A stretch of 64,000 bases of DNA from an uncultured Bacteroidales bacterium (GTDB lineage Bacteria > Bacteroidota > Bacteroidia > Bacteroidales > BM520): NCBI GenBank assembly GCA_964474455.1, contig CAYYSU010000007.1:760-64759 (forward strand). The letters run 5' to 3'. The first letter of the stretch is position 1. The number at the start of each line of letters is the position of its first letter. The translations under genes and the position numbers were made by a program. The notes under the pieces were generated by a model. That model was not told the origin of the DNA. It saw only the letters and a list, made by a program, of their open reading frames with translations, and did no database searches. Shown here one piece after another: positions 1 to 64,000 of the stretch.

Positions 1-158
1 CAGTGCACAATACCAGTCAAAATGAAGCGTTATCAGCATTGACAGCACTGGGATTTAATAAAACAGTAGCAGAAAAAGCTGTCCAACGCGTATTAAAAGT
101 TACAGATAGTAGTGCTTCAGTGGGAGTTATTGTCAAGGAAGCACTTAAAATACTGTAA
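1..158 (+). CDS. ruvA: Holliday junction branch migration protein RuvA, C-terminal fragment (5' end lies outside the window)
   Basis: Frame 3 is open from the window edge and reads ...NEALSALTALGFNKTVAEKAVQRVLKVTDSSASVGVIVKEALKIL, with stop TAA at 156-158. This matches the RuvA domain III pattern (E. coli ...AVAALVALGYKPQEASRMV...REALRAAL). Confidence 0.75.
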   Translation, partial: VHNTSQNEALSALTALGFNKTVAEKAVQRVLKVTDSSASVGVIVKEALKIL

Positions 159-198
159 CAAAACTAAAAAGCCGTGGCAGCGATTTCGGGAAATACAT

Positions 199-206
199 TA
201 TCTTTG
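199..206 (+). promoter_or_regulatory. Bacteroidota sigma-A -7 box TATCTTTG (TAnnTTTG consensus) upstream of sprA
   Basis: Exact TATCTTTG octamer at 199-206, about 95 nt upstream of the sprA start. Confidence 0.4.
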
Positions 207-300
207 CCCGCTGAATTTATTATTATGTGTTGGAAAAGGCTTTACATCATTGTGTTGTGTAAGCTTTTAATTAGTAACAAAAAAAACATCTGACAGCAAT

Positions 301-3300
301 TTGAAGGGGCGAAAAAAATATATCTGTCTGTTTAGTCTTATTATATCAGTATCTTCACTGGTATTATCTAAAAACATGGCATATGCTGCCAAAGAGTTTA
401 TCCCGTTTATTCCTCAGGCATCGCCTGATAGTACATACACACCAGATTCCACATTAATTTTCCCTTTTGGTGATGAGTGGGGCTATCCAACTATACCCAA
501 AGATGAGAGTGGACTTTACCTTAAAGATCCTCCCAACATCACCAGTGATGTGGAGTATGATCCGGAGACCAACCAATACATACTTCACCGCAGAGTAGGA
601 AATATGGAATACCGAAATCCTGTGAAGATGGATTTTGAAGAGTATTTGGAATATAATGAGCGGCAGTCTGTTCATAAATATTGGCGGGAGCGCTCGGCAC
701 AGAGCGGCCAGGATATGCGTACCGGATTGATTCCGGAATTCCGTATTAGTGGTGAAGCCTTTGACAGAATCTTCGGTAGTAACACCATCGAGGTAAGGCC
801 TCAGGGCTCTGCAGAGCTGATATTCGGGGTGCTCTCAAACAGACGCGACGATCCTGCTCTTGATGTACGACAACGACGTACCACTAACTTCGACTTCCAG
901 ATGAAGATACAAATGTCGGTGATGGCGAAAATTGGTGATAAAATAGAGTTTAATACCAACTATAACACAGAAGCAACATTTGATTTTGAGAATAAACTCA
1001 AACTGGCTTATGAAGGTAAAGAGGATGAAATCATCCAGCTTATCGAAGCCGGTGATGTGACACTGCCCCTTAACAGTACACTCATAACAGGTAGTCAAAG
1101 CCTTTTTGGTATAAAAACCAAGCTACGCTTTGGCCGCGCCACAGTAACAGCAGTCTTTTCGGAACAGGAGAGTGAAACGCAAAACATCAGCGTTCAGGGT
1201 GGAGCTCAAACCACTGAATATAGCCTAAAAGCTGATGATTATGAAGAGAATAAACACTTCTTCCTGTCGCAATATTTCCGTGATAATTATGAAAAAGCTC
1301 TCTCCACACTTCCTATCATATCATCAAATGTAAATATTACCAAGATAGAAGTATGGGTGACTAATATTGGTGCTGCAAACACTGAAAACCGTAATATTAT
1401 TGCTTTTTCCGACATTGGTGAGTACAATGCATATAACACCAACATCTTATCCAACGGCAATAACCGTTTCCCTGATAATGAATCCAACTCTATGCTTTTT
1501 GACTTGGACACCAACCAAATCAGAAATATAAATACTGCATATAATTATCTTTTAAACAACAGCCTTGATTTCACACAGGGAATAGATTTTGAAAAAGTTG
1601 AGAATGCAAGAAAGCTCTCGCCATCAGAATTCACCTTCAACTCATCACTTGGTTTTATCTCACTTAATACCTCGCTAAACTCCGACCAGGTGCTTGCTGT
1701 TGCTTATCAATACACTGTAAATGATGCCATTTACCAGGTTGGTGAATTCTCCGATCAGGGTATTATAAGCCCTAACACACTGATGGTAAAACTACTACGA
1801 AGCACCACTATCAACACAAAAATTCCCATGTGGGATTTGATGATGAAAAATGTGTATTCTATTGGTGCTTACCAGGTTAACAGAGAAGATTTTATCCTTA
1901 ATATCTTATACGCCGGAAACAATAATGGCGTGCCCACAGGTTATCTTACTGAAGGCCCGGAAGATGTACAAGGAGTACCCCTATTAAGGGTTCTGAATCT
2001 TGACAACCTCGACCAACAGCTTAACCCGCCTCATGACGGAGCGTTTGACTTCATCGACAATGCAGCCACCAACGGTGGTACAATAAACTCCGCCAATGGA
2101 CGAATATTCTTTACTGTCCTGGAGCCATTCGGGTCATATCTCAGATCAAAACTCACCGATGATATTGCAAATAAATATTGTTACGACTCGCTTTACTCGC
2201 TTACCAAAACCGGGGCACGACAATATCCTGACAAAAACAAGTTTTATATTGAGGGGATGTACAAATCCTCCAGCGGATCGGAAATCAACCTCAATGCATT
2301 TAATATCCCTCAAGGATCTGTAAAAGTAACAGCAGGTGGCACCCAGCTTACCGAAAACGTACAATATACTGTTGATTATACTCTTGGCCGTGTAACAATT
2401 ATTGACGAGGGGATTCTGAATTCAGGTACTCCTATCAATATCTCTTTGGAGAATAACAGTATGTTTGCCATTCAAACACAGACACTGGCAGGTTTCCATG
2501 TTGATTACAATGTTAACGACAACATGAACCTTGGTGCCACCCTTCTCAACCTGCATGAGCATCCCATCACACAAAAAACAAACTACGGCGACGAGCCAAT
2601 CTCAAATACTATCTGGGGTATCGACCTTCAATACCAGAAGGAATCACCTTTCATAACCAAGATGGTGGATCTTCTTCCATTCTATAGCACAAAAGTACCT
2701 TCCATGGTTAGTGTGGATGGTGAATTTGCACACTTCATCCCGGGTCACAGCAAGGCCATTGGCAGCAGCGGAACATCATATATAGATGATTTTGAAGGTA
2801 GTAAATCTACCATCGATCTGAAAAATATTGGAACATGGTTTCTTGCAAGTACTCCTGCCAACAGACCCGAGTATTCCTCCGGAACCCTGGAGTATGGTTT
2901 TAACAGGGCAAAGCTCGCATGGTATATTATTGATCCTCTATTTTATCAGAAGCAAGGCAACCTGAAGCCTCCCAACATAAGCAACGAGGAGCTTTCCAAC
3001 CATTACGTTCGTATGGTTAGAGAGAAAGAGGTGTTCCCAAATGCCCAGGCACCAAACGGTCAGCAGATGAACCTGGCGGTATTTAATCTGGCATATTATC
3101 CGGATGAACGCGGGCCATACAACTTCACTGTTGACGGACTAGACACCGATGGCTCACTGTTGAACCCGCGTGAGAACTGGGGTGGCGCAATGAGAAAAAT
3201 TGAAACCACTGACTTTGAGGCCACGAACGTTGAATACCTCGAGTTTTGGCTTATGGATCCCTTTGCCGACCCCGATGGTGACGGACCGCTGGAACCTATC

Positions 3301-6300
3301 AATAGCACTGGTGGTAAGCTCATGATCAACCTTGGTGATATCTCAGAAGATATCCTTAAGGATTCAAGAAAATCATTTGAAAACGGCCTACCACTTAACG
3401 CAACAGATATTACTGATGTAGATACAACCATCTGGGGACGGGTTTCCACACTCCAGAACCTGGTAAACTCCTTTGATAACGATCCTAATGCCCGTCCTTT
3501 TCAGGATGTGGGATACGACGGACTGAGAAACGAAGATGAGCGTACATTCTTTGAAGAGTCATATATCAATAAACTTATTGATAGATTCGGAACCGTTGGC
3601 GCTCCAGCAGTACAGGCTGCTTATGAAGATCCTTCGGGTGATGATTACCACTATTTCCGTGGATTCGATTATGATGCAGATGACAAGTACTCTTCTATTT
3701 TAGAGCGATACAAGCAGTTCAATGGCACTGACGGCAACTCCCCTACCCCTGAATCAACGGAAGAGCCTTATCCAACACTTGCTACAACAATTCCGAACAT
3801 GGAAGATATCAACAAGGATAACACTCTCAGTGAATCAAATAACTATTACGAATATGAAATCGATCTGCGTCCTGAGAATATGGAGATAGGTGAAAACTAT
3901 ATCTCTGATATTTATACTGCAAATGGTATAGTTCTGGATAATGGCACCCGTGGTTCGGTCAATTGGTATCAGTTTAAAGTACCTGTCTCCAACCCGACAC
4001 GTGTAATAGGTTCTATCCAGGATTTCACATCTATTCGTTTTATCAGGCTCTTTATGACAGATTTCTCAGAGATGTGCGTGCTTCGTTTTGGAACCCTGGA
4101 GCTGGTTCGTGGAGAGTGGAGAAGATACAATTATGATCTTCTCTCTCCGGGAGAATACATCCCAAATGATATCACTAACGACACCCGACTTGATGTAAGC
4201 ACAGTAAGTATTGAAGAAAATGGTGGCGCTACCGACCGTGTTCCTTATGTGCTGCCTCCCGGAATCCTGCGCGAAAAAAACATTAATACTACAAACCTTC
4301 AGGAAGAGAATGAGCAGTCTATGTCGATGACTATTTATGATCTTATCGATGGCGATGCCAGGGCGGCATACAAAAACACAGATTTCGACTTCAGGCAATT
4401 CAAGACGATGAAGATGTTCATCCATGCTCAGGCTCTCTCCAGGGAAGATGATGCCCGTTATAGCGGAATTTCCGGTGCCTTAACAGTATTTCTACGCCTT
4501 GGAGCCGACTTCACAGAAAACTACTACGAATATGAGATTCCTATTGAGTTTACTCCATGGGGAACATCATCTGTTAATGATGAAATTATCTGGCCGGAGT
4601 CAAATATGATGGAGCTAAGTCTGGAGAGATTGGTAGAGGTAAAACAGAATCGCAATTCAAACATCAGTAATCCTGATGCCAACGTATCTTACAACACCCC
4701 ATATTGGGAAAATGACGGTAAAAACAAGATCACTGTTGTGGGCACACCAAGCCTTAGCGACGTTCGTGTGATAATGCTGGGTGTGCGTAACCCTAAAAAG
4801 CAGCTTATTTCTGACCCTGATGACGGACTCCCTATGAGTGCGGAGATATGGATTAATGAACTTCGTATGACCGACTTCGATGAGTCCGGAGGATGGGCCG
4901 CCACAGCGCGTATGAATGCCAACCTTGCGGATCTTGGTAACGTCTCAGTGTCGGGTTTATATAGCACTCCCGGATTTGGGTCTATAGAGAAAAAAGTTAA
5001 TGAAAGAGCGCAGGAAACAACAATAAACTGGGACTTCGCCACTAACGTAGAGCTTGGAAAATTCTTCAAGGAAGAGTCAGGGATAAAGATACCTATGCAC
5101 TTCGATATCTCCGAATCGCGACTATCACCGGAATATAATCCCTTGGATCCTGATATCTATCTTAAAGATGACCTGGCACTCCTTGAACCGGCAGGACGCG
5201 ACTCGCTGAAGAAAATGACTCAGGATTACACCATGCGTAAGAACATAAACTTTGTGAATGTTCGTAAGGATAGATCGGGTGGTATGAGAGAAGATGGTAC
5301 CATGAGGGCTCCAATGCCCTGGGATGTCTCCAACTTCGACTTTACATACTCATATTCAGAAATATATCACAGAAACATTGATATTGAATATGATATAAGA
5401 AAACAGTACCGCGGTGGTGTAGGTTATAATTTCAGCACCCAGCCCAAACAGATAAAACCTTTTGGAAACATTAAATTCCTAAATAAAAAAGCCTTCGCCC
5501 TGATACGGGATTTCAACTTCTATCTACTGCCTAAGATGTTCTCTTTCAGAACTGATGTGGATAGACAGTTTACAGAGAAGAAACTTAGAAATAAAAGCCG
5601 TGGTGACATCATCATCGATCCGACATATATGAAGGATTTCGACTGGACAAGGCTTTATAACCTGAAGTACGATGTGGCTCAATCCATAAAACTGGATTAT
5701 TCTGCAAGTGCATTATCATACATTGATGAACCACCGGGATTACCTCAAAGAGACAGCATCTATGATCAGATGAAGGGCTTAGGTACTATGAATAACTATA
5801 ATCAAAATTTCAGCGTTAACTGGAATGTACCGATAAACAAGATTCCTTTGATGAACTGGGTTGGGTTAACCACTCGTTATGATGCAACATACCGCTGGAC
5901 GGCATCACCCCAATCAGTACAGTCTGTGTTAGGTAATACTGTTGAGAATTCACGTAATGCTACTGTTAATACTAATATCCGGCTCTCTTCTCTATACAAG
6001 AACATCCCTTACGTGAAGAACCTGGGAAATAAAAAAACCAGCAGAACCACCAAGGATCCCAGAAACAGCAGAACGCAAAGAACAAATCCTGATGATACGC
6101 CGCAAGCTGATTCACTAAAAAAAGATAAGCCACGAATAAACTTCGTAAAAGAGGGTTTTGATGGTCTTTTAATGATGATATTCGGTGTTAAAGATGCCTC
6201 GCTGGCATATACTCGAAACAGTGGTAACCGCATGCCGGGCTTTATGCCAGAACCCAGTATTTTAGGCAATCGTACCACTGATTGGTCACCGGGAATGGAT

Positions 6301-7554
6301 TATGTATTTGGGTTTAATCAGGATATAAGAGATCGCTCCGTAGCAAATGGATGGCTATCACAAGATACACTCAACAACAATCAATTTATAAATAACTTTT
6401 CTGAAAATATAAGCTATCGGGTAAACTATGAGCCATTCAAGAACTTCAGGTTTGAAATTACCGGTACCAAGCGGACATCAGAGAACTACAGCGAGATTTT
6501 CAAAGCCGACCCATACGGCCAATATCAGTCATACTCTGCAGCACGTAACGGATCGTACTCTGTCTCCATTATTACCTGGAACACAGCATTTGGCAACGAT
6601 GAGTTGGAAGATAATATGTCGGCGAATTTCGAAAAGATGAAATCCAGCCGCCTGGAAATAGCAACACGCATGGCCGAGCAGAATCCCAACTGGGTAAATG
6701 CCGGCAAACCGATGATGCAGGATAGTATCTCCGGACAAATGTACCCCGTAGGTTATGGCCCCACAAAACAGGATGTTCTTATCCCGGCATTCCTTGCAGC
6801 ATATACCGGAACAGAAACATCTAGAATTGGAATGACATCATTCCCTGTCATTCCTATGCCTAACTGGCGACTTACATGGAATGGACTTACTCAGATACCA
6901 TGGATAAAGCAGTACTTTAGAAATATCAATATTTCACATAGTTATAAATCAACTTATAACATTGGGTCGTATCAAACAAACCTCTTATATGAAGAGCTAT
7001 TTGGATATCCCGTAGCCATCGATGATGCAGGGAATTATATCTCTGAAAACCTGATGAATGTGGTCACTATATCCGAACAATTTGCTCCTCTTATCAACTT
7101 TGATATCACGATGGTAAACAGCCTTTTAGCGCGTTTTGAGATTAAGAAATCAAGAAATCTTACTATGAGTTTTGCTAATAACCAGCTCACAGAAATTAAG
7201 AGTAGTGAATATATTGTTGGTTTGGGATACCGCTTTCAGGATGTGGAATTCACCATACGGACTGTTGGTGGCACGGGCAAAAAAAGCCGTGTTAAAAGCG
7301 ACCTCAATCTGAAGATTGACTTTTCTATGAGGGATAACAAAACAATGCTACGCCGCTTGGATGAAGAGGTAAACCAGGCTTCTTCCGGCCAAAGGATCTT
7401 CTCTATTAATACATCGGCAGATTATCAGATGAACAGAAACCTTACTCTGCGGCTCTTCTACGATCAAACATTAACAAAACCACATATTGCAAGTCAGTAT
7501 CCAAACTCTACGATCAATTCAGGTCTAAGTGTTAGGTTTACTCTTGCTCAATAG
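301..7554 (+). CDS. sprA: T9SS outer-membrane translocon SprA (Sov)
   Basis: 2417-aa ORF with a TTG start and signal peptide MKGRKKYICLFSLIISVSSLVLSKNMAYA. SprA-typical stretches are FDFENKLKLAYEGKEDEIIQLIEAGDVTLP, IPMWDLMMKNVYSIG and the C-terminal GLSVRFTLAQ. Size matches the ~2400-aa SprA of Flavobacterium. Confidence 0.9.
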   Translation: MKGRKKYICLFSLIISVSSLVLSKNMAYAAKEFIPFIPQASPDSTYTPDSTLIFPFGDEWGYPTIPKDESGLYLKDPPNITSDVEYDPETNQYILHRRVGNMEYRNPVKMDFEEYLEYNERQSVHKYWRERSAQSGQDMRTGLIPEFRISGEAFDRIFGSNTIEVRPQGSAELIFGVLSNRRDDPALDVRQRRTTNFDFQMKIQMSVMAKIGDKIEFNTNYNTEATFDFENKLKLAYEGKEDEIIQLIEAGDVTLPLNSTLITGSQSLFGIKTKLRFGRATVTAVFSEQESETQNISVQGGAQTTEYSLKADDYEENKHFFLSQYFRDNYEKALSTLPIISSNVNITKIEVWVTNIGAANTENRNIIAFSDIGEYNAYNTNILSNGNNRFPDNESNSMLFDLDTNQIRNINTAYNYLLNNSLDFTQGIDFEKVENARKLSPSEFTFNSSLGFISLNTSLNSDQVLAVAYQYTVNDAIYQVGEFSDQGIISPNTLMVKLLRSTTINTKIPMWDLMMKNVYSIGAYQVNREDFILNILYAGNNNGVPTGYLTEGPEDVQGVPLLRVLNLDNLDQQLNPPHDGAFDFIDNAATNGGTINSANGRIFFTVLEPFGSYLRSKLTDDIANKYCYDSLYSLTKTGARQYPDKNKFYIEGMYKSSSGSEINLNAFNIPQGSVKVTAGGTQLTENVQYTVDYTLGRVTIIDEGILNSGTPINISLENNSMFAIQTQTLAGFHVDYNVNDNMNLGATLLNLHEHPITQKTNYGDEPISNTIWGIDLQYQKESPFITKMVDLLPFYSTKVPSMVSVDGEFAHFIPGHSKAIGSSGTSYIDDFEGSKSTIDLKNIGTWFLASTPANRPEYSSGTLEYGFNRAKLAWYIIDPLFYQKQGNLKPPNISNEELSNHYVRMVREKEVFPNAQAPNGQQMNLAVFNLAYYPDERGPYNFTVDGLDTDGSLLNPRENWGGAMRKIETTDFEATNVEYLEFWLMDPFADPDGDGPLEPINSTGGKLMINLGDISEDILKDSRKSFENGLPLNATDITDVDTTIWGRVSTLQNLVNSFDNDPNARPFQDVGYDGLRNEDERTFFEESYINKLIDRFGTVGAPAVQAAYEDPSGDDYHYFRGFDYDADDKYSSILERYKQFNGTDGNSPTPESTEEPYPTLATTIPNMEDINKDNTLSESNNYYEYEIDLRPENMEIGENYISDIYTANGIVLDNGTRGSVNWYQFKVPVSNPTRVIGSIQDFTSIRFIRLFMTDFSEMCVLRFGTLELVRGEWRRYNYDLLSPGEYIPNDITNDTRLDVSTVSIEENGGATDRVPYVLPPGILREKNINTTNLQEENEQSMSMTIYDLIDGDARAAYKNTDFDFRQFKTMKMFIHAQALSREDDARYSGISGALTVFLRLGADFTENYYEYEIPIEFTPWGTSSVNDEIIWPESNMMELSLERLVEVKQNRNSNISNPDANVSYNTPYWENDGKNKITVVGTPSLSDVRVIMLGVRNPKKQLISDPDDGLPMSAEIWINELRMTDFDESGGWAATARMNANLADLGNVSVSGLYSTPGFGSIEKKVNERAQETTINWDFATNVELGKFFKEESGIKIPMHFDISESRLSPEYNPLDPDIYLKDDLALLEPAGRDSLKKMTQDYTMRKNINFVNVRKDRSGGMREDGTMRAPMPWDVSNFDFTYSYSEIYHRNIDIEYDIRKQYRGGVGYNFSTQPKQIKPFGNIKFLNKKAFALIRDFNFYLLPKMFSFRTDVDRQFTEKKLRNKSRGDIIIDPTYMKDFDWTRLYNLKYDVAQSIKLDYSASALSYIDEPPGLPQRDSIYDQMKGLGTMNNYNQNFSVNWNVPINKIPLMNWVGLTTRYDATYRWTASPQSVQSVLGNTVENSRNATVNTNIRLSSLYKNIPYVKNLGNKKTSRTTKDPRNSRTQRTNPDDTPQADSLKKDKPRINFVKEGFDGLLMMIFGVKDASLAYTRNSGNRMPGFMPEPSILGNRTTDWSPGMDYVFGFNQDIRDRSVANGWLSQDTLNNNQFINNFSENISYRVNYEPFKNFRFEITGTKRTSENYSEIFKADPYGQYQSYSAARNGSYSVSIITWNTAFGNDELEDNMSANFEKMKSSRLEIATRMAEQNPNWVNAGKPMMQDSISGQMYPVGYGPTKQDVLIPAFLAAYTGTETSRIGMTSFPVIPMPNWRLTWNGLTQIPWIKQYFRNINISHSYKSTYNIGSYQTNLLYEELFGYPVAIDDAGNYISENLMNVVTISEQFAPLINFDITMVNSLLARFEIKKSRNLTMSFANNQLTEIKSSEYIVGLGYRFQDVEFTIRTVGGTGKKSRVKSDLNLKIDFSMRDNKTMLRRLDEEVNQASSGQRIFSINTSADYQMNRNLTLRLFYDQTLTKPHIASQYPNSTINSGLSVRFTLAQ

Positions 7555-7590
7555 CAGGAACATTTATATTTGATTGTGATAAAAAAAATG

Positions 7591-7598
7591 TACTTTTG
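7591..7598 (+). promoter_or_regulatory. -7 box TACTTTTG upstream of gcvH (a second match, TATATTTG, lies at 7565-7572)
   Basis: Exact TAnnTTTG match 30 nt upstream of the ATG at 7628. Confidence 0.4.
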
Positions 7599-7627
7599 AC
7601 GTCATATTAATTTTAAATACTAATACC

Positions 7628-8008
7628 ATGAACGTACCTGATAATCTTAAATTCACAAAAGATCACGAATGGCTGAAAATTGAAGGCCACGAAGCTTTAA
7701 TCGGTGTAACAGATTTTGCACAAAGCCAATTAGGTGATATCGTTTTCGTTGATGTTGATACTGAAGGCGAAACGCTGGAAAAAGAAGAAACTCTCGGCAC
7801 AATAGAAGCTGTAAAAACAGTTACTGATGTTTATATGCCTATTGCTGGTAAAATACTTGAATTCAACAGCAAACTGGAAGAAGAAGCTGAGCTTATCAAT
7901 AAAGATCCTTATGGTGAAGGTTGGATTGTAAAAATCAAAATCACCAACCCAGCAGATTTGGAAGAGCTCATCTCTGCTGAAGCTTATAAAGAACTTATCA
8001 GCGCATAA
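7628..8008 (+). CDS. gcvH: Glycine cleavage system protein H
   Basis: 126 aa. LKFTKDHEWLKIEGHEALIGVTDFAQSQLGDIVFVDV and the lipoyl-lysine context TIEAVKTVTDVYMP are typical of GcvH. Confidence 0.93.
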   Translation: MNVPDNLKFTKDHEWLKIEGHEALIGVTDFAQSQLGDIVFVDVDTEGETLEKEETLGTIEAVKTVTDVYMPIAGKILEFNSKLEEEAELINKDPYGEGWIVKIKITNPADLEELISAEAYKELISA

Positions 8009-8020
8009 CACAATATTAAA

Positions 8021-8053
8021 AAACAGGTATCTATTAACAGGTACCTGTTTTTG
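8021..8053 (+). terminator. Rho-independent terminator after gcvH
   Basis: Stem AAACAGGTA (8021-8029) pairs with TACCTGTTT (8042-8050). An inner palindrome AACAGGTACCTGTT is present, and the stem runs into a T tract. Confidence 0.65.
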
Positions 8054-8213
8054 CAATATCTAAATACAGATCAACGTTATTATATAAGAAACAGAGGTAT
8101 TCTTAAATTATTTATTCTGTTAAATTTTACTATAGGGATTCCTTTCTATCAAAAAAAATAGTAATTTAGCATCGATTATGAGTAATTAGATAATACTTAA
8201 CATTAAAAATATT

Positions 8214-8891
8214 ATGGAAGCTAAAAAGTCTCCTAAAGCAGACCTGGAAAATAAGCGCATACTATTTCTCGAAATTGGTATGATAATTACGCTGGCAGTA
8301 GTTTTACTGGCTTTCGAATGGAGAAAATACGATGTTACAGTCGTTGAGATGGGAGCCCGTGAAGCTGTTGAGCAGGTTGAAGAGATTATTATCAACACCA
8401 AGCAGGAAGTTAAGCCACCGCCACCAAAACCTCCTCCAACCACTACCGTTCTGAACATTGTGGAAGATGATGTGGAGATTGAAAATGAGCTTATCATTGA
8501 CGTGGAAGCTGACGAAGAGATGGAGATAGAAGAATACGTGCCCATTGAAGTAGAAGAAGAAGAGGTTGAGGAAGAAGAGATTTTCCTGGTAGTTGAGCAG
8601 CAGCCTGAATTCCCCGGCGGAGAAAAGGCTCGTTTAACGTATCTTTCTAATAACATTAATTACCCGCAGATGGCTCGCGAAAGCAATATACAGGGAACTG
8701 TTTATGTCTCTTTTGTTGTAGAACCTAATGGTAGTATTTCCAACGTAGCTATTATGAGACCTATCGGTGGTGGTTGTGACGAAGAAGCTATGCGCGTAGT
8801 ACAAGAGATGCCTTCATGGATTCCCGGCAAACAGCGTGGTCGTGCTGTAAGGGTTCGTTTTACCATGCCTATTAAATTTACACTCCAATAG
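8214..8891 (+). CDS. Energy transducer TonB-family protein
   Basis: 225 aa. N-terminal TM helix (ILFLEIGMIITLAVVLLAF), Pro-rich linker KPPPPKPPPTTT, an acidic stretch, and a TonB C-terminal domain (PEFPGGEKA...GTVYVSFVVEPNGSISNV...VRVRFTMPIKF). Confidence 0.8.
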   Translation: MEAKKSPKADLENKRILFLEIGMIITLAVVLLAFEWRKYDVTVVEMGAREAVEQVEEIIINTKQEVKPPPPKPPPTTTVLNIVEDDVEIENELIIDVEADEEMEIEEYVPIEVEEEEVEEEEIFLVVEQQPEFPGGEKARLTYLSNNINYPQMARESNIQGTVYVSFVVEPNGSISNVAIMRPIGGGCDEEAMRVVQEMPSWIPGKQRGRAVRVRFTMPIKFTLQ

Positions 8892-8916
8892 CAATATCTA
8901 TTTTTATATAATACTC

Positions 8917-8944
8917 AAGCCGTCACAATATGACGGCTTTTTTT
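8917..8944. terminator. Hairpin terminator between convergent tonB-like gene and uvrC
   Basis: AAGCCGTCA (8917-8925), loop CAATA, TGACGGCTT (8931-8939), followed by a T run that overlaps the uvrC stop codon. Confidence 0.65.
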
Positions 8945-10781
8945 ATTCCCTTGAAAAATAATCGACAAGCTTTTTTGCCTTCGATTTCCCTATCACGCCG
9001 GCCAGTGTATCTTCATTGGTTTCTTTTATCTTTTTCAATGACTTGAATCTCTTGAGTAATAACGTTGCCGTAGCATCACCTATTCCGGGAATATCCGTCA
9101 GGGAAGTCTTTATGGTTCCTTTATCACGTTGGTTTCTGTGAAACGCAATACCAAAGCGGTGAGCTTCATAACGCAAACGCTGCAGTATCTTCAGGGTTTC
9201 AGATTTTTTATCCAAATACAAAGGAAGAGAATCTCCAGGGTAATAGAGCTCTTCCAGACGCTCGGCAATACCAATAATTGCAATCTTTCCTCTCAACTCC
9301 AATCTCTCCAGACTCTTCAATGCAGCACTCAACTGCCCCTTTCCTCCATCAACAAGTATCAGCTGCGGCAGTGTTTCCTTTTCACGTAAAAGCCGACTGT
9401 ATCTGCGGTATATAATCTCCTCCATAGAGGCAAAATCATCAGGTCCTTCAACAGTTTTAATATGATAATGCCGATACTCCTTTTTAGAGGGTTTACCATC
9501 ACGGAAACATACCATTGCCGCAACGGGATAAGATCCATGGAAGTTACTATTATCAAAGCACTCTATATGCCGGGGTTCCTCCGTCAAACGAAGATCTTTC
9601 TTCATGGTTCCCATGATACGCCGCGAGTGACGATCAGGATCCACAAGATCTTTACGTTTTTGCTTCTCCAATCTGTAAAACTTAACATTACGCATCGAAA
9701 GATCCAGCAGTGATCTCTTGTCTCCTCTTTGCGGCACGGTATATTTAACACCTTCCAACTCAATCTCAGGAACAAAAGGCACTACAATCTCAGCCGAATT
9801 ACTCTTGAAACGCTCTCGTAATTCAGAGACAGCAAAGATCAAAAGCTCTTCATCACTCTCATCGAGTTTCTTCTTTAGCTCCACAGTGTGTGTCTGAACA
9901 ATGGCTCCATTCACAACCTTTAGGAAATTAACATACCCTGATTTTTCATCCGACTGCAATGAAACCACATCCACATTATGGATAGAAGAACTTACAATGG
10001 TAGATTTACTTTTATAAGACTCCAGCATGATAAGTTTCTCTTTCACTGTCTGGGCTTTTTCGAACTCCATATTTGCAGCATACTCAGCCATAATCTTTTT
10101 CAACTGCATGATAACTTCACCGATATTACCTTTTATTATTGAGCGAATGTGGGATATGGACTCATTGTACTCCTCCTCTGTTTGCAATCCCTCACATGGA
10201 GCCAAACAATTTTTAATATGATATTGCAGACAGAGAGAGAATTTCTCTGCATCAATATTTTGCTGCGAAAGGTTATACTTGCAGGTTCTTAATTGGTAGA
10301 GTTGCCTAACAAGTTCCAGCAGGGTATTCATAAGTTTTACAGATGCAAAAGGACCATAATACTCGGATCCGTCTTTCACGGGATTTCGTGTGGAAAAAAC
10401 CCTTGGGAAGCGTTCCTTTTTTATACATATCCAGGGGAAAGTTTTATCGTCCTTCAAAAGTATGTTATACCTGGGCTGATACTTCTTAATGAGGTTGTTC
10501 TCCAGAAGCAGGGCATCAGTCTCAGTATCTACTACCGTGGTTTTAATATCGTGGATATGCGACACCAGTATCCGCACCTTTCCCGGACGTGAAGCTTCCT
10601 TGTTAAAATATGAGGCCACGCGCTTTCGCAGGCTTTTAGCCTTCCCGACATAGATAATAACATTCTCTTCATTATAATAGCGGTACACTCCCGGGCTGTC
10701 GGGCAGCGACCTGACAATAATATTCAGTTTTTCCAAACGGGAGAGTTCAGCCATACTTAGTCTTTCTTCAAATGATTCCAA
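8943..10781 (-). CDS. uvrC: Excinuclease ABC subunit C
   Basis: 612 aa. GIY-YIG N-terminus (PGVYRYYNEENVIIYVGKAKSLRKRV), UVR domain, RNase H-like endonuclease domain and C-terminal HhH (IPGIGDATATLLLKRF). An alternative start at M10 (10754) would remove the 25-nt overlap with thiL. Confidence 0.93.
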   Translation of the reverse strand: MESFEERLSMAELSRLEKLNIIVRSLPDSPGVYRYYNEENVIIYVGKAKSLRKRVASYFNKEASRPGKVRILVSHIHDIKTTVVDTETDALLLENNLIKKYQPRYNILLKDDKTFPWICIKKERFPRVFSTRNPVKDGSEYYGPFASVKLMNTLLELVRQLYQLRTCKYNLSQQNIDAEKFSLCLQYHIKNCLAPCEGLQTEEEYNESISHIRSIIKGNIGEVIMQLKKIMAEYAANMEFEKAQTVKEKLIMLESYKSKSTIVSSSIHNVDVVSLQSDEKSGYVNFLKVVNGAIVQTHTVELKKKLDESDEELLIFAVSELRERFKSNSAEIVVPFVPEIELEGVKYTVPQRGDKRSLLDLSMRNVKFYRLEKQKRKDLVDPDRHSRRIMGTMKKDLRLTEEPRHIECFDNSNFHGSYPVAAMVCFRDGKPSKKEYRHYHIKTVEGPDDFASMEEIIYRRYSRLLREKETLPQLILVDGGKGQLSAALKSLERLELRGKIAIIGIAERLEELYYPGDSLPLYLDKKSETLKILQRLRYEAHRFGIAFHRNQRDKGTIKTSLTDIPGIGDATATLLLKRFKSLKKIKETNEDTLAGVIGKSKAKKLVDYFSRE

Positions 10782-11803
10782 CCCTGTGCCTGAACAGGAA
10801 CAGATACGTTGTCGTGCGAAACAATATTAACTCCGGCCTCCTTATCAGTAATATGACCAATAACAGTAATCTGCTTAAGGGCTTCAATTTTTGAAAAATC
10901 GTTCTGGCTAATGGTAAAAAGCAACTCATAATCCTCTCCACCATTCATCGCTGCGGTAACAGGATTGATGTTAAACTCCTGTGCCATTAGCGAAGTTGCA
11001 GCATCAATGGGCAATTTTTCTTCATAAAGAGTACATCCTTTATCCGATTTAGTACATATATGAAGTATCTCAGAAGCCACTCCATCAGATACATCTATCA
11101 TTGAAGTAGGATTAATATCATTATCATTCAGAATCTTAACAATATCCAGGCGTGGTTCCGGTTTAAGATGCCTTTCAAGGATGTAATCATGTCCCTCAAG
11201 GTCAGGCTGCATATTCGGGTTTGCTTTCCAGGTCTGTTTTTCACGCTGAAGCAACAAAAGACCCATATAAGAAGCGCCAACATCACCCGAAAGACAAACC
11301 AAATCGCCACGTTGAGCCGTAGAGCGAAGAACATATTTATCTTCCCGGGCATAACCTATTGCGGTGATGGAAATCATAAGCCCTGATTGGCTTGTAGAGG
11401 TATCGCCACCAATAAGATCCACACCATACCGCTTACAACAAAGATTTATGCCGGCATAAATCTCCTCCACGGCTTCAATGGAATATTTCGAGCTCAAAGC
11501 AAAACTCACTGTTATCTGTTCCGGCGTACCCATCATAGAAGCAATATCCGATAGATTTATCGATACAGCCTTATAACCCAAATGTTTAAGTGGTGTATAA
11601 CTAAGATCAAAGTGTATGTCTTCAATAAAAAGATCCGTAGTAACCAACATTTTCTTGCCTTTGCTATTGATAACGGCACAGTCATCGCCAACACCAATTT
11701 CTGTGGAGTCATTAATTAGTTTTATCTCTTTGGTAAGATGATCTATTAGCCCAAACTCACCGAGTTCAGACATATCTGTTTTTGATACTCTTTTTTCAAA
11801 CAT
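10757..11803 (-). CDS. thiL: Thiamine-monophosphate kinase
   Basis: SELGEFGLIDHLTK...GVGDDCAV is the ThiL/AIR-synthase-related N-terminal signature. The ORF is open up to 11842 (TTG). I prefer ATG at 11803 because a TACTTTTG -7 box sits inside the upstream extension. Confidence 0.85.
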   Translation of the reverse strand: MFEKRVSKTDMSELGEFGLIDHLTKEIKLINDSTEIGVGDDCAVINSKGKKMLVTTDLFIEDIHFDLSYTPLKHLGYKAVSINLSDIASMMGTPEQITVSFALSSKYSIEAVEEIYAGINLCCKRYGVDLIGGDTSTSQSGLMISITAIGYAREDKYVLRSTAQRGDLVCLSGDVGASYMGLLLLQREKQTWKANPNMQPDLEGHDYILERHLKPEPRLDIVKILNDNDINPTSMIDVSDGVASEILHICTKSDKGCTLYEEKLPIDAATSLMAQEFNINPVTAAMNGGEDYELLFTISQNDFSKIEALKQITVIGHITDKEAGVNIVSHDNVSVPVQAQGWNHLKKD

Positions 11804-11819
11804 TTCTACAATTTTTTTG

Positions 11820-11827
11820 CAAAAGTA
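11820..11827 (-). promoter_or_regulatory. -7 box TACTTTTG (minus strand) for thiL-uvrC
   Basis: Plus-strand CAAAAGTA at 11820-11827 is TACTTTTG on the minus strand, 16 nt upstream of the ATG at 11803. Confidence 0.4.
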
Positions 11828-11911
11828 CGAAAACCACATCAATCATTTTGAGCTTTACTTTGTTATAGACAATTAACAAAGCATAAAAAGGTTAATGAGG
11901 TCAATATTTTG

Positions 11912-11919
11912 TAAATTTG
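11912..11919 (+). promoter_or_regulatory. -7 box TAAATTTG upstream of sufB
   Basis: Exact TAnnTTTG match 36 nt upstream of the ATG at 11956. Confidence 0.4.
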
Positions 11920-11955
11920 TAACCTTATTTTTAAACGACAACAAAAAATAATATA

Positions 11956-13410
11956 ATGGGTAAAGAAAACCAACAGGATAAGATTCTGCAGGATGTAACG
12001 CAAAACGAATACAAGTACGGTTTTGTTACTGATGTGGAGATGGAGATGGCTCCTGTAGGGCTTACAGATGACACCATTCGGTATATTTCCAATAAGAAGA
12101 ACGAGCCGGATTGGATGTTGGAGTTCCGGTTGAAAGCCTTCCATAAATGGCAAACCATGGAGATGCCTGACTGGGCTCACCTGGACATACCGCCAATTGA
12201 TTATCAAGCCATAAGCTACTATGCTGCTCCTAAAGACATGGCGAAGTACGAAAGCCTCGACGAAGTGGATCCGGAGCTTCTGAAGACCTTCAACAAGCTG
12301 GGTATTTCACTTGAGGAGCAAAAGCGTTTATCAGGTGTCGCTGTCGATGCCGTCTTTGATTCTGTATCAGTAAAAACAACCTTCCAGGACACCCTTGAGA
12401 AGCATGGTATTATCTTCTGTTCCTTCTCGGAAGCAGTGCATAATCATCCTGAGTTGGTGAAAAAATATATGGGATCTGTAGTTCCGTCTCACGACAACTA
12501 TTTTGCTGCCCTAAACTCAGCGGTATTCAGCGATGGCTCTTTCTGTTATATTCCTGAAGGCGTGCGGTGCCCTGTGGAACTTTCCACTTACTTCCGTATC
12601 AACACCGCAGGAACAGGCCAGTTCGAGAGAACATTGATAATCGCTGATGAGAACTCATTCGTGTCTTACATGGAAGGGTGTACTGCACCGCAACGCGATG
12701 AAAATCAGCTTCATGCCGCAATAGTAGAGATCGTGGCAATGAAGGATGCAGAGGTAAAATACAGCACAGTACAGAACTGGTATCCCGGCAATAAAGAAGG
12801 CAAAGGCGGGATATATAACTTCGTCACCAAGCGTGGTATTTGTAAAGGCAACAATGCCAAGATCTCCTGGACTCAGGTAGAGACAGGGTCGGCAAAAACA
12901 TGGAAATATCCCAGTTGTATCCTGCTCGGTGACAACTCGGTGGGAGAATTCTACTCTGTGGCAGTTACCAATAACTACCAGCAGGCTGACACCGGATCAA
13001 AGATGATCCATCTGGGAAGAAATACCAAGAGTACCATCATCTCAAAAGGTATCTCCGCCGGGCATAGCGAAAACAGCTATCGGGGCCTGGTGAAAATGGT
13101 AAAGAAAGCCTCCAACTCAAGAAATTACAGCCAGTGTGACTCCCTTCTGCTGGGTGATAAGTGTGGTGCTCACACTTATCCCTATATAAAAGCTGAAAAC
13201 AAATCTTCCATGATAGAACATGAAGCTACCACCTCAAAAATTTCTGAGGATCAGCTTTTCTACTGTAACCAGAGAGGTATCTCCACGGAAAGTGCCATAG
13301 GACTTATCGTAAATGGCTACGCAAAAGAGGTACTTAAAAAGTTACCCATGGAATTTGCCGTAGAGGCACAAAAATTACTCTCCATAAGCCTTGAAGGCAG
13401 TGTGGGTTAA
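11956..13410 (+). CDS. sufB: Fe-S cluster assembly scaffold protein SufB
   Basis: 484 aa. The NEYKYGF...IRYIS N-terminus and the conserved C-terminal half ([14 protein letters not shown]...YRGLV...[20 protein letters not shown]) are typical of SufB. Confidence 0.95.
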
Positions 13411-13439
13411 TATTTAAAAAACAATAATAATATAATATT

Positions 13440-14186
13440 ATGCTTAGCATTAAAGATCTTAAAGTTTCCATCGATAATAAACAGATTATAAAGGGATTAA
13501 ATCTCCAGGTAAACAAAGGTGAAGTCCATGCGATAATGGGACCCAATGGTACCGGGAAAAGCACCCTAGCAAATGTTATTGCAGGAAAAGACTCTTACAA
13601 TATTGAAACCGGCTCGATAACCTACCAAGGCAAAAATCTTTTTGATATGGAAGTGGATGAGCGTGCCAATGAAGGCATCTTTTTAGGATTCCAGTATCCG
13701 GTAGAGATTCCGGGAGTTAGCATGGTGAATTTTATGCGCACTGCCATAAACGAAAAGCGTGCATATCATGGGCAGGATCCTATGCCCGGGGCTGAATTTC
13801 TTCAAAAAATGGAAGAGAAAAAGAAACTCGTGGAGATTCATGATAAACTGACAAACAGATCTGTTAACGAAGGATTCTCGGGTGGAGAGAAAAAGAAAAA
13901 TGAAATCTTCCAGATGGCTATGCTTGAGCCTTCCCTGGCTATACTAGACGAAACGGACTCAGGATTAGATATTGATGCTCTACGTATTGTGGCCAACGGT
14001 GTTAACAAGCTCCGCAGCGAAGACAACGCATTCATCGTTATTACCCACTATCAACGCCTGCTTGATTATATCGTTCCTGATGTAGTTCATGTTCTTTATG
14101 AAGGAAGCATTGTGAAATCGGGCGGTAAAGAGTTGGCATTGGAGCTGGAACAAAAAGGTTATGAATGGCTAAAGACAGCCTTTTAA
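13440..14186 (+). CDS. sufC: Fe-S cluster assembly ATPase SufC
   Basis: 248 aa. Walker A GPNGTGKST, ABC signature FSGGEKKKNEI, Walker B LAILDETDSGLD. Confidence 0.95.
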   Translation: MLSIKDLKVSIDNKQIIKGLNLQVNKGEVHAIMGPNGTGKSTLANVIAGKDSYNIETGSITYQGKNLFDMEVDERANEGIFLGFQYPVEIPGVSMVNFMRTAINEKRAYHGQDPMPGAEFLQKMEEKKKLVEIHDKLTNRSVNEGFSGGEKKKNEIFQMAMLEPSLAILDETDSGLDIDALRIVANGVNKLRSEDNAFIVITHYQRLLDYIVPDVVHVLYEGSIVKSGGKELALELEQKGYEWLKTAF

Positions 14187-14196
14187 GGAGTACAAC

Positions 14197-15603
14197 ATGC
14201 AATTAAAAGATACAACAATAAAAGATCGCATCTTTCACTACTTTGACAGCCATGTGGATGAGTTGTTCCAAAACGACCCGCCAAAAGTTGCCAAAGTACG
14301 CAAAGATGCAGTGAAAGCGTTCAAGGTACAAGGTATCCCTGACAGAAAACTGGAGTCATGGAAAAACACTAATATCTCCACCATTCTTGATCAGGAGTTC
14401 CATTGCAGCCCGGAACCGAAATCCAAAAAGGTTAATGTAGCATCATTTTTCAAATGCAATATGCACAACCTCGACACGTTGATGGTCACAACCCTTAACG
14501 GGTATTATGTATATCATAAAGATCCTATGCGTGTGCTCGACAACGGTGTCATTATAGGTAGTTTTGAAGAAGCTAAAATCCGTTACCCTGAAATCATAGA
14601 GCAATATTTCGGATCAGCAGCATCCAACGATATCGACGGAATGATATCTATGAATACAGCACTGGCAAGAGATGGTGTTTTCATTTATGTTCCCGACAAT
14701 GTGGTGATGGAAGAGGCAATACAGATCGTAAACCTCAATAACAGCGACGAACGTTTGCTCTCAAATATCCGAAACCTGGTGGTAACAGGTGAGAACAGTA
14801 AGCTTACCATAGTTCATTGTGATGACTCCTACTCTACACAGGCTGCATTTTGTAATACTGTAAGTGAGATTATTGTTGGCCAGAATGCCTCGGTAGAACA
14901 CTACAAGCTGCAAAACCTCAATAACAATACCTCACTTGTTAATCAGGCCTTTTTCGTACAGAAAGCAAATAGCAAGGTTATCAACAACAGCATAACTCTA
15001 AACGGCGGATTGGTTCGCAACTATACAAATGCAGCACTTACAGAGCCGGGATGTGAATGCGACGTTATGGGTCTATACCTGGTAGACAAAACACAACATG
15101 TTGATAACCAAGTATTAATCAACCACGACGCACCTAATTGCTATAGTAACGAGTTATTCAAAGGACTTATCGACGATCGGGCAAAGGCCGTTTTCAATGG
15201 TCATATAGTTGTAAAAAAGGATGCCCAACAGACATTAGCATTTCAGAAAAACAGAAACCTATTACTATCAGACAAGGCACGTGCTATTTCCAAGCCATTT
15301 CTGGAAATCTATGCCGATGATGTGAAGTGTAGCCATGGCGCCACTGTAGGTCAACTGGATAATGAATCACTGTTCTATCTGCGCGCAAGAGGTATTGGTG
15401 AGGCAAATGCCAGAATGCTACTTCAATATGCATTTGCTGCAGAGGTAATAAACGAAATAAAAATCGATGAGCTTAGAAATCAGATAGACGATATGGTCAA
15501 AAAACGCCTTCATGGAGAGCTGGATATCTGCGAGACATGCGTTCTGCACTGCAAAACAAAAGAGAGGCAGTTGGAGTTCCCCATCGATGTAAGTAAAATA
15601 TAA
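14197..15603 (+). CDS. sufD: Fe-S cluster assembly protein SufD
   Basis: 468 aa, positioned between sufC and sufS. SufB/D family C-terminal region (NRNLLLSDKARAISKPFLEIYADDVKCSHGATVGQLDNESLFYLRARGI). Confidence 0.9.
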   Translation: MQLKDTTIKDRIFHYFDSHVDELFQNDPPKVAKVRKDAVKAFKVQGIPDRKLESWKNTNISTILDQEFHCSPEPKSKKVNVASFFKCNMHNLDTLMVTTLNGYYVYHKDPMRVLDNGVIIGSFEEAKIRYPEIIEQYFGSAASNDIDGMISMNTALARDGVFIYVPDNVVMEEAIQIVNLNNSDERLLSNIRNLVVTGENSKLTIVHCDDSYSTQAAFCNTVSEIIVGQNASVEHYKLQNLNNNTSLVNQAFFVQKANSKVINNSITLNGGLVRNYTNAALTEPGCECDVMGLYLVDKTQHVDNQVLINHDAPNCYSNELFKGLIDDRAKAVFNGHIVVKKDAQQTLAFQKNRNLLLSDKARAISKPFLEIYADDVKCSHGATVGQLDNESLFYLRARGIGEANARMLLQYAFAAEVINEIKIDELRNQIDDMVKKRLHGELDICETCVLHCKTKERQLEFPIDVSKI

Positions 15604-15615
15604 AAAATATATACT

Positions 15616-16830
15616 TTGGATCTTCAGGAAATACGTTCGCAATTCCCCATTCTTAAACGCACGGTTTACAACAAACCGCTGGTATATCTTGATAATGCTG
15701 CTACGAACCAAAAGCCGGAGCGTGTAATTAAGGCTCTCGAAAATTACTATAACACTCAAAACAGTAATATTCACCGCGGCGTGCATCACCTGAGTCAAGA
15801 AGCTACAGCAGCTTACGAAGAGGTACGCTCCCGGGTGCAGCAGTTTATTAATGCCGGAAACACGCATGAGATAATCTTCACCAAAGGCACCACAGAAGCC
15901 ATAAACCTGGTTGCCCGCAGTTTCTGCAAACGATATGTCTCAAAAGGCGACGAAATAGTTGTTTCAGCAATGGAGCACCACAGCAACATTGTGCCATGGC
16001 AAATGGCATGTGAAGAACAGGGCGCAAAATTAAAAGTGATACCCATGAACCTCAATGGTGAACTTATTATTGAGATGTTGCCTTATCTTCTTACAAAAAA
16101 AGTAAAACTGATCGCTGTGGCACATGTTTCCAATGCTCTGGGAACCATCAACCCCATAGAAAAAATCATTGAGAAAGCTCATGAGATGAATATCCCCGTG
16201 CTTATCGATGGCGCCCAGGCTGTAGCACATCTGGATGTGGATGTTCAGAAACTGGATTGTGATTTCTATTGCTTTTCAGGTCATAAAATGTACGGCCCCA
16301 TGGGCGTTGGGGTATTATACGGCAAGGAAGAGTACCTCAACGAGATGCCTCCCTACCAGGGAGGTGGCGAGATGATTAATGAGGTGACATTTGAAAAGAC
16401 AACATTCAATGAATTACCGTTTAAATTTGAAGCCGGGACTCCCAATGTGGCAGATGTAATTGGCCTTGGTGAGGCTATGAGTTTTATTCAGGATACAGGC
16501 ATTGAAAATATAGCACAAGCGGGAGAAGAATTGGTGAAATATTGTGAAAATAAACTGCTGGAAGAGGGTGGGATAACACTTGTGGGAACGGCAGAAAAAA
16601 AAGCCGGGGTAGTATCGTTTCTCATTGATAATGTGCACCCTTACGATGCCGGGACTATCATCGACAGGCTTGGTGTTGCTGTAAGAACAGGACACCATTG
16701 TGCGCAGCCGGTGATGGATTTCTTTAAGATCCCGGGCACAATAAGAGCATCTTTCTCCGTTTATAATAACAAAGAAGAAATAGACACACTTATTAAGGCC
16801 ATCCAACAGGTGAAGGCCATGTTTTGTTAG
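15616..16830 (+). CDS. sufS: Cysteine desulfurase SufS (class V aminotransferase)
   Basis: 404 aa with a TTG start. YLDNAATNQKP, PLP-lysine context FSGHKMYGPMGVGVLYG, active-site loop RTGHHCAQP. Confidence 0.92.
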   Translation: MDLQEIRSQFPILKRTVYNKPLVYLDNAATNQKPERVIKALENYYNTQNSNIHRGVHHLSQEATAAYEEVRSRVQQFINAGNTHEIIFTKGTTEAINLVARSFCKRYVSKGDEIVVSAMEHHSNIVPWQMACEEQGAKLKVIPMNLNGELIIEMLPYLLTKKVKLIAVAHVSNALGTINPIEKIIEKAHEMNIPVLIDGAQAVAHLDVDVQKLDCDFYCFSGHKMYGPMGVGVLYGKEEYLNEMPPYQGGGEMINEVTFEKTTFNELPFKFEAGTPNVADVIGLGEAMSFIQDTGIENIAQAGEELVKYCENKLLEEGGITLVGTAEKKAGVVSFLIDNVHPYDAGTIIDRLGVAVRTGHHCAQPVMDFFKIPGTIRASFSVYNNKEEIDTLIKAIQQVKAMFC

Positions 16831-16838
16831 GTGACATT

Positions 16839-17255
16839 ATGATACAGGAAAAAGCAAATCAATTAATCGCTGAGTTTAGCATGTTCGATGACTGGATGGA
16901 TAAGTATAATTATCTTATTGAGATGGGAAAGACTCTCCCTTCCATGGAAGAGGAGCATAAAACCGACGATAATATTATTAAAGGGTGCCAATCGAGGGTA
17001 TGGTTGCATGCCGATTTTGATGATAACAAGATAACATTTACCGGAGACAGTGATGCCATTATCACAAAAGGTATTGCAGCACTTCTTCTGAGGATCTTTA
17101 ATAATGAAACGCCGCAGAATATCACCACGGCGGAGCTTGGATGGGTTGATGAGTTGGGATTGAAAGAGCACCTCTCTCCCACCCGTTCCAACGGTCTCCT
17201 ATCCATGATAAAGCAGATACGTTTTTACGCACTGGCCTTTCAGGCTAAATCATGA
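16839..17255 (+). CDS. sufE: Cysteine desulfuration (sulfur acceptor) protein SufE
   Basis: MIQEKANQLIAEFSMFDDWMDKYNYLIEMGK...IIKGCQSRVWL is the SufE signature with its conserved Cys. The ORF is open from TTG at 16824. The ATG at 16839 follows the sufS stop by 8 nt. Confidence 0.85.
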   Translation: MIQEKANQLIAEFSMFDDWMDKYNYLIEMGKTLPSMEEEHKTDDNIIKGCQSRVWLHADFDDNKITFTGDSDAIITKGIAALLLRIFNNETPQNITTAELGWVDELGLKEHLSPTRSNGLLSMIKQIRFYALAFQAKS

Positions 17256-17259
17256 TATC

Positions 17260-17574
17260 ATGAAAGATAAAGAAGCACTAAAAAATGAAGTAATAAGAAA
17301 CCTGAAAATAATCTATGACCCGGAGATTCCGGTAAACATTTATGATTTGGGTTTGATATATAATATTGATATTGATAATGATGGTAATGTCGCTATTTTG
17401 ATGACACTTACCACTCCCAACTGCCCTGTGGCGGAGTCCATGCCTCAGGAGGTTCATGATATGATTGCACAGATAGAGGGAGTTGAGACGGTCGGTATCG
17501 AGCTTACTTTTGAGCCGGCATGGGATCCTGAGGGCATCTCTGATGAAGCTAAACTAGCGCTGGGAATGTTATAA
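17260..17574 (+). CDS. DUF59/SufT-like Fe-S cluster assembly factor
   Basis: 104 aa. IYDPEIPVNIYDLGLIY...TLTTPNCPVAE is the DUF59 (MIP18) motif. It lies directly after sufE. Confidence 0.8.
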   Translation: MKDKEALKNEVIRNLKIIYDPEIPVNIYDLGLIYNIDIDNDGNVAILMTLTTPNCPVAESMPQEVHDMIAQIEGVETVGIELTFEPAWDPEGISDEAKLALGML

Positions 17575-17584
17575 AAATATATTT

Positions 17585-19480
17585 ATGGTACCCCGAAAAG
17601 GAACAATATTAAGTGAAATAGAATCACCTTCGGATATCCGTAAGGTGCCAATGGAGAAGCTACCACAGCTATGCCGGGAGGTACGTGAGTTTATCATTGA
17701 TATCATCTCTGAAAACCCCGGCCATCTGGGTGCAAGCCTGGGAGTGGTAGAGCTTACCATAGCACTGCATTATGTCTTCGATACGCCATCGGATTTACTG
17801 GTTTGGGACGTAGGGCATCAGGCATATGCCCATAAGATTCTCACCGGGCGTAAAAACTCCTTCCATTCCAACAGAACATACAGAGGCATCAGTGGTTTCC
17901 CCAAACGATCAGAGAGCGAATACGACACATTCGGAACAGGACACTCGTCAACAGCGATATCAGCGGCGCTGGGAATGGCCATGGCTAGCAAAATTGCCGG
18001 TGACACAAAAAAACAGCATGTTGCAGTGGTAGGTGACGCATCTATTGTTAACGGACTATCCATGGAAGGAATGAATAATGCAGGAGTCTCGGGAACAAAC
18101 CTTCTGATTATCCTTAACGACAATAATATCGCCATCGATCAAAGCGTTGGGGCTATTAAAGAGTATTTCACCGATATCCGCACATCCAAAACATATAACA
18201 AAATACGGAATTCCATTTGGCATCTACTGGGAGGAAATGGTAAATACGGAAAAAATGGGCGTAATGTGGTTAGGCAGATAAAAAACTCTGTGCGTAACAC
18301 CATCTTCGACAAGGGCAATCTCTTTGAATCATTAAAGATAAGATACTTCGGTCCTGTGGACGGGCATGATATCACACACCTCATAAAGTTGCTAGAGGAG
18401 CTGAAATCCATTCCCGGGCCCAAAATCCTGCACACTCTAACCATAAAAGGTAAAGGATTTCAGGCAGCTGAAAAAAATCAAACCGTATTCCATGCTCCCG
18501 GTCCTTTTGACAAGAGAACAGGGGAACAGAAGAGTACTGTTTGCGGAAAAATGCCGCCAAAATACCAAATTGTTTTTGGTAGAACAATCGTTGAGCTGGC
18601 AGAGAAAAACAAGAAAATTGTAGGTATCACACCTGCCATGCCAACAGGGTGCTCCATGAACCTTATGATGGAGAAAATGCCGGAACGCAGTTTTGACGTA
18701 GGCATAGCTGAAGAGCACGCTGTTACCTTCGCTGCAGGACTGGCGACACAGGGATATATTCCCTTTTGTAACATCTACTCCACATTTATGCAACGTGCAT
18801 ACGACGAAGTGATCCATGATGTAGCACTGCAAAAATTGCATGTGATATTCTGCCTCGATAGAGGCGGACTTGTGGGTGAAGATGGCCCTACGCATCATGG
18901 TGTTTTCGATCTGGCGTACTTCAGGGTAATCCCCAATATTATCGTCTCCGCTCCGATGGATGAAATTGAGTTGCGGAACATGATGTACACGGCACAGAAA
19001 AAAAATCACGGCCCTTTCTCCATCCGTTACCCACGAGGAAGAGGAGTGAACACAGATTGGAGAAAACCCTTCGAAGAGATTGCTATTGGAAAAGGGCGTA
19101 AACTCTCTACAGGAAAAAATATTGCATTAGTTACAATCGGACATCCCGGAAACTTTGCTAAAAATGCCATCGAGCGCCTGAATAAAGAGGATATCTCTAT
19201 TTCCCATTATGATATGAGATTCCTTAAACCCCTTGATACGGAGCTACTGCATGAGGTTTGCAAAAATCATAAGAAGATTATTACCGTGGAAGACGGCACA
19301 ATCATTGGCGGCCTGGGCTCTGCTGTTCAGGAGTTTGCCAACGACCACAAGTACTACACTGAGGTCATCAAATTAGGTACTCCTGACAGATTTATCGATC
19401 ATGGCTCATTGGAGGAGTTGTATGAAGAGTGCGGGTTTGATGAAGATGCTATTTATAGTACTACTAAAAATCTCTCATAG
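17585..19480 (+). CDS. dxs: 1-deoxy-D-xylulose-5-phosphate synthase
   Basis: 631 aa. GHLGASLGVVELTIALHYVF...WDVGHQAYAHKILTGR, the ThDP motif GDASI...NGLSMEGMNNAG...ILNDN, and transketolase-like middle and C-terminal domains. Confidence 0.95.
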   Translation: MVPRKGTILSEIESPSDIRKVPMEKLPQLCREVREFIIDIISENPGHLGASLGVVELTIALHYVFDTPSDLLVWDVGHQAYAHKILTGRKNSFHSNRTYRGISGFPKRSESEYDTFGTGHSSTAISAALGMAMASKIAGDTKKQHVAVVGDASIVNGLSMEGMNNAGVSGTNLLIILNDNNIAIDQSVGAIKEYFTDIRTSKTYNKIRNSIWHLLGGNGKYGKNGRNVVRQIKNSVRNTIFDKGNLFESLKIRYFGPVDGHDITHLIKLLEELKSIPGPKILHTLTIKGKGFQAAEKNQTVFHAPGPFDKRTGEQKSTVCGKMPPKYQIVFGRTIVELAEKNKKIVGITPAMPTGCSMNLMMEKMPERSFDVGIAEEHAVTFAAGLATQGYIPFCNIYSTFMQRAYDEVIHDVALQKLHVIFCLDRGGLVGEDGPTHHGVFDLAYFRVIPNIIVSAPMDEIELRNMMYTAQKKNHGPFSIRYPRGRGVNTDWRKPFEEIAIGKGRKLSTGKNIALVTIGHPGNFAKNAIERLNKEDISISHYDMRFLKPLDTELLHEVCKNHKKIITVEDGTIIGGLGSAVQEFANDHKYYTEVIKLGTPDRFIDHGSLEELYEECGFDEDAIYSTTKNLS

Positions 19481-19680
19481 CATAACACCCGAAGTGCGAT
19501 ATACCCATGCAACAAAATCTATTAAATTAATAGTAAGTGACCATCCCTAAATATGGTTTACTGCTCATAAATATTTTTCATATTTAAAAATTACATGGTA
19601 ATGTAAAGATATGAAATAAGGATTTCACGGTAAAGTTTTATATTTTTACGGGCATACGTAGTTTCATCAAAAACCTGACT

Positions 19681-20820
19681 ATGAAAAAACGCGCCTTAAA
19701 AATTACGCTCCTCATAATTACCACCCTGGCTGTTGCGTATTTTTGCTTACCTCAGTATGCTCAAAAAGCCCTGATTTACTGGCATGTGGGCATCGACGAT
19801 TATCCGATATTCGATAATCGTATCGTAGAGGCTAAAGACCCATCAGCCTGGAGTCACCACACCGAATACAACACTTTGCAAATCCCTTCCGAATTACTTG
19901 ACTCGGTGTTGAACAATAAGCCTATCGCATTCACAATTATTAAGGACTCCATGCTTCTGCATGAAGAGTATTGGGATGGATATAGTGAAGAGAGCCTGAC
20001 AAATCCTTTCTCAGCAAGTAAAAGCATTGTGGGCATTCTTACTGGTATTGCCATTGACAAGGGCTTTATAGGCAGCGTCAACGACAAGGTTGTGGATTAT
20101 CTTCCCGATTTTAATCATAATGGTAATGATGCCATGACCATAAAAGACGTACTTGAGATGTCCAGTGGCTCTGGCTGGAAGGAGGAATACTCCGGGCTGT
20201 TTACACCTACCACCGCAGCGTATTATGGAAAGGATCTCGAAAAACTCATGATGAAACAGACAACGGAGATTGAACCGGGAAAGGTCTTTCGTTATCAAAG
20301 TGGTAACACTCAGCTTCTGGCACTAATAATAAGTAAAAGTAGCGGCATGACCCTCAGCGAGTTTGCATCGGAATATCTCTGGACACCCATTCAGGCAGAA
20401 AGAGATGCACTCTGGTGCCTGGATCATAAAGATGGGATAGAAAAGGCCTACTGCTGTTTCAACACCAATGCCACAGACCTTGCCCGGCTAGGTCAGTTGG
20501 TATTGAATAACGGAGTATGGGACGGCAAGCAGGTTGTTTCACAGGAATGGCTTCGCAAGTCCCTGGCACCGGCATCACATATTGTTGACAAGAATGGAAA
20601 AGCTGTTGACTTTTACGGCTACCAGTGGTGGATGTTAAACCACCGGGGTCATGATATAAAATATGCCAGAGGTATCCTCGGGCAATATGTTTTTGTCATC
20701 CCCGACATAAATGTTGTGGTCGTAAGGATGGGACATATTCGCAGTAATACATATATGGGCCACCATCCCGACGACGTATACCTCTACATCGATATTGCCC
20801 TTGATATGCTTGGGGAATAG
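19681..20820 (+). CDS. Serine hydrolase, beta-lactamase/PBP4* family
   Basis: 379 aa. N-terminal hydrophobic anchor and SxxK motif (FSASKSIVGILTGIAIDKG). Substrate cannot be determined from sequence. Confidence 0.75.
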   Translation: MKKRALKITLLIITTLAVAYFCLPQYAQKALIYWHVGIDDYPIFDNRIVEAKDPSAWSHHTEYNTLQIPSELLDSVLNNKPIAFTIIKDSMLLHEEYWDGYSEESLTNPFSASKSIVGILTGIAIDKGFIGSVNDKVVDYLPDFNHNGNDAMTIKDVLEMSSGSGWKEEYSGLFTPTTAAYYGKDLEKLMMKQTTEIEPGKVFRYQSGNTQLLALIISKSSGMTLSEFASEYLWTPIQAERDALWCLDHKDGIEKAYCCFNTNATDLARLGQLVLNNGVWDGKQVVSQEWLRKSLAPASHIVDKNGKAVDFYGYQWWMLNHRGHDIKYARGILGQYVFVIPDINVVVVRMGHIRSNTYMGHHPDDVYLYIDIALDMLGE

Positions 20821-20833
20821 CGCCTATTGATAC

Positions 20834-20867
20834 AGTGTAGCGTTGTTGCGTACAACAACGCTACACT
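20834..20867 (+). terminator. Perfect 15-bp hairpin after the serine hydrolase gene
   Basis: AGTGTAGCGTTGTTG (20834-20848), loop CGTA, CAACAACGCTACACT (20853-20867). There is no immediately adjacent T tract, so terminator function is uncertain. Confidence 0.45.
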
Positions 20868-20885
20868 ACCCCAATTTGATGTTTT

Positions 20886-22853
20886 ATGAGATTAAAAAAA
20901 ACTATTTTTTATTTTTATATTATGATATTATCCGGTTCGGTATTCGCCGCACCGGATATCTTTATCATCCCTACCGACAGCGCTATTGAGGCTGCATATG
21001 TCTCAATAGAGATGCCTTACATTGCGGTTCATGGTGTAAGTGCAGAATTGGGAATAGAACTCAGCAGTGAGTTTAGCTCACCGACACTCTTCAAGGTTAT
21101 CTGCGGTGCAGAGACACAAATAATAGAGCTTACACCAGGAGAACAGTACAACATCCCTTTCATCCCCGAAAGGGAAAATAAAATATACTTTAAAGATGCC
21201 GGCAACGAGATTGCGGCGATAAAAGCTGTGCCGCAGTGGATGTCTATACTTCCACCTCTTATTGCCATTATGATGGCACTGATCTTCAAAGAAGTATTTA
21301 GCGCACTATTTCTGGGTATCTTCTCCGGGACATTTATCATCTGTATTCATGGTGGAGACAATCTCTTTATGGCCATTCTTCATGGCATACAACGCATTGT
21401 AGATACGTATATTCTTCAATCGCTCAATGATAGCAGTCATCTATCGATTATTATTTTTAGTATGCTCATAGGTGCGATGGTGAATCTCATCACCAGAAAC
21501 GGCGGGATGCAAGGTATTGTAAGATTCCTCTCAAAATTCGCCAACTCACCAAGGTCGGGACAGTTTATTACCTGGTTATTAGGGATATTAATTTTCTTTG
21601 ATGACTATGCCAACACACTTATTGTGGGTAATACCATGCGGCCTGTTGCTGACAGATTACATATCTCACGGGAGAAACTGGCCTATCTGGTAGACTCAAC
21701 CGCTGCACCTATTGCGTCGATAGCTTTTGTAACAACATGGATTGGTGCGGAGCTAAGCTACATACAGGATGGGATAACTACAATCGGACTCAATGAAACG
21801 CCCTACAACGTTTTTTTACACTCATTAAAATACTCCTTCTATCCTATCCTGGCTCTAATTTTCATTCTTCTGCTGATCTGGCGAAACAGGGATTTTGGCC
21901 CCATGTACAAAGCAGAGAAACGGGCACGTCTGGCAGGCAATGACACATCAAAAGATAATGAAGCCACATTCAGCAACAACCTCAACGACCTGGATCCAGA
22001 AAAGAACATCAGGATAAGGGCATATAATGCGGTGATACCTGTGCTGGTTGTTATTATAGGCACACTAACCGGGCTTATTGTCACCGGACTGGAGAGCCAT
22101 CCTTGGGACAGCAGCGCGGGTTTTGCCCTTAATCTGTCGGGAGTTATCGGTGCGAGTGATTCTTTTCGGGCACTGTTATGGTCTTCCATGGGAGGGGTTT
22201 TAACTGCAATAATTCTCACTGTGGTGGGCAGGATTCTCACCATGAAAAAAACCATTGACAGCCTTATCAATGGTTTCCGTACGATGCTAACAGCTATTCT
22301 GATACTGATATTGGCATGGTCTATTGCATTGATCACTAAACATATGCATACTGCCCACTTCATAAGTCGCATTATTGTTGAGGTAAATATTCCTCCGGAG
22401 TTTGTTCCGGCACTGACTTTTATACTTGCTGCGTTAGTTGCTTTCAGCACCGGAACATCCTGGGGAACAATGGCCATACTATATCCTCTGGTGCTTCCTG
22501 CCAGCTGGCTTATCACAAAAAATGCCGGCATGGAATACAACCTAGCAATTGAGATATTCTACAACGTGGTATCTACTGTTATCGCAGGTTCCGTGCTTGG
22601 CGATCATTGTTCGCCCATTAGCGATACTACGATCCTGAGCTCGCTGGCAAGTTCGTGTGACCATATTCAACACGTACGCACACAGCTACCCTATGCCCTG
22701 ACCATCGGAGCTGTTACTGTTTTTATAGGTATAATACCTGCGGCTTATGGCGTTCCCGTCTGGATACTTTTCTTACTTTCGCTGACGGTTCTGTTTCTTA
22801 TTATACAGACTTTTGGAAAGAAACATAATTACGATTTTAAGAGTAAACAATGA
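20886..22853 (+). CDS. Na+/H+ antiporter NhaC-family transporter with an N-terminal extension
   Basis: 655 aa, polytopic and hydrophobic throughout, with NhaC-type segments (FFDDYANTLIVGNTMRPV...LAYLVDSTAAPIAS...GDHCSPISDTTILSS). About 110 non-membrane residues follow a signal-like N-terminus. Confidence 0.8.
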   Translation: MRLKKTIFYFYIMILSGSVFAAPDIFIIPTDSAIEAAYVSIEMPYIAVHGVSAELGIELSSEFSSPTLFKVICGAETQIIELTPGEQYNIPFIPERENKIYFKDAGNEIAAIKAVPQWMSILPPLIAIMMALIFKEVFSALFLGIFSGTFIICIHGGDNLFMAILHGIQRIVDTYILQSLNDSSHLSIIIFSMLIGAMVNLITRNGGMQGIVRFLSKFANSPRSGQFITWLLGILIFFDDYANTLIVGNTMRPVADRLHISREKLAYLVDSTAAPIASIAFVTTWIGAELSYIQDGITTIGLNETPYNVFLHSLKYSFYPILALIFILLLIWRNRDFGPMYKAEKRARLAGNDTSKDNEATFSNNLNDLDPEKNIRIRAYNAVIPVLVVIIGTLTGLIVTGLESHPWDSSAGFALNLSGVIGASDSFRALLWSSMGGVLTAIILTVVGRILTMKKTIDSLINGFRTMLTAILILILAWSIALITKHMHTAHFISRIIVEVNIPPEFVPALTFILAALVAFSTGTSWGTMAILYPLVLPASWLITKNAGMEYNLAIEIFYNVVSTVIAGSVLGDHCSPISDTTILSSLASSCDHIQHVRTQLPYALTIGAVTVFIGIIPAAYGVPVWILFLLSLTVLFLIIQTFGKKHNYDFKSKQ

Positions 22854-23638
22854 GCATAATGGAAATAATAGTGTTGGTATCCGCCGGGGTCATGGTGGGA
22901 TTTATCAACACACTTGCGGGAGGAGGTAGTATTATCAGTCTCTCGCTGCTAATGTTTATGGGGCTTTCGCCCAATGTGGCCAACGCAACCAACCGGCTGG
23001 GAGTATTGATGCAAAACATTGTTGCAGTAGGAAGTTTCACACAAAAAAAGGTTGTTGACTATAGAAGAGGCATCTGGCTGGCACTCCCCGCAGCGGCGGG
23101 ATCCGTTATCGGAGCATTAGTGGCCGCGGATCTCAACAAAGATGTATTCAGAATAGCCATTGGCATTATTATGCTAATAATGGTAGGATTTATCCTGGTA
23201 AAACCAAATCGGTGGCTAAAAGAGAATACAACCCTAACATCGAAGAAGATAACGTTTACCCAGGTTATTATTTTCTTTTTTATCGGATTGTACGGTGGTT
23301 TTATTCACCTGGGCATAGGGTACTTTCTTCTTGCCGGATTGGTTTTGAATGCCGGATATGAGCTCGTAAAAGCCAATGCGCTGAAAGTTTTCATCATACT
23401 AATGTACACACCCGTGACCATAATAATCTTCCAGATCAACGGACAGATAAACTGGAAGTATGGCCTTACACTTGGCGCAGGCACAATGATAGGAGGTTTT
23501 ATTGCCTCACGTTTGGCGATAAAAAAGGGAGCTGGTTTTGTACGATGGGTATTAATAATTGTAATTCTGCTTACCGCAGCAAGTACATTTGGTCTGATAA
23601 ATATCGAAGCTCTTTTTGGGAATTTTTTCGGGAAATAG
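22850..23638 (+). CDS. Sulfite exporter TauE/SafE-family membrane protein
   Basis: 262 aa. Start GFINTLAGGGSIISL, with repeated 4-TM halves typical of TauE/SafE. Its ATG overlaps the upstream stop (ATGA). Confidence 0.8.
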   Translation: MSIMEIIVLVSAGVMVGFINTLAGGGSIISLSLLMFMGLSPNVANATNRLGVLMQNIVAVGSFTQKKVVDYRRGIWLALPAAAGSVIGALVAADLNKDVFRIAIGIIMLIMVGFILVKPNRWLKENTTLTSKKITFTQVIIFFFIGLYGGFIHLGIGYFLLAGLVLNAGYELVKANALKVFIILMYTPVTIIIFQINGQINWKYGLTLGAGTMIGGFIASRLAIKKGAGFVRWVLIIVILLTAASTFGLINIEALFGNFFGK

Positions 23639-23640
23639 AA

Positions 23641-24132
23641 CTACTGGTTTTCGTATTGAAGCACCTCATCCTCAAAATAATACAACTCTATACCTGCTTC
23701 TTCGAACATGGCCTCGCTCTCTGCTGCGGAGTGATATTTCTTCTCACACACCACTCTTTTAATACCACAATTAATTATAAGCATTGCACATGTACGGCAT
23801 GGTGTCATACGGCAATAGAGCGTTGACATGTCGAGAGCAATACCTCTTTTTGCTGCCTGACAAATGGCATTTTGTTCAGCATGTACAGTACGCATACAGT
23901 GATTGCTGGTGTGCCCGTCTTCATGGACAACCTTCTTCATCAGGTGACCTACATCATCGCAATGAGGAAGTCCTGTGGGAGACCCCACATACCCGGTCAC
24001 CAGGATCTGTCGATCACGGACGATAACACATCCCGATCGTCCACGGTCGCATGTAGCACGCGTCGCCACAGTATCTGCTATTTCCATAAAATAACGATCC
24101 CAGCTGGGACGGATATATCTCTCTTTTTTCAT
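23641..24132 (-). CDS. dCMP deaminase (ComEB-type)
   Basis: 163 aa. Zinc motifs HAEQNAI and PCRTCA in the standard cytidine/deoxycytidylate deaminase arrangement. Confidence 0.88.
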   Translation of the reverse strand: MKKERYIRPSWDRYFMEIADTVATRATCDRGRSGCVIVRDRQILVTGYVGSPTGLPHCDDVGHLMKKVVHEDGHTSNHCMRTVHAEQNAICQAAKRGIALDMSTLYCRMTPCRTCAMLIINCGIKRVVCEKKYHSAAESEAMFEEAGIELYYFEDEVLQYENQ

Positions 24133-24306
24133 TCATTTATATTTTATATTTAAAGATGTAAAGGTAATAATTGTTAATAATGGTTAATACCATATATCTC
24201 AAAAACATTATTTGCTATTGTATGTTAGGAATGAGAAGTATATTATTAACTTCGCATCGAATTGCAAAAACATGCAACTCGGTATTAACATCAAAACATC
24301 ATAAGT

Positions 24307-25935
24307 ATGAATAATGCTATTTACAACTTTCCGATGCCAGCCAATGAGCCGGTTTTGGATTATCTGAAGGGCTCAGCTGAGAGAACTGAGCTTGACAAAG
24401 AATTAAAGCGTCAGGCTGAAAACCCAATTGAGATTCCTCTTATTATTGGAGGAAAAGAGATAAAAACAGAGAATACGGGCAATGTAACCATGCCTCATAA
24501 CCACAAGCATGTTCTTGCCACATACCATAAAGCATCTGAAAAAGAGGTTCAGATGGCCATTAAGGCTGCCCAAGAGGCACATAAAGTATGGTCTGATATT
24601 CCCTGGACTACCCGTGCAGCCATTATGCTTAAAGTGGCAGAGCTTATCAGCACCAAATACCGACAGATTGTGAATGCTGCTACCATGCTTGGACAGAGTA
24701 AGAATATCTATCAGTCTGAAATTGATGCCGTTTGTGAAACCATCGACTTCCTTAAATATAATGTCTCCTTTGCAGGAAAAATCTATGAGTTGCAACCTAA
24801 ATCCACCAATAACCAACTTAACAGTATGGAGTACAGAGCACTGGAGGGAGTTGTTTTCGCTGTTAGTCCATTTAACTTCACATCCATTGCATCGAATCTA
24901 AATATGGCTCCAATAATGATGGGTAACACTACCGTTTGGAAGCCGGCTACCACGGCTATACTTTCAAACTATTATATGATGAAGATTTTCATGGAGGCGG
25001 GTGTTCCGGCAGGGGTTATAAACTTTGTTCCCGGCCAGGGCTCTGTTATTGGAGGCACAGTATTAAATTCGCCAAATCTTGCAGGAATCCATTTCACAGG
25101 ATCAAACAGCACATTTAACAGCCTTTGGAGCCAGGTGGCACAAAATCTTCCCAAGTATAAGGCATACCCCCGACTGGTAGGAGAAACCGGTGGCAAAGAT
25201 TTCATATTTGTCCACCCTTCTGCCGACGTAACAGAGGTCTCTGTGAATGCAATCCGTGGTGCTTTTGAGTTCCAGGGTCAGAAATGTTCTGCCGCATCAA
25301 GGATGTATGTTCCCAATTCACTATGGCCACAGATTCGTGAGCAGATGATCGATATCATCAACGATATTAAGATGGGAGATGTGATGGATCATAAGAATTT
25401 TATGAATGCTGTCATTGATGAAAAATCTTTTAATAAGATCTCCTCATATATTGATTATGCAAAAGAATCAAAAGATGCTACTATAATTGCAGGTGGAGAG
25501 TATGATAAGTCTGTAGGATATTTTGTCCGTCCCACCATCATACAAACGACGAACCCCCATTTCAAGACTATGGAAGAGGAGATTTTCGGTCCAGTACTAA
25601 CGGTTTATGTTTATGAGGATAAAGATCTTGATGCTACAGTTGAATTGTGTGATACCACGTCACCATATGCTCTTACGGGAGGCATTTTTGCCCGCGACCG
25701 TATCGCAGCTTCACAGCTCTGTGATAAGTTTCGCTATAGTGCCGGAAACTTCTACATCAACGATAAGCCAACGGGCGCTGTTGTAGGCATGCAGCCTTTC
25801 GGCGGTTCACGTGCGTCGGGAACTAACGACAAAGCCGGTGGAGAGTTTAACTTGGTTCGCTGGGTCAGTCCAAGAACAATAAAGGAGACATTTATACCTG
25901 CAACAGAGTATAAATATCCATACATGAATGAATAA
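24307..25935 (+). CDS. pruA: L-glutamate gamma-semialdehyde (1-pyrroline-5-carboxylate) dehydrogenase
   Basis: 542 aa. ALDH fold with ETGGKDF and FQGQKCSAASR catalytic motifs. The N-terminus (NEPVLDYLKGSAERTELDKELK) and the length are typical of the monofunctional P5CDH family. Confidence 0.85.
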   Translation: MNNAIYNFPMPANEPVLDYLKGSAERTELDKELKRQAENPIEIPLIIGGKEIKTENTGNVTMPHNHKHVLATYHKASEKEVQMAIKAAQEAHKVWSDIPWTTRAAIMLKVAELISTKYRQIVNAATMLGQSKNIYQSEIDAVCETIDFLKYNVSFAGKIYELQPKSTNNQLNSMEYRALEGVVFAVSPFNFTSIASNLNMAPIMMGNTTVWKPATTAILSNYYMMKIFMEAGVPAGVINFVPGQGSVIGGTVLNSPNLAGIHFTGSNSTFNSLWSQVAQNLPKYKAYPRLVGETGGKDFIFVHPSADVTEVSVNAIRGAFEFQGQKCSAASRMYVPNSLWPQIREQMIDIINDIKMGDVMDHKNFMNAVIDEKSFNKISSYIDYAKESKDATIIAGGEYDKSVGYFVRPTIIQTTNPHFKTMEEEIFGPVLTVYVYEDKDLDATVELCDTTSPYALTGGIFARDRIAASQLCDKFRYSAGNFYINDKPTGAVVGMQPFGGSRASGTNDKAGGEFNLVRWVSPRTIKETFIPATEYKYPYMNE

Positions 25936-25941
25936 AAAACA

Positions 25942-27480
25942 ATGAAAGAAACACTTAAAATATTAGGAATACATCCTATCAACAAAGGTGCCTGCACCGG
26001 AACTAAATGGCTCGATACAAAAGGTGAAATATTAGTATCAAAATCTCCGGTTACAGGGGAAACAATTGCATCTGTTCAGCAAGCCACGAAGGATGATTAC
26101 GAAATAGTAATACAAACAGCTCAGGAGGCATTTAAAACCTGGCGTCAAGTTCCGGCTCCAAAGCGCGGTGATATTGTTCGACAGATGGGAGATGCTCTAA
26201 GAGAGAACAAACCACAACTGGGAAAACTCGTTTCATGGGAGATGGGAAAAATATATCAAGAAGGTCTTGGCGAGGTTCAGGAGATGATCGACATCTGCGA
26301 TTTCGCCGTAGGACAATCCAGAATGTTATATGGTATGACCACCCATTCAGAGCGTGAGAACCACCGCATGTTTGACCAGTACCATCCATTGGGAATCGTT
26401 GGAGTAATATCAGCATACAATTTCCCAGTGGCTGTTTGGGCCTGGAATACCATGCTTGCACTTATAGCAGGTGATGTTGTAGTCTGGAAGCCATCTTCCA
26501 AGGTGCCTGTATCTGCTATCGCAGTTCACAATATTATGTCTAAAGTACTTGCCGACAACGATATTCAGGAAGGTGTTATAAACCTTGTTGCAGGAAGTTC
26601 CAAGCACATCGGAGACAACTTTCTGGAAGATCGTCGCGTACCATTAATATCAGCAACAGGTTCTACGTCTATGGGGCTCCGTGTGGGTCGTAAAGTAGCT
26701 GAACGCCTGGGTAAGTCCATTCTTGAACTAGGTGGCAACAATGCTGTTATCGTTACAAAGCATTCTGATCTCAACATGGCGATTCCTTCTATTGTATTTG
26801 GAGCAGTGGGAACAACAGGTCAACGCTGTACTTCAACACGCCGGGTGATTATCACTGAAGATGTTTATGATAACGTTAAAGAGATAATCCTAAAAGCCTA
26901 TAAACAGGTAACAAATCATATAGGTAATGTCATTTATGAGGATACTCTTATCGGTCCAATGATAGATGAAAGGGCTGTGGAAGCTGTTATGGAATCTATT
27001 AAAAAGGTGAAAGAACAGGGTGGTAAGATTATTTTTGGAGGCCAAAAGCTGGAAGGCAAAGGTTATGAATCCGGGTGCTTTATGATTCCGGCACTGGCGG
27101 AAGTAGAAAACCGCTATCCCATAGTTCAGGAAGAGACATTTGGCCCACTTCTTTACCTAATAAAAGCCCGAGACTTTGAACATGCTCTGGAACTGCATAA
27201 TGATGTACCTCAAGGCTTATCATCATCAATTTTCTCCAATAATATCCGCGAAACAGAGAAGTTTATTTCAGCATTAGGCTCTGATTGTGGTATTGCAAAT
27301 ATAAACCTGGGCACTTCAGGTGCCGAAATAGGCGGTGCTTTCGGTGGAGAGAAAGAGACCGGTGGCGGAAGAGAGTCAGGTTCTGATGCCTGGAAAGCTT
27401 ATATGCGCAGACAAACAAATACGATTAATTATGGTGATACTATGCCACTAGCACAAGGTATAAAATTTGATTGCTGCTAA
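25942..27480 (+). CDS. Aldehyde dehydrogenase, ALDH7 (alpha-aminoadipic semialdehyde / piperideine-6-carboxylate dehydrogenase)-like
   Basis: 512 aa. ELGGNNAVIV and GTTGQRCTSTRR catalytic motifs, with the C-terminal RESGSDAWKAYMRRQT typical of the ALDH7/antiquitin clade. Confidence 0.72.
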   Translation: MKETLKILGIHPINKGACTGTKWLDTKGEILVSKSPVTGETIASVQQATKDDYEIVIQTAQEAFKTWRQVPAPKRGDIVRQMGDALRENKPQLGKLVSWEMGKIYQEGLGEVQEMIDICDFAVGQSRMLYGMTTHSERENHRMFDQYHPLGIVGVISAYNFPVAVWAWNTMLALIAGDVVVWKPSSKVPVSAIAVHNIMSKVLADNDIQEGVINLVAGSSKHIGDNFLEDRRVPLISATGSTSMGLRVGRKVAERLGKSILELGGNNAVIVTKHSDLNMAIPSIVFGAVGTTGQRCTSTRRVIITEDVYDNVKEIILKAYKQVTNHIGNVIYEDTLIGPMIDERAVEAVMESIKKVKEQGGKIIFGGQKLEGKGYESGCFMIPALAEVENRYPIVQEETFGPLLYLIKARDFEHALELHNDVPQGLSSSIFSNNIRETEKFISALGSDCGIANINLGTSGAEIGGAFGGEKETGGGRESGSDAWKAYMRRQTNTINYGDTMPLAQGIKFDCC

Positions 27481-27509
27481 CGATTACTAAATTTTGGATA
27501 AGATCCTTT

Positions 27510-27547
27510 GAGACTGCTTCTTTTACCAGAGGTAGTCTCTTTTTTTG
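27510..27547 (+). terminator. Rho-independent terminator after the ALDH7-like gene
   Basis: GAGACTGCTTCT (27510-27521) pairs with AGAGGTAGTCTC (27528-27539, two G-U pairs), followed by T8. Confidence 0.7.
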
Positions 27548-27715
27548 ATTTCAATGGGTAACAAAAAAGCTTTTTCTGCATAAAGCAGTAGGTACCTGTA
27601 ATAATTGGCTTTTGATTGCTCTGAATATCAGGGTGACCCTGGAGAGGTGTATCGTGTTGGGAGATGGATTTATTTGGAGCGTGTGAAAATTATGAGCAGT
27701 AGGTGCATAACTGAC

Positions 27716-27756
27716 CCCTTCAAACGGCTTCAAAGGGCTTCAAAGGGTTTCAAAAG
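27716..27756. repeat. Tandem ~10-bp repeat (GGCTTCAAAG x2, plus flanking degenerate copies)
   Basis: ccttcaaac-GGCTTCAAAG-GGCTTCAAAG-GGTTTCAAAAG, read directly inside the 406-bp non-coding gap 27549-27954. Confidence 0.8.
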
Positions 27757-27954
27757 ATTGCTATGCACAAAAGACATCGACAGTTCACACCCCCCCACCT
27801 TCAACAGTATATCTTATAACAATTAACTCTAAAAGCGCATATCACAATGGAGCACATTTTATTTGGTATTCAACAGATATTAAAACACAAAATATTCTGA
27901 CTACCATAACATCATTTACTAAAATGCTACACGTGGATTGACACGGAAGGATAC

Positions 27955-28533
27955 TTACGAGTTCTTATAATTTATTATCCGGAGTGTTAGGAAAGAAATA
28001 AAAATACCGATTATCACACCTAGAAAGGCTCCACATATAATATCAAGAGGATAGTGAACACCTAGGTATATCCTGCTGTACCCTACCAGTGCTGCCCAAA
28101 GAAAAATAAAAATTGCAGGGCTAAAACTCCAGCGCAAAGTACCTGCAACAAAAGTTGCAAGGGCAAAGACATTGGCAGCATGTGAAGAGACAAAGCCATA
28201 ACGACCACCACACTTATCATGGACACGGTGAACCAGATCAAAAAGTGCAGGCTCATGACAAGGCCTTAATCGCATTACAGTATCTTTTATATAAACACTC
28301 CCCTGATCACTCATGGTTATAAGCAAAGTCACGGAAATTAGAATTATCCAGGTGCGGCTCTTATATTTTTTGTAAAAAAGAAAAAGAAGAAAGGCATATA
28401 GAGGAATCCATATTAGTTTATCGGAAACCCACCACATCACAAAGTCAAAAAAGTCATTGTGTGAACCATTGATAGCAAGTAGCCATTTTGTGTCCAACTC
28501 CAAAAGTTCGGGAAATTCTGATAGGAAAGCCAT
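27955..28533 (-). CDS. PAP2-family phosphatase (undecaprenyl-diphosphatase/lipid phosphatase-like)
   Basis: 192 aa, membrane protein. PAP2 motifs KDTVMRLRP, SSH (FVSSHAAN) and SRIYLGVHYPLD. Confidence 0.8.
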   Translation of the reverse strand: MAFLSEFPELLELDTKWLLAINGSHNDFFDFVMWWVSDKLIWIPLYAFLLFLFYKKYKSRTWIILISVTLLITMSDQGSVYIKDTVMRLRPCHEPALFDLVHRVHDKCGGRYGFVSSHAANVFALATFVAGTLRWSFSPAIFIFLWAALVGYSRIYLGVHYPLDIICGAFLGVIIGIFISFLTLRIINYKNS

Positions 28534-28535
28534 GG

Positions 28536-29534
28536 TTAAATCTCCTTATTAAGGGCTTCCCACAGTTTATCTTTTAATTCAGTAACACCTGTACCTGCAA
28601 CAGAGGACAGAAATACCCATGGGATATTAGACGGAATATCAGGTTTTACATCCTCCAGCATCTCTTCATCGAGGATATCGCATTTGGTAATTGCTAGGAC
28701 GCACTCTTTGTCGAGCAGTTCCGGGTTATACTGTCGCAGTTCATTTCTAAGAATTTGATACTCTTTGACAATATCATCGGTATCAACAGGAATCATAAAC
28801 AGTAATACCGAATTTCTTTCAATATGCCTCAGAAATCGCAGTCCCAAGCCTTTGCCTTCGTGTGCACCTTCTATAATACCGGGGATATCCGCCATTACAA
28901 ACGAACGGTCGTTGCGGTATGCCACCATACCCAGGTTAGGTCGCAGAGTGGTAAACGGATAATCTGCTATAGCGGGCTTTGCTGCAGAAATGACGGATAG
29001 CAGTGTTGATTTCCCCGCATTGGGGAATCCCACAAGACCCACATCGGCAAGTATTTTTAGCTCCAGAACCTTCCATAGCTCCACTCCAGGTTCCCCGGGT
29101 TGAGAAAATCGCGGGGTACGCATGGTTGACGATTTGAAATGGTCATTACCTTTTCCGCCTCTTCCTCCATATACGAGGACATGCTCTTCACCGTCGTTAA
29201 CGATTTCAAACTCTATATCACCTGTCTCAGCATCACGTGCCACAGTACCCAGCGGCACATCCAGAATTACATCAGCACCCTCTTTCCCTGTTTTCAGCTG
29301 CCCGCTGCCATCGCCGCCATGTTCAGCTTTTATATGCTTTGTGTATTTGAGGTGCAGAAGTGTCCACATCTGTTTGTTTCCACGAAGAATAATATGACCA
29401 CCACGACCTCCATCGCCACCGTCGGGACCACCAAAAGCAGTCATGCGGTTACGAATAAAATGCGAAGAACCAGACCCCCCATTACCGGAGCGACAATTTA
29501 TCTTAACATAATCAACAAAATTTGAATTTGACAT
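28536..29534 (-). CDS. obg: GTPase Obg/CgtA
   Basis: 332 aa. Gly-rich Obg fold ([10 protein letters not shown]...[12 protein letters not shown]) and G domain [10 protein letters not shown]...DIPGIIEGA...TKCD. Confidence 0.93.
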
Positions 29535-29545
29535 ACGGAGAAAAA

Positions 29546-30127
29546 TTATTTATACTCTTCAATAACAGATATTAAACGATTGGTGACTTCATCTACCGTT
29601 CCTGTTCCGTCCACTTTCCGAAACTTACCCTGTTGCATATAGTACTCGGCTACAACGCGTGTTTTTGCCTTATACTCATTAAGTCGTTTTGCAATAGTCT
29701 CTTCATTATCATCGCTTCGTTCGGAGGTTTGTGCTCTGATAAGGATTCTCTCTATAAGATCTTTCTCTGGCACATCGAGGCTCACCATACATGACACTTC
29801 TGCTCCTTGCGCTTCCAGCATCTCATCCAAAGCTTCAGCCTGGAGCGTGGTCCTGGGAAAGCCATCAAAGAGGATGCCGGTAGCATCAGGCATATCCTGA
29901 CGAGTATGAATAACATGCTGAACTATGTCTATAACCATCTTGTCCGGCACCAGCTGACCCTTATCAATAAGTGTTTTTGCTTCCTGTCCCAGAGAAGAAC
30001 CTGAGGCGATCTCGAGCCTTAAGGCATCACCGGTAGAGATATATACAAGGTTATATTTTTCAACCAACCTTTTCGATTGAGTCCCTTTCCCTGCTCCGGG
30101 AGGGCCAAAAATAACGATATTCCGCAT
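29546..30127 (-). CDS. adk: Adenylate kinase
   Basis: 193 aa. P-loop [10 protein letters not shown], followed by ISTGDALR...GFPRT. Short form without a zinc lid. Confidence 0.95.
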
Positions 30128-30142
30128 ACTGACTTATTTATA

Positions 30143-30691
30143 TTATTCAGTTACAAGGCTATAGATATGTGGCAGATTACGTCCATAACCATCATAATCC
30201 AGTCCGTAGCCAACAATAAAATCGTTAGGAATGGACATCCCAATATAGTCAACCTTATAGTCACGATGAAAAGAGTCAGGTTTGAAAAACAGGGTTGCAA
30301 TTTTTATTTCAGCAACACCGGCCTCTTGAAGCACTGCTATAATATGCTCCATGGTAATACCTGTGTCCACAATGTCTTCCACCACAATAACAGTTCGTCC
30401 TTGCAGTTCATCATTCAAACCAATAAGAGTTTTCACATTCTCTGTTGTCTTGGTTCCCTCATAAGAAGCCATTTTAACAAACGATATTTGGCAAGGAGTC
30501 TTGATCTTTTTTAACAGATCTGAGGCAAATACAAAGGCTCCGTTTAGAATACAAAGAAACAGAGGATCTTTACCTTTTATATCTTCATTTATCTTTTCTG
30601 CAACATTCTGAACCTTCTTATTCAGCTCCTCAGCAGGAATTGATATTGCAAAAGTTTTATCTTTGATGGTGATTTTATCCATAGCCGGCAT
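30143..30691 (-). CDS. hpt: Hypoxanthine phosphoribosyltransferase
   Basis: PRPP-binding motif VIVVEDIVDTGITM and YGLDYDGYGRNLPHIY. The ORF is open to 30751, but -7 boxes for hpt and purE lie inside that extension, so the start is taken as ATG 30691 (or 30682). Confidence 0.9.
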   Translation of the reverse strand: MPAMDKITIKDKTFAISIPAEELNKKVQNVAEKINEDIKGKDPLFLCILNGAFVFASDLLKKIKTPCQISFVKMASYEGTKTTENVKTLIGLNDELQGRTVIVVEDIVDTGITMEHIIAVLQEAGVAEIKIATLFFKPDSFHRDYKVDYIGMSIPNDFIVGYGLDYDGYGRNLPHIYSLVTE

Positions 30692-30706
30692 TATTATGCT
30701 TTTGTG

Positions 30707-30714
30707 CAAAGATA
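30707..30714 (-). promoter_or_regulatory. -7 box TATCTTTG (minus strand) for hpt-adk-obg-PAP2
   Basis: Plus-strand CAAAGATA at 30707-30714, 15 nt upstream of the ATG at 30691. Confidence 0.4.
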
Positions 30715-30746
30715 TAAAATGAAACATCTTATCCTTTGATTTATTG

Positions 30747-30754
30747 TACATTTG
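30747..30754 (+). promoter_or_regulatory. -7 box TACATTTG upstream of purE
   Basis: Exact TAnnTTTG match 24 nt upstream of the ATG at 30779. Confidence 0.4.
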
Positions 30755-30778
30755 TCTTCTTAAACAACATTTAGCATT

Positions 30779-31285
30779 ATGACACCAATAGTAAGTATTA
30801 TTATGGGCAGCACCAGCGATCTTCCTGTGATGGAGAAAGCTGCAAAGTTTTTTGAAGAGATGGAGATTCCTTTTGAGATAAATGCTTTATCAGCGCATCG
30901 CACTCCTGATCAGGTTGAACTTTTCGCCAAAGGAGCCAAAGCAAGAGGAATAAAAGTTATAATAGCTGGCGCAGGTATGGCGGCTCATCTGCCGGGGGTT
31001 ATCGCGGCTTCCACGCCAATACCCGTAATTGGTGTGCCTATAAAAGGCGCCACACTGGAAGGTATGGATGCACTGCTGGCAATTGTTCAGATGCCTCCAG
31101 GTATCCCAGTGGCTACAGTGGCCATTAACGGAGCGCTTAATGCAGCAATTCTCGCAGCGCAGATAATCGCTACCGGCGATGAAGCTATGATGGCAAGCGT
31201 GATTCAGTATAAAGAAAACCTCAAAAGCAAAATTGTAAATGCCAACGAGCAACTTTCGCAACTGGAATACAAATTTAAAATGTAA
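30779..31285 (+). CDS. purE: 5-(carboxyamino)imidazole ribonucleotide mutase
   Basis: 168 aa. IIMGSTSDLPVM...SAHRTP...AGMAAHLPGVIAA...PVIGVP is the class I PurE signature. Confidence 0.93.
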   Translation: MTPIVSIIMGSTSDLPVMEKAAKFFEEMEIPFEINALSAHRTPDQVELFAKGAKARGIKVIIAGAGMAAHLPGVIAASTPIPVIGVPIKGATLEGMDALLAIVQMPPGIPVATVAINGALNAAILAAQIIATGDEAMMASVIQYKENLKSKIVNANEQLSQLEYKFKM

Positions 31286-31287
31286 AA

Positions 31288-31332
31288 CATTCATAGCATC
31301 GTTGCATGTGACGATGCTATGAATGCTTTTTT
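31288..31332. terminator. Bidirectional terminator between purE and the O-methyltransferase gene
   Basis: Perfect 15-bp stem CATTCATAGCATCGT (31288-31302) / ACGATGCTATGAATG (31311-31325) followed by CTTTTTT. The right arm overlaps the last codons and stop of the minus-strand gene. Confidence 0.7.
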
Positions 31333-31982
31333 ACCATCATAATACCATCGCGCAAAGGTAACAACAGATTTTCAACCCTGTCATCATTCTGAACATAGTT
31401 ATTAAAGGCTTTAATAGCTTCTGTGTCTTTATCTGCACTCTCATTCAGAACTTTACCATTCCATAACACATTATCTATCAGGATAAATCCACCTGGTTTC
31501 ATTTTGGAAACAAGCGTCTGGTAATAGAACAGGTTATTACGTTTGTCGGCATCTATAAATACCAGATCAACAGAACTATCAATGGTCTCAATAAGATCTT
31601 TTGCATCGCCGATCAGAAGGGTGATGCGCTCTGTATACACACTCTTGTCAAAAAACTCCTTTGCAAGGGCAGCATTTTCTTTATGATTTTCGATGGTGGT
31701 GATGTGGCAGTGCGCAGGCATTGCCTCTGCCATGGCCAAAGTAGAATATCCGGTAAATGTACCCAACTCCACAATATAACTCGGTTGAATCATTTTTACA
31801 ATCATAGCAAGAAAAGCACCCTGAAGATGTCCTGACAACATTCGTGGCAGAAGAACCTGCATATTCGTTTGGCGATTTAGTTCGTGCAGAAGATCACTCT
31901 CCGCTGAAGTATGATCTTCAGCATATTGTCGCAGCTCCGGCGTCAACATAAAGTCGATCTCTTTACTGTTATCGTGTTTCAT
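31317..31982 (-). CDS. SAM-dependent O-methyltransferase, family 3 (caffeoyl-CoA OMT / YrrM-like)
   Basis: 221 aa. SAM-binding VELGTFTGYSTL, then FIDADKRNN and the family-3 C-terminal pattern. Confidence 0.8.
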   Translation of the reverse strand: MKHDNSKEIDFMLTPELRQYAEDHTSAESDLLHELNRQTNMQVLLPRMLSGHLQGAFLAMIVKMIQPSYIVELGTFTGYSTLAMAEAMPAHCHITTIENHKENAALAKEFFDKSVYTERITLLIGDAKDLIETIDSSVDLVFIDADKRNNLFYYQTLVSKMKPGGFILIDNVLWNGKVLNESADKDTEAIKAFNNYVQNDDRVENLLLPLRDGIMMVKKHS

Positions 31983-32010
31983 AATGAAAATTCAATCTAT
32001 TATTTTAGGG

Positions 32011-33105
32011 TTATAATCTATAGAGCTGTTCATCCTCTGTGGTACGATAATGCGAAAAACAATCCGCCGTCATACACGAATGAACAGGTATAATTCCCAC
32101 CAGTGATCCATAATCAAATTTTCGCATCTTCCCCTGAGGAATAGATAATGTTCCGTGCTCCTGTGATAGAGAGGTGACCCAAATATCCTTCTCAGGAAAT
32201 TCCCAACCCTTTTCATTGAAAAAAACCACTTTCCCAAAGATCGTTATTCCATCAACCACCAGCGACTCTTTCGATAGGTGTACACCCCCGCAATGCACGA
32301 CGACCTGATTTCTTTTGGGATACTTCCCAATAACAGGCGCCACAACCACAACAGCTACCTGTTCATCTGCACACACACCAAGCTCCTTTTGCATCAAATC
32401 AAAAAACACAAAATTACCGGGACGTATCTCGTCAATACCAGAAAAACAATCTATCACAGACATAGAAGGCGTATCACCAATGGAGATAATGGCATCGGCA
32501 AAGGCAGAGTTCCACCTTTGTTTCAGACGCTTCATTTTGCCTACCGTATTGTGATGGATGTTCCTTATTTCGTCTATTGATGAAGCATGATATGTAGCTC
32601 CGCTATGTGTCAGAAAGCCTTTAAACCGTAGATGTTTGCAGGATTTCATGGCATCGAGTGCCTTGCTTATAGCCATGCCGTCGTCAACATCAATCCCTGT
32701 TCTGTGGTAGCCACAATCGATCTTCAGGAACACCCCGATCTCATGGGAGATCTTCATATCAACAGCTTTTATCACACGGCCGTCGTCAACAAGGATGTTT
32801 ACAGTAATCTTTTCCGCCAGGAAGTTCAGATTATCGCTTTCGCGGATATTAAAAGGAATGGCAATGGTGATATCATCCCACCCATGATCAGCAAAGTATT
32901 CTGCCATGGAAAGTGAAGAAACCGTGATAGCTTTAACCCCTGCTTCTCTAAACCACTCTCCCACCCCCGCGCTCTGGTGTGTCTTAAAATGAGGGCGAAA
33001 TATTGAACCTGATATGGCAGACTTTGCTGCCATCATACTAATGTTCTTTTTACAAGTATCAGTACTTATGAGTAATTCCGGTTTGGTAAAATGATCTATA
33101 TTCAT
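32011..33105 (-). CDS. D-TA family PLP-dependent enzyme (alanine racemase-fold D-threonine aldolase / D-serine dehydratase-like)
   Basis: 364 aa. PLP-lysine context RPHFKTHQS near the N-terminus and a C-terminal D-serine-dehydratase-like domain (VHCGGVHLSKE...IIPVHSCMT). Confidence 0.7.
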   Translation of the reverse strand: MNIDHFTKPELLISTDTCKKNISMMAAKSAISGSIFRPHFKTHQSAGVGEWFREAGVKAITVSSLSMAEYFADHGWDDITIAIPFNIRESDNLNFLAEKITVNILVDDGRVIKAVDMKISHEIGVFLKIDCGYHRTGIDVDDGMAISKALDAMKSCKHLRFKGFLTHSGATYHASSIDEIRNIHHNTVGKMKRLKQRWNSAFADAIISIGDTPSMSVIDCFSGIDEIRPGNFVFFDLMQKELGVCADEQVAVVVVAPVIGKYPKRNQVVVHCGGVHLSKESLVVDGITIFGKVVFFNEKGWEFPEKDIWVTSLSQEHGTLSIPQGKMRKFDYGSLVGIIPVHSCMTADCFSHYRTTEDEQLYRL

Positions 33106-33166
33106 AATTCAAAGATACTATTCACAATTTGGTAGTTATAATTCAGGATAAGAAAAAAATGTATAA

Positions 33167-34042
33167 TCAGTGTGGCATATTTCCAAGGTAAACATGCAAG
33201 AGCTCTTCTTTAGCAAGTTTTTGAAGCTCATACATCTTCCCCACTGGCATTGGAGATTCATTCATCTTATAATGAGGATAATAACGAGACAAATGAAGTA
33301 CTGTATCCTTTCCTAATTCCGTTCTTATGAAAGAAATCATATCCCTAAAAATATCCGGGTCATCATTCTTGCCCGGAATGATAAGATTTACAACCTCCAA
33401 ATGCTTATCAGATTGTGCGATTTGCTTCAAACTGTTTAGTACTGGCTGCAATGACGCAGAAGTCATCTCGGAGTAGAACTGCTCAGTAAAACCCTTCAAA
33501 TCAACGCTAAAAGCATCGACAACCCCAATAAGCTCAGCCAACGGCTCCGGCTCAACATATCCGTTTGTCACAACGACGTTCTTCATCCCCGTCTTTTTTA
33601 TCTGCACCGCCACATCCATCATAAACTCAAACCAAACAATCGGCTCATTGTAAGTATATGCCACCCCGATGTTATCAACTCTGGATCCAGCAAGTGCCAC
33701 GACCTCTTGCGGGCTGCGGCTATTCAAACGAGGAAATGCTTCCGCTGTGGTTTGCGATATGGTATCATTCTGACAGAAGGAACAGCGTAAATTACACCCC
33801 ACGGAGCCCAGACTCAATATTTGTCTCCCTGGATGAAAATGATACAGCGGTTTCTTCTCGATGGGATCGAAACAATAACTACATATTTTTCCGTAAACTG
33901 CGGATACAAGTATTCCTGCTTCGTTCTTACGAACCCGGCATTTGCCATATCTCCCGGGGGAAATAATACAACGATGCGGGCACAGCTGACACTCTACTTT
34001 GTCGCCTTCGGTTTTTATCCAGTATTTTGCATTTTGACTCAT
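33167..34042 (-). CDS. AmmeMemoRadiSam-system-type radical SAM enzyme (PFL-activase-like)
   Basis: N-terminal Cys cluster CQLCPHRCIISPGRYGKCRVR, then radical-SAM CNLRCSFCQN. The ORF is open to 34126, but the ATG at 34042 (MSQNAKYW) lies 5 nt downstream of a TATCTTTG box. Confidence 0.75.
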   Translation of the reverse strand: MSQNAKYWIKTEGDKVECQLCPHRCIISPGRYGKCRVRKNEAGILVSAVYGKICSYCFDPIEKKPLYHFHPGRQILSLGSVGCNLRCSFCQNDTISQTTAEAFPRLNSRSPQEVVALAGSRVDNIGVAYTYNEPIVWFEFMMDVAVQIKKTGMKNVVVTNGYVEPEPLAELIGVVDAFSVDLKGFTEQFYSEMTSASLQPVLNSLKQIAQSDKHLEVVNLIIPGKNDDPDIFRDMISFIRTELGKDTVLHLSRYYPHYKMNESPMPVGKMYELQKLAKEELLHVYLGNMPH

Positions 34043-34047
34043 CACAA

Positions 34048-34055
34048 CAAAGATA
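34048..34055 (-). promoter_or_regulatory. -7 box TATCTTTG (minus strand) abutting the radical SAM start codon
   Basis: Plus-strand CAAAGATA at 34048-34055. Only 5 nt separate it from the ATG at 34042, which implies a leaderless or near-leaderless mRNA. Confidence 0.35.
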
Positions 34056-34135
34056 CAATCATTATTTAGTATTTGCCCTGAGTATTGACATAGAAGAATA
34101 GGGATTTTACTATTTTTACAATTCAAATTTTTGTT

Positions 34136-34657
34136 ATGAGAAAAAATACTCTGCTTTTTGTTATACTAATAATTATGGGCTCCTGCACACAGAAGAAGCA
34201 AACAAAGCTCATCACCGAAAAAATACAGTACGATGTTCAGATCAAAGCTACCAATCCCGACGCCGACTGGTGGGCCGACAACATAGAAGGCTCACAAAGA
34301 GACATGTTTGTGGAATCGTTACTGACAGACGCATTAAACGGAAAAATAGAGGTGTACGATGTTTTTACCAACAATAAAATCTCTGAAAAACAGCTGGAGT
34401 TTATCCGCGGTCGTGTGGATACCGTACTTACGCAAAACCCGGATCCACCATACAACGACACAACCATTATTATTGAACAGAAGTTGGAATACAGAGATGT
34501 TACCAGGGTGCGATTTTGGGAAGAGTGGGTTTACAACGGGAAGGATATTCGCAGCATAGAGAAAAAAATTGTTGCCATCGCACCTTTGCTGGAGAATTAC
34601 GATGAATACGGCAATTTCCGAGGGTACCAGCCGTTATTCTGGATCTATACAGAATAA
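34136..34657 (+). CDS. Hypothetical lipoprotein
   Basis: 173 aa. Lipoprotein-type signal MRKNTLLFVILIIMGSC. I recognise no family. Confidence 0.5.
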   Translation: MRKNTLLFVILIIMGSCTQKKQTKLITEKIQYDVQIKATNPDADWWADNIEGSQRDMFVESLLTDALNGKIEVYDVFTNNKISEKQLEFIRGRVDTVLTQNPDPPYNDTTIIIEQKLEYRDVTRVRFWEEWVYNGKDIRSIEKKIVAIAPLLENYDEYGNFRGYQPLFWIYTE

Positions 34658-34677
34658 TAATCAGAGACAACAACATT

Positions 34678-35913
34678 ATGTATCAATACCATACGCTCCC
34701 ATCAGGTCTTAGGATCGTTCACAAGGAGAGTTCCTCAGTAGTATCACATTGCGGAATCATGATCGACACAGGCTCACGAGATGAGACACATAGCGAACAT
34801 GGCATAGCACATTTTATTGAGCACGTGATTTTCAAAGGGACAAAAAAACGGAAGTCATTTCATATCCTTAGCAGAATGGATAACGTGGGTGGTGAGATGA
34901 ACGCATACACCACAAAAGAAGAGACCTGCGTTTACGCCTCTTTCCTGCCCGAATACTACGGCCGCGCCATTGAGCTCTTCAGCGACATTATATTCAACTC
35001 CGTATTTCCTGATAAAGAAATAGAAAAAGAAAAAGATGTGGTTTATGATGAAATAACCAGCTACCTCGATACCCCATGGGAACAAATAGTGGACGATTTC
35101 GAAGACCAGCTCTTTGCCGGGCATGCACTGGGGCGCAACATCCTCGGAACACCAAAAAGCCTCGAAAAACTCAACAGAGAGGATATCTTTAACTTCATAA
35201 AACGAAACTATAAACCCTGGAATATGGTGATCTGCTCCGTGGGAAAGATCTCAATGAAACGTCTTATACTACTGGCGGAAAAACACTTCGTTACAGAAAA
35301 CACCTTCGCTGATGCAATACAGCGTACACCAGTAAACGGATATTATCCGAATAAAAATGTTGTTGAAAGGAATAGCTTTCAGACGCATGTATCGGTGGGC
35401 AACAGGGCATTTTCGTGGGATGACAAACGCCGTGCTACATTGGCTCTTCTCACCAACTACCTCGGCGGTCCGGCCATGAACACACGCCTTAACATGGCCA
35501 TCCGAGAAAAATACGGCATCACATACAATATAGAGGCACAGTACACGCCATACTCCGACACCGGAGTGTTCTATGTGTACATGGGTATGGATCCTGCCAA
35601 TGCGCAGAAAGCGCTGCGACTGCTGCACCGCGAATTCAACTCCATACGGACGAAAGAACCCGGAACCACACAGCTGCATATCGCCAAAAAGCAATTCAAG
35701 GGACAAATGGCCATAGCCCAGGAGTCGAATCTCAACGAGATGCTCTCCATGGCCAAAAGTATGCTCATAAGAAATAAGGTTGACAGCATGGAACAGCTAC
35801 ATGCCAGGATAGAAGGCATCACAGCAAAGCAGTTCCTCGAAACCGCCAATACAATCTTGGCGAAGGATCAACTCTCCACACTAATTTTCAAAGGAAATGA
35901 GAATAAAAAATAA
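34678..35913 (+). CDS. M16-family zinc peptidase (insulinase/pitrilysin-like)
   Basis: 411 aa. Inverted zinc motif HFIEH (GIAHFIEHVIFKGT), followed by EMNAYTTKEET. Confidence 0.85.
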   Translation: MYQYHTLPSGLRIVHKESSSVVSHCGIMIDTGSRDETHSEHGIAHFIEHVIFKGTKKRKSFHILSRMDNVGGEMNAYTTKEETCVYASFLPEYYGRAIELFSDIIFNSVFPDKEIEKEKDVVYDEITSYLDTPWEQIVDDFEDQLFAGHALGRNILGTPKSLEKLNREDIFNFIKRNYKPWNMVICSVGKISMKRLILLAEKHFVTENTFADAIQRTPVNGYYPNKNVVERNSFQTHVSVGNRAFSWDDKRRATLALLTNYLGGPAMNTRLNMAIREKYGITYNIEAQYTPYSDTGVFYVYMGMDPANAQKALRLLHREFNSIRTKEPGTTQLHIAKKQFKGQMAIAQESNLNEMLSMAKSMLIRNKVDSMEQLHARIEGITAKQFLETANTILAKDQLSTLIFKGNENKK

Positions 35914-35935
35914 AAATCTTATTTACTAAAATATC

Positions 35936-36775
35936 TTACTCCACCACATGCACCTCAGCAGCATGAATTACCTCTTTCGTGTCGTCACGATAGATGTATC
36001 CTACAAAGGCGCAGTTATCGGCATTCCAGTTTTCAGCAAGTGAAAAGGAGTAGGTTTTTGAGATAACTCCTAATGCTGAATCAATAGTCTCGCCCCAGGT
36101 ACCGTTAACGTCTCCGCGAAAAACATGCTTATGCTTCCAGTCATGGATCGTCGGTGTATCACCAACATCAGGATTATTGTTGCTCTGTGGCGACACGATA
36201 TCATCCTCTATCACCACCAAACAGAATTTATAATCCACTGACTCAGGGTTGAACACTTCCATTTCAACGGTGATATCTGCTGATCTGTCACTATCGTTGT
36301 ACTCTGATCCAAGAGATATCTCAGCGAGTGCCTCTTCCTCGATTAGTTGTTCTATGGGTGTCTGCCATTGATCTTTACCCAAAACACGGCTTCCATCAAT
36401 TTCTTTCCGGCTCACCATACCGGAGGGGTTAGCATTAACACCAAAATAATCATTTAGAGTTGTTCCTGCTGTGGTCTGATAATCTGCGGCATAATCGCCA
36501 CCATATGGATAGGCAACCCATCCGGCATGTATAGCAACAACGATCATTTGATCGCCATACAGCTCTTTATATGTATTCAGCTGAAGGGATGCTTCGGGGC
36601 AGTTCGGACAGTAGTGTCCGGTAAATTCTTCAACCAGCACTACTCTTTTACCAGTTTCTCCACCACCGGAGCCCGCAGGACCTTTGTTAATAAGAAATGG
36701 CTCCTCTACTTTATCGCAACCGAAAAACATTCCGGCTGCCATAACCATCATTATTAGTATTCGTATTGTTTTCAT
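35936..36775 (-). CDS. Omp28-related thioredoxin-fold lipoprotein
   Basis: 279 aa. Lipobox-like MFFGC and a CxxC motif in VVLVEEFTGHYCPNCPEA, typical of the Omp28-related family. Confidence 0.6.
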   Translation of the reverse strand: MKTIRILIMMVMAAGMFFGCDKVEEPFLINKGPAGSGGGETGKRVVLVEEFTGHYCPNCPEASLQLNTYKELYGDQMIVVAIHAGWVAYPYGGDYAADYQTTAGTTLNDYFGVNANPSGMVSRKEIDGSRVLGKDQWQTPIEQLIEEEALAEISLGSEYNDSDRSADITVEMEVFNPESVDYKFCLVVIEDDIVSPQSNNNPDVGDTPTIHDWKHKHVFRGDVNGTWGETIDSALGVISKTYSFSLAENWNADNCAFVGYIYRDDTKEVIHAAEVHVVE

Positions 36776-36786
36776 GATAAAAATCT

Positions 36787-38493
36787 TTAGAAGCTACTTG
36801 TTACTGTTAATGTTACACCTGTGGAAGCAGGAACCTGACGGCACACACCACCTACACAAAGCAGACCTTCGCGCTGACGACCGAAAGAGAGCGCAATACG
36901 CGTTGCATCTTTGATATATCCAGCAGCAACGTTGAAGTAATGTGTCTGCTCTTCTGCAATTGGATTACCATAATTATACTCATCCATAACAGAGATAAAA
37001 TACTTTGGTGCGATGTTATATTCCAGAGTCAGTGATGCCCAGTCGCCTTTGTCCTCTTCAGTAAAAAGCATCTGTGCCTCAGTACGTAACGACTGGCGAG
37101 GGGTTATTTTATATGTCACATCAGCAATACCGATATGAGCATATACTTTACCATACTCATTATGGTGACCTTCAATAACATCCTTGTCGTAAACCTGGTT
37201 CAGGTAAGTAAAAACACCCTTCCATTTATTATTAAATTTCTTAGTTATTTTCACATTGATATCCTGGAAGAACATATCCCCACCCAGCTTTAGAAAGTCA
37301 CTTTCGTATCCCATTGTTCCGGTTTGTCCTATGGACATTCCTTCTGCCAGAGGTTGTTTATCGATATCAAAAACAACAGCGTAATTAAGCGCGATATTCA
37401 TACCATAACGGCCACCAAGCTTCGACTTCCTTGGAATAGTATAAACCACATCACCCTGAAAAGCATACTCACCATTTAGCTGTGTTGCATAAGGATACAT
37501 GGTAGCCAGGCTGTAGTGGTGCATCTTCGTCAAAGGAGGCACGAAGTTAATGTCGAGCATATTTCCGGATTCCGTCATCTTCGACTTATAGCTCATATTG
37601 TCCACACGCTTTGCAGCCAAGATAACACCCAGACCTTTAGTGGAATAACTTAACGTAGAAAAGAGTGCCTGTCCCGGCTTATAGATATAATTATTATACT
37701 GGGAAGGGTTATTCATCTTATAAGCATACTCGGTGATAAAGTTAAATCCACGGTGGCTCACATTCATACGTCCGGCGAAAGAAGCTACATTAACAGGCAG
37801 GCTATATTCGAAAATTGTATCGTTGATAATAGTAGTCTTGGAGGTCATTTTTTCATACTTGCTGACCACGCTGCCACCCAGAAGAATCTGTGTCTGTTTT
37901 CCTTCAAGTCCTTTAATCATATCATTAAGAAAAAACTCCACATCTCCACCACGAACGATACCACGGTTACCATCGTCATATTTCTGCCAGTAATAACGCT
38001 GTGTACCTATAAGACCTTTAAGCGTTACACCTTTGTATGGGTTCAGCTTCACACGGATACCATTAAGTGAGTTATCATAACCCAGATTCCACTCCTGATA
38101 GGTTCTCAATATCAATCCGCTACCAAACTGCTCATAGAAATTTCCGACAGTAACATCCACATAGTCGTTTTTATATTGTGCATAATAATAAGGTATTCCC
38201 TGGCCTTCATGCTGTGGCTCGAAGCCCAACAATGGCGACAGATACGCCTCATAGCGCATGCCGGCAGTAAAATTATTGTTGGTGTAGTTAAGGTCAAGAA
38301 ACCCATTAAGACCCATGCGCTTACCATTGAGAGTAGAGTCGTTGATACCTAGTACATCATCATCGGTATAGTACTGCATATCCGTTTGGAAGTTACCATG
38401 AACCTGGCCACCGGATAAAAAATTTTGCGCTAAAACAGAACTTGCACTACCAAATATCAGCAGTGCAAGAAGGGTAAAAATATTCCTTTTCAT
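36787..38493 (-). CDS. Outer-membrane beta-barrel protein (DUF6029-like)
   Basis: 568 aa. Signal peptide MKRNIFTLLALLIFGSASSVLAQ, alternating aromatic/Gly beta-strand pattern throughout, and a terminal ...TLTVTSSF typical of OM barrels. Confidence 0.6.
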   Translation of the reverse strand: MKRNIFTLLALLIFGSASSVLAQNFLSGGQVHGNFQTDMQYYTDDDVLGINDSTLNGKRMGLNGFLDLNYTNNNFTAGMRYEAYLSPLLGFEPQHEGQGIPYYYAQYKNDYVDVTVGNFYEQFGSGLILRTYQEWNLGYDNSLNGIRVKLNPYKGVTLKGLIGTQRYYWQKYDDGNRGIVRGGDVEFFLNDMIKGLEGKQTQILLGGSVVSKYEKMTSKTTIINDTIFEYSLPVNVASFAGRMNVSHRGFNFITEYAYKMNNPSQYNNYIYKPGQALFSTLSYSTKGLGVILAAKRVDNMSYKSKMTESGNMLDINFVPPLTKMHHYSLATMYPYATQLNGEYAFQGDVVYTIPRKSKLGGRYGMNIALNYAVVFDIDKQPLAEGMSIGQTGTMGYESDFLKLGGDMFFQDINVKITKKFNNKWKGVFTYLNQVYDKDVIEGHHNEYGKVYAHIGIADVTYKITPRQSLRTEAQMLFTEEDKGDWASLTLEYNIAPKYFISVMDEYNYGNPIAEEQTHYFNVAAGYIKDATRIALSFGRQREGLLCVGGVCRQVPASTGVTLTVTSSF

Positions 38494-38503
38494 TATTTAC
38501 AAA

Positions 38504-39037
38504 TTAATGTGCGTCATCAAGTTTTTCACCATTAGCCAACTTCCTCACCTTTTCTATGAGATCCAGCTCAGCACCTTCAGCAAAAGAGGTGTGCTGCCAT
38601 ACGATGTTACCTTCACCGTCGAGCAGGAAAGTGTGAGGAATCATATTTACGTTGAGAGCCTTTTTAAATTCCTGGTTTTTGTCTAGGAGAATCTCATATT
38701 CCCAGCCATTTCCGTTGGCAGTAGGACCCACTCTTGAGCTAGAACGGCTATCGTCGATAGAAACAGCATAAATCTTGACTCCAGTCTCATCAACCCAATC
38801 TTCATATACGTCGGCGATTGTGTTGAGCTCTTTGATACAAGGCTTACACCACAAAGCCCAAAAGCTGATAATTACCGGGTATCCGTCATTATCAATGTTG
38901 GAGGTGTTAAATGGTTCACCATTTATTGTAGTAAGATTTACAGATGGGATTTTATAAGCTTTATCTGAGGTCTGTGCAAATATTGTTGTTGTAAGGAGCA
39001 CAGAAAAAACAAAAATGATACTTTTTTTCATATACAT
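38504..39037 (-). CDS. TlpA-family thiol:disulfide oxidoreductase
   Basis: 177 aa. Signal peptide, and thioredoxin-fold active site FWALWCKPC. Confidence 0.8.
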   Translation of the reverse strand: MYMKKSIIFVFSVLLTTTIFAQTSDKAYKIPSVNLTTINGEPFNTSNIDNDGYPVIISFWALWCKPCIKELNTIADVYEDWVDETGVKIYAVSIDDSRSSSRVGPTANGNGWEYEILLDKNQEFKKALNVNMIPHTFLLDGEGNIVWQHTSFAEGAELDLIEKVRKLANGEKLDDAH

Positions 39038-39159
39038 AAGTTTCAGGTTTCAAAAAAAGATTTGTGATAATAATTACTAAGAAGACAACGTGACTCCCTT
39101 AAAGGTTCCATGAAAGAATGCAAATTCCAGACCGCAAATTCTTATTGGGAGGTTATAAC

Positions 39160-41064
39160 CTATTTCAGTTTCTGCCTCAGAAGGGCTTTATTCTTATCAT
39201 TATGAATAGGCTTACCTTCGGGAGTATAAAGATAATCAATTAGTTCACGGTAGAAATCAGTTACTTTTCCACGAACCATTTTCATGGTAGAGTTCATAAA
39301 TCCGTTCTGCTCATTAAATCCTTCCGGGAGTAGCCCAATAGATACGGGAAGCCACCTGTCGGGGAAGAGAGTATCATACTTACCACCTGAGAGATATGGG
39401 TCAATCTCTTCTTTAATAATCTGGATCGCAATGTCGACACCACGGATTGAGTCGGGTGTCACTTCACGTTTGGAAACCATTTTTTTCAACACATCGTAGT
39501 TTGGATGAATCAGTGCTACGGTATAAGGATTTTGATCATTATATAGCATAATTTCATCAATCACATCGCTATTCTCCACGATGGTCTCTTCGATACCTTC
39601 AGGGCTATGTTTTTCACCATCGTTGCTAATTAGCAGTGACTTGAAACGGCCAAGCACGAATAGGAATCCGTCTTTATCCATATATCCCATATCTCCGGTA
39701 TATAGCCACCCGTCGCGCAGAGCCTCATCAGTAGCCTTCTGGTTTTTCCAGTAACCTATCATCACATTCTCACCACGTATAACTATCTCGCCCGCTTCGC
39801 CAACAGGGAGTTCTTTGTCTTTGCTATCGATTATTTTTAGATCCATTGGTGTGACAAGAACGCCACTTGATCCGAGCTTATGCTTATGTAATGCGTTGGA
39901 GCTAATAACAGGCGAAGCTTCCGAAAGTCCGTAACCCTGCATCATGGGTATTCCCAGGGCGTAGTAAAAGCGCTGAAGCTCTATGTCCAAAAGTGCTCCT
40001 CCGCCAATAAAAAACTGTAGCTTTCCACCGAAAAACTCTCTAACCTTGCTAAAAATAATTTTATCGTAAGCCCATACCAACGGCTTCAAAAGGAAACTAA
40101 ATCCTGTACCTTTGTTATAGCCCTCTTTATAATACTTATATGACACCTGCAGCCCGCTCCATAGCAGCCAGGCAGTGAATTTTCCTTTTTCCTTTACGCC
40201 TTTAACAATATTTTTCTTAAAAGTTTTCGCCAAAGCCGGAACACTCATCAGCAGGTCTGGTTTAATCTGCTGTATGCTGTATGGGATGTTTCGTAGGATC
40301 TCATTGGTTGTTTTTCCAAGCTTTATAAATCCCACTCCTGCACCTTTTCTCATGAAGCTATAAAAACCCGCGGTGTGGGCAAAGCTATGATCTAAAGGCA
40401 GCAGTATCAGTGTTCTGAACGTCTCGGGGATAGTCATAAGAGTATAACTCTGATACACATTGGCGTAATAATTCAGATGACTAAGAATAATACCTTTGGG
40501 ATCTGCTGTTGTGCCCGAAGTATAGCATATATTGGCATAATCATTCTCTTGAATGGAGTCGATACGAGTTTGCAGTTCATCTGAATACCCCTCACAAAGC
40601 GACGAGCCTTCTTCCACCAGCTCGCTGAATGTCATCTCTTTTTCGCCATACTCTTCCAGGTCGTCGAAATAGATTAGCTTCTCCATCGCGGGGAGGTCGT
40701 TAAGTACGGCCTTTACTTTGGAGCCATGAAGTGCACTGGCGAAGACGAACTTCACTCCGGCGTGGCGCAGACGGAAGAGGACCTCTTGCTCGGTAAGCTT
40801 TATTGAAAGAGGCACGCTAATAGCAGCACATGACAGCACTGCCAGTTCAGAGATAATCCACTGGTTTCTTCCTTCCGAAAGAATTGCCAGGCGATCGCCC
40901 TTCTTTACCCCCAGGCGCAGCAGAGCACATGCCAGAGTTTTGACCTGATCAGCGGTCTCTTTATAAGTAGTTTCGTAATATCCTTGTCCTTTATCTTCTA
41001 AAAGAAAAGTGTTGTCGGCAAAGAGATCAACACTCTCTTTAAACAGGCTTGGTATAGTTCTCAT
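39160..41064 (-). CDS. Long-chain fatty acid--CoA ligase (AMP-binding family)
   Basis: AMP-binding motif ICYTSGTTADPKG, then GYGLSEASP and TGDMGYMDKDGFLFVLGRFK. The ORF is open to TTG at 41073. The ATG at 41064 lies downstream of a -7 box. Confidence 0.85.
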   Translation of the reverse strand: MRTIPSLFKESVDLFADNTFLLEDKGQGYYETTYKETADQVKTLACALLRLGVKKGDRLAILSEGRNQWIISELAVLSCAAISVPLSIKLTEQEVLFRLRHAGVKFVFASALHGSKVKAVLNDLPAMEKLIYFDDLEEYGEKEMTFSELVEEGSSLCEGYSDELQTRIDSIQENDYANICYTSGTTADPKGIILSHLNYYANVYQSYTLMTIPETFRTLILLPLDHSFAHTAGFYSFMRKGAGVGFIKLGKTTNEILRNIPYSIQQIKPDLLMSVPALAKTFKKNIVKGVKEKGKFTAWLLWSGLQVSYKYYKEGYNKGTGFSFLLKPLVWAYDKIIFSKVREFFGGKLQFFIGGGALLDIELQRFYYALGIPMMQGYGLSEASPVISSNALHKHKLGSSGVLVTPMDLKIIDSKDKELPVGEAGEIVIRGENVMIGYWKNQKATDEALRDGWLYTGDMGYMDKDGFLFVLGRFKSLLISNDGEKHSPEGIEETIVENSDVIDEIMLYNDQNPYTVALIHPNYDVLKKMVSKREVTPDSIRGVDIAIQIIKEEIDPYLSGGKYDTLFPDRWLPVSIGLLPEGFNEQNGFMNSTMKMVRGKVTDFYRELIDYLYTPEGKPIHNDKNKALLRQKLK

Positions 41065-41080
41065 AAAGTACAATTTTGGT

Positions 41081-41088
41081 CAAATATA
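41081..41088 (-). promoter_or_regulatory. -7 box TATATTTG (minus strand) for the acyl-CoA ligase gene
   Basis: Plus-strand CAAATATA at 41081-41088, 16 nt upstream of the ATG at 41064. Confidence 0.4.
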
Positions 41089-41359
41089 GAAAAAAGATAA
41101 CGGTATGACAAAAACTGCAAGGCAGAGCACTAAATATTAATAAAATTTAGACCTTCGAACCCCATGAACCACACCGAAAGAAAAAAATCCGATGTTAATT
41201 ATTCATTGCTTACAGTTATGAATTATTTTAGCAATTTGTACACAATAAAAAATAAAGCGTCACTTATTTTTAATACTTTTATAACGTGAATGTATCCAGA
41301 TACCTTGGAACTCATAAAAAACATATTCACTTGAATGTAATTTTTTAAAAACACAGGAC

Positions 41360-42622
41360 ATGAATGATGACTTAGATCAAGGTTTTGAGCCTCCGTTAAA
41401 AGAAGATCTTGCTTCGATTGATGCAGTCTTTACAACATCTAATACTGAAGAAAGTCCTTTTAGTAACACCAAAATTTCTATTTCGGACTTTAAAGTCATT
41501 AACACAATAACACAACAATTCAGGGAGACTCATTTTCCTGAAGCCACAGACAAACAGTGGAATAGTTGGCGATGGCAAATACAAAACAGTTATGTCAAAT
41601 TTAAAAAATTATCTGAAATACTAGATATTAGTAGTATTGATGATGTTGATTTTTTATCTAAATCAAGAAAACTTCCTTTAAGAATTACGCCTTATTATGC
41701 CAGTTTACTTTCGGGAAAACCTGTGACTTATGCATTAAGCAAAACAGTTGTCCCGGACAAGAAAGAACTTATCATTTCACCGGGTGAAGAATCCGATCCT
41801 CTGCATGAAGATGCTATGTGTCCGGTCTATAACCTGGTTCATCGTTATCCTGATAGAGTATTAATGCTGTCGACCGGTTTTTGTTCAACTTATTGTCGCT
41901 ATTGTACCCGCTCACACATGGTGCTTAAAGACAAGAAGCATTATGGAGTAAAGGCATGGGAAAAATCAATTGAATACATAAGAAATAATCAGAATGTCAG
42001 AGATGTGGTAATTTCCGGCGGTGATCCGCTAACTTTACCTGATAAGCATATTGAATTTCTGCTCTCTTCGCTAAGAGCGATTCCACATGTGGAAATTATT
42101 AGAATTGGAACAAAAGTACCAATGGTGCTCCCCCAGCGAATCACTAATAATTTAGTGAAGATGCTGAAAAAATATCACCCCGTCTATATGAGTATTCACA
42201 GTATCCATCCTGATGAAATAACTCCTGAAGTAATAGAAGCTGCCAATCGCATTGCTAATGCAGGAATTGTAATGGGTAGCCAAACCGTTTTGTTGCAGGG
42301 CGTAAATGATAATGTGGAAACCATGAAGAAATTAATGCATGAACTATTAAAAATCAGAATACGACCCTATTATATTTATCAGTGTGACCCCATTCCGGGT
42401 TCATCTCATTTCAGAACACCCGTTTCAATAGGTGTAAAAATTATTCATGGCCTCAGAGGCTTTACAAGTGGTTATGCAATACCCCATTATGTGATTGACG
42501 CACCCGGTGGAGGTGGAAAAATACCTTTATTACCAAACTATTATCAAGGAAGAAAAGGTGACTCTGTGGTGCTGGAAAATTTTGAAGGAAAAACCTATAA
42601 GTATTACGATCCTGAAAAGTAA
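41360..42622 (+). CDS. kamA: L-lysine 2,3-aminomutase (KamA/AblA family radical SAM, PLP-dependent)
   Basis: 420 aa. WNSWRWQIQN, radical-SAM CSTYCRYCTR, and SGGDPL. Equivalents of both Asp residues that bind the lysine epsilon-amine are present (YIYQCD, VIDAPGGGGK), as is the PLP lysine in GGGGK. Confidence 0.9.
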   Translation: MNDDLDQGFEPPLKEDLASIDAVFTTSNTEESPFSNTKISISDFKVINTITQQFRETHFPEATDKQWNSWRWQIQNSYVKFKKLSEILDISSIDDVDFLSKSRKLPLRITPYYASLLSGKPVTYALSKTVVPDKKELIISPGEESDPLHEDAMCPVYNLVHRYPDRVLMLSTGFCSTYCRYCTRSHMVLKDKKHYGVKAWEKSIEYIRNNQNVRDVVISGGDPLTLPDKHIEFLLSSLRAIPHVEIIRIGTKVPMVLPQRITNNLVKMLKKYHPVYMSIHSIHPDEITPEVIEAANRIANAGIVMGSQTVLLQGVNDNVETMKKLMHELLKIRIRPYYIYQCDPIPGSSHFRTPVSIGVKIIHGLRGFTSGYAIPHYVIDAPGGGGKIPLLPNYYQGRKGDSVVLENFEGKTYKYYDPEK

Positions 42623-42633
42623 AAAAGCAATGT

Positions 42634-44376
42634 ATGTTTATCATTAGAAAGATTGCCGATACTTATCATCAGTCCAATAAATATGCCATTGGACAGGTTT
42701 TGGATATTCTGAAAATTCAATTTTCTTCTCTTAAAGAAGAAAAAATAAATGATGTTCTCGAACAGATGAAGGATCCTTTAAAATATCGTTTTTCATCTCA
42801 AATTTTTGTGGCTGAAGATGGCAAAGGTAATGTGAAAGGGTTTGCAATTTTGTTTTATATGCCTGATAAAAACTTCTGCTACCTCGACTACATAGCTGTT
42901 AAACCAAGCAGAATTTCTTCCGGTGTTGGTGGTGCCATATACGAAAGGATCAGAGAAGAAGCACAACTTTTAAATTCAATTGGAATATTTATGGAGTGCC
43001 TTCCTGATGACGAAGAATTATGCAAAGACAAAAGTGAAATAAAGCAAAATAAAGCTCGATTGGCATTTTATGAACGTTACGGAGCCAGACCTATCATAGG
43101 CACCAAATATGAAACACCCGTAAATCCGGAGGATAGTTGTCCTCCATATTTGGTTTTTGATGATTTGGGAAATGATATACGTTTATCTTCGGCGCAGGCA
43201 AAAAAAATAATCAGGGCTATATTGGAGCGAAAATATCCAAACTATTGTCCTGAGGATTATATCCAAACAGTAATCAAATCAATCAATGATAATCCTGTCA
43301 AATTAAGAGAATTCAAATATCTTGTTAAAGACAGGCCTATACAAAAAATCGAAGCCGTTAAAGATGAGATTATGCTGATAGTAAATGATAAGCATGACAT
43401 CCATCACATAAAAGAAAGAGGATATATAGAATCGCCGGTTCGCATAAAAAGTATAACCAAAGAGATTGAAAAATTAAATGCATTCAAAATGAGACCATCA
43501 CGAGGGTTTCCCGACAGGCTCATTACTGAAGTTCATAATCCCAAATTATTTAATTATATTAAAACTGTCTGCGATAAAATTCCGGAAGGCAAGTCTATTT
43601 ATCCTTATGTTTTTCCCATCAGAAATGCAACACGTCCGCCCAAAGATTATTCAGTTCTTGCAGGATACTATTGCATCGACACATTTACACCAATAAACAA
43701 AAACGCATTTTTAGCAGCTCGTTCCGGAGTCAATTGCGCACTCACCGGAGCCGAATTATTATTGGAGGGTTATCATAGTGCTTATGCTTTGATTCGTCCT
43801 CCGGGGCATCATGCTGAAACGGAGGTTTTTGGAGGTTTTTGTTATTTTAATAATGCTTCTATCGCGGCAAACTTTCTTTCCAAATATGGTAAGGTGGCAA
43901 TTCTGGATATCGACTACCACCATGGAAACGGGCACCAGCAAATTTTTTATAATCGCAATGATGTGTTCACCGTGTCCATACATGGTAATCCTTCTTTTGC
44001 TTACCCTTATTTCACCGGTTTTGCCGATGAAAAAGGTGAGGGCGAGGGCGAGGGATATAATTTAAACTACCCCATAAAAGAGAATTTAAATGGCGATGAA
44101 TACCTTGTGTACCTCAAGCAGGTTATTAAAAAAATTATCAGCTTTAAACCCGAATATCTGATCATAAGTTTGGGCTTTGATCCTGCTAAAGGAGATCCCA
44201 CCGGAACATGGTCATTAAAAGCCAGCGATTTCAAAAATAATGGTGCCGAATTAGGAAAGATACCCGTTCCGATTTTATTTGTGCAAGAGGGGGGTTATAA
44301 AAACAGAACCCTGGGCATCAATGCCCGGAATTTTTTTGAAGGATATTTATCCACAAGAATAAGAAGAAAACAATGA
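42634..44376 (+). CDS. Fusion protein: N-terminal GNAT-like domain + C-terminal HDAC-family (acetylpolyamine amidohydrolase-like) deacetylase
   Basis: 580 aa. N-terminal ~180 aa carry a GNAT-like beta4-alpha3 signature (YIAVKPSRISSGVGGAIYERIREEA). The C-terminal domain has all HDAC catalytic motifs: RPPGHHAE, ILDIDYHHGNG, SLGFDPAKGDP and QEGGY. Confidence 0.85.
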   Translation: MFIIRKIADTYHQSNKYAIGQVLDILKIQFSSLKEEKINDVLEQMKDPLKYRFSSQIFVAEDGKGNVKGFAILFYMPDKNFCYLDYIAVKPSRISSGVGGAIYERIREEAQLLNSIGIFMECLPDDEELCKDKSEIKQNKARLAFYERYGARPIIGTKYETPVNPEDSCPPYLVFDDLGNDIRLSSAQAKKIIRAILERKYPNYCPEDYIQTVIKSINDNPVKLREFKYLVKDRPIQKIEAVKDEIMLIVNDKHDIHHIKERGYIESPVRIKSITKEIEKLNAFKMRPSRGFPDRLITEVHNPKLFNYIKTVCDKIPEGKSIYPYVFPIRNATRPPKDYSVLAGYYCIDTFTPINKNAFLAARSGVNCALTGAELLLEGYHSAYALIRPPGHHAETEVFGGFCYFNNASIAANFLSKYGKVAILDIDYHHGNGHQQIFYNRNDVFTVSIHGNPSFAYPYFTGFADEKGEGEGEGYNLNYPIKENLNGDEYLVYLKQVIKKIISFKPEYLIISLGFDPAKGDPTGTWSLKASDFKNNGAELGKIPVPILFVQEGGYKNRTLGINARNFFEGYLSTRIRRKQ

Positions 44377-45347
44377 AAGTAGGATTAACATACGACCTGA
44401 GAATCGATTATCTCAATGAAGGTTATTCTTTGGAGGAGACGGCTGAATTTGACAAGGAAAGCACCATTGAAGGCATTGAGCAAGCTATTCAAAAGGAGGG
44501 ATATGAGACCCACCGTATTGGAAATGCCAAAAGTTTAATAATACAGTTGCTGGCTGGAGAAAGTTGGGATATTATCTTTAATATAACCGAAGGCCTTTAT
44601 GGTGAAGGGCGCGAATCGCTGGTGCCTGCCCTGTTGGATATGTACAAAATACCCTATGTCTTCTCCGGACCTGTTACATTAGGAATATCGTTAAACAAAG
44701 CCTTTGCTAAACAGATTGTAAGAGATAGCGGAATTAACACACCACCATTTTATGTGGTTTCAAAAACCACAGATATTGAAAAGATCAAGCTTCAATACCC
44801 TCTTTTTGCGAAACCTGTTGCGGAGGGTACCGGCAAAGGAATAACCAACCGTTCTCTTATCAAAACAGAGGATCAACTTCTTAGTGTTTGTACTCAATTG
44901 CTCGAAAAATATAATCAACCTGTTCTAGTAGAAGAATTTTTACCCGGAAGAGAATTTACCGTCGGGGTACTCGGAACCGGTGAGACAGCCCGGGTGCCCG
45001 GAGCCATGGAAATTATTTCTAAACAGAAAGATTCCACGCAAATATACTCTTACGACACAAAAGAAAACTACGCAGATAAGATAGAATATGTACCTGTTAC
45101 CGGCGAACTGCTGGAAGCCTGCAAAGATTTAGCGCTGGGCGCATGGAGGGCTCTTAATTGTTACGACGGCGGACGCGTTGATGTAAAAGTGGATCGTTAT
45201 GGAAAAATGAGCTTTATAGAAGTAAACCCTTTGGCCGGACTGAACCCCGTTACTTCAGATTTACCCATCTTATGTGGATTAAACGGAATGTCGTATCAGG
45301 AGATTATTTCAGAAATAATGAAATCAGCAATTAAGAGAAATTTTTAG
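44373..45347 (+). CDS. ATP-grasp ligase, D-Ala-D-Ala ligase-like family (non-canonical), copy 1
   Basis: 324 aa. LFAKPVAEGTGKGI, VEEFLPGREFTVGVLG and GRVDVKVDRYGKMSFIEVNPLAGL match the Ddl C-terminal ATP-grasp fold. The Ddl N-terminal GGxSxEHEVS motif is absent. The start overlaps the upstream stop (ATGA). Confidence 0.85.
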   Translation: MKVGLTYDLRIDYLNEGYSLEETAEFDKESTIEGIEQAIQKEGYETHRIGNAKSLIIQLLAGESWDIIFNITEGLYGEGRESLVPALLDMYKIPYVFSGPVTLGISLNKAFAKQIVRDSGINTPPFYVVSKTTDIEKIKLQYPLFAKPVAEGTGKGITNRSLIKTEDQLLSVCTQLLEKYNQPVLVEEFLPGREFTVGVLGTGETARVPGAMEIISKQKDSTQIYSYDTKENYADKIEYVPVTGELLEACKDLALGAWRALNCYDGGRVDVKVDRYGKMSFIEVNPLAGLNPVTSDLPILCGLNGMSYQEIISEIMKSAIKRNF

Positions 45348-45349
45348 TC

Positions 45350-46312
45350 ATGAGTAAAATAATTATTCTTCACAATAAAATTCAGAATCACACCGAAGAT
45401 GAATTAGATGTCCTCGACCAGAGAGATTTAGTAACAGAGGCGTGTAAAAATTTAGGGCATGATGTTATTACAATGACGGTTGGAGATGACATTCAGGCAG
45501 ATCTAAAGATAGTGCAGGCACAGCAACCGGATATAGTTTTCAATTTAGTAGAGTCAAGTTGGGGAAAAGGCGAGTTACTCTATTTTTCTCCTGCCATATT
45601 AAATTCATTAAAAATACCCTATACCGGCATACCTCTTGACGCTTTATTTATAAGCACCAATAAAGTTTTGGCTAAAAAAATAATGCGATTATTCAATTTA
45701 CCCACAGCCGACTTTTTTGCTATGGATGAAATCAACAAACTGGATGCATCAAAAACCTATATCATAAAACCAATTTGGGAAGAAGCTTCTGTTGGAATTG
45801 ACACAGATTCAGTATTTCAGCCCCGCGACACCGATAAGTTGAAAAAATTGGCTCAACTATCTTCTTCTCATTATTTTATTGAGGAATATATTGATGGGCG
45901 GGAATTTAATGTCAGCCTTTTGGCTGATAAAAACGGACTGGAAGTTTTACCTCCTGCCGAAATGTTGTTTACATCATTTTTCGACAACAAACCTAAAGTG
46001 ATCGGATACAAAGCAAAATGGGATGAAAACAGTGAAGAATATAAGCAAACGAACAGGGCTTTCGGGACGCTTGAAAACAATATGCCATTAAAAAAGAAAA
46101 TGACAGATGTATGCCGCAAAAGCTGGAAAGCATTTAACCTGCACGGCTATGCCAGAATAGATTTTAGGGTGGACGATAAGGACAACCTGTATATTTTGGA
46201 AATAAACGGTAATCCTTGCATAGCACCTGACAGCGGATTTATTGCGGCCATAAACTATGCAGGATATAGTAATGAAATCATTGTAAAACGCATTCTGGAA
46301 GACATAAATTAG
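45350..46312 (+). CDS. ATP-grasp ligase, D-Ala-D-Ala ligase-like family (non-canonical), copy 2
   Basis: 320 aa, a paralogue of copy 1 (DIVFNLVES...LKIPYTG...NKVLAKKIM; YIIKPIWEEASVGI; IEEYIDGREFNVSLL; ARIDFRVDDKDNLYILEINGNPCIAP). Starts 2 nt after the upstream stop. Confidence 0.85.
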   Translation: MSKIIILHNKIQNHTEDELDVLDQRDLVTEACKNLGHDVITMTVGDDIQADLKIVQAQQPDIVFNLVESSWGKGELLYFSPAILNSLKIPYTGIPLDALFISTNKVLAKKIMRLFNLPTADFFAMDEINKLDASKTYIIKPIWEEASVGIDTDSVFQPRDTDKLKKLAQLSSSHYFIEEYIDGREFNVSLLADKNGLEVLPPAEMLFTSFFDNKPKVIGYKAKWDENSEEYKQTNRAFGTLENNMPLKKKMTDVCRKSWKAFNLHGYARIDFRVDDKDNLYILEINGNPCIAPDSGFIAAINYAGYSNEIIVKRILEDIN

Positions 46313-46313
46313 A

Positions 46314-46796
46314 ATGATGATATTTAGAAGAAAACTAAGACCGGATGATGTTTTTTCTGTGAAAGAGATATTAGATTCTACCGGATTGTTTTACAATTCA
46401 GAAGTGGAAATTGCCCGGGAGTTAGCCTGGAAAAACATCAATGAAGGAGAAGAGAAGAGCGGTTATATTTTTAATATCGTTGAAATTGATGATAAACCTG
46501 TTGGGTTTACCTGCTATGGTAAAATCCCAGGTACTGCCGATAGTTTTGATTTATACTGGATTGCCATTCATGCCTCTCAGCAAAAAAAAGGTGTTGGAAA
46601 GATACTCATGTCTATGGCTATAGAGGATATTGAAAAACGGCAAGGCAAAAATATCTGGATAGAGACTTCCTCACGACCAATCTATGAGACTACCCGGCAA
46701 TTTTATATAAAATCCGATTGTCAATTAATCACAGAGCTACCAAATTTTTATGGTCCCAACGACAACAAGGTAGTTTTTCTAAAAAAAATTCATTAA
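46314..46796 (+). CDS. GNAT-family N-acetyltransferase
   Basis: 160 aa. Acetyl-CoA motif A in IAIHASQQKKGVGKILMSMAIEDI. Starts 1 nt after the upstream stop. Confidence 0.85.
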   Translation: MMIFRRKLRPDDVFSVKEILDSTGLFYNSEVEIARELAWKNINEGEEKSGYIFNIVEIDDKPVGFTCYGKIPGTADSFDLYWIAIHASQQKKGVGKILMSMAIEDIEKRQGKNIWIETSSRPIYETTRQFYIKSDCQLITELPNFYGPNDNKVVFLKKIH

Positions 46797-47038
46797 GATT
46801 CCGTAATATTAGGTGACCCCCTCTAATTTAAGTTTCTTTTTTCTTTATTCTAAATGCTTTGAATTTCGTTCATATTGCTATTTAAAACACTTATAACAAA
46901 ACTTTATACAATGTCGGCTTCTTAGCTTTTACTGGTGGCAATAAAGAGTGTGACTAAGGCTAATGTTTCGTTATTAATTATTTCCGGGTTTCGTGATCTT
47001 ATCCTCTTCCATATTACCTCTACAACGTTGCTTTTCAT

Positions 47039-47046
47039 TATCTTTG
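47039..47046 (+). promoter_or_regulatory. -7 box TATCTTTG abutting the M20 amidohydrolase start codon
   Basis: TATCTTTG at 47039-47046, with only 5 nt before the ATG at 47052. Geometry is the same as at 34048-34055. Confidence 0.35.
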
Positions 47047-47051
47047 TTGCT

Positions 47052-48245
47052 ATGGATGATATTAAAACAATCGTAAACGGTCTGGCGCACGATACAATCG
47101 ACGAAGTCGTTTCCATCAGAAGGAAAATCCATGCGTACCCGGAGATCTCTTTCGACGAGTATAAAACATCGGAACTGATACAGCAGAAACTCAAGGAGTG
47201 GGGCATCCATTTTCAGGGCGGCATTGCCACCACGGGAGTGGTAGCGCTTATCGAAGGCCACAATCCTGAAGGCCCAGTAATTGCTATGCGCGCCGATATG
47301 GATGCGCTTCCCATAGAAGAAAAAAATGACGTGGAATACGCCTCCGTCAGGCCGGGGTACATGCATGCCTGCGGCCACGACGCACACACCGCCATGGTAC
47401 TTGGTGCCGGAAAGATCATCCATGAGCTGCGCGATTATTTCTCGGGCAAAGTGATGCTTATCTTCCAGCCTTCCGAAGAGACGTACCCCGGCGGAGCAAA
47501 GGTGATGCTCGAAGAGGGCATCTTCAGCAAGATAAAACCTGATCTTATCTTCGGGCAACATGTTCTTCCGGAGCTCAACAGCGGAACAATAGGTATGCGC
47601 CCCGGACAATATATGGCTTCCTCCGACGAATTCTACATCCGTGTTCGAGGCAAAGGAGGGCACGGCGCTACCCCACACCTCAACATCGATCCCGTGGTTA
47701 TTGCTTCAGAGATAGTCCTTGCACTACAAACTCTGGTGAGCCGTAAAGCACACCCCGCCATGCCTACGGTAATATCTGTGGGAAAAATGATCGCCGACGG
47801 ACTCCCGAATGTCACCCCCGAAATAGTGGACATGGAGGGAATCATAAGAACCTTCGACGACAAATGGCGCAAAGAGATGCACCAGCTGGTAAAAAATACC
47901 GTCAAAGGTATATCTCACAGCCATGGCGCTACAGCAGAGGTAAATATCATCCATGGCTATCCATCTATATACAACGACGTTGACGTCACCGCAAGGGTAA
48001 AAAGATATGCAGAGATCTACTGGGGGAAACAAAATGTTAAAAATCTGCCTCAACGGATGACTTCCGACGATATGGCCTATTTCCTTAAAGAGGTTCCCGG
48101 GACATACTACCGTCTGGGATCAGGAAACCCGGAGAAGGGAATCACCGCCAACCTCCATTCTTCTACCTTTGACATTGACGAAGAGACACTACTTCCAGGG
48201 ATGGCATTCCTCTCGTATGTCGTACTTTCGGAGCTCGAGCGTTGA
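47052..48245 (+). CDS. M20D-family amidohydrolase (N-acyl-amino acid amidohydrolase / hippurate hydrolase-like)
   Basis: 397 aa from ATG 47052. IRRKIHAYPEISFDEYKTS, MHACGHDAHT, and QPSEE...GGA. The track ORF starts at GTG 46935, but that hydrophobic extension precedes the promoter box. Confidence 0.85.
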   Translation: MDDIKTIVNGLAHDTIDEVVSIRRKIHAYPEISFDEYKTSELIQQKLKEWGIHFQGGIATTGVVALIEGHNPEGPVIAMRADMDALPIEEKNDVEYASVRPGYMHACGHDAHTAMVLGAGKIIHELRDYFSGKVMLIFQPSEETYPGGAKVMLEEGIFSKIKPDLIFGQHVLPELNSGTIGMRPGQYMASSDEFYIRVRGKGGHGATPHLNIDPVVIASEIVLALQTLVSRKAHPAMPTVISVGKMIADGLPNVTPEIVDMEGIIRTFDDKWRKEMHQLVKNTVKGISHSHGATAEVNIIHGYPSIYNDVDVTARVKRYAEIYWGKQNVKNLPQRMTSDDMAYFLKEVPGTYYRLGSGNPEKGITANLHSSTFDIDEETLLPGMAFLSYVVLSELER

Positions 48246-48314
48246 TTGCATCAAACATCTTATTGACGTAATTAACGTTGCATAGCTATTACCAATTTTT
48301 AGATATTAATTTCG

Positions 48315-48322
48315 TATCTTTG
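48315..48322 (+). promoter_or_regulatory. -7 box TATCTTTG upstream of the MtnA-like gene
   Basis: Exact octamer 61 nt upstream of the ATG at 48384. Confidence 0.4.
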
Positions 48323-48383
48323 GCACTCTTCGGCAAGGATCTGATACATATTGTCAAGTACACTTTCCGTTAACCCTGAAGCT

Positions 48384-49454
48384 ATGAAAGTAAACAACAT
48401 CCACTACCTTACCATCCGCATGGAAGGCTCTTCCGTTTTTATGGTAGAGCAAAACAAGTTACCCTTTGAATTCACTGTTTATGAAGCCAAAAGCTACCGT
48501 GATACGTGCATGGCAATTACTACTATGATCACGCGCGGTGCCGGCGCCATCGGTGCCGCCGGCGGCTTCGCCATGGCGCAGGCCTTTATGGACACCGTTC
48601 CCCCAAAGCAGCCCAGGGAAACGAACAGGGAATCTTACCTCCGGAAAGCCCGCGAAGAGATCCGGAAGACACGCCCCACAGCACAAAACCTCTTCTACGC
48701 CATCGACAGGGTGTATAAAGCAGGAATGGAAGATGGTGAAGATGCTGCCATAGCAGAGGCACAAAAGATAGCTCAGGAGAATGTGGAAGAAGGACGCACC
48801 ATCGGGATGTATGGACGTGAGCTTATCACCGACGGCATGAAGGTGATGACACACTGCAACGCCGGATGGCTGGGATTTGTGGACTACGGAACCGCTGTCT
48901 CGGTTATACATCTCGCCCGGGAGCAGGGCAAGAAGTTCTTTGTGTGGGCTAACGAGACCCGGCCACGCAGCCAGGGAGCACGCCTCACAGCATGGGAGTT
49001 GGTCAATGCCGGCATCTATCACGCCATTGTCCCCGACAACGCCGGTGCATGGCTTATGGAAAAAGGCGACGTGGATATGATTATCGTCGGGGCGGATCGC
49101 ATCGCTGCCAATGGCGACACGGCGAATAAAATCGGAACCCTCGAAAAGGCCATAGTGGCAAAACGTTTCAACGTGCCGTTCTATGTGGCCGCGCCACTCT
49201 CCACCTTTGATATGGAGTGCCCTGATGGTTCACAAATACCTATCGAACAGCGAAGCGAAGATGAAGTGCACTACCAAACGGGGCCGGACAGGGAGGGCAT
49301 AATGCGAACCATACGTGTTTCAGCACCGGGATCAAAAGCAATAAACCCTGCCTTCGACGTGACACCTGCTGAACTCATCACCGCGATCATTACCGACAAA
49401 GGAATTATTAAACCCGAAACCAAAACCATAGCAGCGTTGTTTAACAGACAGTAA
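48384..49454 (+). CDS. mtnA: eIF-2B alpha/beta/delta-family sugar-phosphate isomerase (S-methyl-5-thioribose-1-phosphate isomerase-like)
   Basis: 356 aa from ATG 48384. MITRGAGAIGAAGGFAMAQ, HCNAGWL, ETRPRSQGARLTAWEL, GADRIAANGDTANKIGT, and DVTPAELITAIITDKG. Exact substrate (MTR-1-P versus another ribose-1-phosphate derivative) cannot be fixed from sequence. Confidence 0.7.
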   Translation: MKVNNIHYLTIRMEGSSVFMVEQNKLPFEFTVYEAKSYRDTCMAITTMITRGAGAIGAAGGFAMAQAFMDTVPPKQPRETNRESYLRKAREEIRKTRPTAQNLFYAIDRVYKAGMEDGEDAAIAEAQKIAQENVEEGRTIGMYGRELITDGMKVMTHCNAGWLGFVDYGTAVSVIHLAREQGKKFFVWANETRPRSQGARLTAWELVNAGIYHAIVPDNAGAWLMEKGDVDMIIVGADRIAANGDTANKIGTLEKAIVAKRFNVPFYVAAPLSTFDMECPDGSQIPIEQRSEDEVHYQTGPDREGIMRTIRVSAPGSKAINPAFDVTPAELITAIITDKGIIKPETKTIAALFNRQ

Positions 49455-49473
49455 CAACTATCTTTGCTGCTGC

Positions 49474-51300
49474 ATGAACGAAAAAGCACTACGCCCGATT
49501 ACCGACTGGCTGCCCATCACCAAACAGGAGATGGAAAAGCACGGCTGGTCGCAACCCGATGTTATACTTATCAGCGGCGACGCTTATGTGGATCACCCTG
49601 CATTTGGAAATGCCTTTATCGCCCGCGTGCTGGAATATGCCGGGCTGAAAGTAGCAATCATCCCACAACCCAACTGGCAGGATGACCTGAGAGACTTTAA
49701 GAAGTTCGGAGCACCGAGACTCTTTTTTGCCATCACCTCCGGAAATATGGACTCTATGGTGAACCATTATACCGCAAACAAACGCTTACGCTCCGACGAT
49801 GCATATACACCGGGAAATAAGGCCGGTTTTAGACCCGACTACGCCCTCACCGTTTATAGTAAAATCATCAAAGAGCTATATCCTGATTCGCCGGTTATAA
49901 TCGGCGGCATAGAAGCGTCACTGCGAAGGCTCACACACTACGACTACTGGTCGGATGAGTTAAAGCAGTCGGTGCTGGCGGAGACAAAAGCCGACCTCCT
50001 GGTTTACGGCATGGGAGAATTACCTATTACGCAAATAGCTGAACGCATACAAAAAGGGGAAGATATCTCCACATTGACGGATATTCCACAGACGGCACTT
50101 CTCACCACAAACCCCACCCCGGAAGCCACATTCCTGGCAGAATTTAACCTCTGCAAAAAGGACAAACGAGCCTTCGCTGAGGCATTTAAAATCATAGAGA
50201 CAGAGTCGAACAGGATGAAGCCTGCAACGCTGGCACAGAAACAGGAAGACGGAATCTTCGTGCAGGTAAACCCACCATTTCCAACCATGGAAAGCCATAT
50301 ACTGGACAAATATTACGAATTGCCATACACCAGAACACCTCATCCCAAATATAAAAAACGCGGAGTTATTCCGGCGTATGAGATGATTCGCCACTCAGTG
50401 AACATCCATCGCGGATGCTTTGGCGGATGCGCCTTCTGCACAATATCAGCACACCAGGGGAAATTTATCGCCTCCAGAAGTGAGAAATCCATACTTAAAG
50501 AGGTGAAAAAGATTACAGAAATGGAGGATTTCTACGGCACCATTACCGACCTGGGAGGGCCGTCGGCTAATATGTACCGCATGAAAGGTGTGGACGAAAG
50601 GTTGTGTCTCAAATGCAGAAGACCGTCGTGTGTGTTTCCCATGATCTGCAAAAACCTGGATGCAGATCACAAACCCTTAACAGAACTATACACCAAAGCG
50701 CGAAAGATAAAAGGTGTGAAGCACGTATTCATCAGTAGCGGCATACGTTACGACATGCTGCTATCCGCAAACCATCATACCAATGTACATATCAGCGAAT
50801 ACACATCCAATCTCATCCGGCATCATATCAGTGGTAGGCTAAAGGTAGCGCCGGAGCACACCTCCGACGATGTGCTTAACATCATGAGAAAGGGAAGCTT
50901 TTCACAGTTTCATGTATTCAAGAAGCTCTTCGACAAGGGCAACAAAGAGGTCGGATTAAAGCAGCAGCTTATCCCCTATTTCATCAGTAGTCACCCGGGG
51001 AGTAAACTAACAGATATGGCTCATCTTGCCGCAGAGACCAAGGCCATGGGCTTTCGTTTGGAGCAGATCCAGGATTTCACTCCCACACCGATGACCCTGG
51101 CCACAGTAATGTTCTACACCGGCCTTGACCCGTACACCGGGAAGCCTGTTTACACCGCCAAATCACAGAATGACAAGAGAGATCAGCGGATATTCTTTTT
51201 CTGGTACAAGGGAGAAAACCGACGCCGTATCACCACCATCTTAGATAAGGAGAACAGGCTCGATCTGGCGAAGGCGCTGTTGGCAGGCAAGAAAAGGTGA
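49474..51300 (+). CDS. ygiQ: YgiQ-family radical SAM protein (UPF0313)
   Basis: 608 aa. N-terminal DVILISGDAYVDHPAFGNAFIARVLE and radical-SAM-type Cys motif RGCFGGCAFCTI are typical of YgiQ. Confidence 0.88.
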   Translation: MNEKALRPITDWLPITKQEMEKHGWSQPDVILISGDAYVDHPAFGNAFIARVLEYAGLKVAIIPQPNWQDDLRDFKKFGAPRLFFAITSGNMDSMVNHYTANKRLRSDDAYTPGNKAGFRPDYALTVYSKIIKELYPDSPVIIGGIEASLRRLTHYDYWSDELKQSVLAETKADLLVYGMGELPITQIAERIQKGEDISTLTDIPQTALLTTNPTPEATFLAEFNLCKKDKRAFAEAFKIIETESNRMKPATLAQKQEDGIFVQVNPPFPTMESHILDKYYELPYTRTPHPKYKKRGVIPAYEMIRHSVNIHRGCFGGCAFCTISAHQGKFIASRSEKSILKEVKKITEMEDFYGTITDLGGPSANMYRMKGVDERLCLKCRRPSCVFPMICKNLDADHKPLTELYTKARKIKGVKHVFISSGIRYDMLLSANHHTNVHISEYTSNLIRHHISGRLKVAPEHTSDDVLNIMRKGSFSQFHVFKKLFDKGNKEVGLKQQLIPYFISSHPGSKLTDMAHLAAETKAMGFRLEQIQDFTPTPMTLATVMFYTGLDPYTGKPVYTAKSQNDKRDQRIFFFWYKGENRRRITTILDKENRLDLAKALLAGKKR

Positions 51301-51460
51301 CGGGTAGAATCGTAGCGCTTCCTGATTTTTATTCAATAATTATAGAAACTATTGCCACACATTTGAAAATCAGACACCAAGCCGTAATAAATATGACAGT
51401 AGATTAGGGTTATGGTTTTCGAGTCTCTATATCCCAAAATCCTCTCCCGGTAAATTCGCA

Positions 51461-51508
51461 CCGCCGTGCGAATCTTAGGAGAACACCATGCCACTGCCGT
51501 GCGAATCT
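51461..51508. repeat. Two 15-nt direct repeats (C[C/T]GCCGTGCGAATCT) 33 nt apart in a 530-bp non-coding gap
   Basis: CCGCCGTGCGAATCT at 51461-51475 and CTGCCGTGCGAATCT at 51494-51508. The first copy is part of a hairpin ATTCGCA (51454-51460) / TGCGAAT (51467-51473). ATCCTCTCC flanks the pair at 51439 and 51525. Confidence 0.8.
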
Positions 51509-51830
51509 CAGATAATATAACAGCATCCTCTCCTGCGACTAAAAATAAATTATTTATCATATACAATACACTGCGTTCCATAAAAAAAACACAAAACACT
51601 TGGCATTAGATCAACAATATATAATAATTGTAAGCACATTTGGGGTGATGCATTTTTGAAGTCAAGACATTTTTGTACGCAAGATACTAAATCGCTGTAA
51701 ACATATAAAACTCCTGACAACGCCAATCCCTATAGATAGGGATGACATCTTTTTCATAACATATAAAAATACAGCAGCAACACGATACTAGCGTCACCAA
51801 CAGAATAAAATCAAGATCATAGCTTAAGGC

Positions 51831-54800
51831 TTATCGCCCCACAACAAATCTTTTTACAGCAGTTCCCAGAGCTGTCTTTATCTTAAGCATATATACTCCG
51901 GGGCTGAGATCTTCTGTTTCGATCTCTGTCTTTCCGTAACATCCGTCCTTAATCATAAGTTCCTGACCTGATATAGTGTACACTTTAACACTATAGTCGT
52001 TATTATTCATAACCTCAACAAACAGCACATCTTTAGCGGGGACAGGATACATATTCACTGTTAGTATAGCATTTTCAGGATTTCCGGTAACTTTTGTAAA
52101 TGAGGTTACTGCACCTAAGCCATTGGAGGCGAAAAGTTCCTTATTCGGGTAGTTTTCACTGAATTCGGCTGCCAATATGGTTTCCGTATTCGTCTCTTTC
52201 TGCCATAAGCGGAATTGCATCGGTTCATTCTCTATCATACCGTCAATAGAATCTGTGGTAGGATCATCGCCGAACACTGTAACTGCACTATTTTGTCCAT
52301 TTTGAGATATCTCAACGACACCCACGCAACGACCGGCTGCATTAAATACTCCGAGGATATCGCCACTACAAAACTCCGATATCACATCAGATACTAAAGA
52401 TATAATATGCGAATTTGCTGTACGGGTAACACTATTCCATGGGTTTACAAACTCTTTAGTATAATTCTCGACCTTCGAGGCTGTTCCATTTGCAAATGAT
52501 ATCTGAGCAGGATTCTCCAGAGCCAACATATATGATTTTCCGGGTGTCAGGGTCTGAAGGCTATAAACCTGAGTTCCAGGCCAGTATACTTCAGGAGAGG
52601 CAACGGCTTTTACGATTAAGATATTCCCTGCAAGAGGTTCAAAAACAGAGGCTGCGGAGACCGGATCTTCAACGAGAACAGGTATCAGGCTCCATCCCTG
52701 ATCCAGATCGATAGCAAGTACTTCTGCCGGGTCTCCGATGAAGGTAACATTAACAGGATTCTCAACCTTAATTTTATACCCCTGCCATGTATCCCAGTTC
52801 GGGATCGTATTAGCATAAGGTGGCCAGTAAACTCCGGTGAGATCTTTCACAATAACGAGGTCATCAAATATTGGAGCAAAGATATTCTCCGTGCTATTAT
52901 CGTCAGGGACTACCCATGAGGATATTCCACTCCATCCTGCATTCAAAGAGACCTGATGAACAGATTGGCATGTATCTACTACATTTACGGTAACCTCAGC
53001 ACAATTTGAGATACCACATAAGGATTCCCATAAAGCATAATATGTTGTCGTATCCTGAGGAGAGGGGATTATTATCTGTATGCCTGTTCCAATAGCACCG
53101 CCACCGCAGCTTCCTTCATACCAGTTCACAACATCACCATTTCCACCATGTGCGGTAAGGGTAATTGTTCCGGGATCATTAATACATACTTCCGTTTGTG
53201 ATGCCGTAACCTCTTCAGGTGCTTCAGGTAAAGGAAGTACTGTCACAACGACAGGAACACATTCTGAAACAGCACACTCATTTTCCCATTGAGCACAATA
53301 TATTGTTTCCTCAACAGGAGAATCAACAAATAAAGGAGAACCCGTTCCTATCATAACATCATCTACATACCAGGCAATATTTTCACCTGCGCCACCCTGA
53401 GCATAAAGAGTTATCTGACCGGGGTCATTAACACAAACCTCTTCAACAGAAGCATATACAGTTTCAGGAGCTACGGGAAGCTCTATTACTGTCACATCTA
53501 CAGAGATACAATCGCTGATACCACAACTGTTTTCCCATGCAGCACAATATGTGGTAGGGATAACCGGGGATGCCAAAGTTAGCGGAGTACCGGAGCCGAT
53601 ATAGTTGTCATTGGCAAACCACTTCATCTCATCACCGGAACCCTCTTCACTATAAAGGGTTATTGTTCCGGAATCGTTAATACACACATTAGAATCTGAT
53701 ACTGTTACAAGAGTTGGAGCTACAGGAAGAGGAAGAACGGTTATTGTGAATGGCGTGCATTCACTAAATCCGCAGCTATTTTCAAAAGCGGCACAATATG
53801 TTGTTGTTATCTCAGGAGAATCGATAGTTATATCACTTCCGGTACCGATTTCAAGGTCTTCAACATACCAGTGTACAACATCTCCACTTCCGCCAACAGC
53901 AGTTAGAGTAATTGTTCCGGGGTCGTTAACACACACTTGATCGCGTGATGAGACCACCATATCGGGAGCTATGGCAACAGGAAGGACATTTACCGTTACC
54001 GGTATCAACTCGCTGCTGTCGCATATATTTTTCCATGCGGCATAGTATGTTGTAGTCTCTTCAGGTGAATCGACCTCTAAAGGTGTTCCTGTTCCTGCTA
54101 TTTCTCCATTGGCATACCAATTCAGGACATCACCACTACCACCTATGGCAGCAAGCTCTATTGTTCCTGAATCATTAATACAAACCTCATAATCTGATGA
54201 GATCACTGATTCCGGAGCGACAGGTAATGGTAAGACCGTAATGGTAACCGATACACACTCTGTAATACCACAGTTATTTTCATATTGGGCGCAGTATGTA
54301 GTGGTAACTTCCGGAGAGTTGATGACAAGTGGATTTCCGATGCCCATTTCTATACCTTCAGAGAACCATCGTAATATAGCACCATTTCCTCCGGTTGCGG
54401 TAAGAAAAATTGTTCCGGCATCGTCAGCACAGAAGCCATCTCTGTCTGAAGTAATGCTTTGTGGCGCCACCGGCTGGTCAACAACAATCACTGTAGCATT
54501 ATCTGAAGCCGAGGAGAGGAATGTACTTAAATCGCAACGATAAACTGTATTTGCATTTGGCGATACAATAATCTGAGTTTGTGAAGAAGAGAACCCTGCC
54601 GGTATTGATGACCAGGCAAATGTATAATTTCCGGATCCACCACCCGGGCTGGCACTCAATATAAGATTGTTGCCTGCACATAGTTCTGTGCTTTCAGGCC
54701 ACACCTCCACAGTAAGCACATCTGCATTAAGACTTAATAGTTCGCTAAGCGCATTGGTATGATATTTTCCATCAAAGGTATAGGGATTCGTAACATGATA

Positions 54801-57056
54801 TGTTGCTATAGCTTCATAATCCGTTGCATTGAACATACGGTATATTCTCCAACGAAAAATTTCACCTTCATAAAAACCATCTTTTATAGCTGAAGAGGGA
54901 TCATTGCCATAAGCAGTAACGGAATTCGTTCCTGTCCATTCACAGAAGCCACCACACTTTTCTGTTTGCGTTGCTTCATCCCAATAGAAGACTCCAATAA
55001 AATCACCAATAGAAACTTGAGATCCATTAATTTTCGGATGAGAATATATTGGTATAGAGATAATATGAGAATTATCCGTAGGAACCACACCCCATCCCGG
55101 AGGAGTATATGATGTGCTTCCTTCATAATCATGATTTATAAGATTGTTTGTCACCGGATTATATGGTCGGGATGGTGGGCTAAAAGTATAATTATCTTTA
55201 TCAGGATATGCTGTACCTGACCATCCGTAAGGCAATTCAATGGAGTAATAGCCTTCAATATCTGTGGTATCACTTCCTCCACCATTGTTAAAAAAGACGG
55301 TAACACCTTCTATGGGATCTCCGCCATCTGTCTGAAGTATATTTCCAGATACAAACACTGATTGTTCTGTTGCAGTAAAATTTTCTGAGAGTTTGTTTTG
55401 AGACAGATTGGAGAATACTTTGTTATTAGGAGAAAAACTATACCCCAGGAGGTTAGGTGTTGCGAAACCGGAATAACCATAATCAAGAGTAATAGAGTAA
55501 TTACCGTTTGCATCAGTAATAACATTTCCTCCTCCATTGGAAAACACAACATTGACCCCCCCCACAGGCTCCCCTGTTGAAGTGGATATATCACCTGCTA
55601 CAGTAACACTCTGACTTGTCCCTGTAAAGTTAAGATCCGTCTTATCGACAATTGCATTCACAACATTGTGGATTACGGGTGTGAAAATAAACCCTACTTT
55701 AACCGGTTGTATTGTACCGGTCCACCCTAACTCAACCTCGAAGGAATAGTAACCGGCGGCATTTGAAAATACGGGTGCTTCACCAGATATTATAAGCTTC
55801 GTATTTTGAATCGGATCACCATCATCATCATATACATTCCCGGACATTGTTAATGTCTGAACAGTGCCCTCAAAGTCTTGCCCGGAGAGGTTTCCGTATA
55901 GCGGTTGAATATTTCGTTGTTCAGGAGAGAAGCTAAAACCATATTTTACCGGAGTAACAACACCTGTCCATCCATAAGCACTGGAAAACGACCAGTTTCC
56001 CGTGACGTCGGTAAAAACAGACGTTAACCCGGTGAGCTGTATCTCGACATCCTCCATGGGTGTACCATTATCATGTACCATCCCGGACACAGTATATGTT
56101 ATATCATCAGCTACATAGTCCTGATTCGTAAGACTTGTTGTTACATCAGTATAGTCTATGGTGACTGGAGAAAAGACCTTTCCATTCATTGAAGGGGTTG
56201 CTGCTCCACTCCATCCATAACTTAAAGATATTGAGTATGTTCCTGAGCTGGTTGTGGTTACGACACCACCTCCGTTTGAAAATGCTATCGTAACTCCCGG
56301 GAGAGCTGCTCCATTCTGCGACACACTACCTGAAATTGTTACATCCCCATGATCCACAGAAAAGTCATTCCCCGTTGATGGAGCAGTGATGCCTGAAAGA
56401 GCTATTGAGACGGGATCAAAAGTATATGTAGAAGATAACGGAATGATTTCACCTGACCACTGGTCGGGCACACATCTGACATATTGACCATCAGCATCAG
56501 TAACAACGGAGTTAACACCATTTGTAAACGTTACTTCTATATCTTCCAATGGTATTCCATTACCCGTTATTATGCCTGAGACAGCATGAATAACAGATCC
56601 TGTTCCATGAACCATTGCCAGGCTTGTCAACCCATTAGGCACCCAATTAAGGCCACTTAAAGAGGATGAATTTAACACCGCTGTTACAGAAGTATATTCC
56701 ACCTCCCCGCACCAGCTGTAGACTCTAAAGATAAACTCTTCATTATTTGCAAATCCATCCTTGACGCCCGGAGTCATATTATCATCACCAAAAGCTGATA
56801 TTGCCGTTCCGCTACCGCCTGTCCATTCTATAGCACCGCCGCAGGTCTCACCGCCCTGATCATTAATAAAAAAAACACCAATATAATCTCCTACCTCTAT
56901 TGGAGCCCCATTAATAATTGGTGTCTGCGCAATACTAATGGTATGGTTATCACCTGTTACAGTATACTCCCATCCCGGAGGTAATCCTTGCGCATTAAGA
57001 TTTGAAAAAATGAAAACTGCTACTATCAGTATTAGAATTGTCTTAACTCTGCCCAT
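51831..57056 (-). CDS. Giant multi-domain T9SS cargo protein (adhesin-like) with C-terminal Por sorting domain
   Basis: 1741 aa. Signal peptide MGRVKTILILIVAVFIFSNLNAQ. The last ~80 aa (LTVNMYPVPAKDVLFVEV...LSPGVYMLKIKT...KRFVVGR) fit the T9SS C-terminal sorting domain pattern. The interior is built from three kinds of repeated modules. Confidence 0.85.
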   Translation of the reverse strand: MGRVKTILILIVAVFIFSNLNAQGLPPGWEYTVTGDNHTISIAQTPIINGAPIEVGDYIGVFFINDQGGETCGGAIEWTGGSGTAISAFGDDNMTPGVKDGFANNEEFIFRVYSWCGEVEYTSVTAVLNSSSLSGLNWVPNGLTSLAMVHGTGSVIHAVSGIITGNGIPLEDIEVTFTNGVNSVVTDADGQYVRCVPDQWSGEIIPLSSTYTFDPVSIALSGITAPSTGNDFSVDHGDVTISGSVSQNGAALPGVTIAFSNGGGVVTTTSSGTYSISLSYGWSGAATPSMNGKVFSPVTIDYTDVTTSLTNQDYVADDITYTVSGMVHDNGTPMEDVEIQLTGLTSVFTDVTGNWSFSSAYGWTGVVTPVKYGFSFSPEQRNIQPLYGNLSGQDFEGTVQTLTMSGNVYDDDGDPIQNTKLIISGEAPVFSNAAGYYSFEVELGWTGTIQPVKVGFIFTPVIHNVVNAIVDKTDLNFTGTSQSVTVAGDISTSTGEPVGGVNVVFSNGGGNVITDANGNYSITLDYGYSGFATPNLLGYSFSPNNKVFSNLSQNKLSENFTATEQSVFVSGNILQTDGGDPIEGVTVFFNNGGGSDTTDIEGYYSIELPYGWSGTAYPDKDNYTFSPPSRPYNPVTNNLINHDYEGSTSYTPPGWGVVPTDNSHIISIPIYSHPKINGSQVSIGDFIGVFYWDEATQTEKCGGFCEWTGTNSVTAYGNDPSSAIKDGFYEGEIFRWRIYRMFNATDYEAIATYHVTNPYTFDGKYHTNALSELLSLNADVLTVEVWPESTELCAGNNLILSASPGGGSGNYTFAWSSIPAGFSSSQTQIIVSPNANTVYRCDLSTFLSSASDNATVIVVDQPVAPQSITSDRDGFCADDAGTIFLTATGGNGAILRWFSEGIEMGIGNPLVINSPEVTTTYCAQYENNCGITECVSVTITVLPLPVAPESVISSDYEVCINDSGTIELAAIGGSGDVLNWYANGEIAGTGTPLEVDSPEETTTYYAAWKNICDSSELIPVTVNVLPVAIAPDMVVSSRDQVCVNDPGTITLTAVGGSGDVVHWYVEDLEIGTGSDITIDSPEITTTYCAAFENSCGFSECTPFTITVLPLPVAPTLVTVSDSNVCINDSGTITLYSEEGSGDEMKWFANDNYIGSGTPLTLASPVIPTTYCAAWENSCGISDCISVDVTVIELPVAPETVYASVEEVCVNDPGQITLYAQGGAGENIAWYVDDVMIGTGSPLFVDSPVEETIYCAQWENECAVSECVPVVVTVLPLPEAPEEVTASQTEVCINDPGTITLTAHGGNGDVVNWYEGSCGGGAIGTGIQIIIPSPQDTTTYYALWESLCGISNCAEVTVNVVDTCQSVHQVSLNAGWSGISSWVVPDDNSTENIFAPIFDDLVIVKDLTGVYWPPYANTIPNWDTWQGYKIKVENPVNVTFIGDPAEVLAIDLDQGWSLIPVLVEDPVSAASVFEPLAGNILIVKAVASPEVYWPGTQVYSLQTLTPGKSYMLALENPAQISFANGTASKVENYTKEFVNPWNSVTRTANSHIISLVSDVISEFCSGDILGVFNAAGRCVGVVEISQNGQNSAVTVFGDDPTTDSIDGMIENEPMQFRLWQKETNTETILAAEFSENYPNKELFASNGLGAVTSFTKVTGNPENAILTVNMYPVPAKDVLFVEVMNNNDYSVKVYTISGQELMIKDGCYGKTEIETEDLSPGVYMLKIKTALGTAVKRFVVGR
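52975..54495 (-). repeat. Six tandem ~250-bp (about 83-aa) Cys-containing Ig-like modules inside the T9SS cargo gene
   Basis: Each unit reads approximately (V)LP(L)PVAPE...VC(I/V)ND(S/P)GTITL...GG(S/N)GD...W(Y/F)...G(T/S)G...SP...TTTY(C/Y)A.WEN.CG.S.C..V.V.V. Unit starts are near 54495, 54238, 53990, 53740, 53490 and 53245. Confidence 0.8.
55113..56606 (-). repeat. About six tandem ~80-aa carboxypeptidase-regulatory-like beta-sandwich modules inside the T9SS cargo gene
   Basis: Recurrent pattern SG.V...G.P..GV.V.F(S/N)NGGG...TD..G.YS..L.YGWSG...P...GY.FSP.... Confidence 0.65.
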
Positions 57057-57252
57057 AATGTAATATCTTAGTTTTTGCTATTTTATCTGTTATTAATAAT
57101 AAAAGTAAAAAAAAGTAATCAATTGTCGGTAAAAATAATCAATTCTACTTTCTACCGACATGGCACAAAGATTTACATATAAAAGCTCATGTAAAATCTA
57201 AATCTTTTTCCAAGGTAAAAAATTCTTACTTTTACAGATAAATTCATGGCTT

Positions 57253-58683
57253 ATGCTTCGTAACATTTTTCTTTTTCTTCTCCTTGCCGGGATGCTTGTT
57301 AGTCATGCGCAGGAAGAGTCTTTTAATTGTTATACCCTTATCGCCGGGAGAGATGCCACTGCCGACGGATCTGTTATGGTAGCTCATAATGAGGATGACT
57401 TTGGCGAACAGATAGTGAACTTCTATAAAGTTCCGTCGCGACCGGCAGGTACTACTTTCTATACAAACGAAGGTGCGGAGATAGTAAGCACTGTGGAGTC
57501 AGTACCTTATTTATGGCTTGATATGCCGGGGATGAATTTCTCCGACAGCTTCTTAAACGAGAATGGCGTTTTAGTGGTCTCCAACCAGTGTTCCAGCAGA
57601 GAAAAAAATCCTGATATCACAGAAGGAGGCATTCAGTATCAACTGAGGAAACAGGTTGCAGAACAGGCTCGCAGCGCGCGCCATGGAGTAACCATTGCCA
57701 TTGAGCTGATTGAGAAATATGGGTATAACTCCTCGGGGAGAAGCTATACTATTGCTGATACACAAGAAGCATTTATCCTCGCAATTGTTAACGGTAAACA
57801 TTTCGCAGCGGTAAGGGTTCCCGACGATAAGGTTGCCGTTATACCAAACTACTACACCATTACAGATATCGATATCACAGATACTGTAAATTATATCGTG
57901 TCACCGGATATCATTGATTATGCAGAAAGCCAGGGATGGTATGATCCTTCGGAAGGCGAGTTTAACTTCCGCCTGGCATACTCCGGTGAGGAGTCGCTGA
58001 AACATCCGGTGAATATTGGGAGGATGTGGAGAGGAGTATCTGTTCTCTCAGGAATCGATTACGACTACAATGACACCTTCCCCACCTTTCTTACTCCTGA
58101 GGAACCAGTTGAGCTCAAGACATTTATGAACCTGCTGCGGGATCATTATGAAGGCACGGATTTATCATACGAAAATAAAAAACAAAAGACGCCCCACGCC
58201 GAGGAAGGTAGCCCATGCGCCATACATACTCAATATGGTCTTGTGGCACAATTACGTTCCCATATGCCTGTGGAGATTGGCGCGGTGATGTGGCTGGCAA
58301 TGAGAAGACCATGCACCCAGGCATTTATACCCTGGTATGCCGGCATCTCAGAAATCCCCTTTGGATTCTCAAGATATGACATCCAGTGGGCAGAGATGAA
58401 TCATCAGAATCCTGAAGAAGGAACCTGGGACAGAGTTCCGGTGCACTCCTACTTCTTCTATAAAGACTATGCGGATTTTGTAGATAAAAACTATTCTTTC
58501 AGACAAAAAGAGGCCTTGAAAAGAACCTCAAAAACAGAGAATCGTTTTCTGGAACGTCAGGAGAAATTTGAAAAAAGGCTTTTAAAACTAAAAAATAAAA
58601 ACAGCACTCGTTTTCAGTCAAAACTCAATGACATAACAGAGCGAGGCACATCACAAACCATAAAAAACAGCTTAAAAAAATAG
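57253..58683 (+). CDS. C69-family dipeptidase
   Basis: 476 aa. Signal peptide, then Cys-initiated mature N-terminus CYTLIAGRDATADGSVMVAHNEDD, typical of Ntn-type C69 peptidases. Confidence 0.85.
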   Translation: MLRNIFLFLLLAGMLVSHAQEESFNCYTLIAGRDATADGSVMVAHNEDDFGEQIVNFYKVPSRPAGTTFYTNEGAEIVSTVESVPYLWLDMPGMNFSDSFLNENGVLVVSNQCSSREKNPDITEGGIQYQLRKQVAEQARSARHGVTIAIELIEKYGYNSSGRSYTIADTQEAFILAIVNGKHFAAVRVPDDKVAVIPNYYTITDIDITDTVNYIVSPDIIDYAESQGWYDPSEGEFNFRLAYSGEESLKHPVNIGRMWRGVSVLSGIDYDYNDTFPTFLTPEEPVELKTFMNLLRDHYEGTDLSYENKKQKTPHAEEGSPCAIHTQYGLVAQLRSHMPVEIGAVMWLAMRRPCTQAFIPWYAGISEIPFGFSRYDIQWAEMNHQNPEEGTWDRVPVHSYFFYKDYADFVDKNYSFRQKEALKRTSKTENRFLERQEKFEKRLLKLKNKNSTRFQSKLNDITERGTSQTIKNSLKK

Positions 58684-58687
58684 TGAT

Positions 58688-61615
58688 ATGAAATATAAAG
58701 TTTTACTTCTGATCTTTGTTATTGCAACAACGTCGTGCAGCAGAGAGCCGTTACAATTCACAGATTATGTAAATCCGTTTATCGGAACCGACGGTCATGG
58801 ACACACATACCCCGGAGCGGCAGTGCCATTCGGGATGGTACAGCTAAGCCCTGACACACGACTCACAGGATGGGATGGTTGTTCTGCATATCATTATTCC
58901 GATGATGTAATCTATGGCTTCAGCCACACACATCTCAGCGGAACGGGGTGTTCTGATTATGGTGATATCCTGGTAATGCCTTTTATAGGAGACCCTACAC
59001 CGGTGAAAGAGGGAGAAGAGGGATTCAACGCTCACTTCTCACATGAAAATGAAACCGCTGAGCCGGGTTATTACAGAGTACTTCTCGAAAACCCTGAGAT
59101 AGAAGCCGAGCTTACCGTTACAGAAAGAACAGGTATTCACAGATATAGTTATCCTTCCGGGCAGGAAGCAGGAATAATAATCGACCTGGACCACAGGGAT
59201 AAAGTTATTGATGCCTTTATGGAGAAAAGCGGCAACAACGAAATATCAGGCTACCGTCTCTCCAGAGCATGGGCCTTCGAGCAACATATATATTTTGTAA
59301 TGCAGTTCTCTCAGCCTATTGATAAAATCGGGCTTTGGTCTGATGACATACCTGCCAAATCATTGAAAGCAAAAGGTGAAAATATTAAAGGATATGTTCA
59401 ATTTACGTCTCCGCAAAACAGTGAAATCATTATAAAAGTGGGTGTCAGTGCAGTAAGTATTGAAGGAGCCAGAAAGAATCTGGAGGCAGAGGCTGTAGAT
59501 AAAGATTTTGAAACAATACGTGCTGAAGCCAACGGCAAATGGAATGAACGACTGGGTAAAGTTGCTGTGGAAGGTGGAACGAAGACAGAAAAAGTGAATT
59601 TCTACACTGCACTATACCACAGCTTCCTTAATCCAAATATTTTTATGGATGTTGATGGACAATATCGAGGCACAGATTTAAAAATTCATAAGGCAGAGGA
59701 TTATGAATATCATACTGTTTTCTCGTTATGGGACACCTACCGTGCAACGCATCCTCTCTTTACCATTCTGGAGACAGAAAAAACAAATCACTTTATACGC
59801 ACCTTTCTGGATATGTATAAATATGGCGGAAAACTGCCTGTTTGGGAGCTTGCAGGAAACTACACCGGATGTATGATTGGTTATCATGCCGTTCCGGTCA
59901 TTGTCGACGCATGGGTTAAAGGCATTCGCAATTTTGATGAAAATCTGGCATTACAGGCAATGATTCACAGTGCTACTATTGACCACCTGGGGCTACCGTC
60001 ATATCGTAAATATGGTTATATCCCTTCAGGGGATGAGCACGAATCTGTTTCCAAGACGCTGGAATACGCATACGACGACTGGTGTATCGCTATTATGGCT
60101 AAGGATATGGGAGTAGACGAGACATATAAGAGGTTTATCCGCAGGGCGCAAAGCTATAAGAACATCTTTGATCCGCAGACGGGATTTATGCGCGCTAAGG
60201 ACAATAACTTGTGGTTTAGTCCCTTCGATCCTCGTGAGGTAAATTTCAACTATACTGAAGCCAACTGCTGGCAGTACAGCTTTTATGTTCCTCAGGATAT
60301 CAGTACACTTATCAGCTATCTGGGTGGTGATGACGGTTTCTGCGCAAAGCTGGATGAGCTTTTTTCTACCTCCTCTGAAACAACGGGGCGCGAGCAGGTA
60401 GATATCACAGGACTCATTGGGCAATATGCGCAGGGCAACGAACCGAGTCATCACATGGCATACCTTTACAGCTACGCAGGGCAGCCACATAAAACACAGG
60501 AGATATGTCGCAAAATTATGGATGAGCTCTATATGGATACTCCTGACGGGCTATGTGGCAATGAAGATTGCGGCCAGATGTCGTCATGGTATGTCTTCAG
60601 CGCAATGGGTTTTTATCCTGTGACACCGGGAACAGAAGTATATGTTCTTGGCACGCCAATATTTGAGCAGGCGACGCTAAACCTGGAGAATGGAAATACC
60701 TTTACCATAAAAGCACCTGAAACGTCATCAGAAAACAAGTATATTAAAGAGGCCTTTTTGAATGGAAAACCCTTGAACACCATCTACATCCTACACAGTG
60801 ATATTATGGCAGGCGGGGAGCTGGAACTGGTAATGAGCGATGAGCCTACAGATTTTGGAGCAAAAAAAGAGCAACGACCCGTTACCGTTATTGATGAGGA
60901 ATTAATCGAACCTGTTCCCTTTGTGATGTCAGGGGAAAAGGCATTCTTCAATACAACAGAGATATCACTGTCGTCTGTAAATAAAGATTCTAAGGTATAT
61001 TTCACCCTTAACGGTGAGGAGCCTGATGAGAATAGCACAATCTTCACAAAGCCCATTACCCTTTCGGAGTCGGTTACGTTAAAAGCCGTAGCAATATCTC
61101 CGCAAGGAAACAGAAGCAATACTATTGAAGCGGTATTTCAGAAGATTCCTCAAAACAGAAATATTAAAATCTATAGTGAATACGCAAACCAATACTCTGC
61201 TGGCGGCGATCATGCTCTGATTGATTTTATACGAGGCAGCGACAGTTATAAAACAGGCCTTTGGCAAGGATACCAGGGTCAGCACCTGCGAGCGGTGGTA
61301 GATCTCGGAAAGATAACTGAAATTTCATCCATAGAAACAGGATTCCTGCAAGATGAGAACAGCTGGATCTTTTTGCCAAAAAAAGTTGAGTACCTCATTT
61401 CTGAAGATGGTGAGAATTTTGAGAAAGTAGCGATCCTGGAACCTACTACAACACCAAAAGACCGGGGAGTAATCGTTGAGCAATTTGAAAAGGAAGGAAA
61501 CTTCAAAGCCCAGTATGTAAAAATTGTTGCTTACTCACTTTTGGAAAACCCGCAGTGGCATAAATCTCCGGGAGAAAAATGCTGGATCTTCGCCGATGAA
61601 ATTATGATAAAATAG
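58688..61615 (+). CDS. GH92-family alpha-mannosidase with C-terminal accessory domains
   Basis: 975 aa. Lipoprotein-like signal (ATTSC). GH92 N-terminus VNPFIGTDGHGHTYPGAAVPFGMVQLSPDT and GH92 core (YAQGNEPSHHMAYLY...DGLCGNEDCGQMSSWYV). About 230 extra C-terminal residues resemble a chitobiase-C/Fn3-like plus discoidin (F5/8 type C) region. Confidence 0.9.
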   Translation: MKYKVLLLIFVIATTSCSREPLQFTDYVNPFIGTDGHGHTYPGAAVPFGMVQLSPDTRLTGWDGCSAYHYSDDVIYGFSHTHLSGTGCSDYGDILVMPFIGDPTPVKEGEEGFNAHFSHENETAEPGYYRVLLENPEIEAELTVTERTGIHRYSYPSGQEAGIIIDLDHRDKVIDAFMEKSGNNEISGYRLSRAWAFEQHIYFVMQFSQPIDKIGLWSDDIPAKSLKAKGENIKGYVQFTSPQNSEIIIKVGVSAVSIEGARKNLEAEAVDKDFETIRAEANGKWNERLGKVAVEGGTKTEKVNFYTALYHSFLNPNIFMDVDGQYRGTDLKIHKAEDYEYHTVFSLWDTYRATHPLFTILETEKTNHFIRTFLDMYKYGGKLPVWELAGNYTGCMIGYHAVPVIVDAWVKGIRNFDENLALQAMIHSATIDHLGLPSYRKYGYIPSGDEHESVSKTLEYAYDDWCIAIMAKDMGVDETYKRFIRRAQSYKNIFDPQTGFMRAKDNNLWFSPFDPREVNFNYTEANCWQYSFYVPQDISTLISYLGGDDGFCAKLDELFSTSSETTGREQVDITGLIGQYAQGNEPSHHMAYLYSYAGQPHKTQEICRKIMDELYMDTPDGLCGNEDCGQMSSWYVFSAMGFYPVTPGTEVYVLGTPIFEQATLNLENGNTFTIKAPETSSENKYIKEAFLNGKPLNTIYILHSDIMAGGELELVMSDEPTDFGAKKEQRPVTVIDEELIEPVPFVMSGEKAFFNTTEISLSSVNKDSKVYFTLNGEEPDENSTIFTKPITLSESVTLKAVAISPQGNRSNTIEAVFQKIPQNRNIKIYSEYANQYSAGGDHALIDFIRGSDSYKTGLWQGYQGQHLRAVVDLGKITEISSIETGFLQDENSWIFLPKKVEYLISEDGENFEKVAILEPTTTPKDRGVIVEQFEKEGNFKAQYVKIVAYSLLENPQWHKSPGEKCWIFADEIMIK

Positions 61616-61637
61616 TTTTGCGCATACATAAAACATC

Positions 61638-61674
61638 AAAATGGCTATCACAAGTGGGTAGCCATTTTTGTTTT
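61638..61674 (+). terminator. Rho-independent terminator after the GH92 gene
   Basis: AAATGGCTA (61639-61647) pairs with TAGCCATTT (61659-61667), then TTGTTTT. Confidence 0.65.
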
Positions 61675-61755
61675 CTTACAATCATATTCATTCTTGACAC
61701 TTAGATTCTCATCATCAGATGCTTAATGTATTTTGTTATGGTTATGTTATGCTAG

Positions 61756-61763
61756 TATTTTTG
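61756..61763 (+). promoter_or_regulatory. -7 box TATTTTTG upstream of the ECF sigma factor gene
   Basis: TAnnTTTG match 84 nt upstream of the ATG at 61847. Confidence 0.3.
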
Positions 61764-61846
61764 CATTAGATGGGTATTGTTAGGGTGTTTTTTTTTATTA
61801 ATCGAATAAAGTAAAAGATATTTGTTGCAAATAAAAAACAGTTATT

Positions 61847-62416
61847 ATGGATATCGATAGAATTTATGTAAAGCAGTGCCTCGACAACGAAGCCAGAGCA
61901 CAAGAGAATCTCTATCGTTTTTATGCACCCAAAATGCTTTCCTTGTGCAGAAAATATACTAAATCCATCGAGGAGGCGGAGGATATCATGCAGGAAGGTT
62001 TTATCAAGGTTTTCTCCAAGCTATGTGATTTCCGCAACGAAGGCTCCCTTGAGGGATGGATCAGAAGGATCATGATTAACACAGCGCTGAATTTTCATAA
62101 ACGTAAAACACCTACATACCAGGATATCACCATAGGCACGTTTGAGCATGTGCGCGTGGAAGAGTCCACATCCATTGAAAAACTTTCAGCCGAAGAGTTA
62201 GAAAAAGTAATTGCAACTATCCCAAATCCATATAAAACGGTATTTCATCTTAATGCAATATTAGGTTATACGCATAAAGAGATTGGCGAGATGCTTAACA
62301 TAAGCACAAACACCAGTAAATCAAGACTTAACAGAGCCCGACACATCATTCAAAAAAAATATTTCCACATCTACTCAACAGCCATTTCCCCTAGCTATGA
62401 GCGTGCTATTGCCTAA
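61847..62416 (+). CDS. RNA polymerase sigma-70 factor, ECF subfamily
   Basis: 189 aa. Region 2 (EDIMQEGFIKVF...EGWIRRIMINTALNFHKR) and region 4 HTH (ILGYTHKEIGEMLNISTNTSKSRLNRAR). Confidence 0.85.
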   Translation: MDIDRIYVKQCLDNEARAQENLYRFYAPKMLSLCRKYTKSIEEAEDIMQEGFIKVFSKLCDFRNEGSLEGWIRRIMINTALNFHKRKTPTYQDITIGTFEHVRVEESTSIEKLSAEELEKVIATIPNPYKTVFHLNAILGYTHKEIGEMLNISTNTSKSRLNRARHIIQKKYFHIYSTAISPSYERAIA

Positions 62417-62526
62417 TATTTTTCATATTCAGGCAACGCAGCTAAAGTTTATTGGTCTTAAAGGTGTAATTTGCACAAAATCATATTAACTCCTCTATTT
62501 TCTTTATGCACAAAAAACACCCAAGT

Positions 62527-64000
62527 ATGAAAAATTATCTACTATTATTGGTAGCAGGGCTGCTTTTATCTACAGCCTCCTTTGCCGGAAAACAAATTCA
62601 AAAATATCATTTTACTCAACCTGAAATAATACAAAATGGCGATTACGTTGAAATTCTTTACGACAACTGTCAGAACTTCGGCTTTGAGGGTGAACCATTG
62701 ATGCCCATGTTCAATGTCAATCTCCTGATACCTCAGGGAGAAACAATTATAGCAGTAAACATCCTAAACGTAGAGATGTGGGAAGAGACAAAAACGATAG
62801 ATATCATGCCTGCTTCCAGGCCATTTCCCATTTCACAACCTGCTAAAGATTATGTGGTAATACCAAATACAGATATCTATTATTCTGATGCTGCATATCC
62901 AAATAATAAAATAGATAATATAAATACCGGTTTCCTCGCCGGGCATAGTATCGGAACGTTTACTATCAGTCCTGTCAGCTGGATTCCTTCTACGGGAGAA
63001 GCATCGTTCATAAAAAATATCTCCATTGAAGTAATAACAGATAAGAGCGATAAAAAAGCATCTTTTATTGCAAAAAGAGATGAAATTGTAAAAAGCCGTA
63101 TTGAAGCGCTTGTGGAGAACCCTCAAATGATGGATAATTATCACTATCAAACAGTGAAAACGGAAAATGAAAATGATCTCCTGATAATTACCAACCAGGA
63201 GCTTAAACCCGACTTTGAAACTTATGTGACATTCAAACAGTCCACAGGTTATTATACAGAAATTGTAACTGTTGAAGATATTTATGCCAACTATGATGGT
63301 CAGGACAATCAGGAGAAAATCCGTAACTGTATTATTGATTATTATACCAACCACAACACACAATTTGTGATCCTGGGAGGTGACAGTGACCCTGCCAACA
63401 GTGCCGACTACATCATCCCTCATCGTGGCTTTTTTGCTCAGGATGAATATGATATCCCTTCCGATATGTATTACTGCTGTCTGGATGGCACATGGAATGA
63501 TAACGGCAATAACAAATGGGGCGAAGCAAATGAGACTGATCTCTTTGCTGAAGTTTTGATAGGACGCTTTTGTGTTGACCAAAGTAGCGAGATATATAAT
63601 CTTATCCAGAAAAATATCAGCTACCAGACGACTCCTGTAGTTGAAGATATTGAAAAAGCAATTATGATCGGCGAGCTGCTTGACAACAACCCTACTTATG
63701 GTGGAAATTATAAAGATCAGATCCTAAATGGCTCCTCGGCAAATGGTTATACTACCGCTGGTTTCCCGGAAAATTTTTCTGTGGAGACAATCTATGACAG
63801 AGATCAAAACTGGAATAAGTACACCATATTCGACAAATTTAATAATGATGGTATCAACCTAATGAATCATCTGGGTCACTCATTTACTGATTATAATATG
63901 AAAATGTACTGTAGTGATGTAACCTTGCAGAACTTCACAAACGATGGTGTTACCAGAGGTTTTGCCATCGGATACAGCCAGGGATGTTATAATGGCTCTT
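62527..64000 (+). CDS. Peptidase C25 (gingipain-like cysteine peptidase), N-terminal ~491 aa; 3' end lies outside the window
   Basis: Absent from the ORF track because no stop is reached. ATG at 62527, open to 64000. Signal peptide MKNYLLLLVAGLLLSTASFA. C25 hallmarks are FVILGGDSD...IPHRGF, SDMYYCCLDGTWND...AEVLIGRF, a candidate catalytic His (MNHLGHS) and Cys (GYSQGCYNGS). Confidence 0.75.
   Translation, partial: MKNYLLLLVAGLLLSTASFAGKQIQKYHFTQPEIIQNGDYVEILYDNCQNFGFEGEPLMPMFNVNLLIPQGETIIAVNILNVEMWEETKTIDIMPASRPFPISQPAKDYVVIPNTDIYYSDAAYPNNKIDNINTGFLAGHSIGTFTISPVSWIPSTGEASFIKNISIEVITDKSDKKASFIAKRDEIVKSRIEALVENPQMMDNYHYQTVKTENENDLLIITNQELKPDFETYVTFKQSTGYYTEIVTVEDIYANYDGQDNQEKIRNCIIDYYTNHNTQFVILGGDSDPANSADYIIPHRGFFAQDEYDIPSDMYYCCLDGTWNDNGNNKWGEANETDLFAEVLIGRFCVDQSSEIYNLIQKNISYQTTPVVEDIEKAIMIGELLDNNPTYGGNYKDQILNGSSANGYTTAGFPENFSVETIYDRDQNWNKYTIFDKFNNDGINLMNHLGHSFTDYNMKMYCSDVTLQNFTNDGVTRGFAIGYSQGCYNGS

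Follow-up and report, generated by a model that had tools for sequence, protein, structure and literature searches.

A conserved gene cassette combining a KamA-family aminomutase, two ATP-grasp ligases and GNAT acetyltransferases, with a predicted role in beta-lysine conjugation

Introduction

In the ablA/ablB system of methanogens (yodP-kamA in Bacillus) the genes of a KamA-family aminomutase and a GNAT acetyltransferase are transcribed together and beta-lysine is the likely intermediate, features that it has in common with the locus described here. The EpmA/EpmB system, by which beta-lysine is attached to EF-P, also uses a short aminomutase of the KamA family that, like the one at our locus, lacks the clostridial C-terminal region. 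Beta-lysine is furthermore a hallmark of the streptothricin-class antibiotics, to which resistance is conferred by N-acetylation of the beta-lysine.

Small peptides can be formed through acyl-phosphate chemistry by ATP-grasp enzymes of the Ddl fold. Two successive ligations lead to glutathione (glutathione synthetase/GshF), and in carnosine synthase it is a beta-amino acid that is activated. NAGGN is reportedly synthesized by the bifunctional GNAT/ATP-grasp enzyme Ngg plus AsnO, so that acetylation and ATP-grasp peptide bond formation give a small N-acetylated cytoplasmic solute without ribosome or NRPS. Other ATP-grasp enzymes, such as RimK and TTL, extend proteins. In the polyamine cycle (SpeG/PaiA/SSAT with APAH/HDAC10) the pairing of a GNAT with an acetylpolyamine amidohydrolase (APAH) lets the charge of a long-chain primary amine be switched reversibly. 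A description of the cassette reported here was not found in the searchable literature.

Results

Organization of the operon

The window analysed is a stretch of 64,000 nucleotides from an uncultured Bacteroidales bacterium. Its relevant features are as follows.

41074..41359, + strand, AT-rich leader of 286 nt, presumed promoter region (sequence read)
41360..42622, + strand, KamA-family radical-SAM/PLP 2,3-aminomutase, short form (420 aa; Pfam Radical_SAM and LAM_C)
42634..43173, + strand, N-terminal GNAT acetyltransferase domain of a fusion protein (aa 1-180; Pfam Acetyltransf_7/1)
43174..43374, + strand, helical linker of the GNAT-deacetylase fusion (aa 181-247; predicted structure)
43375..44376, + strand, C-terminal Zn-dependent deacetylase domain of the APAH type (aa 248-580; Pfam Hist_deacetyl 5e-72)
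44373..45347, + strand, predicted ATP-grasp amide ligase 1 (324 aa; Pfam Dala_Dala_lig_C 1e-28)
45350..46312, + strand, predicted ATP-grasp amide ligase 2 (320 aa; Pfam Dala_Dala_lig_C 3e-18)
46314..46796, + strand, predicted small GNAT N-acetyltransferase (160 aa; Pfam Acetyltransf_1)

It had originally been predicted that five co-directional ORFs with these domains, spaced by 11, -4, 2 and 1 nt, form one compact module. The ORFs, their junctions and the Pfam matches confirmed this arrangement, and the tight packing with its ATGA overlap bears out a single module. Read from the sequence, the kamA/fusion junction consists of TAA, 11 nt and ATG. The fusion ORF as a whole spans 42634-44376 (580 aa, + strand), and ligase 1 starts within its stop codon (-4 nt, the ATGA overlap). 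The remaining junctions are TAG, 2 nt, ATG (ligase 1/ligase 2) and TAG, 1 nt, ATG (ligase 2/small GNAT).

The leader separates kamA from a divergent acyl-CoA ligase gene. No Rfam family, including the lysine and other riboswitches, was found in its 286 nt at E<=1. A sigma-70 consensus scan, the consensus of which omits Bacteroidota promoters, did not score above shuffled sequences. A RiPP of the graspetide type was considered as product of the operon and rejected: the operon has no intergenic room for a precursor peptide gene, the small-ORF clusters are only frame shadows of conserved genes, and both ligases belong to the Ddl type and not to the microviridin-type ATP-grasp enzymes.

Conservation and distribution of the cassette

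Of the 170 loci retrieved from other genomes, in which some contigs are represented twice, 79 contained all five genes and 34 the four-gene core of kamA, ligase 1, ligase 2 and small GNAT. The gene order varied, with at least six arrangements; ligase 2 directly followed ligase 1 in every locus. The hosts are several hundred species, mostly anaerobic bacteria, from more than 10 phyla, including Bacteroidota, Spirochaetota, Nitrospinota, Elusimicrobiota, Marinimicrobia and Desulfobacterota, and further Gamma- and Alphaproteobacteria, Planctomycetota, Chloroflexota, Acidobacteriota and Myxococcota. According to the record titles, many of the samples were marine or saline, and freshwater lakes and groundwater were also represented. 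The five ORFs at 41360-46796 are a real operon that is conserved far beyond this genome.

Loss of synteny in related genomes had been named at the outset as the observation that would speak against a common pathway; the cassette proved to be syntenic across many phyla. That unrelated genes were juxtaposed by chance, for which it could only be advanced that GNAT and ATP-grasp domains are generic, is refuted by this census and has a negligible probability, as linkage was retained in more than 100 loci from more than 10 phyla despite shuffled order and unrelated flanks.

The cassette proteins are 60-80% identical across phyla and the GC content of the cassette is below that of its surroundings, both of which are signs of lateral transfer. 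Clustering of all ORFs of at least 90 aa in 84 loci yielded no sixth recurrent family, transporter or regulator. Plasmid-borne copies of the cassette were not found, and a search with defence-system profiles gave no matches.

These data bear on the proposal that the genes produce a bioactive compound for secretion, namely an antibiotic or signal based on beta-lysine, with acetylation and deacetylation serving self-protection and activation. Beta-lysine is typical of the streptothricin class, the signs of lateral transfer are compatible with such a cluster, and nourseothricin acetyltransferase and OrfE occur among the non-discriminating Foldseek matches of the fusion GNAT. However, an exporter, an immunity gene and a regulator are missing from the conserved neighbours, no plasmid-borne copy or defence profile came up, and high conservation in several hundred species is unusual for a specialized antibiotic cluster. 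We regard this proposal as improbable.

The KamA homologue has a lysine-type active site

The KamA homologue could be aligned without gaps to the lysine 2,3-aminomutase 2A5H (48% identity over 361 aa). Its CSTYCRYC motif is located at aa 175-182, and the cysteines C175, C179 and C182 correspond to the [4Fe-4S] ligands C125, C129 and C132 of 2A5H in the CxxxCxxC pattern. The PLP lysine (K387, equivalent to K337) and the substrate-binding residues R184, D343 and D380 (R134, D293 and D330) are also retained. In lysine 2,3-aminomutase, Arg134 presumably binds the lysine carboxylate and Asp293 and Asp330 the epsilon-ammonium group. Among 45 members of the family the Fe-S cysteines and the PLP lysine are invariant or nearly so, the Arg134 equivalent is present in all 45 and both Asp equivalents in 44. 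The sole exception carries a Lys/Asn pair at the Asp293/Asp330 positions, which we take to be the signature of the glutamate enzyme. Because of this complete radical-SAM/PLP machinery, together with the Arg and the two lysine-holding Asp residues, the homologue should make beta-lysine from L-lysine; given the Asp/Asp pair, another basic amino acid could also be its substrate.

The zinc site of the clostridial enzyme (Cys268 plus Cys375/377/380) is absent: C268 is replaced by N here and by N, D or S across the family, and a C-terminal Cys triad is lacking. The protein stops near residue 370 of the clostridial enzyme and has an N-terminal extension of about 57 aa. The KamA family model TIGR00238 is the only NCBIfam model whose cut-off it passes. 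With 438.5 bits it falls short of the AblA equivalog model TIGR03820 (cut-off 525.4), and it likewise remains below the Glu model (401.8; cut-off 650), the Arg model (350.9; cut-off 600) and the EpmB model TIGR03821 (240.1; cut-off 369.3). The retained residues and the low EpmB and Glu scores agree with the original prediction of a lysine-type enzyme that is neither EpmB-like nor glutamate-type.

EF-P beta-lysylation was rejected on the EpmB score (240.1 versus 369.3) and for want of linkage to epmA (a LysRS paralogue) or efp among the conserved neighbours. Lysine fermentation (kamA-kamDE-kdd-kce-kal) was rejected likewise, as B12-dependent 5,6-aminomutase and downstream catabolic genes did not recur in the 84 loci and were absent from the neighbourhood in the window. 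As originally claimed, the cassette matches none of the abl, epm and kam-fermentation systems.

Could the locus still be an abl-type osmolyte operon, in which KamA and one GNAT make the known compatible solute N-epsilon-acetyl-beta-lysine for recycling by the deacetylase, with only a peripheral role for the ligases? The AblA model was the top NCBIfam match of all 26 cassette KamAs scanned (the best at E 2.5e-150, extrapolated to about 500 bits), GNATs are encoded in the cassette, many hosts were sampled at marine or saline sites, and hydrolysis of an N-epsilon-acetyl group suits the chemistry of an APAH-type enzyme. However, the KamA homologue is below the AblA threshold and without the C-terminal Zn region, and neither GNAT-bearing protein matched the AblB family model (NCBIfam scan, E<=0.01). 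The cassette adds an APAH-type deacetylase and two obligatory ATP-grasp ligases, and it is to these ligases that kamA is most tightly linked, both of them occurring side by side in every core. Hosts were also found in freshwater lakes and groundwater. Moreover, the order of Pelobacter carries cassette variants, yet for Pelobacter itself a distinct ablA/ablB pair of the canonical kind has been reported (PMC3543383). We consider an abl-type operon very unlikely.

Two ATP-grasp ligases with altered specificity residues

The ligases had been called Ddl-like. This is correct for the fold, which they share with the Ddl/Van ligases along with the complete ATP/Mg/acyl-phosphate residue set, but not for the specificity. 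Both keep K97, K144, E180, K215, R255, D257, E270 and N272 of E. coli DdlB (conservation was counted over 45-46 ligase-1 and 40-42 ligase-2 sequences), and ligase 1 also keeps G276 and S281. In contrast, the D-alanine positions (H63, L282 and the triad E15/S150/Y216) are replaced, as far as they could be aligned, in ligase 1 by H63->E, S150->T, Y216->E and L282->D, and ligase 2 shows H63->E, S150->A, Y216->invariant W, G276->C/D and L282->G, as read from an alignment to DdlB of about 25% identity in which E15 was not alignable. The best PDB and NCBIfam matches were Ddl proteins (1e-16 to 1e-46), all sub-threshold; at 157 bits for ligase 1 and 117 bits for ligase 2 against an NCBIfam Ddl cut-off of 243, the ligases score below all Ddl cut-offs. 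They appear to combine a Ddl fold and an intact catalytic set with loss of the D-alanine specificity residues.

The three acidic replacements in the pocket of ligase 1 (E/E/D at 63/216/282) suggest that a cationic substrate with two amino groups, for instance beta-lysine, would fit, and the wider pocket of ligase 2 (with Gly at 282 and the invariant Trp at 216) that it could take a larger second-step substrate. At 24% identity to ligase 1 (E 3e-22), ligase 2 is an ancient paralogue. The two could also act together as a heteromer, with a single bond as their product.

The GNAT-deacetylase fusion

The fusion protein was without any match in the NCBIfam scan (E<=0.01). Its GNAT domain keeps the acetyl-CoA loop G-x-G-G/S in 82 of 83 homologues and adopts a GNAT fold in the AlphaFold2 model (pLDDT 84). 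A sequence search of the PDB with this domain gave no match, and the Foldseek matches of the model (Gcn5, 2R7H, PaiA and AAC(6'), all at E ~1e-6) did not discriminate between them. Nourseothricin acetyltransferase and OrfE were also among these matches and were not separable from the other GNATs. The linker, in which about 20% of the columns are at least 90% conserved, was modelled as two helices (aa 186-215) followed by a segment of low confidence.

In the deacetylase domain the His-His dyad H392/H393, the Zn ligands D427, H429 and D516, and Y555 are invariant (83 of 83). Its nearest PDB relatives are APAHs (9GKZ, 6e-73; 6PHR, 1e-67; 3Q9B, 6e-62), behind which HDAC6 (2e-58) and other matches (<=1e-35) rank. 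The domain is predicted to be catalytically intact and groups with the small-molecule acetylpolyamine amidohydrolases; N-epsilon-acetyl-beta-lysyl compounds are its proposed substrates. Unlike in the polyamine cycle, a single polypeptide carries both the acetyltransferase and the deacetylase, and it is genetically linked to a core for beta-lysine formation and ligation. Polyamine biosynthesis genes were not linked to the cassette.

The small GNAT

The small GNAT matched PDB 2R7H (Dde_3044 of Desulfovibrio G20) over its full length (E 2.5e-27), and a protein 99% identical to 2R7H was located in a kamA>ligase1>ligase2>GNAT core. By sequence, it is the orthologue of 2R7H (Dde_3044). The GNAT fold holds little information on the acceptor; the NCBIfam scan added weak matches to RimI models.

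These matches, and the resemblance of the fusion GNAT model to Gcn5 and RimI among others, could point to modification of a macromolecule, with beta-lysine, or a short peptide containing it, being joined to a polymer (such as a protein or a peptidoglycan precursor) that would also be the substrate of the GNATs and the deacetylase. Some ATP-grasp enzymes (RimK, TTL) do extend proteins and EF-P carries beta-lysine in the Epm system. Nevertheless, no EpmA-like gene, other target-recognition gene or conserved target gene lies beside the cassette, and the EpmB score is 240 against a cut-off of 369. The deacetylase is closer to small-molecule APAHs than to protein deacetylases, Ddl-type ligases act on small substrates, and the cassette moves across phyla as an independent unit. 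Macromolecule modification is rather unlikely.

A proposed pathway

With moderate confidence we propose from these sequence features that the cassette is a self-contained mobile module that would convert free beta-lysine into a small, intracellular N-acetylated amide conjugate, a pseudo-di- or tripeptide. The short-form KamA enzyme would convert L-lysine into beta-lysine, each ligase would form one amide bond through an acyl-phosphate, and the small GNAT would acetylate a remaining amine. In an accessory step the fusion may place an acetyl group on a primary amine of the epsilon-amino type, in either the product or an intermediate, and take it off again. The conjugate may function as a compatible solute, a polyamine-like cation or otherwise. 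Such a pathway would resemble NAGGN synthesis in function only, any homology seen being at the superfamily level: GNAT and ligases are encoded by separate genes, not by a fused Ngg, there are two ligases, a radical-SAM aminomutase would make the building block, and no amidotransferase comparable to AsnO is conserved nearby. The ligases also have no sequence-level membership in the GshF or carnosine synthase families.

A narrower and doubtful version of the conjugate is a short cationic beta-lysine oligo-amide, e.g. epsilon-linked di- or tri-beta-lysine with one acetyl cap, which might be a polyamine-like intracellular polycation in many anaerobes with the fusion as a rheostat that sets its charge by acetylation and deacetylation. 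If true, this would add a fifth to the fates of beta-lysine and provide a route to beta-lysine chains independent of ribosome and NRPS. To our knowledge, such chains are so far known only from the streptothricin antibiotics.

For the conjugate pathway in general, the predicted protecting-group order (acetylate, ligate twice, deacetylate) is possible, but it was not established, the fusion being absent from about one-third of the cassette loci. Together with its unlinked position in at least two MAGs, in which the four-gene core and an orphan fusion are on separate contigs of the same genome, this absence indicates that the fusion, although part of the operon here, is an accessory module that is often unlinked elsewhere and not an obligatory in-line step. 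A transient protecting group then fits no better, and perhaps less well, than a role in reversible acetylation or turnover, and by analogy with polyamine acetylation/deacetylation we consider a reversible switch or turnover device slightly more likely. The fusion occurred alone in about 25 loci of each fusion-anchored set, so a role outside the beta-lysine pathway is also possible.

Organization of the cassette

The five open reading frames (ORFs) of the cassette were found exactly at the coordinates of the original prediction, all on the forward strand.

Genes of the cassette (window coordinates, strand, product and Pfam domains)
41360-42622, +, kamA-family aminomutase; Radical_SAM and LAM_C domains
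42634-44376, +, GNAT-deacetylase fusion; GNAT domain, then a histone-deacetylase-type domain (5e-72)
44373-45347, +, ligase 1; D-Ala-D-Ala-ligase C-terminal ATP-grasp domain
45350-46312, +, ligase 2; D-Ala-D-Ala-ligase C-terminal ATP-grasp domain
46314-46796, +, small GNAT; GNAT domain

The successive junctions, read directly, are TAA-11 nt-ATG, an ATGA stop/start overlap, TAG-2 nt-ATG and TAG-1 nt-ATG. No riboswitch or other known RNA was detected in the kamA leader, and scans for sigma-70 promoters and terminators gave no excess over shuffled sequences (Bacteroidota promoters lie outside the sigma-70 consensus). Defence-system profiles gave no matches and the search for a precursor peptide or small ORF yielded frame shadows only.

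The KamA-family aminomutase

The KamA homologue could be aligned without gaps to lysine 2,3-aminomutase (LAM) of Clostridium subterminale (2A5H), with 48% identity over 361 residues. The Fe-S cysteines, Arg134, Asp293, Asp330 and the PLP lysine Lys337 of 2A5H are all kept, corresponding to residues 175/179/182, 184, 343, 380 and 387 of the query; the roles of these residues are those assigned in the published LAM structure. Among 45 homologues drawn from related loci the three Fe-S cysteines and Arg134 were invariant, and Asp293, Asp330 and Lys337 were present in 44. The sole exception lies outside any cassette and has Lys and Asn in place of the two Asp residues, presumably the signature of glutamate 2,3-aminomutase. 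This indicates that the Asp positions do discriminate.

In other respects the enzyme departs from a textbook LAM. Another residue stands in place of Cys268 and the chain stops before the C-terminal Cys triad, which implies that the zinc site of LAM is absent; its N-terminus is extended by about 57 residues. All NCBIfam equivalog models failed (bits against cut-off: AblA 438.5/525.4; glutamate 401.8/650; arginine 350.9/600; EpmB 240.1/369.3), the generic KamA-family model being the only one passed, and the ranking of the models was the same across 26 cassette KamAs. A grouping with EpmB or with the glutamate enzymes, the possibility that had been held against the original prediction, is thus not borne out by the NCBIfam scores and the active-site residues. 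Formation of beta-lysine by this enzyme is predicted, with good support from its sequence.

A Nanoarchaeota-labelled metagenome-assembled genome (MAG; L074 5258-7057, minus strand, same contig as L224) encodes a KamA homologue of 599 aa in which LAM positions 293/330 are Lys/Asn, the pair of glutamate 2,3-aminomutase; an orphan GNAT-deacetylase fusion lies at a distance of about 3 kb. Besides, kamA and ligase 1 are separated by a Cys-rich ORF of 172-175 aa in three genomes, which belong to different phyla.

Positions of the Cys-rich ORF (coordinates within each fetched locus)
L077, 5371-5886
L083, 5264-5773
L085 (same contig as L069), 4937-5461

It was assigned, with a borderline score, to the CxxCxxCC/YkgJ family (Pfam PF03692) and could assist the radical-SAM enzyme with Fe-S or Zn.

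The ATP-grasp ligases

In the PDB, ligases 1 and 2 matched solely Ddl/Van ligases, and these weakly (1e-22 and 3e-16); both remained far under the NCBIfam Ddl cut-offs. For comparison of single residues, 46 ligase-1 and 42 ligase-2 sequences were aligned with Escherichia coli DdlB, the reference being a sequence in which 15 of 15 known residues stand at their published numbers. The residues for ATP, Mg and acyl-phosphate are kept in both ligases (K97, K144, E180, K215, R255, D257, E270 and N272 in DdlB numbering). At the D-Ala specificity positions ligase 1 has Glu 63, Thr 150, Glu 216 and Asp 282; ligase 2 has Glu 63, Ala 150, an invariant Trp 216, Cys or Asp 276 and Gly 282. Because the catalytic set is kept while the residues for D-alanine specificity are replaced, both ligases are probably functional in amide formation, and neither one is a D-Ala-D-Ala ligase. 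The three extra acidic side chains of ligase 1, placed by a low-identity alignment, would suit a cationic substrate. The two ligases are ancient paralogues (24% identity). Carriage of the cassette on plasmids was not found, and the best plasmid ATP-grasp relatives (pNGR234a) sit in an unrelated context.

The ligase pair was seen to be split by selfish-looking inserts in L012, where a 148-aa ORF between 8806 and 10639 resembles an IS200/REP-type transposase by eye, and in L148, where a 125-aa ORF lies between ligase 1 and ligase 2. In L015 and L136 a second ligase-1-like gene is present about 4 kb 3' of the small GNAT, preceded by a RhaT-family permease, a URO-D-like protein and an ORF of 229-231 aa that is metallophosphoesterase-like by eye. 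This second set may belong to a separate or extended pathway.

The acetylation and deacetylation domains

All catalytic and zinc-binding residues of the C-terminal domain of the fusion were invariant among 83 homologues. Its closest solved structures are acetylpolyamine amidohydrolases (APAHs; 6e-73 to 6e-62), followed by HDAC6, with other protein deacetylases well behind. The N-terminal domain has a GNAT fold in the AlphaFold2 model (pLDDT 84) and keeps the glycines of the acetyl-CoA loop. A Foldseek search with this domain returned Gcn5, PaiA, AAC(6') and others, all near 1e-6; as many GNATs match equally, assignment of an acceptor or substrate from this search was dropped.

The small GNAT matched PDB entry 2R7H over its full length (2.5e-27), which is Dde_3044 of Desulfovibrio G20 according to the Foldseek annotation. 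A protein 99% identical to 2R7H ends a core of the order kamA>ligase 1>ligase 2>GNAT. This indicates that 2R7H, a structural-genomics entry, belongs to the same system. Neither GNAT of the cassette matched the AblB family, and no relationship between the two could be detected. In about 10 loci (including L208, L059, L075, L080, L021 and L055) the fusion adjoins the small GNAT and neither kamA nor a ligase lies in the vicinity, a hint that the pair constitutes a separate acetylation sub-module.

Conservation and distribution of the cassette

Relatives of the cassette are not rare and occur in more than ten phyla, mostly in bacteria from anoxic sediment, groundwater and marine settings. Relatives of the fusion, among which plain deacetylases may be included, were found in at least 596 species-representative genomes and those of ligase 1 in at least 330, and the small-GNAT family comprises at least 2,277 sequence clusters at E≤1e-20. 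All five genes were present in 79 of the 170 fetched loci, some of whose contigs had been fetched twice, and the four-gene core (kamA, both ligases and the small GNAT, but no fusion) in 34. Anchoring on a Desulfovibrio fusion gave 76 further new loci with 38 complete sets. At least six gene orders were encountered, ligase 2 always being located directly after ligase 1. Clustering of all ORFs from 84 loci revealed no sixth recurrent family (transporter, regulator or amidotransferase). The fusion stood alone in about 25 loci of each fusion-anchored set, and two MAGs carry an orphan fusion and a four-gene core on separate contigs of the same genome (L005/L152; L037/L156). Since the fusion is so often alone or unlinked, it is the four-gene core that forms the invariant unit, with the fusion as an accessory positioned in the operon (here translationally coupled) or elsewhere.

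The closest relatives of the fusion belong to Marinilabiliales, and proteins 70-90% identical to it were found in MAGs of Marinimicrobia, Nitrospinota, Elusimicrobiota, Spirochaetota and 'Proteobacteria'. In Oceanispirochaeta crateris, one Nitrospinota MAG and one Elusimicrobiota MAG the other four genes adjoin the fusion and the flanks are unrelated, kamA being at the 3' end of the cassette in O. crateris. Where the order is that of the window (kamA>fusion>ligase 1>ligase 2>GNAT; L001, L002, L004, L093, L121 and L123), each of the five proteins is 60-80% identical between loci that span Bacteroidota, Marinimicrobia, Nitrospinota, Elusimicrobiota and Spirochaetota. The cassette is also somewhat AT-richer than its surroundings, with a GC fraction of 0.376 against 0.419 for the window. 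Together, this identity across phyla and the deviating composition suggest that the whole module was transferred laterally, fairly recently.

In two Desulfovibrio-type genomes a gene for a sigma-54 enhancer-binding protein is located directly 5' of kamA (L168 3874-5503; L170 3857-5472). Between activator gene and kamA both contain, at the orthologous position, a -24/-12-like element, TGGCAT-N5-TTGCT, total match counts for which were not above chance. It hints, weakly, at control linked to nitrogen or stress in the Desulfovibrio lineage only.

Proposed pathway

Beta-lysine has a handful of known fates, to which the cassette would add another. In the overall scheme, which we consider an even call, lysine would be converted to beta-lysine, two successive acyl-phosphate ligations would yield a pseudo-di- or tripeptide containing beta-lysine, and the small GNAT would place an acetyl group on a remaining amine. 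The fusion would both attach an acetyl group to an epsilon-amino-type amine and take it off again. The original prediction assigned a protecting-group logic to these steps. That is possible, because epsilon-acetylation would block self-reaction of activated beta-lysine. However, the fusion is frequently separated from the core, and a function as reversible switch or turnover device fits at least as well. No exporter, immunity gene or target gene is conserved with the cassette, which speaks for a product that is soluble and stays in the cytoplasm. Judged from the titles of the sequence records, the anoxic habitats of the hosts are both saline and freshwater, so that an exclusive role as osmolyte is not indicated.

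Membership in five known systems (abl, epm, lysine fermentation, Ddl and graspetide) was rejected because defining features of each were looked for and found lacking. In its predicted way of working the cassette comes closest to the small GNAT/ATP-grasp solute pathways (NAGGN) and to peptide synthases of the ATP-grasp type that take beta-amino acids or work one after the other (carnosine synthase, glutathione synthesis). To these the cassette adds a first step of the abl type and an acetylation/deacetylation pair in the style of polyamine systems. No description of the cassette was found in the full-text literature on beta-lysine or aminomutase with ATP-grasp, deacetylase, APAH, Ddl, ablA, LysX or sigma-54; outside this literature lies the 2009 amidoligase survey (Iyer et al.), which may predict the neighbourhood in silico. 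A Pelobacter genome paper and a sigma-54 regulon paper were irrelevant to it, nor are its genes mentioned in the main text of the G20 transposon paper or in that of the DvH sigma-54 regulome paper. We rate the cassette as familiar enzyme families in an undescribed, widespread beta-lysine pathway.

This reading offers a testable function for 2R7H, a solved structure without an assigned role, and covers many genes now annotated as 'D-alanine--D-alanine ligase', 'histone deacetylase' or 'AcuC-like'. It further suggests a novel, probably abundant metabolite in the cytoplasm of organisms such as Desulfovibrio, Marinilabiliales, Woeseiaceae and Dehalococcoidales. Cultured hosts that bear the cassette, some of them genetically tractable, allow a direct test of the hypothesis. 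They include Ancylomarina sp. 16SWW S1-10-2, which has all five genes, Oceanispirochaeta crateris, Dasania phycosphaerae GY-19, Desulfovibrio mangrovi (L170) and D. alaskensis G20, in which the four-gene core surrounds Dde_3044.

Surroundings of the cassette in the window

Apart from the cassette, the window carries ordinary chromosomal genes (uvrC, suf genes, dxs, obg and one for a GH92 enzyme). The two genes flanking the cassette were considered as pathway members.

Flanking genes (window coordinates, strand, product)
39160-41073, -, long-chain acyl-CoA ligase, divergent, upstream of the cassette
47052-48245, +, M20 amidohydrolase (CpsA/DoeB2-like, below equivalog cut-offs), 255 nt 3' of the cassette

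Both were rejected because they are unlinked to the cassette in other genomes. Between 48001 and 50000 the local GC fraction rises up to 0.50, against about 0.42 elsewhere. This rise spans an IF-2B-family gene (48351-49454), probably for an MtnA-type isomerase, and the start of an ORF at 49474-51300 (608 aa) that is radical-SAM-like by eye. Two very large ORFs are present, at 301-7554 on the forward strand (2417 aa) and at 51831-57056 on the reverse strand (1741 aa). In the latter, a module of about 95 aa containing conserved Cys pairs is repeated many times in tandem, and the product may be a cell-surface or secreted protein.

Follow-up and report, generated by a model that had tools for sequence, protein, structure and literature searches.

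What is the function of a protein that carries an acetyltransferase and a deacetylase on a single chain? The question is raised by one gene in a 64,000-nucleotide stretch of DNA from an uncultured Bacteroidales bacterium, hereafter the window. An earlier note, made from the letters alone, had described its product as a GNAT domain joined to an HDAC-family deacetylase, and had proposed that it moves an acetyl group between two amines of β-lysine, that its GNAT part is a regulatory pseudo-enzyme, or that it acts as a bifunctional enzyme at two pathway steps. The best 120 database clusters measured 525-606 aa and each covered at least 90% of the query, and the best 80 genome loci aligned in one frame from query residue 1 (or 2 or 9) to at least residue 563. 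These full-length clusters and single-frame loci rule out a gene-prediction artefact as the source of the fusion. Pfam, the AlphaFold model and the full-length homologues bore out the presence of both domains in one polypeptide, and the translation contained every motif that had been quoted from it: PPGHHAE (residues 389-395), DIDYHHGNG (residues 425-433), GFDP (residues 514-517), EGGY (residues 552-555) and, in the GNAT half, VKPSRISSGVGGAIYERI (residues 89-106). The features of the locus are listed in Table 1.

Table 1. Coordinates of the fusion gene, its domains and predicted catalytic residues, and the neighboring genes in the window.
Feature	Position (nt)	Strand	Evidence
Fusion ORF: GNAT, helical connector, APAH-type deacetylase	42634-44376	+	580 aa, unbroken from ATG at 42634 to TGA at 44376 (ORF listing); Pfam PF13508, PF00583 and PF00850; full-length homologues
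GNAT domain (residues 1-180)	42634-43173	+	Pfam above gathering scores; AlphaFold; family profile against PDB; conservation
Motif A loop, Gly97-x-Gly99	42922-42930	+	Invariant, 80/80
Putative general base, Glu121	42994-42996	+	Invariant, 80/80; followed by invariant Cys122
Putative general acid, Tyr146	43069-43071	+	Invariant, 80/80; in motif B
Conserved helical subdomain, then variable hinge (residues 181-247)	43174-43374	+	AlphaFold; conservation
APAH-type (Graf cluster 4) zinc deacetylase domain (residues 248-575)	43375-44358	+	PDB sequence search; Foldseek; conservation
Tandem His392/His393	43807-43812	+	Invariant, 80/80
Zn ligands Asp427, His429, Asp516	43912-43920, 44179-44181	+	Invariant, 80/80
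Catalytic Tyr555	44296-44298	+	Invariant, 80/80
KamA-family radical-SAM lysine 2,3-aminomutase	41360-42622	+	Pfam LAM_C and Radical_SAM; NCBIfam KamA subfamily above cut-off
ATP-grasp ligase 1 (D-Ala-D-Ala-ligase-like)	44373-45347	+	Pfam Dala_Dala_lig_C, E 1e-28; Ddl structures, E about 1e-22
ATP-grasp ligase 2	45350-46312	+	Pfam and PDB matches; R-I-D and E-I-N motifs
Small stand-alone GNAT (GNAT2), last operon gene	46314-46796	+	Pfam Acetyltransf_1, _7 and _10; PDB 2r7h, E 2.5e-27

Conservation was evaluated on 80 full-length sequences, consisting of 79 homologues from at least eight phyla and the window protein. Mean identity was 56% in the GNAT half, 41% in the helical connector and 62% in the APAH half. 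Residues Gly97, Gly99, Tyr103, Glu121, Arg142, Phe145, Tyr146, His392, His393, Asp427, His429, Asp516 and Tyr555 were found in all 80 sequences. Structure prediction with AlphaFold was done on an alignment of 124 sequences (mean pLDDT 79.5), which was used instead of a single-sequence run (pLDDT 37).

In the N-terminal half, Acetyltransf_7 (PF13508) matched residues 55-150 with 31.8 bits against a gathering score of 27, and Acetyltransf_1 (PF00583) matched residues 45-125 with 25.1 bits against 20.7. The margins over the gathering scores are small. The AlphaFold model has a pLDDT of 86-97 across residues 1-230, and the elements of the GNAT half follow the order β1-α1-α2-β2-β3-β4-α3-β5-α4-β6-β7, which is the canonical GNAT topology. 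A Foldseek search with the full model returned only HDAC/APAH structures among the best 50 matches listed; the GNAT half was tested by comparing a profile of the N-domain family with the PDB. Residues 1-258 alone gave no match in the PDB by phmmer, and the matches of the family profile at E<=0.02 were all GNATs, led by 7ypu, 3pp9 and 5c82 (E 2e-5 to 5e-5). By Pfam and AlphaFold, the N-terminal region therefore has a GNAT fold and is not an unrelated oligomerisation domain, an outcome that the earlier note had allowed for.

Several positions suggest that this half is an active enzyme. In motif A, Gly97-x-Gly99 is present in 80/80 sequences and is followed by G/S100 and Ala101, while the Q/R position of the Q/R-x-x-G-x-G/A pattern is variable (Ile94 in the window protein, mostly Thr in others). 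Motif B reads N139-x2-R142-L143-x-F145-Y146-E147-x2-G150-A151, with Asn139 in 75/80, Gly150 in 78/80 and Ala151 in 79/80 sequences. In the alignment, the ‘LEV’ motif of the acetyltransferases 7ypu and 5c82 (nourseothricin) has its Glu at the position of Glu121, and we take Glu121 (in β5) and Tyr146 (at the end of α4) to be the counterparts of the RimI catalytic pair Glu103/Tyr115. Among the acidic residues, Asp125, Glu147 and Asp176 are invariant, and Asp85 is found in 74/80 sequences and replaced by Glu in the others. Could the GNAT half nevertheless be a non-catalytic domain that binds acetyl-CoA or substrate, as a regulator or as a lid that may replace a shortened L1 lid of the deacetylase? 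The marginal Pfam scores, the many homologues without a precomputed GNAT match, the lack of conservation at the motif A Q/R position and an L1 loop seven residues shorter than that of the deacetylase PsApaH would agree with such a role. We give it only a small chance, however, as Gly97, Gly99 and the residues at the RimI-type catalytic positions are retained in every sequence and the conservation of this half nearly equals that of the catalytic deacetylase half. Given that the cofactor-loop glycines, Glu121/Tyr146 and the deacetylase residues are all invariant, the pseudo-GNAT reading appears unlikely.

The N-domain was seen only inside the fusion, and no free-standing version was found. Matches of 200-390 aa that resembled stand-alone versions were contig-end fragments, and one on a long contig (P0171) belonged to a whole cluster in a long-read assembly with frameshifts. 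An apparent ATP-grasp-GNAT fusion (P0262) was likewise rejected because of out-of-frame stretches. Between the two enzymatic halves, the connector forms helices at residues 186-200 and 207-215, with invariant Tyr201, Tyr209 and Ser216, and a pLDDT above 88 for residues 181-230. It ends in a variable, low-confidence hinge at about residues 226-247 (pLDDT about 53 for residues 231-240). Matches to the NCBIfam model NF046112 (‘three-helix bundle dimerization domain’) were below cut-off and inconsistent in position, and were taken as noise.

The C-terminal half matched Hist_deacetyl (PF00850) at residues 265-568 (E 5e-72). Its best match among PDB sequences was the APAH 9gkz (E 6e-73), followed by 6phr, 3q9b and 3men, and its target-normalised Foldseek TM-scores to APAH structures were 0.76-0.83. 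The C-terminal 330 aa thus share the fold of the APAHs PsApaH (9GKZ), Marinobacter msAPAH (6PHR) and Mycoplana APAH (3Q9B), and are 34-38% identical to characterised polyamine deacetylases. Fusion and APAHs have in common the tandem His, the zinc site formed by Asp/His/Asp and the tyrosine of xGGY. As these residues are found in 80/80 sequences, as is Asp425, the deacetylase half is predicted to be catalytically intact, in agreement with the earlier note. In APAH cluster 4, an extended L2 ‘polyamine specificity loop’ drives the formation of head-to-head dimers. In the fusion, no large gap interrupts the alignment of the corresponding region (about residues 322-354) to PsApaH and msAPAH, and the patterns YPY.FP and GYY..D.FTP are conserved there; the region has a pLDDT below 50. 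Unlike APAHs, the fusion carries a 247-residue N-terminal GNAT and helical module, and its L1 loop is seven residues shorter than that of PsApaH. In APAH cluster 4, a ‘PIS’ gatekeeper motif lies after the GxD zinc motif, and characterised bacterial APAHs read DPIS (PMC11532494), whereas the fusion family has D521-P-T-G524 in 80/80 sequences and so departs from this definition of the cluster. With DPTG instead of DPIS and a shorter L1 loop, an APAH-like substrate preference cannot simply be transferred to the fusion.

GNATs also serve as bacterial protein acetyltransferases, and the fusion could in principle be a writer and eraser of protein lysines that reversibly acetylates proteins such as the pathway enzymes. 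The fact that PsApaH has some peptide deacetylase activity would fit this idea (PMC11532494). We consider it very improbable, since the C-domain falls in a dimeric, loop-occluded cluster of polyamine deacetylases whose L2 region it retains by alignment, Pfam showed none of the regulatory domains that bacterial protein acetyltransferases typically carry, and the gene is tightly associated with a metabolite pathway. Cluster 4 comprises bacterial polyamine deacetylases (Graf et al. 2024, PMC11532494), and the position of the C-domain in this cluster argues for a small molecule and not a protein as the substrate. Acetyl editing would probably take place on a β-lysine-derived small molecule rather than on proteins.

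The gene environment points to the nature of this molecule. The fusion gene starts 11 nt after the end of kamA, its stop codon overlaps the start of ligase 1 (ATGA), and the gaps between operon genes range from -4 to +11 nt. KamA aligns with 2a5h at E 5e-117, and the residues that correspond to Asp293, Asp330 and Lys337 in the Clostridium lysine 2,3-aminomutase are conserved in it; the two aspartates bind the ε-ammonium group, and Lys337 is the PLP lysine. The β-lysine context proposed earlier is thereby upheld, and the second, separate GNAT said to close the operon is likewise real by Pfam. Ligase 1 carries R-V-D and E-V-N metal/catalytic motifs, and ligase 2 is its paralogue (about 25% identical). 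Defense-system models (PADLOC) gave no match, no riboswitch or other RNA family was detected in the window with Rfam, and a scan for promoters and terminators gave no signal above background.

KamA, the two ATP-grasp ligases and GNAT2 form a self-standing four-gene core. Among 80 fusion-centred loci, KamA, both ATP-grasps and/or GNAT2 adjoin the fusion in 50, in many phyla and with shuffled gene orders, and in about 30, including one whole Bacteroidales/Rikenellaceae clade, the fusion is unlinked to the core. Conversely, only three of 23 well-flanked core-centred loci contain the fusion. The view of the fusion as an integral step of the operon pathway is therefore not borne out. Since the core is commonly found without an adjoining fusion, the latter would be an accessory editing or turnover module and no obligatory biosynthetic step, and its substrate could differ from the product of the core. 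Around neither the fusion nor the core did any further gene recur as a conserved neighbor, be it a transporter, a regulator or a carrier protein of at least 90 aa. GNAT2 is kept wherever the fusion is core-linked, so the two GNATs are not redundant. In two proteins, P0243 (762 aa) and P0267 (738 aa), GNAT2 is located at the C-terminus of a triple GNAT-APAH-GNAT2 fusion.

The unlinked loci also bear on the possibility of a general polyamine acetylation and deacetylation enzyme (SSAT/SpeG-like plus APAH) that is independent of β-lysine, with the adjacency to KamA reflecting only co-transfer or a common ‘cationic amine’ theme. In favor of this, the C-domain shares 34-38% identity with true polyamine deacetylases, and the acidic Asp125, Glu147, Asp176 and Asp85 of the GNAT half would suit a polycationic substrate. 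Nevertheless, the linkage to the core recurs in shuffled orders in many phyla with no other conserved neighbor, and the covalent fusion with the cluster's own GNAT2, the DPTG sequence in place of the APAH gatekeeper, and an N-domain closer to streptothricin acetyltransferases than to SpeG or PaiA all speak against such an enzyme; the genomic setting of the fusion is β-lysine metabolism, that of APAHs polyamine catabolism. We judge a general polyamine enzyme to be unlikely.

Among characterised GNATs, two independent libraries both place the streptothricin/nourseothricin N-acetyltransferases (STAT/NAT/SatA; 5C82, 3PP9) nearest to the N-domain. Of their structures, 3pp9 is a putative streptothricin acetyltransferase and 5c82 a nourseothricin acetyltransferase, and NF000487 (streptothricin N-acetyltransferase) was the NCBIfam model that hit the largest number of N-domain members (8/32) and that gave the best score (E 6e-8). 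These enzymes acetylate β-lysine residues at the β-amino group, and β-lysine is what the neighboring KamA makes. The similarity is weak (E 1e-5 to 1e-8), limited to the β2-β5 core and far below the family cut-off, and the window protein itself had no match to NF000487 at E<=1 (N-domain alone) or E<=0.1 (whole protein). Unlike streptothricin acetyltransferases, the N-domain is fused to a deacetylase and lacks an antibiotic-resistance context. On sequence grounds, it is a distant relative only.

A lysine 2,3-aminomutase followed by a GNAT in one operon, with β-lysine as precursor, also recalls the AblA/AblB pathway, which makes the osmolyte Nε-acetyl-β-lysine in methanogens and some bacteria. 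However, KamA scored 438.5 bits with TIGR03820 (AblA) against a cut-off of 525.4, so that only the KamA subfamily model is passed, and the AblB-family models of NCBIfam matched neither the N-domain nor GNAT2 at E<=0.1. As AblAB has no counterpart to the two conserved ATP-grasp ligases and the deacetylase, the product is expected to be more than N-acetyl-β-lysine. Two further systems resemble the operon by analogy of enzyme classes and yield small N-acetylated or isopeptide-linked amino-acid derivatives: Ngg, in which a GNAT and an ATP-grasp produce the N-acetylated dipeptide osmolyte NAGGN, and PylB/PylC, in which a radical-SAM lysine mutase and a Ddl-like ATP-grasp form an isopeptide. No specific sequence relationship of either to the operon proteins was detected, and both lack a deacetylase.

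Taken together, we put at about even the chance that the fusion is an accessory two-site acetyl editor of a β-lysine-derived metabolite, with substrates and regiochemistry that we infer from the context and the relatives. This explanation, taken as a whole, includes a gene product that is truly bifunctional and acts on small molecules, as the sequence suggests, and the same balanced estimate covers that part. KamA would convert L-lysine to β-lysine, the two Ddl-like ligases would form one or two amide bonds, and GNAT2 would attach an acetyl group. On the resulting β-lysine-derived amines of the co-transcribed core, the GNAT half of the fusion would N-acylate an amine with acyl-CoA, most likely acetyl-CoA, and the APAH-type zinc hydrolase would take N-acetyl off a terminal aminoalkyl chain. 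The nitrogens, or else the intermediates, on which the two halves act would most likely differ: by analogy with streptothricin acetyltransferases, the GNAT half may target the β-amine of a β-lysyl amide, and the deacetylase half may target an ε-type terminal acetamide, as APAH does on N-acetylputrescine or N8-acetylspermidine. Together they could re-position or edit the acetylation pattern, and hence the charge, of the product without a futile cycle; this physiological role is one that we infer. Of the earlier readings, that of a bifunctional enzyme with two steps or sites agrees best with the evidence. The movement of an acetyl group between two β-lysine amines would also be compatible, judging from the combination of a β-amine type acetyltransferase and a terminal-amine type deacetylase, but a conservative transfer is excluded, since the acetyl group leaves as free acetate in HDAC chemistry.

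Both domains could instead act on one nitrogen of one metabolite as an antagonistic switch, with the ratio of acetylated to free form set by acetyl-CoA/CoA or an effector. AceK, GlnE and SpoT are bifunctional opposing enzymes that follow the same logic. The intact and co-conserved active sites, the constant presence of both domains on one polypeptide with no N-domain found alone, and the occurrence of the fusion away from the biosynthetic core, as might be expected of a homeostatic enzyme, are consistent with a switch. On the other hand, the nearest characterised relatives target different amines: those of the GNAT half modify the β-amine of a β-lysyl amide, and those of the deacetylase half a terminal acetamide on a primary amine. 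Neither a regulatory domain nor an effector site can be recognised, and without regulation the protein would be a futile acetyl-CoA hydrolase. A switch thus seems rather improbable to us compared with the two-site editor.

Both halves belong to textbook enzyme families, and we found no covalent acetyltransferase-deacetylase described or assayed in the literature. More tentatively, it is possible that the core makes a new β-lysine metabolite in many phyla of anaerobic sediment, sludge and landfill, and that the fusion is the first acetyl ‘writer-eraser’ on a single polypeptide by which the acetylation pattern of a metabolite, and with it the charge, is controlled. The core product could be a short β-lysyl isopeptide, a polycation of oligo-β-lysine or a β-lysyl peptide solute with an N-acetyl group, and a writer-eraser would either relocate acetyl between the two amines or work as an antagonistic rheostat. 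The fusion would then show either how opposing acetyl chemistry on one polypeptide is kept non-futile, by site separation or regulation, or how acetyl is used as a movable protecting group when amide bonds are made independently of the ribosome. The classification of bacterial deacylases also gains a so far unrecognised subfamily, marked by a DPTG gatekeeper, a short L1 loop and a GNAT cap.

The joining of writer and eraser had been called unusual. The survey showed that it is common in nature, in MAGs of at least eight bacterial phyla, and unusual only in being unstudied. No description of the fusion or its gene cluster was found in the full-text literature searched (a 2009 Iyer/Aravind amidoligase paper, possibly on such operons, lies outside that search), and as far as this search reached the fusion is widespread yet undescribed. 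Plasmid records contained stand-alone APAHs only and no full-length fusion, and viral contigs contained one stand-alone APAH. The fusion marks a compact, horizontally mobile module of a radical-SAM aminomutase, two ATP-grasp ligases and a GNAT, which offers a concrete way to approach, by experiment, a β-lysine-derived metabolite of anoxic environments that is probably new. Two cultured strains, Oceanispirochaeta crateris (CP036150.1) and Dasania phycosphaerae GY-19, carry complete clusters.

The 580-residue fusion protein consists of a GNAT half (residues 1-180), a helical connector (181-247) and a deacetylase half (248-575), and the ORF listing of the window places its gene second in a tightly packed operon (see table). 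The motifs from which the earlier note had read this architecture were all found at their places, with PPGHHAE at residues 389-395, DIDYHHGNG at 425-433, GFDP at 514-517, EGGY at 552-555 and VKPSRISSGVGGAIYERI at 89-106. Pfam Hist_deacetyl matched residues 265-568 (E 5e-72), and two acetyltransferase models scored above their gathering scores in the N-terminal half: Acetyltransf_7 (residues 55-150, 31.8 bits vs 27) and Acetyltransf_1 (residues 45-125, 25.1 bits vs 20.7). No NCBIfam model named the protein in the NCBIfam scan. The operon flanks are typical of Bacteroidota (T9SS-tailed giant protein, Omp28, DUF6029), the nearest named homologue of the fusion in the protein database belongs to a Marinilabiliales MAG (88% identity), and identical DNA is present in landfill, sediment and sludge metagenomes.

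Genes of the operon carrying the fusion
Feature	Coordinates	Strand	Remark	Junction to next gene
KamA	41360-42622	+	first gene of operon	11-nt gap
Fusion ORF	42634-44376	+	ATG 42634 to TGA 44376, uninterrupted, 580 aa	ATGA overlap
ATP-grasp 1	44373-45347	+		2-nt gap
ATP-grasp 2	45350-46312	+		1-nt gap
GNAT2	46314-46796	+	operon end

An AlphaFold model of the fusion, built on a 124-sequence alignment (mean pLDDT 79.5, pTM 0.69), gave residues 1-230 a pLDDT of 86-97. The modelled elements of the N-terminal domain, b1 (2-7), a1 (13-29), a2 (35-51), b2 (54-62), b3 (67-76), b4 (81-89), a3 (98-112), b5 (118-122), a4 (133-147), b6 (152-155) and b7 (172-176), follow the canonical GNAT topology as predicted, and two conserved helices (186-200, 207-215) and a low-confidence hinge come after them. 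A profile of 32 diverged members of this domain retrieved only GNATs from the PDB at E<=0.02, and nearly all of its 60 listed matches were GNATs. Together with the Pfam matches, these results bear out the proposed GNAT fold, and we conclude that the N-terminal half is a GNAT.

Conservation was evaluated on the window protein and 79 full-length homologues from the genome collection (n=80). Invariant residues of the GNAT half (80/80) were Gly97, Gly99, Tyr103, Glu121, Cys122, Leu123, Asp125, Arg142, Leu143, Phe145, Tyr146, Glu147, Pro153 and Asp176. In the profile comparison with the PDB, Gly97-x-Gly99 aligned with the "G-I-G" of streptothricin-type acetyltransferases and is the predicted glycine pair of the CoA pyrophosphate loop. 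The segment N139-K-A-R-L-A-F-Y146-E-R-Y-G-A fits GNAT motif B (N..A...Y...GF), and Glu121, on b5, and Tyr146 hold what we take to be the positions of the RimI-type general base and acid. The Q/R position of motif A varies across the 80 sequences and is a weak point of the GNAT assignment; it is here that a rival reading, a regulatory pseudo-GNAT, finds its opening. Mean identity to the window protein was 56% in the GNAT half, 41% in the connector and 62% in the deacetylase half, so the GNAT half is about as constrained as an undoubtedly catalytic domain. Judged from these residues and this constraint, the GNAT half is very probably active as an acetyltransferase. Residues 121-126, ECLPDD (window 42994-43011), after strand b5, are almost invariant, and Cys122, which directly follows the putative base, may point to a ping-pong mechanism with an acyl-enzyme.

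In a PDB sequence search, residues 248-571 best matched acetylpolyamine amidohydrolases (APAHs): 9gkz (Pseudomonas sp. ApaH, PsApaH; E 6e-73), then 6phr (Marinobacter) and 3q9b (Mycoplana). Foldseek agreed, with target-normalised TM-scores of about 0.8 at 34-38% identity. His392/393, Asp425, Asp427, His429, Asp516 and Tyr555 are kept in 80/80 sequences, as would be expected of the intact HDAC-type site that had been claimed, and we regard the domain assignments of the fusion as near-certain. PsApaH represents "cluster 4" (Graf et al. 2024, PMC11532494), whose members are dimers in which loops L1 and L2 limit the site to small acetylated amines; this cluster is the sole bacterial one with polyamine deacetylase activity (PMC11532494). 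Kinship with such enzymes fits poorly with one rival reading, a protein writer/eraser, and would suit another, a general polyamine enzyme. In the fusion family, the gatekeeper that follows the GxD zinc motif reads D-P-T-G without exception (residues 521-524, window 44194-44205), whereas bacterial APAHs have D-P-I-S and HDAC10 has P-E-G (PMC11532494). In the alignment, PsApaH has 7 residues more than the fusion in the L1 segment, which lies between the N-terminal His pair and the "ESP" motif. The domain is therefore APAH-like, and APAH substrate preference is not simply transferable to it, which tempers the polyamine reading. The DPTG gatekeeper and short L1 may define an unrecognised deacylase subfamily.

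The chemistry of the neighbouring genes points to β-lysine. In lysine 2,3-aminomutase, two aspartates (Asp293 and Asp330) bind the lysine ε-ammonium and are replaced in glutamate 2,3-aminomutase. KamA aligns with the Clostridium enzyme 2a5h over 361 residues (E 5e-117) and retains the "YQCD" and "VIDAPGGGGK" segments, in which the counterparts of Asp293, Asp330 and Lys337 lie; with both aspartates kept, its product should be β-lysine, in keeping with the context first proposed. Both ATP-grasps are Ddl-like, and the window translation shows R-[VI]-D and E-[VI]-N motifs in each, so that two ligations are expected. The osmolyte Nε-acetyl-β-lysine requires only AblA and AblB; with two ligations, the core (KamA, ATP-grasp 1, ATP-grasp 2 and GNAT2) is expected to make more than this osmolyte, and neither the N-terminal domain nor GNAT2 matched an AblB model of NCBIfam. 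GNAT2, the separate acetyltransferase already recognised at the operon end, matches the Desulfovibrio structural-genomics structure 2r7h (E 2.5e-27), deposited as "putative D-alanine N-acetyltransferase". Ddl-like genes next to it may have prompted that name, and the structure could serve to dock the true substrate.

The fusion had been called unusual; it proved instead to be widespread. The best 120 clusters (90% identity) in the protein database were all 525-606 aa long, with >=90% query cover and 65-100% identity, in MAGs labelled Bacteroidales, Marinilabiliales, Spirochaetia, Deltaproteobacteria, Nitrospinae, Elusimicrobia, Marinimicrobia and others. One-genome-per-species collections held at least 596 confirmed relatives, a count that may include unfused APAHs because one search pattern sits in the deacetylase. 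The best 80 of these were all full-length two-domain genes (53-81% identity) from Bacteroidota, Spirochaetota, Desulfobacterota, Gamma- and Alphaproteobacteria, Chloroflexota, Planctomycetota, Acidobacteriota and others. An exhaustive HMMER search of 1.84 billion representatives with the N-terminal domain alone gave 515 clusters at E<=1e-3, 241 of them at E<=1e-10; all were proteins of about 580 aa or fragments. Apparent stand-alone N-terminal domains were rejected as contig-end fragments or frameshifted assemblies; a "stand-alone" protein (P0171, locus L083) and an "ATP-grasp-GNAT" (P0262) were false proteins from clusters broken by frameshifts in long-read MAG assemblies. In these searches the GNAT subfamily was thus found only within the fusion. 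No paper on the fusion or gene cluster was found in the full-text literature searched, outside which most subscription journals lie; both are undescribed in that literature, although sequence databases contain many copies of them under generic labels. Five representatives from MAGs labelled Marinimicrobia, Pseudomonadota, Nitrospinae and Elusimicrobia (P0010, P0011, P0071, P0078, P0079) are 76-82% identical to the window fusion, far above cross-phylum expectation, reflecting recent horizontal module transfer or mis-binned contigs.

In about 50 of the 80 genome loci, a tblastn comparison with the genes around the fusion in the window placed KamA, both ATP-grasps and/or GNAT2 next to the fusion. 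Gene order is KamA, fusion, ATP-grasp 1, ATP-grasp 2, GNAT2 in Bacteroidota; KamA, both ATP-grasps, then fusion and GNAT2 in either order in Desulfobacterota and Gammaproteobacteria; and ATP-grasp 1, ATP-grasp 2, GNAT2, KamA, fusion in Desulfuromonadales. In two proteins, P0243 (762 aa) and P0267 (738 aa), GNAT2 is joined to the C-terminus as the third domain of a triple fusion; that of P0243 is a clear GNAT2 orthologue (35% identity, E 2e-32). Complete clusters occur in the cultured Oceanispirochaeta crateris and Dasania phycosphaerae (L069), two carriers that give an experimentally tractable route to the fusion and cluster. Clustering of all ORFs >=90 aa in the 80 loci revealed no further family in more than 6 of them. 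The fusion stands alone in about 30 of the 80; in a Bacteroidales/Rikenellaceae clade (loci L012, L014, L015, L020, L022, L024, L025, L028, L035) it never adjoins KamA or the ATP-grasps and has no conserved neighbours of its own. Scanning metagenome contigs with an ATP-grasp 1 profile (L084-L163) gave the recurrent unit KamA, ATP-grasp 1, ATP-grasp 2, GNAT2, with no other conserved gene beside it. Of the 23 core clusters flanked by >=2.5 kb at either end, only 3 carry the fusion. The four genes of the core thus form a module that stands by itself, and the fusion is a common partner of it, though a dispensable or unlinked one. Such a distribution speaks against an obligatory protect/deprotect biosynthetic step and for an accessory part in editing, remodelling or turnover.

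We propose that the fusion would be a bifunctional small-molecule N-acetyltransferase/N-deacetylase that edits the acetylation pattern of the β-lysine-derived product of the core. As a whole this explanation stands at an even balance, and for β-lysine-derived substrates in particular the chances are about equal either way; the fusion observed in the earlier note is confirmed, and its interpretation is supported in part. The best PDB GNATs for the N-terminal profile were 7ypu, 3pp9 (putative streptothricin acetyltransferase) and 5c82 (nourseothricin acetyltransferase), at E 2e-5 to 5e-5, and among 18,950 NCBIfam models NF000487 (streptothricin N-acetyltransferase) matched the most members (8/32) with the best score (E 6e-8). 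Streptothricin acetyltransferases place the acetyl group on the β-amine of the β-lysine moiety in streptothricins, a β-lysyl amide; APAHs hydrolyse acetamides of terminal primary amines on aliphatic chains, a class to which the ε-acetamide of a β-lysine derivative belongs. The fusion thus pairs two halves that look like enzymes for different nitrogens of one building block. GNAT2 is kept in all loci where the fusion is linked, which indicates that the N-terminal domain is not redundant with it. By analogy with distant relatives, this supports a reading with two sites and no futile cycle over a rival, a same-site antagonistic switch. The specific regiochemistry, with the GNAT half acting on the β-amine and the deacetylase half on the ε-acetamide, is nevertheless a rather unlikely guess when taken by itself.

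On plasmid pW43C of Parasedimentitalea marina (L081), a stand-alone APAH-like gene lies in a putative catabolic operon with a 3-keto-5-aminohexanoate-cleavage-family gene, an aminotransferase, an amidohydrolase and an amino-acid ABC transporter, which may degrade an acetylated (β-)amino compound. In the window, an M20 amidohydrolase gene (47052-48245, + strand) 255 nt downstream of the operon encodes a second potential deacetylase; its top NCBIfam matches, carboxypeptidase CpsA and N-acetyl-diaminobutyrate deacetylase DoeB2, were both below cut-off, and it adjoins the cluster in no other locus. The G+C content reaches 50% at 48001-50000, compared with about 37-44% elsewhere in the window. The interval takes in an isomerase gene of the MtnA/eIF-2B family (48351-49454) and the first part of a radical-SAM gene of the YgiQ type (49474-51300).
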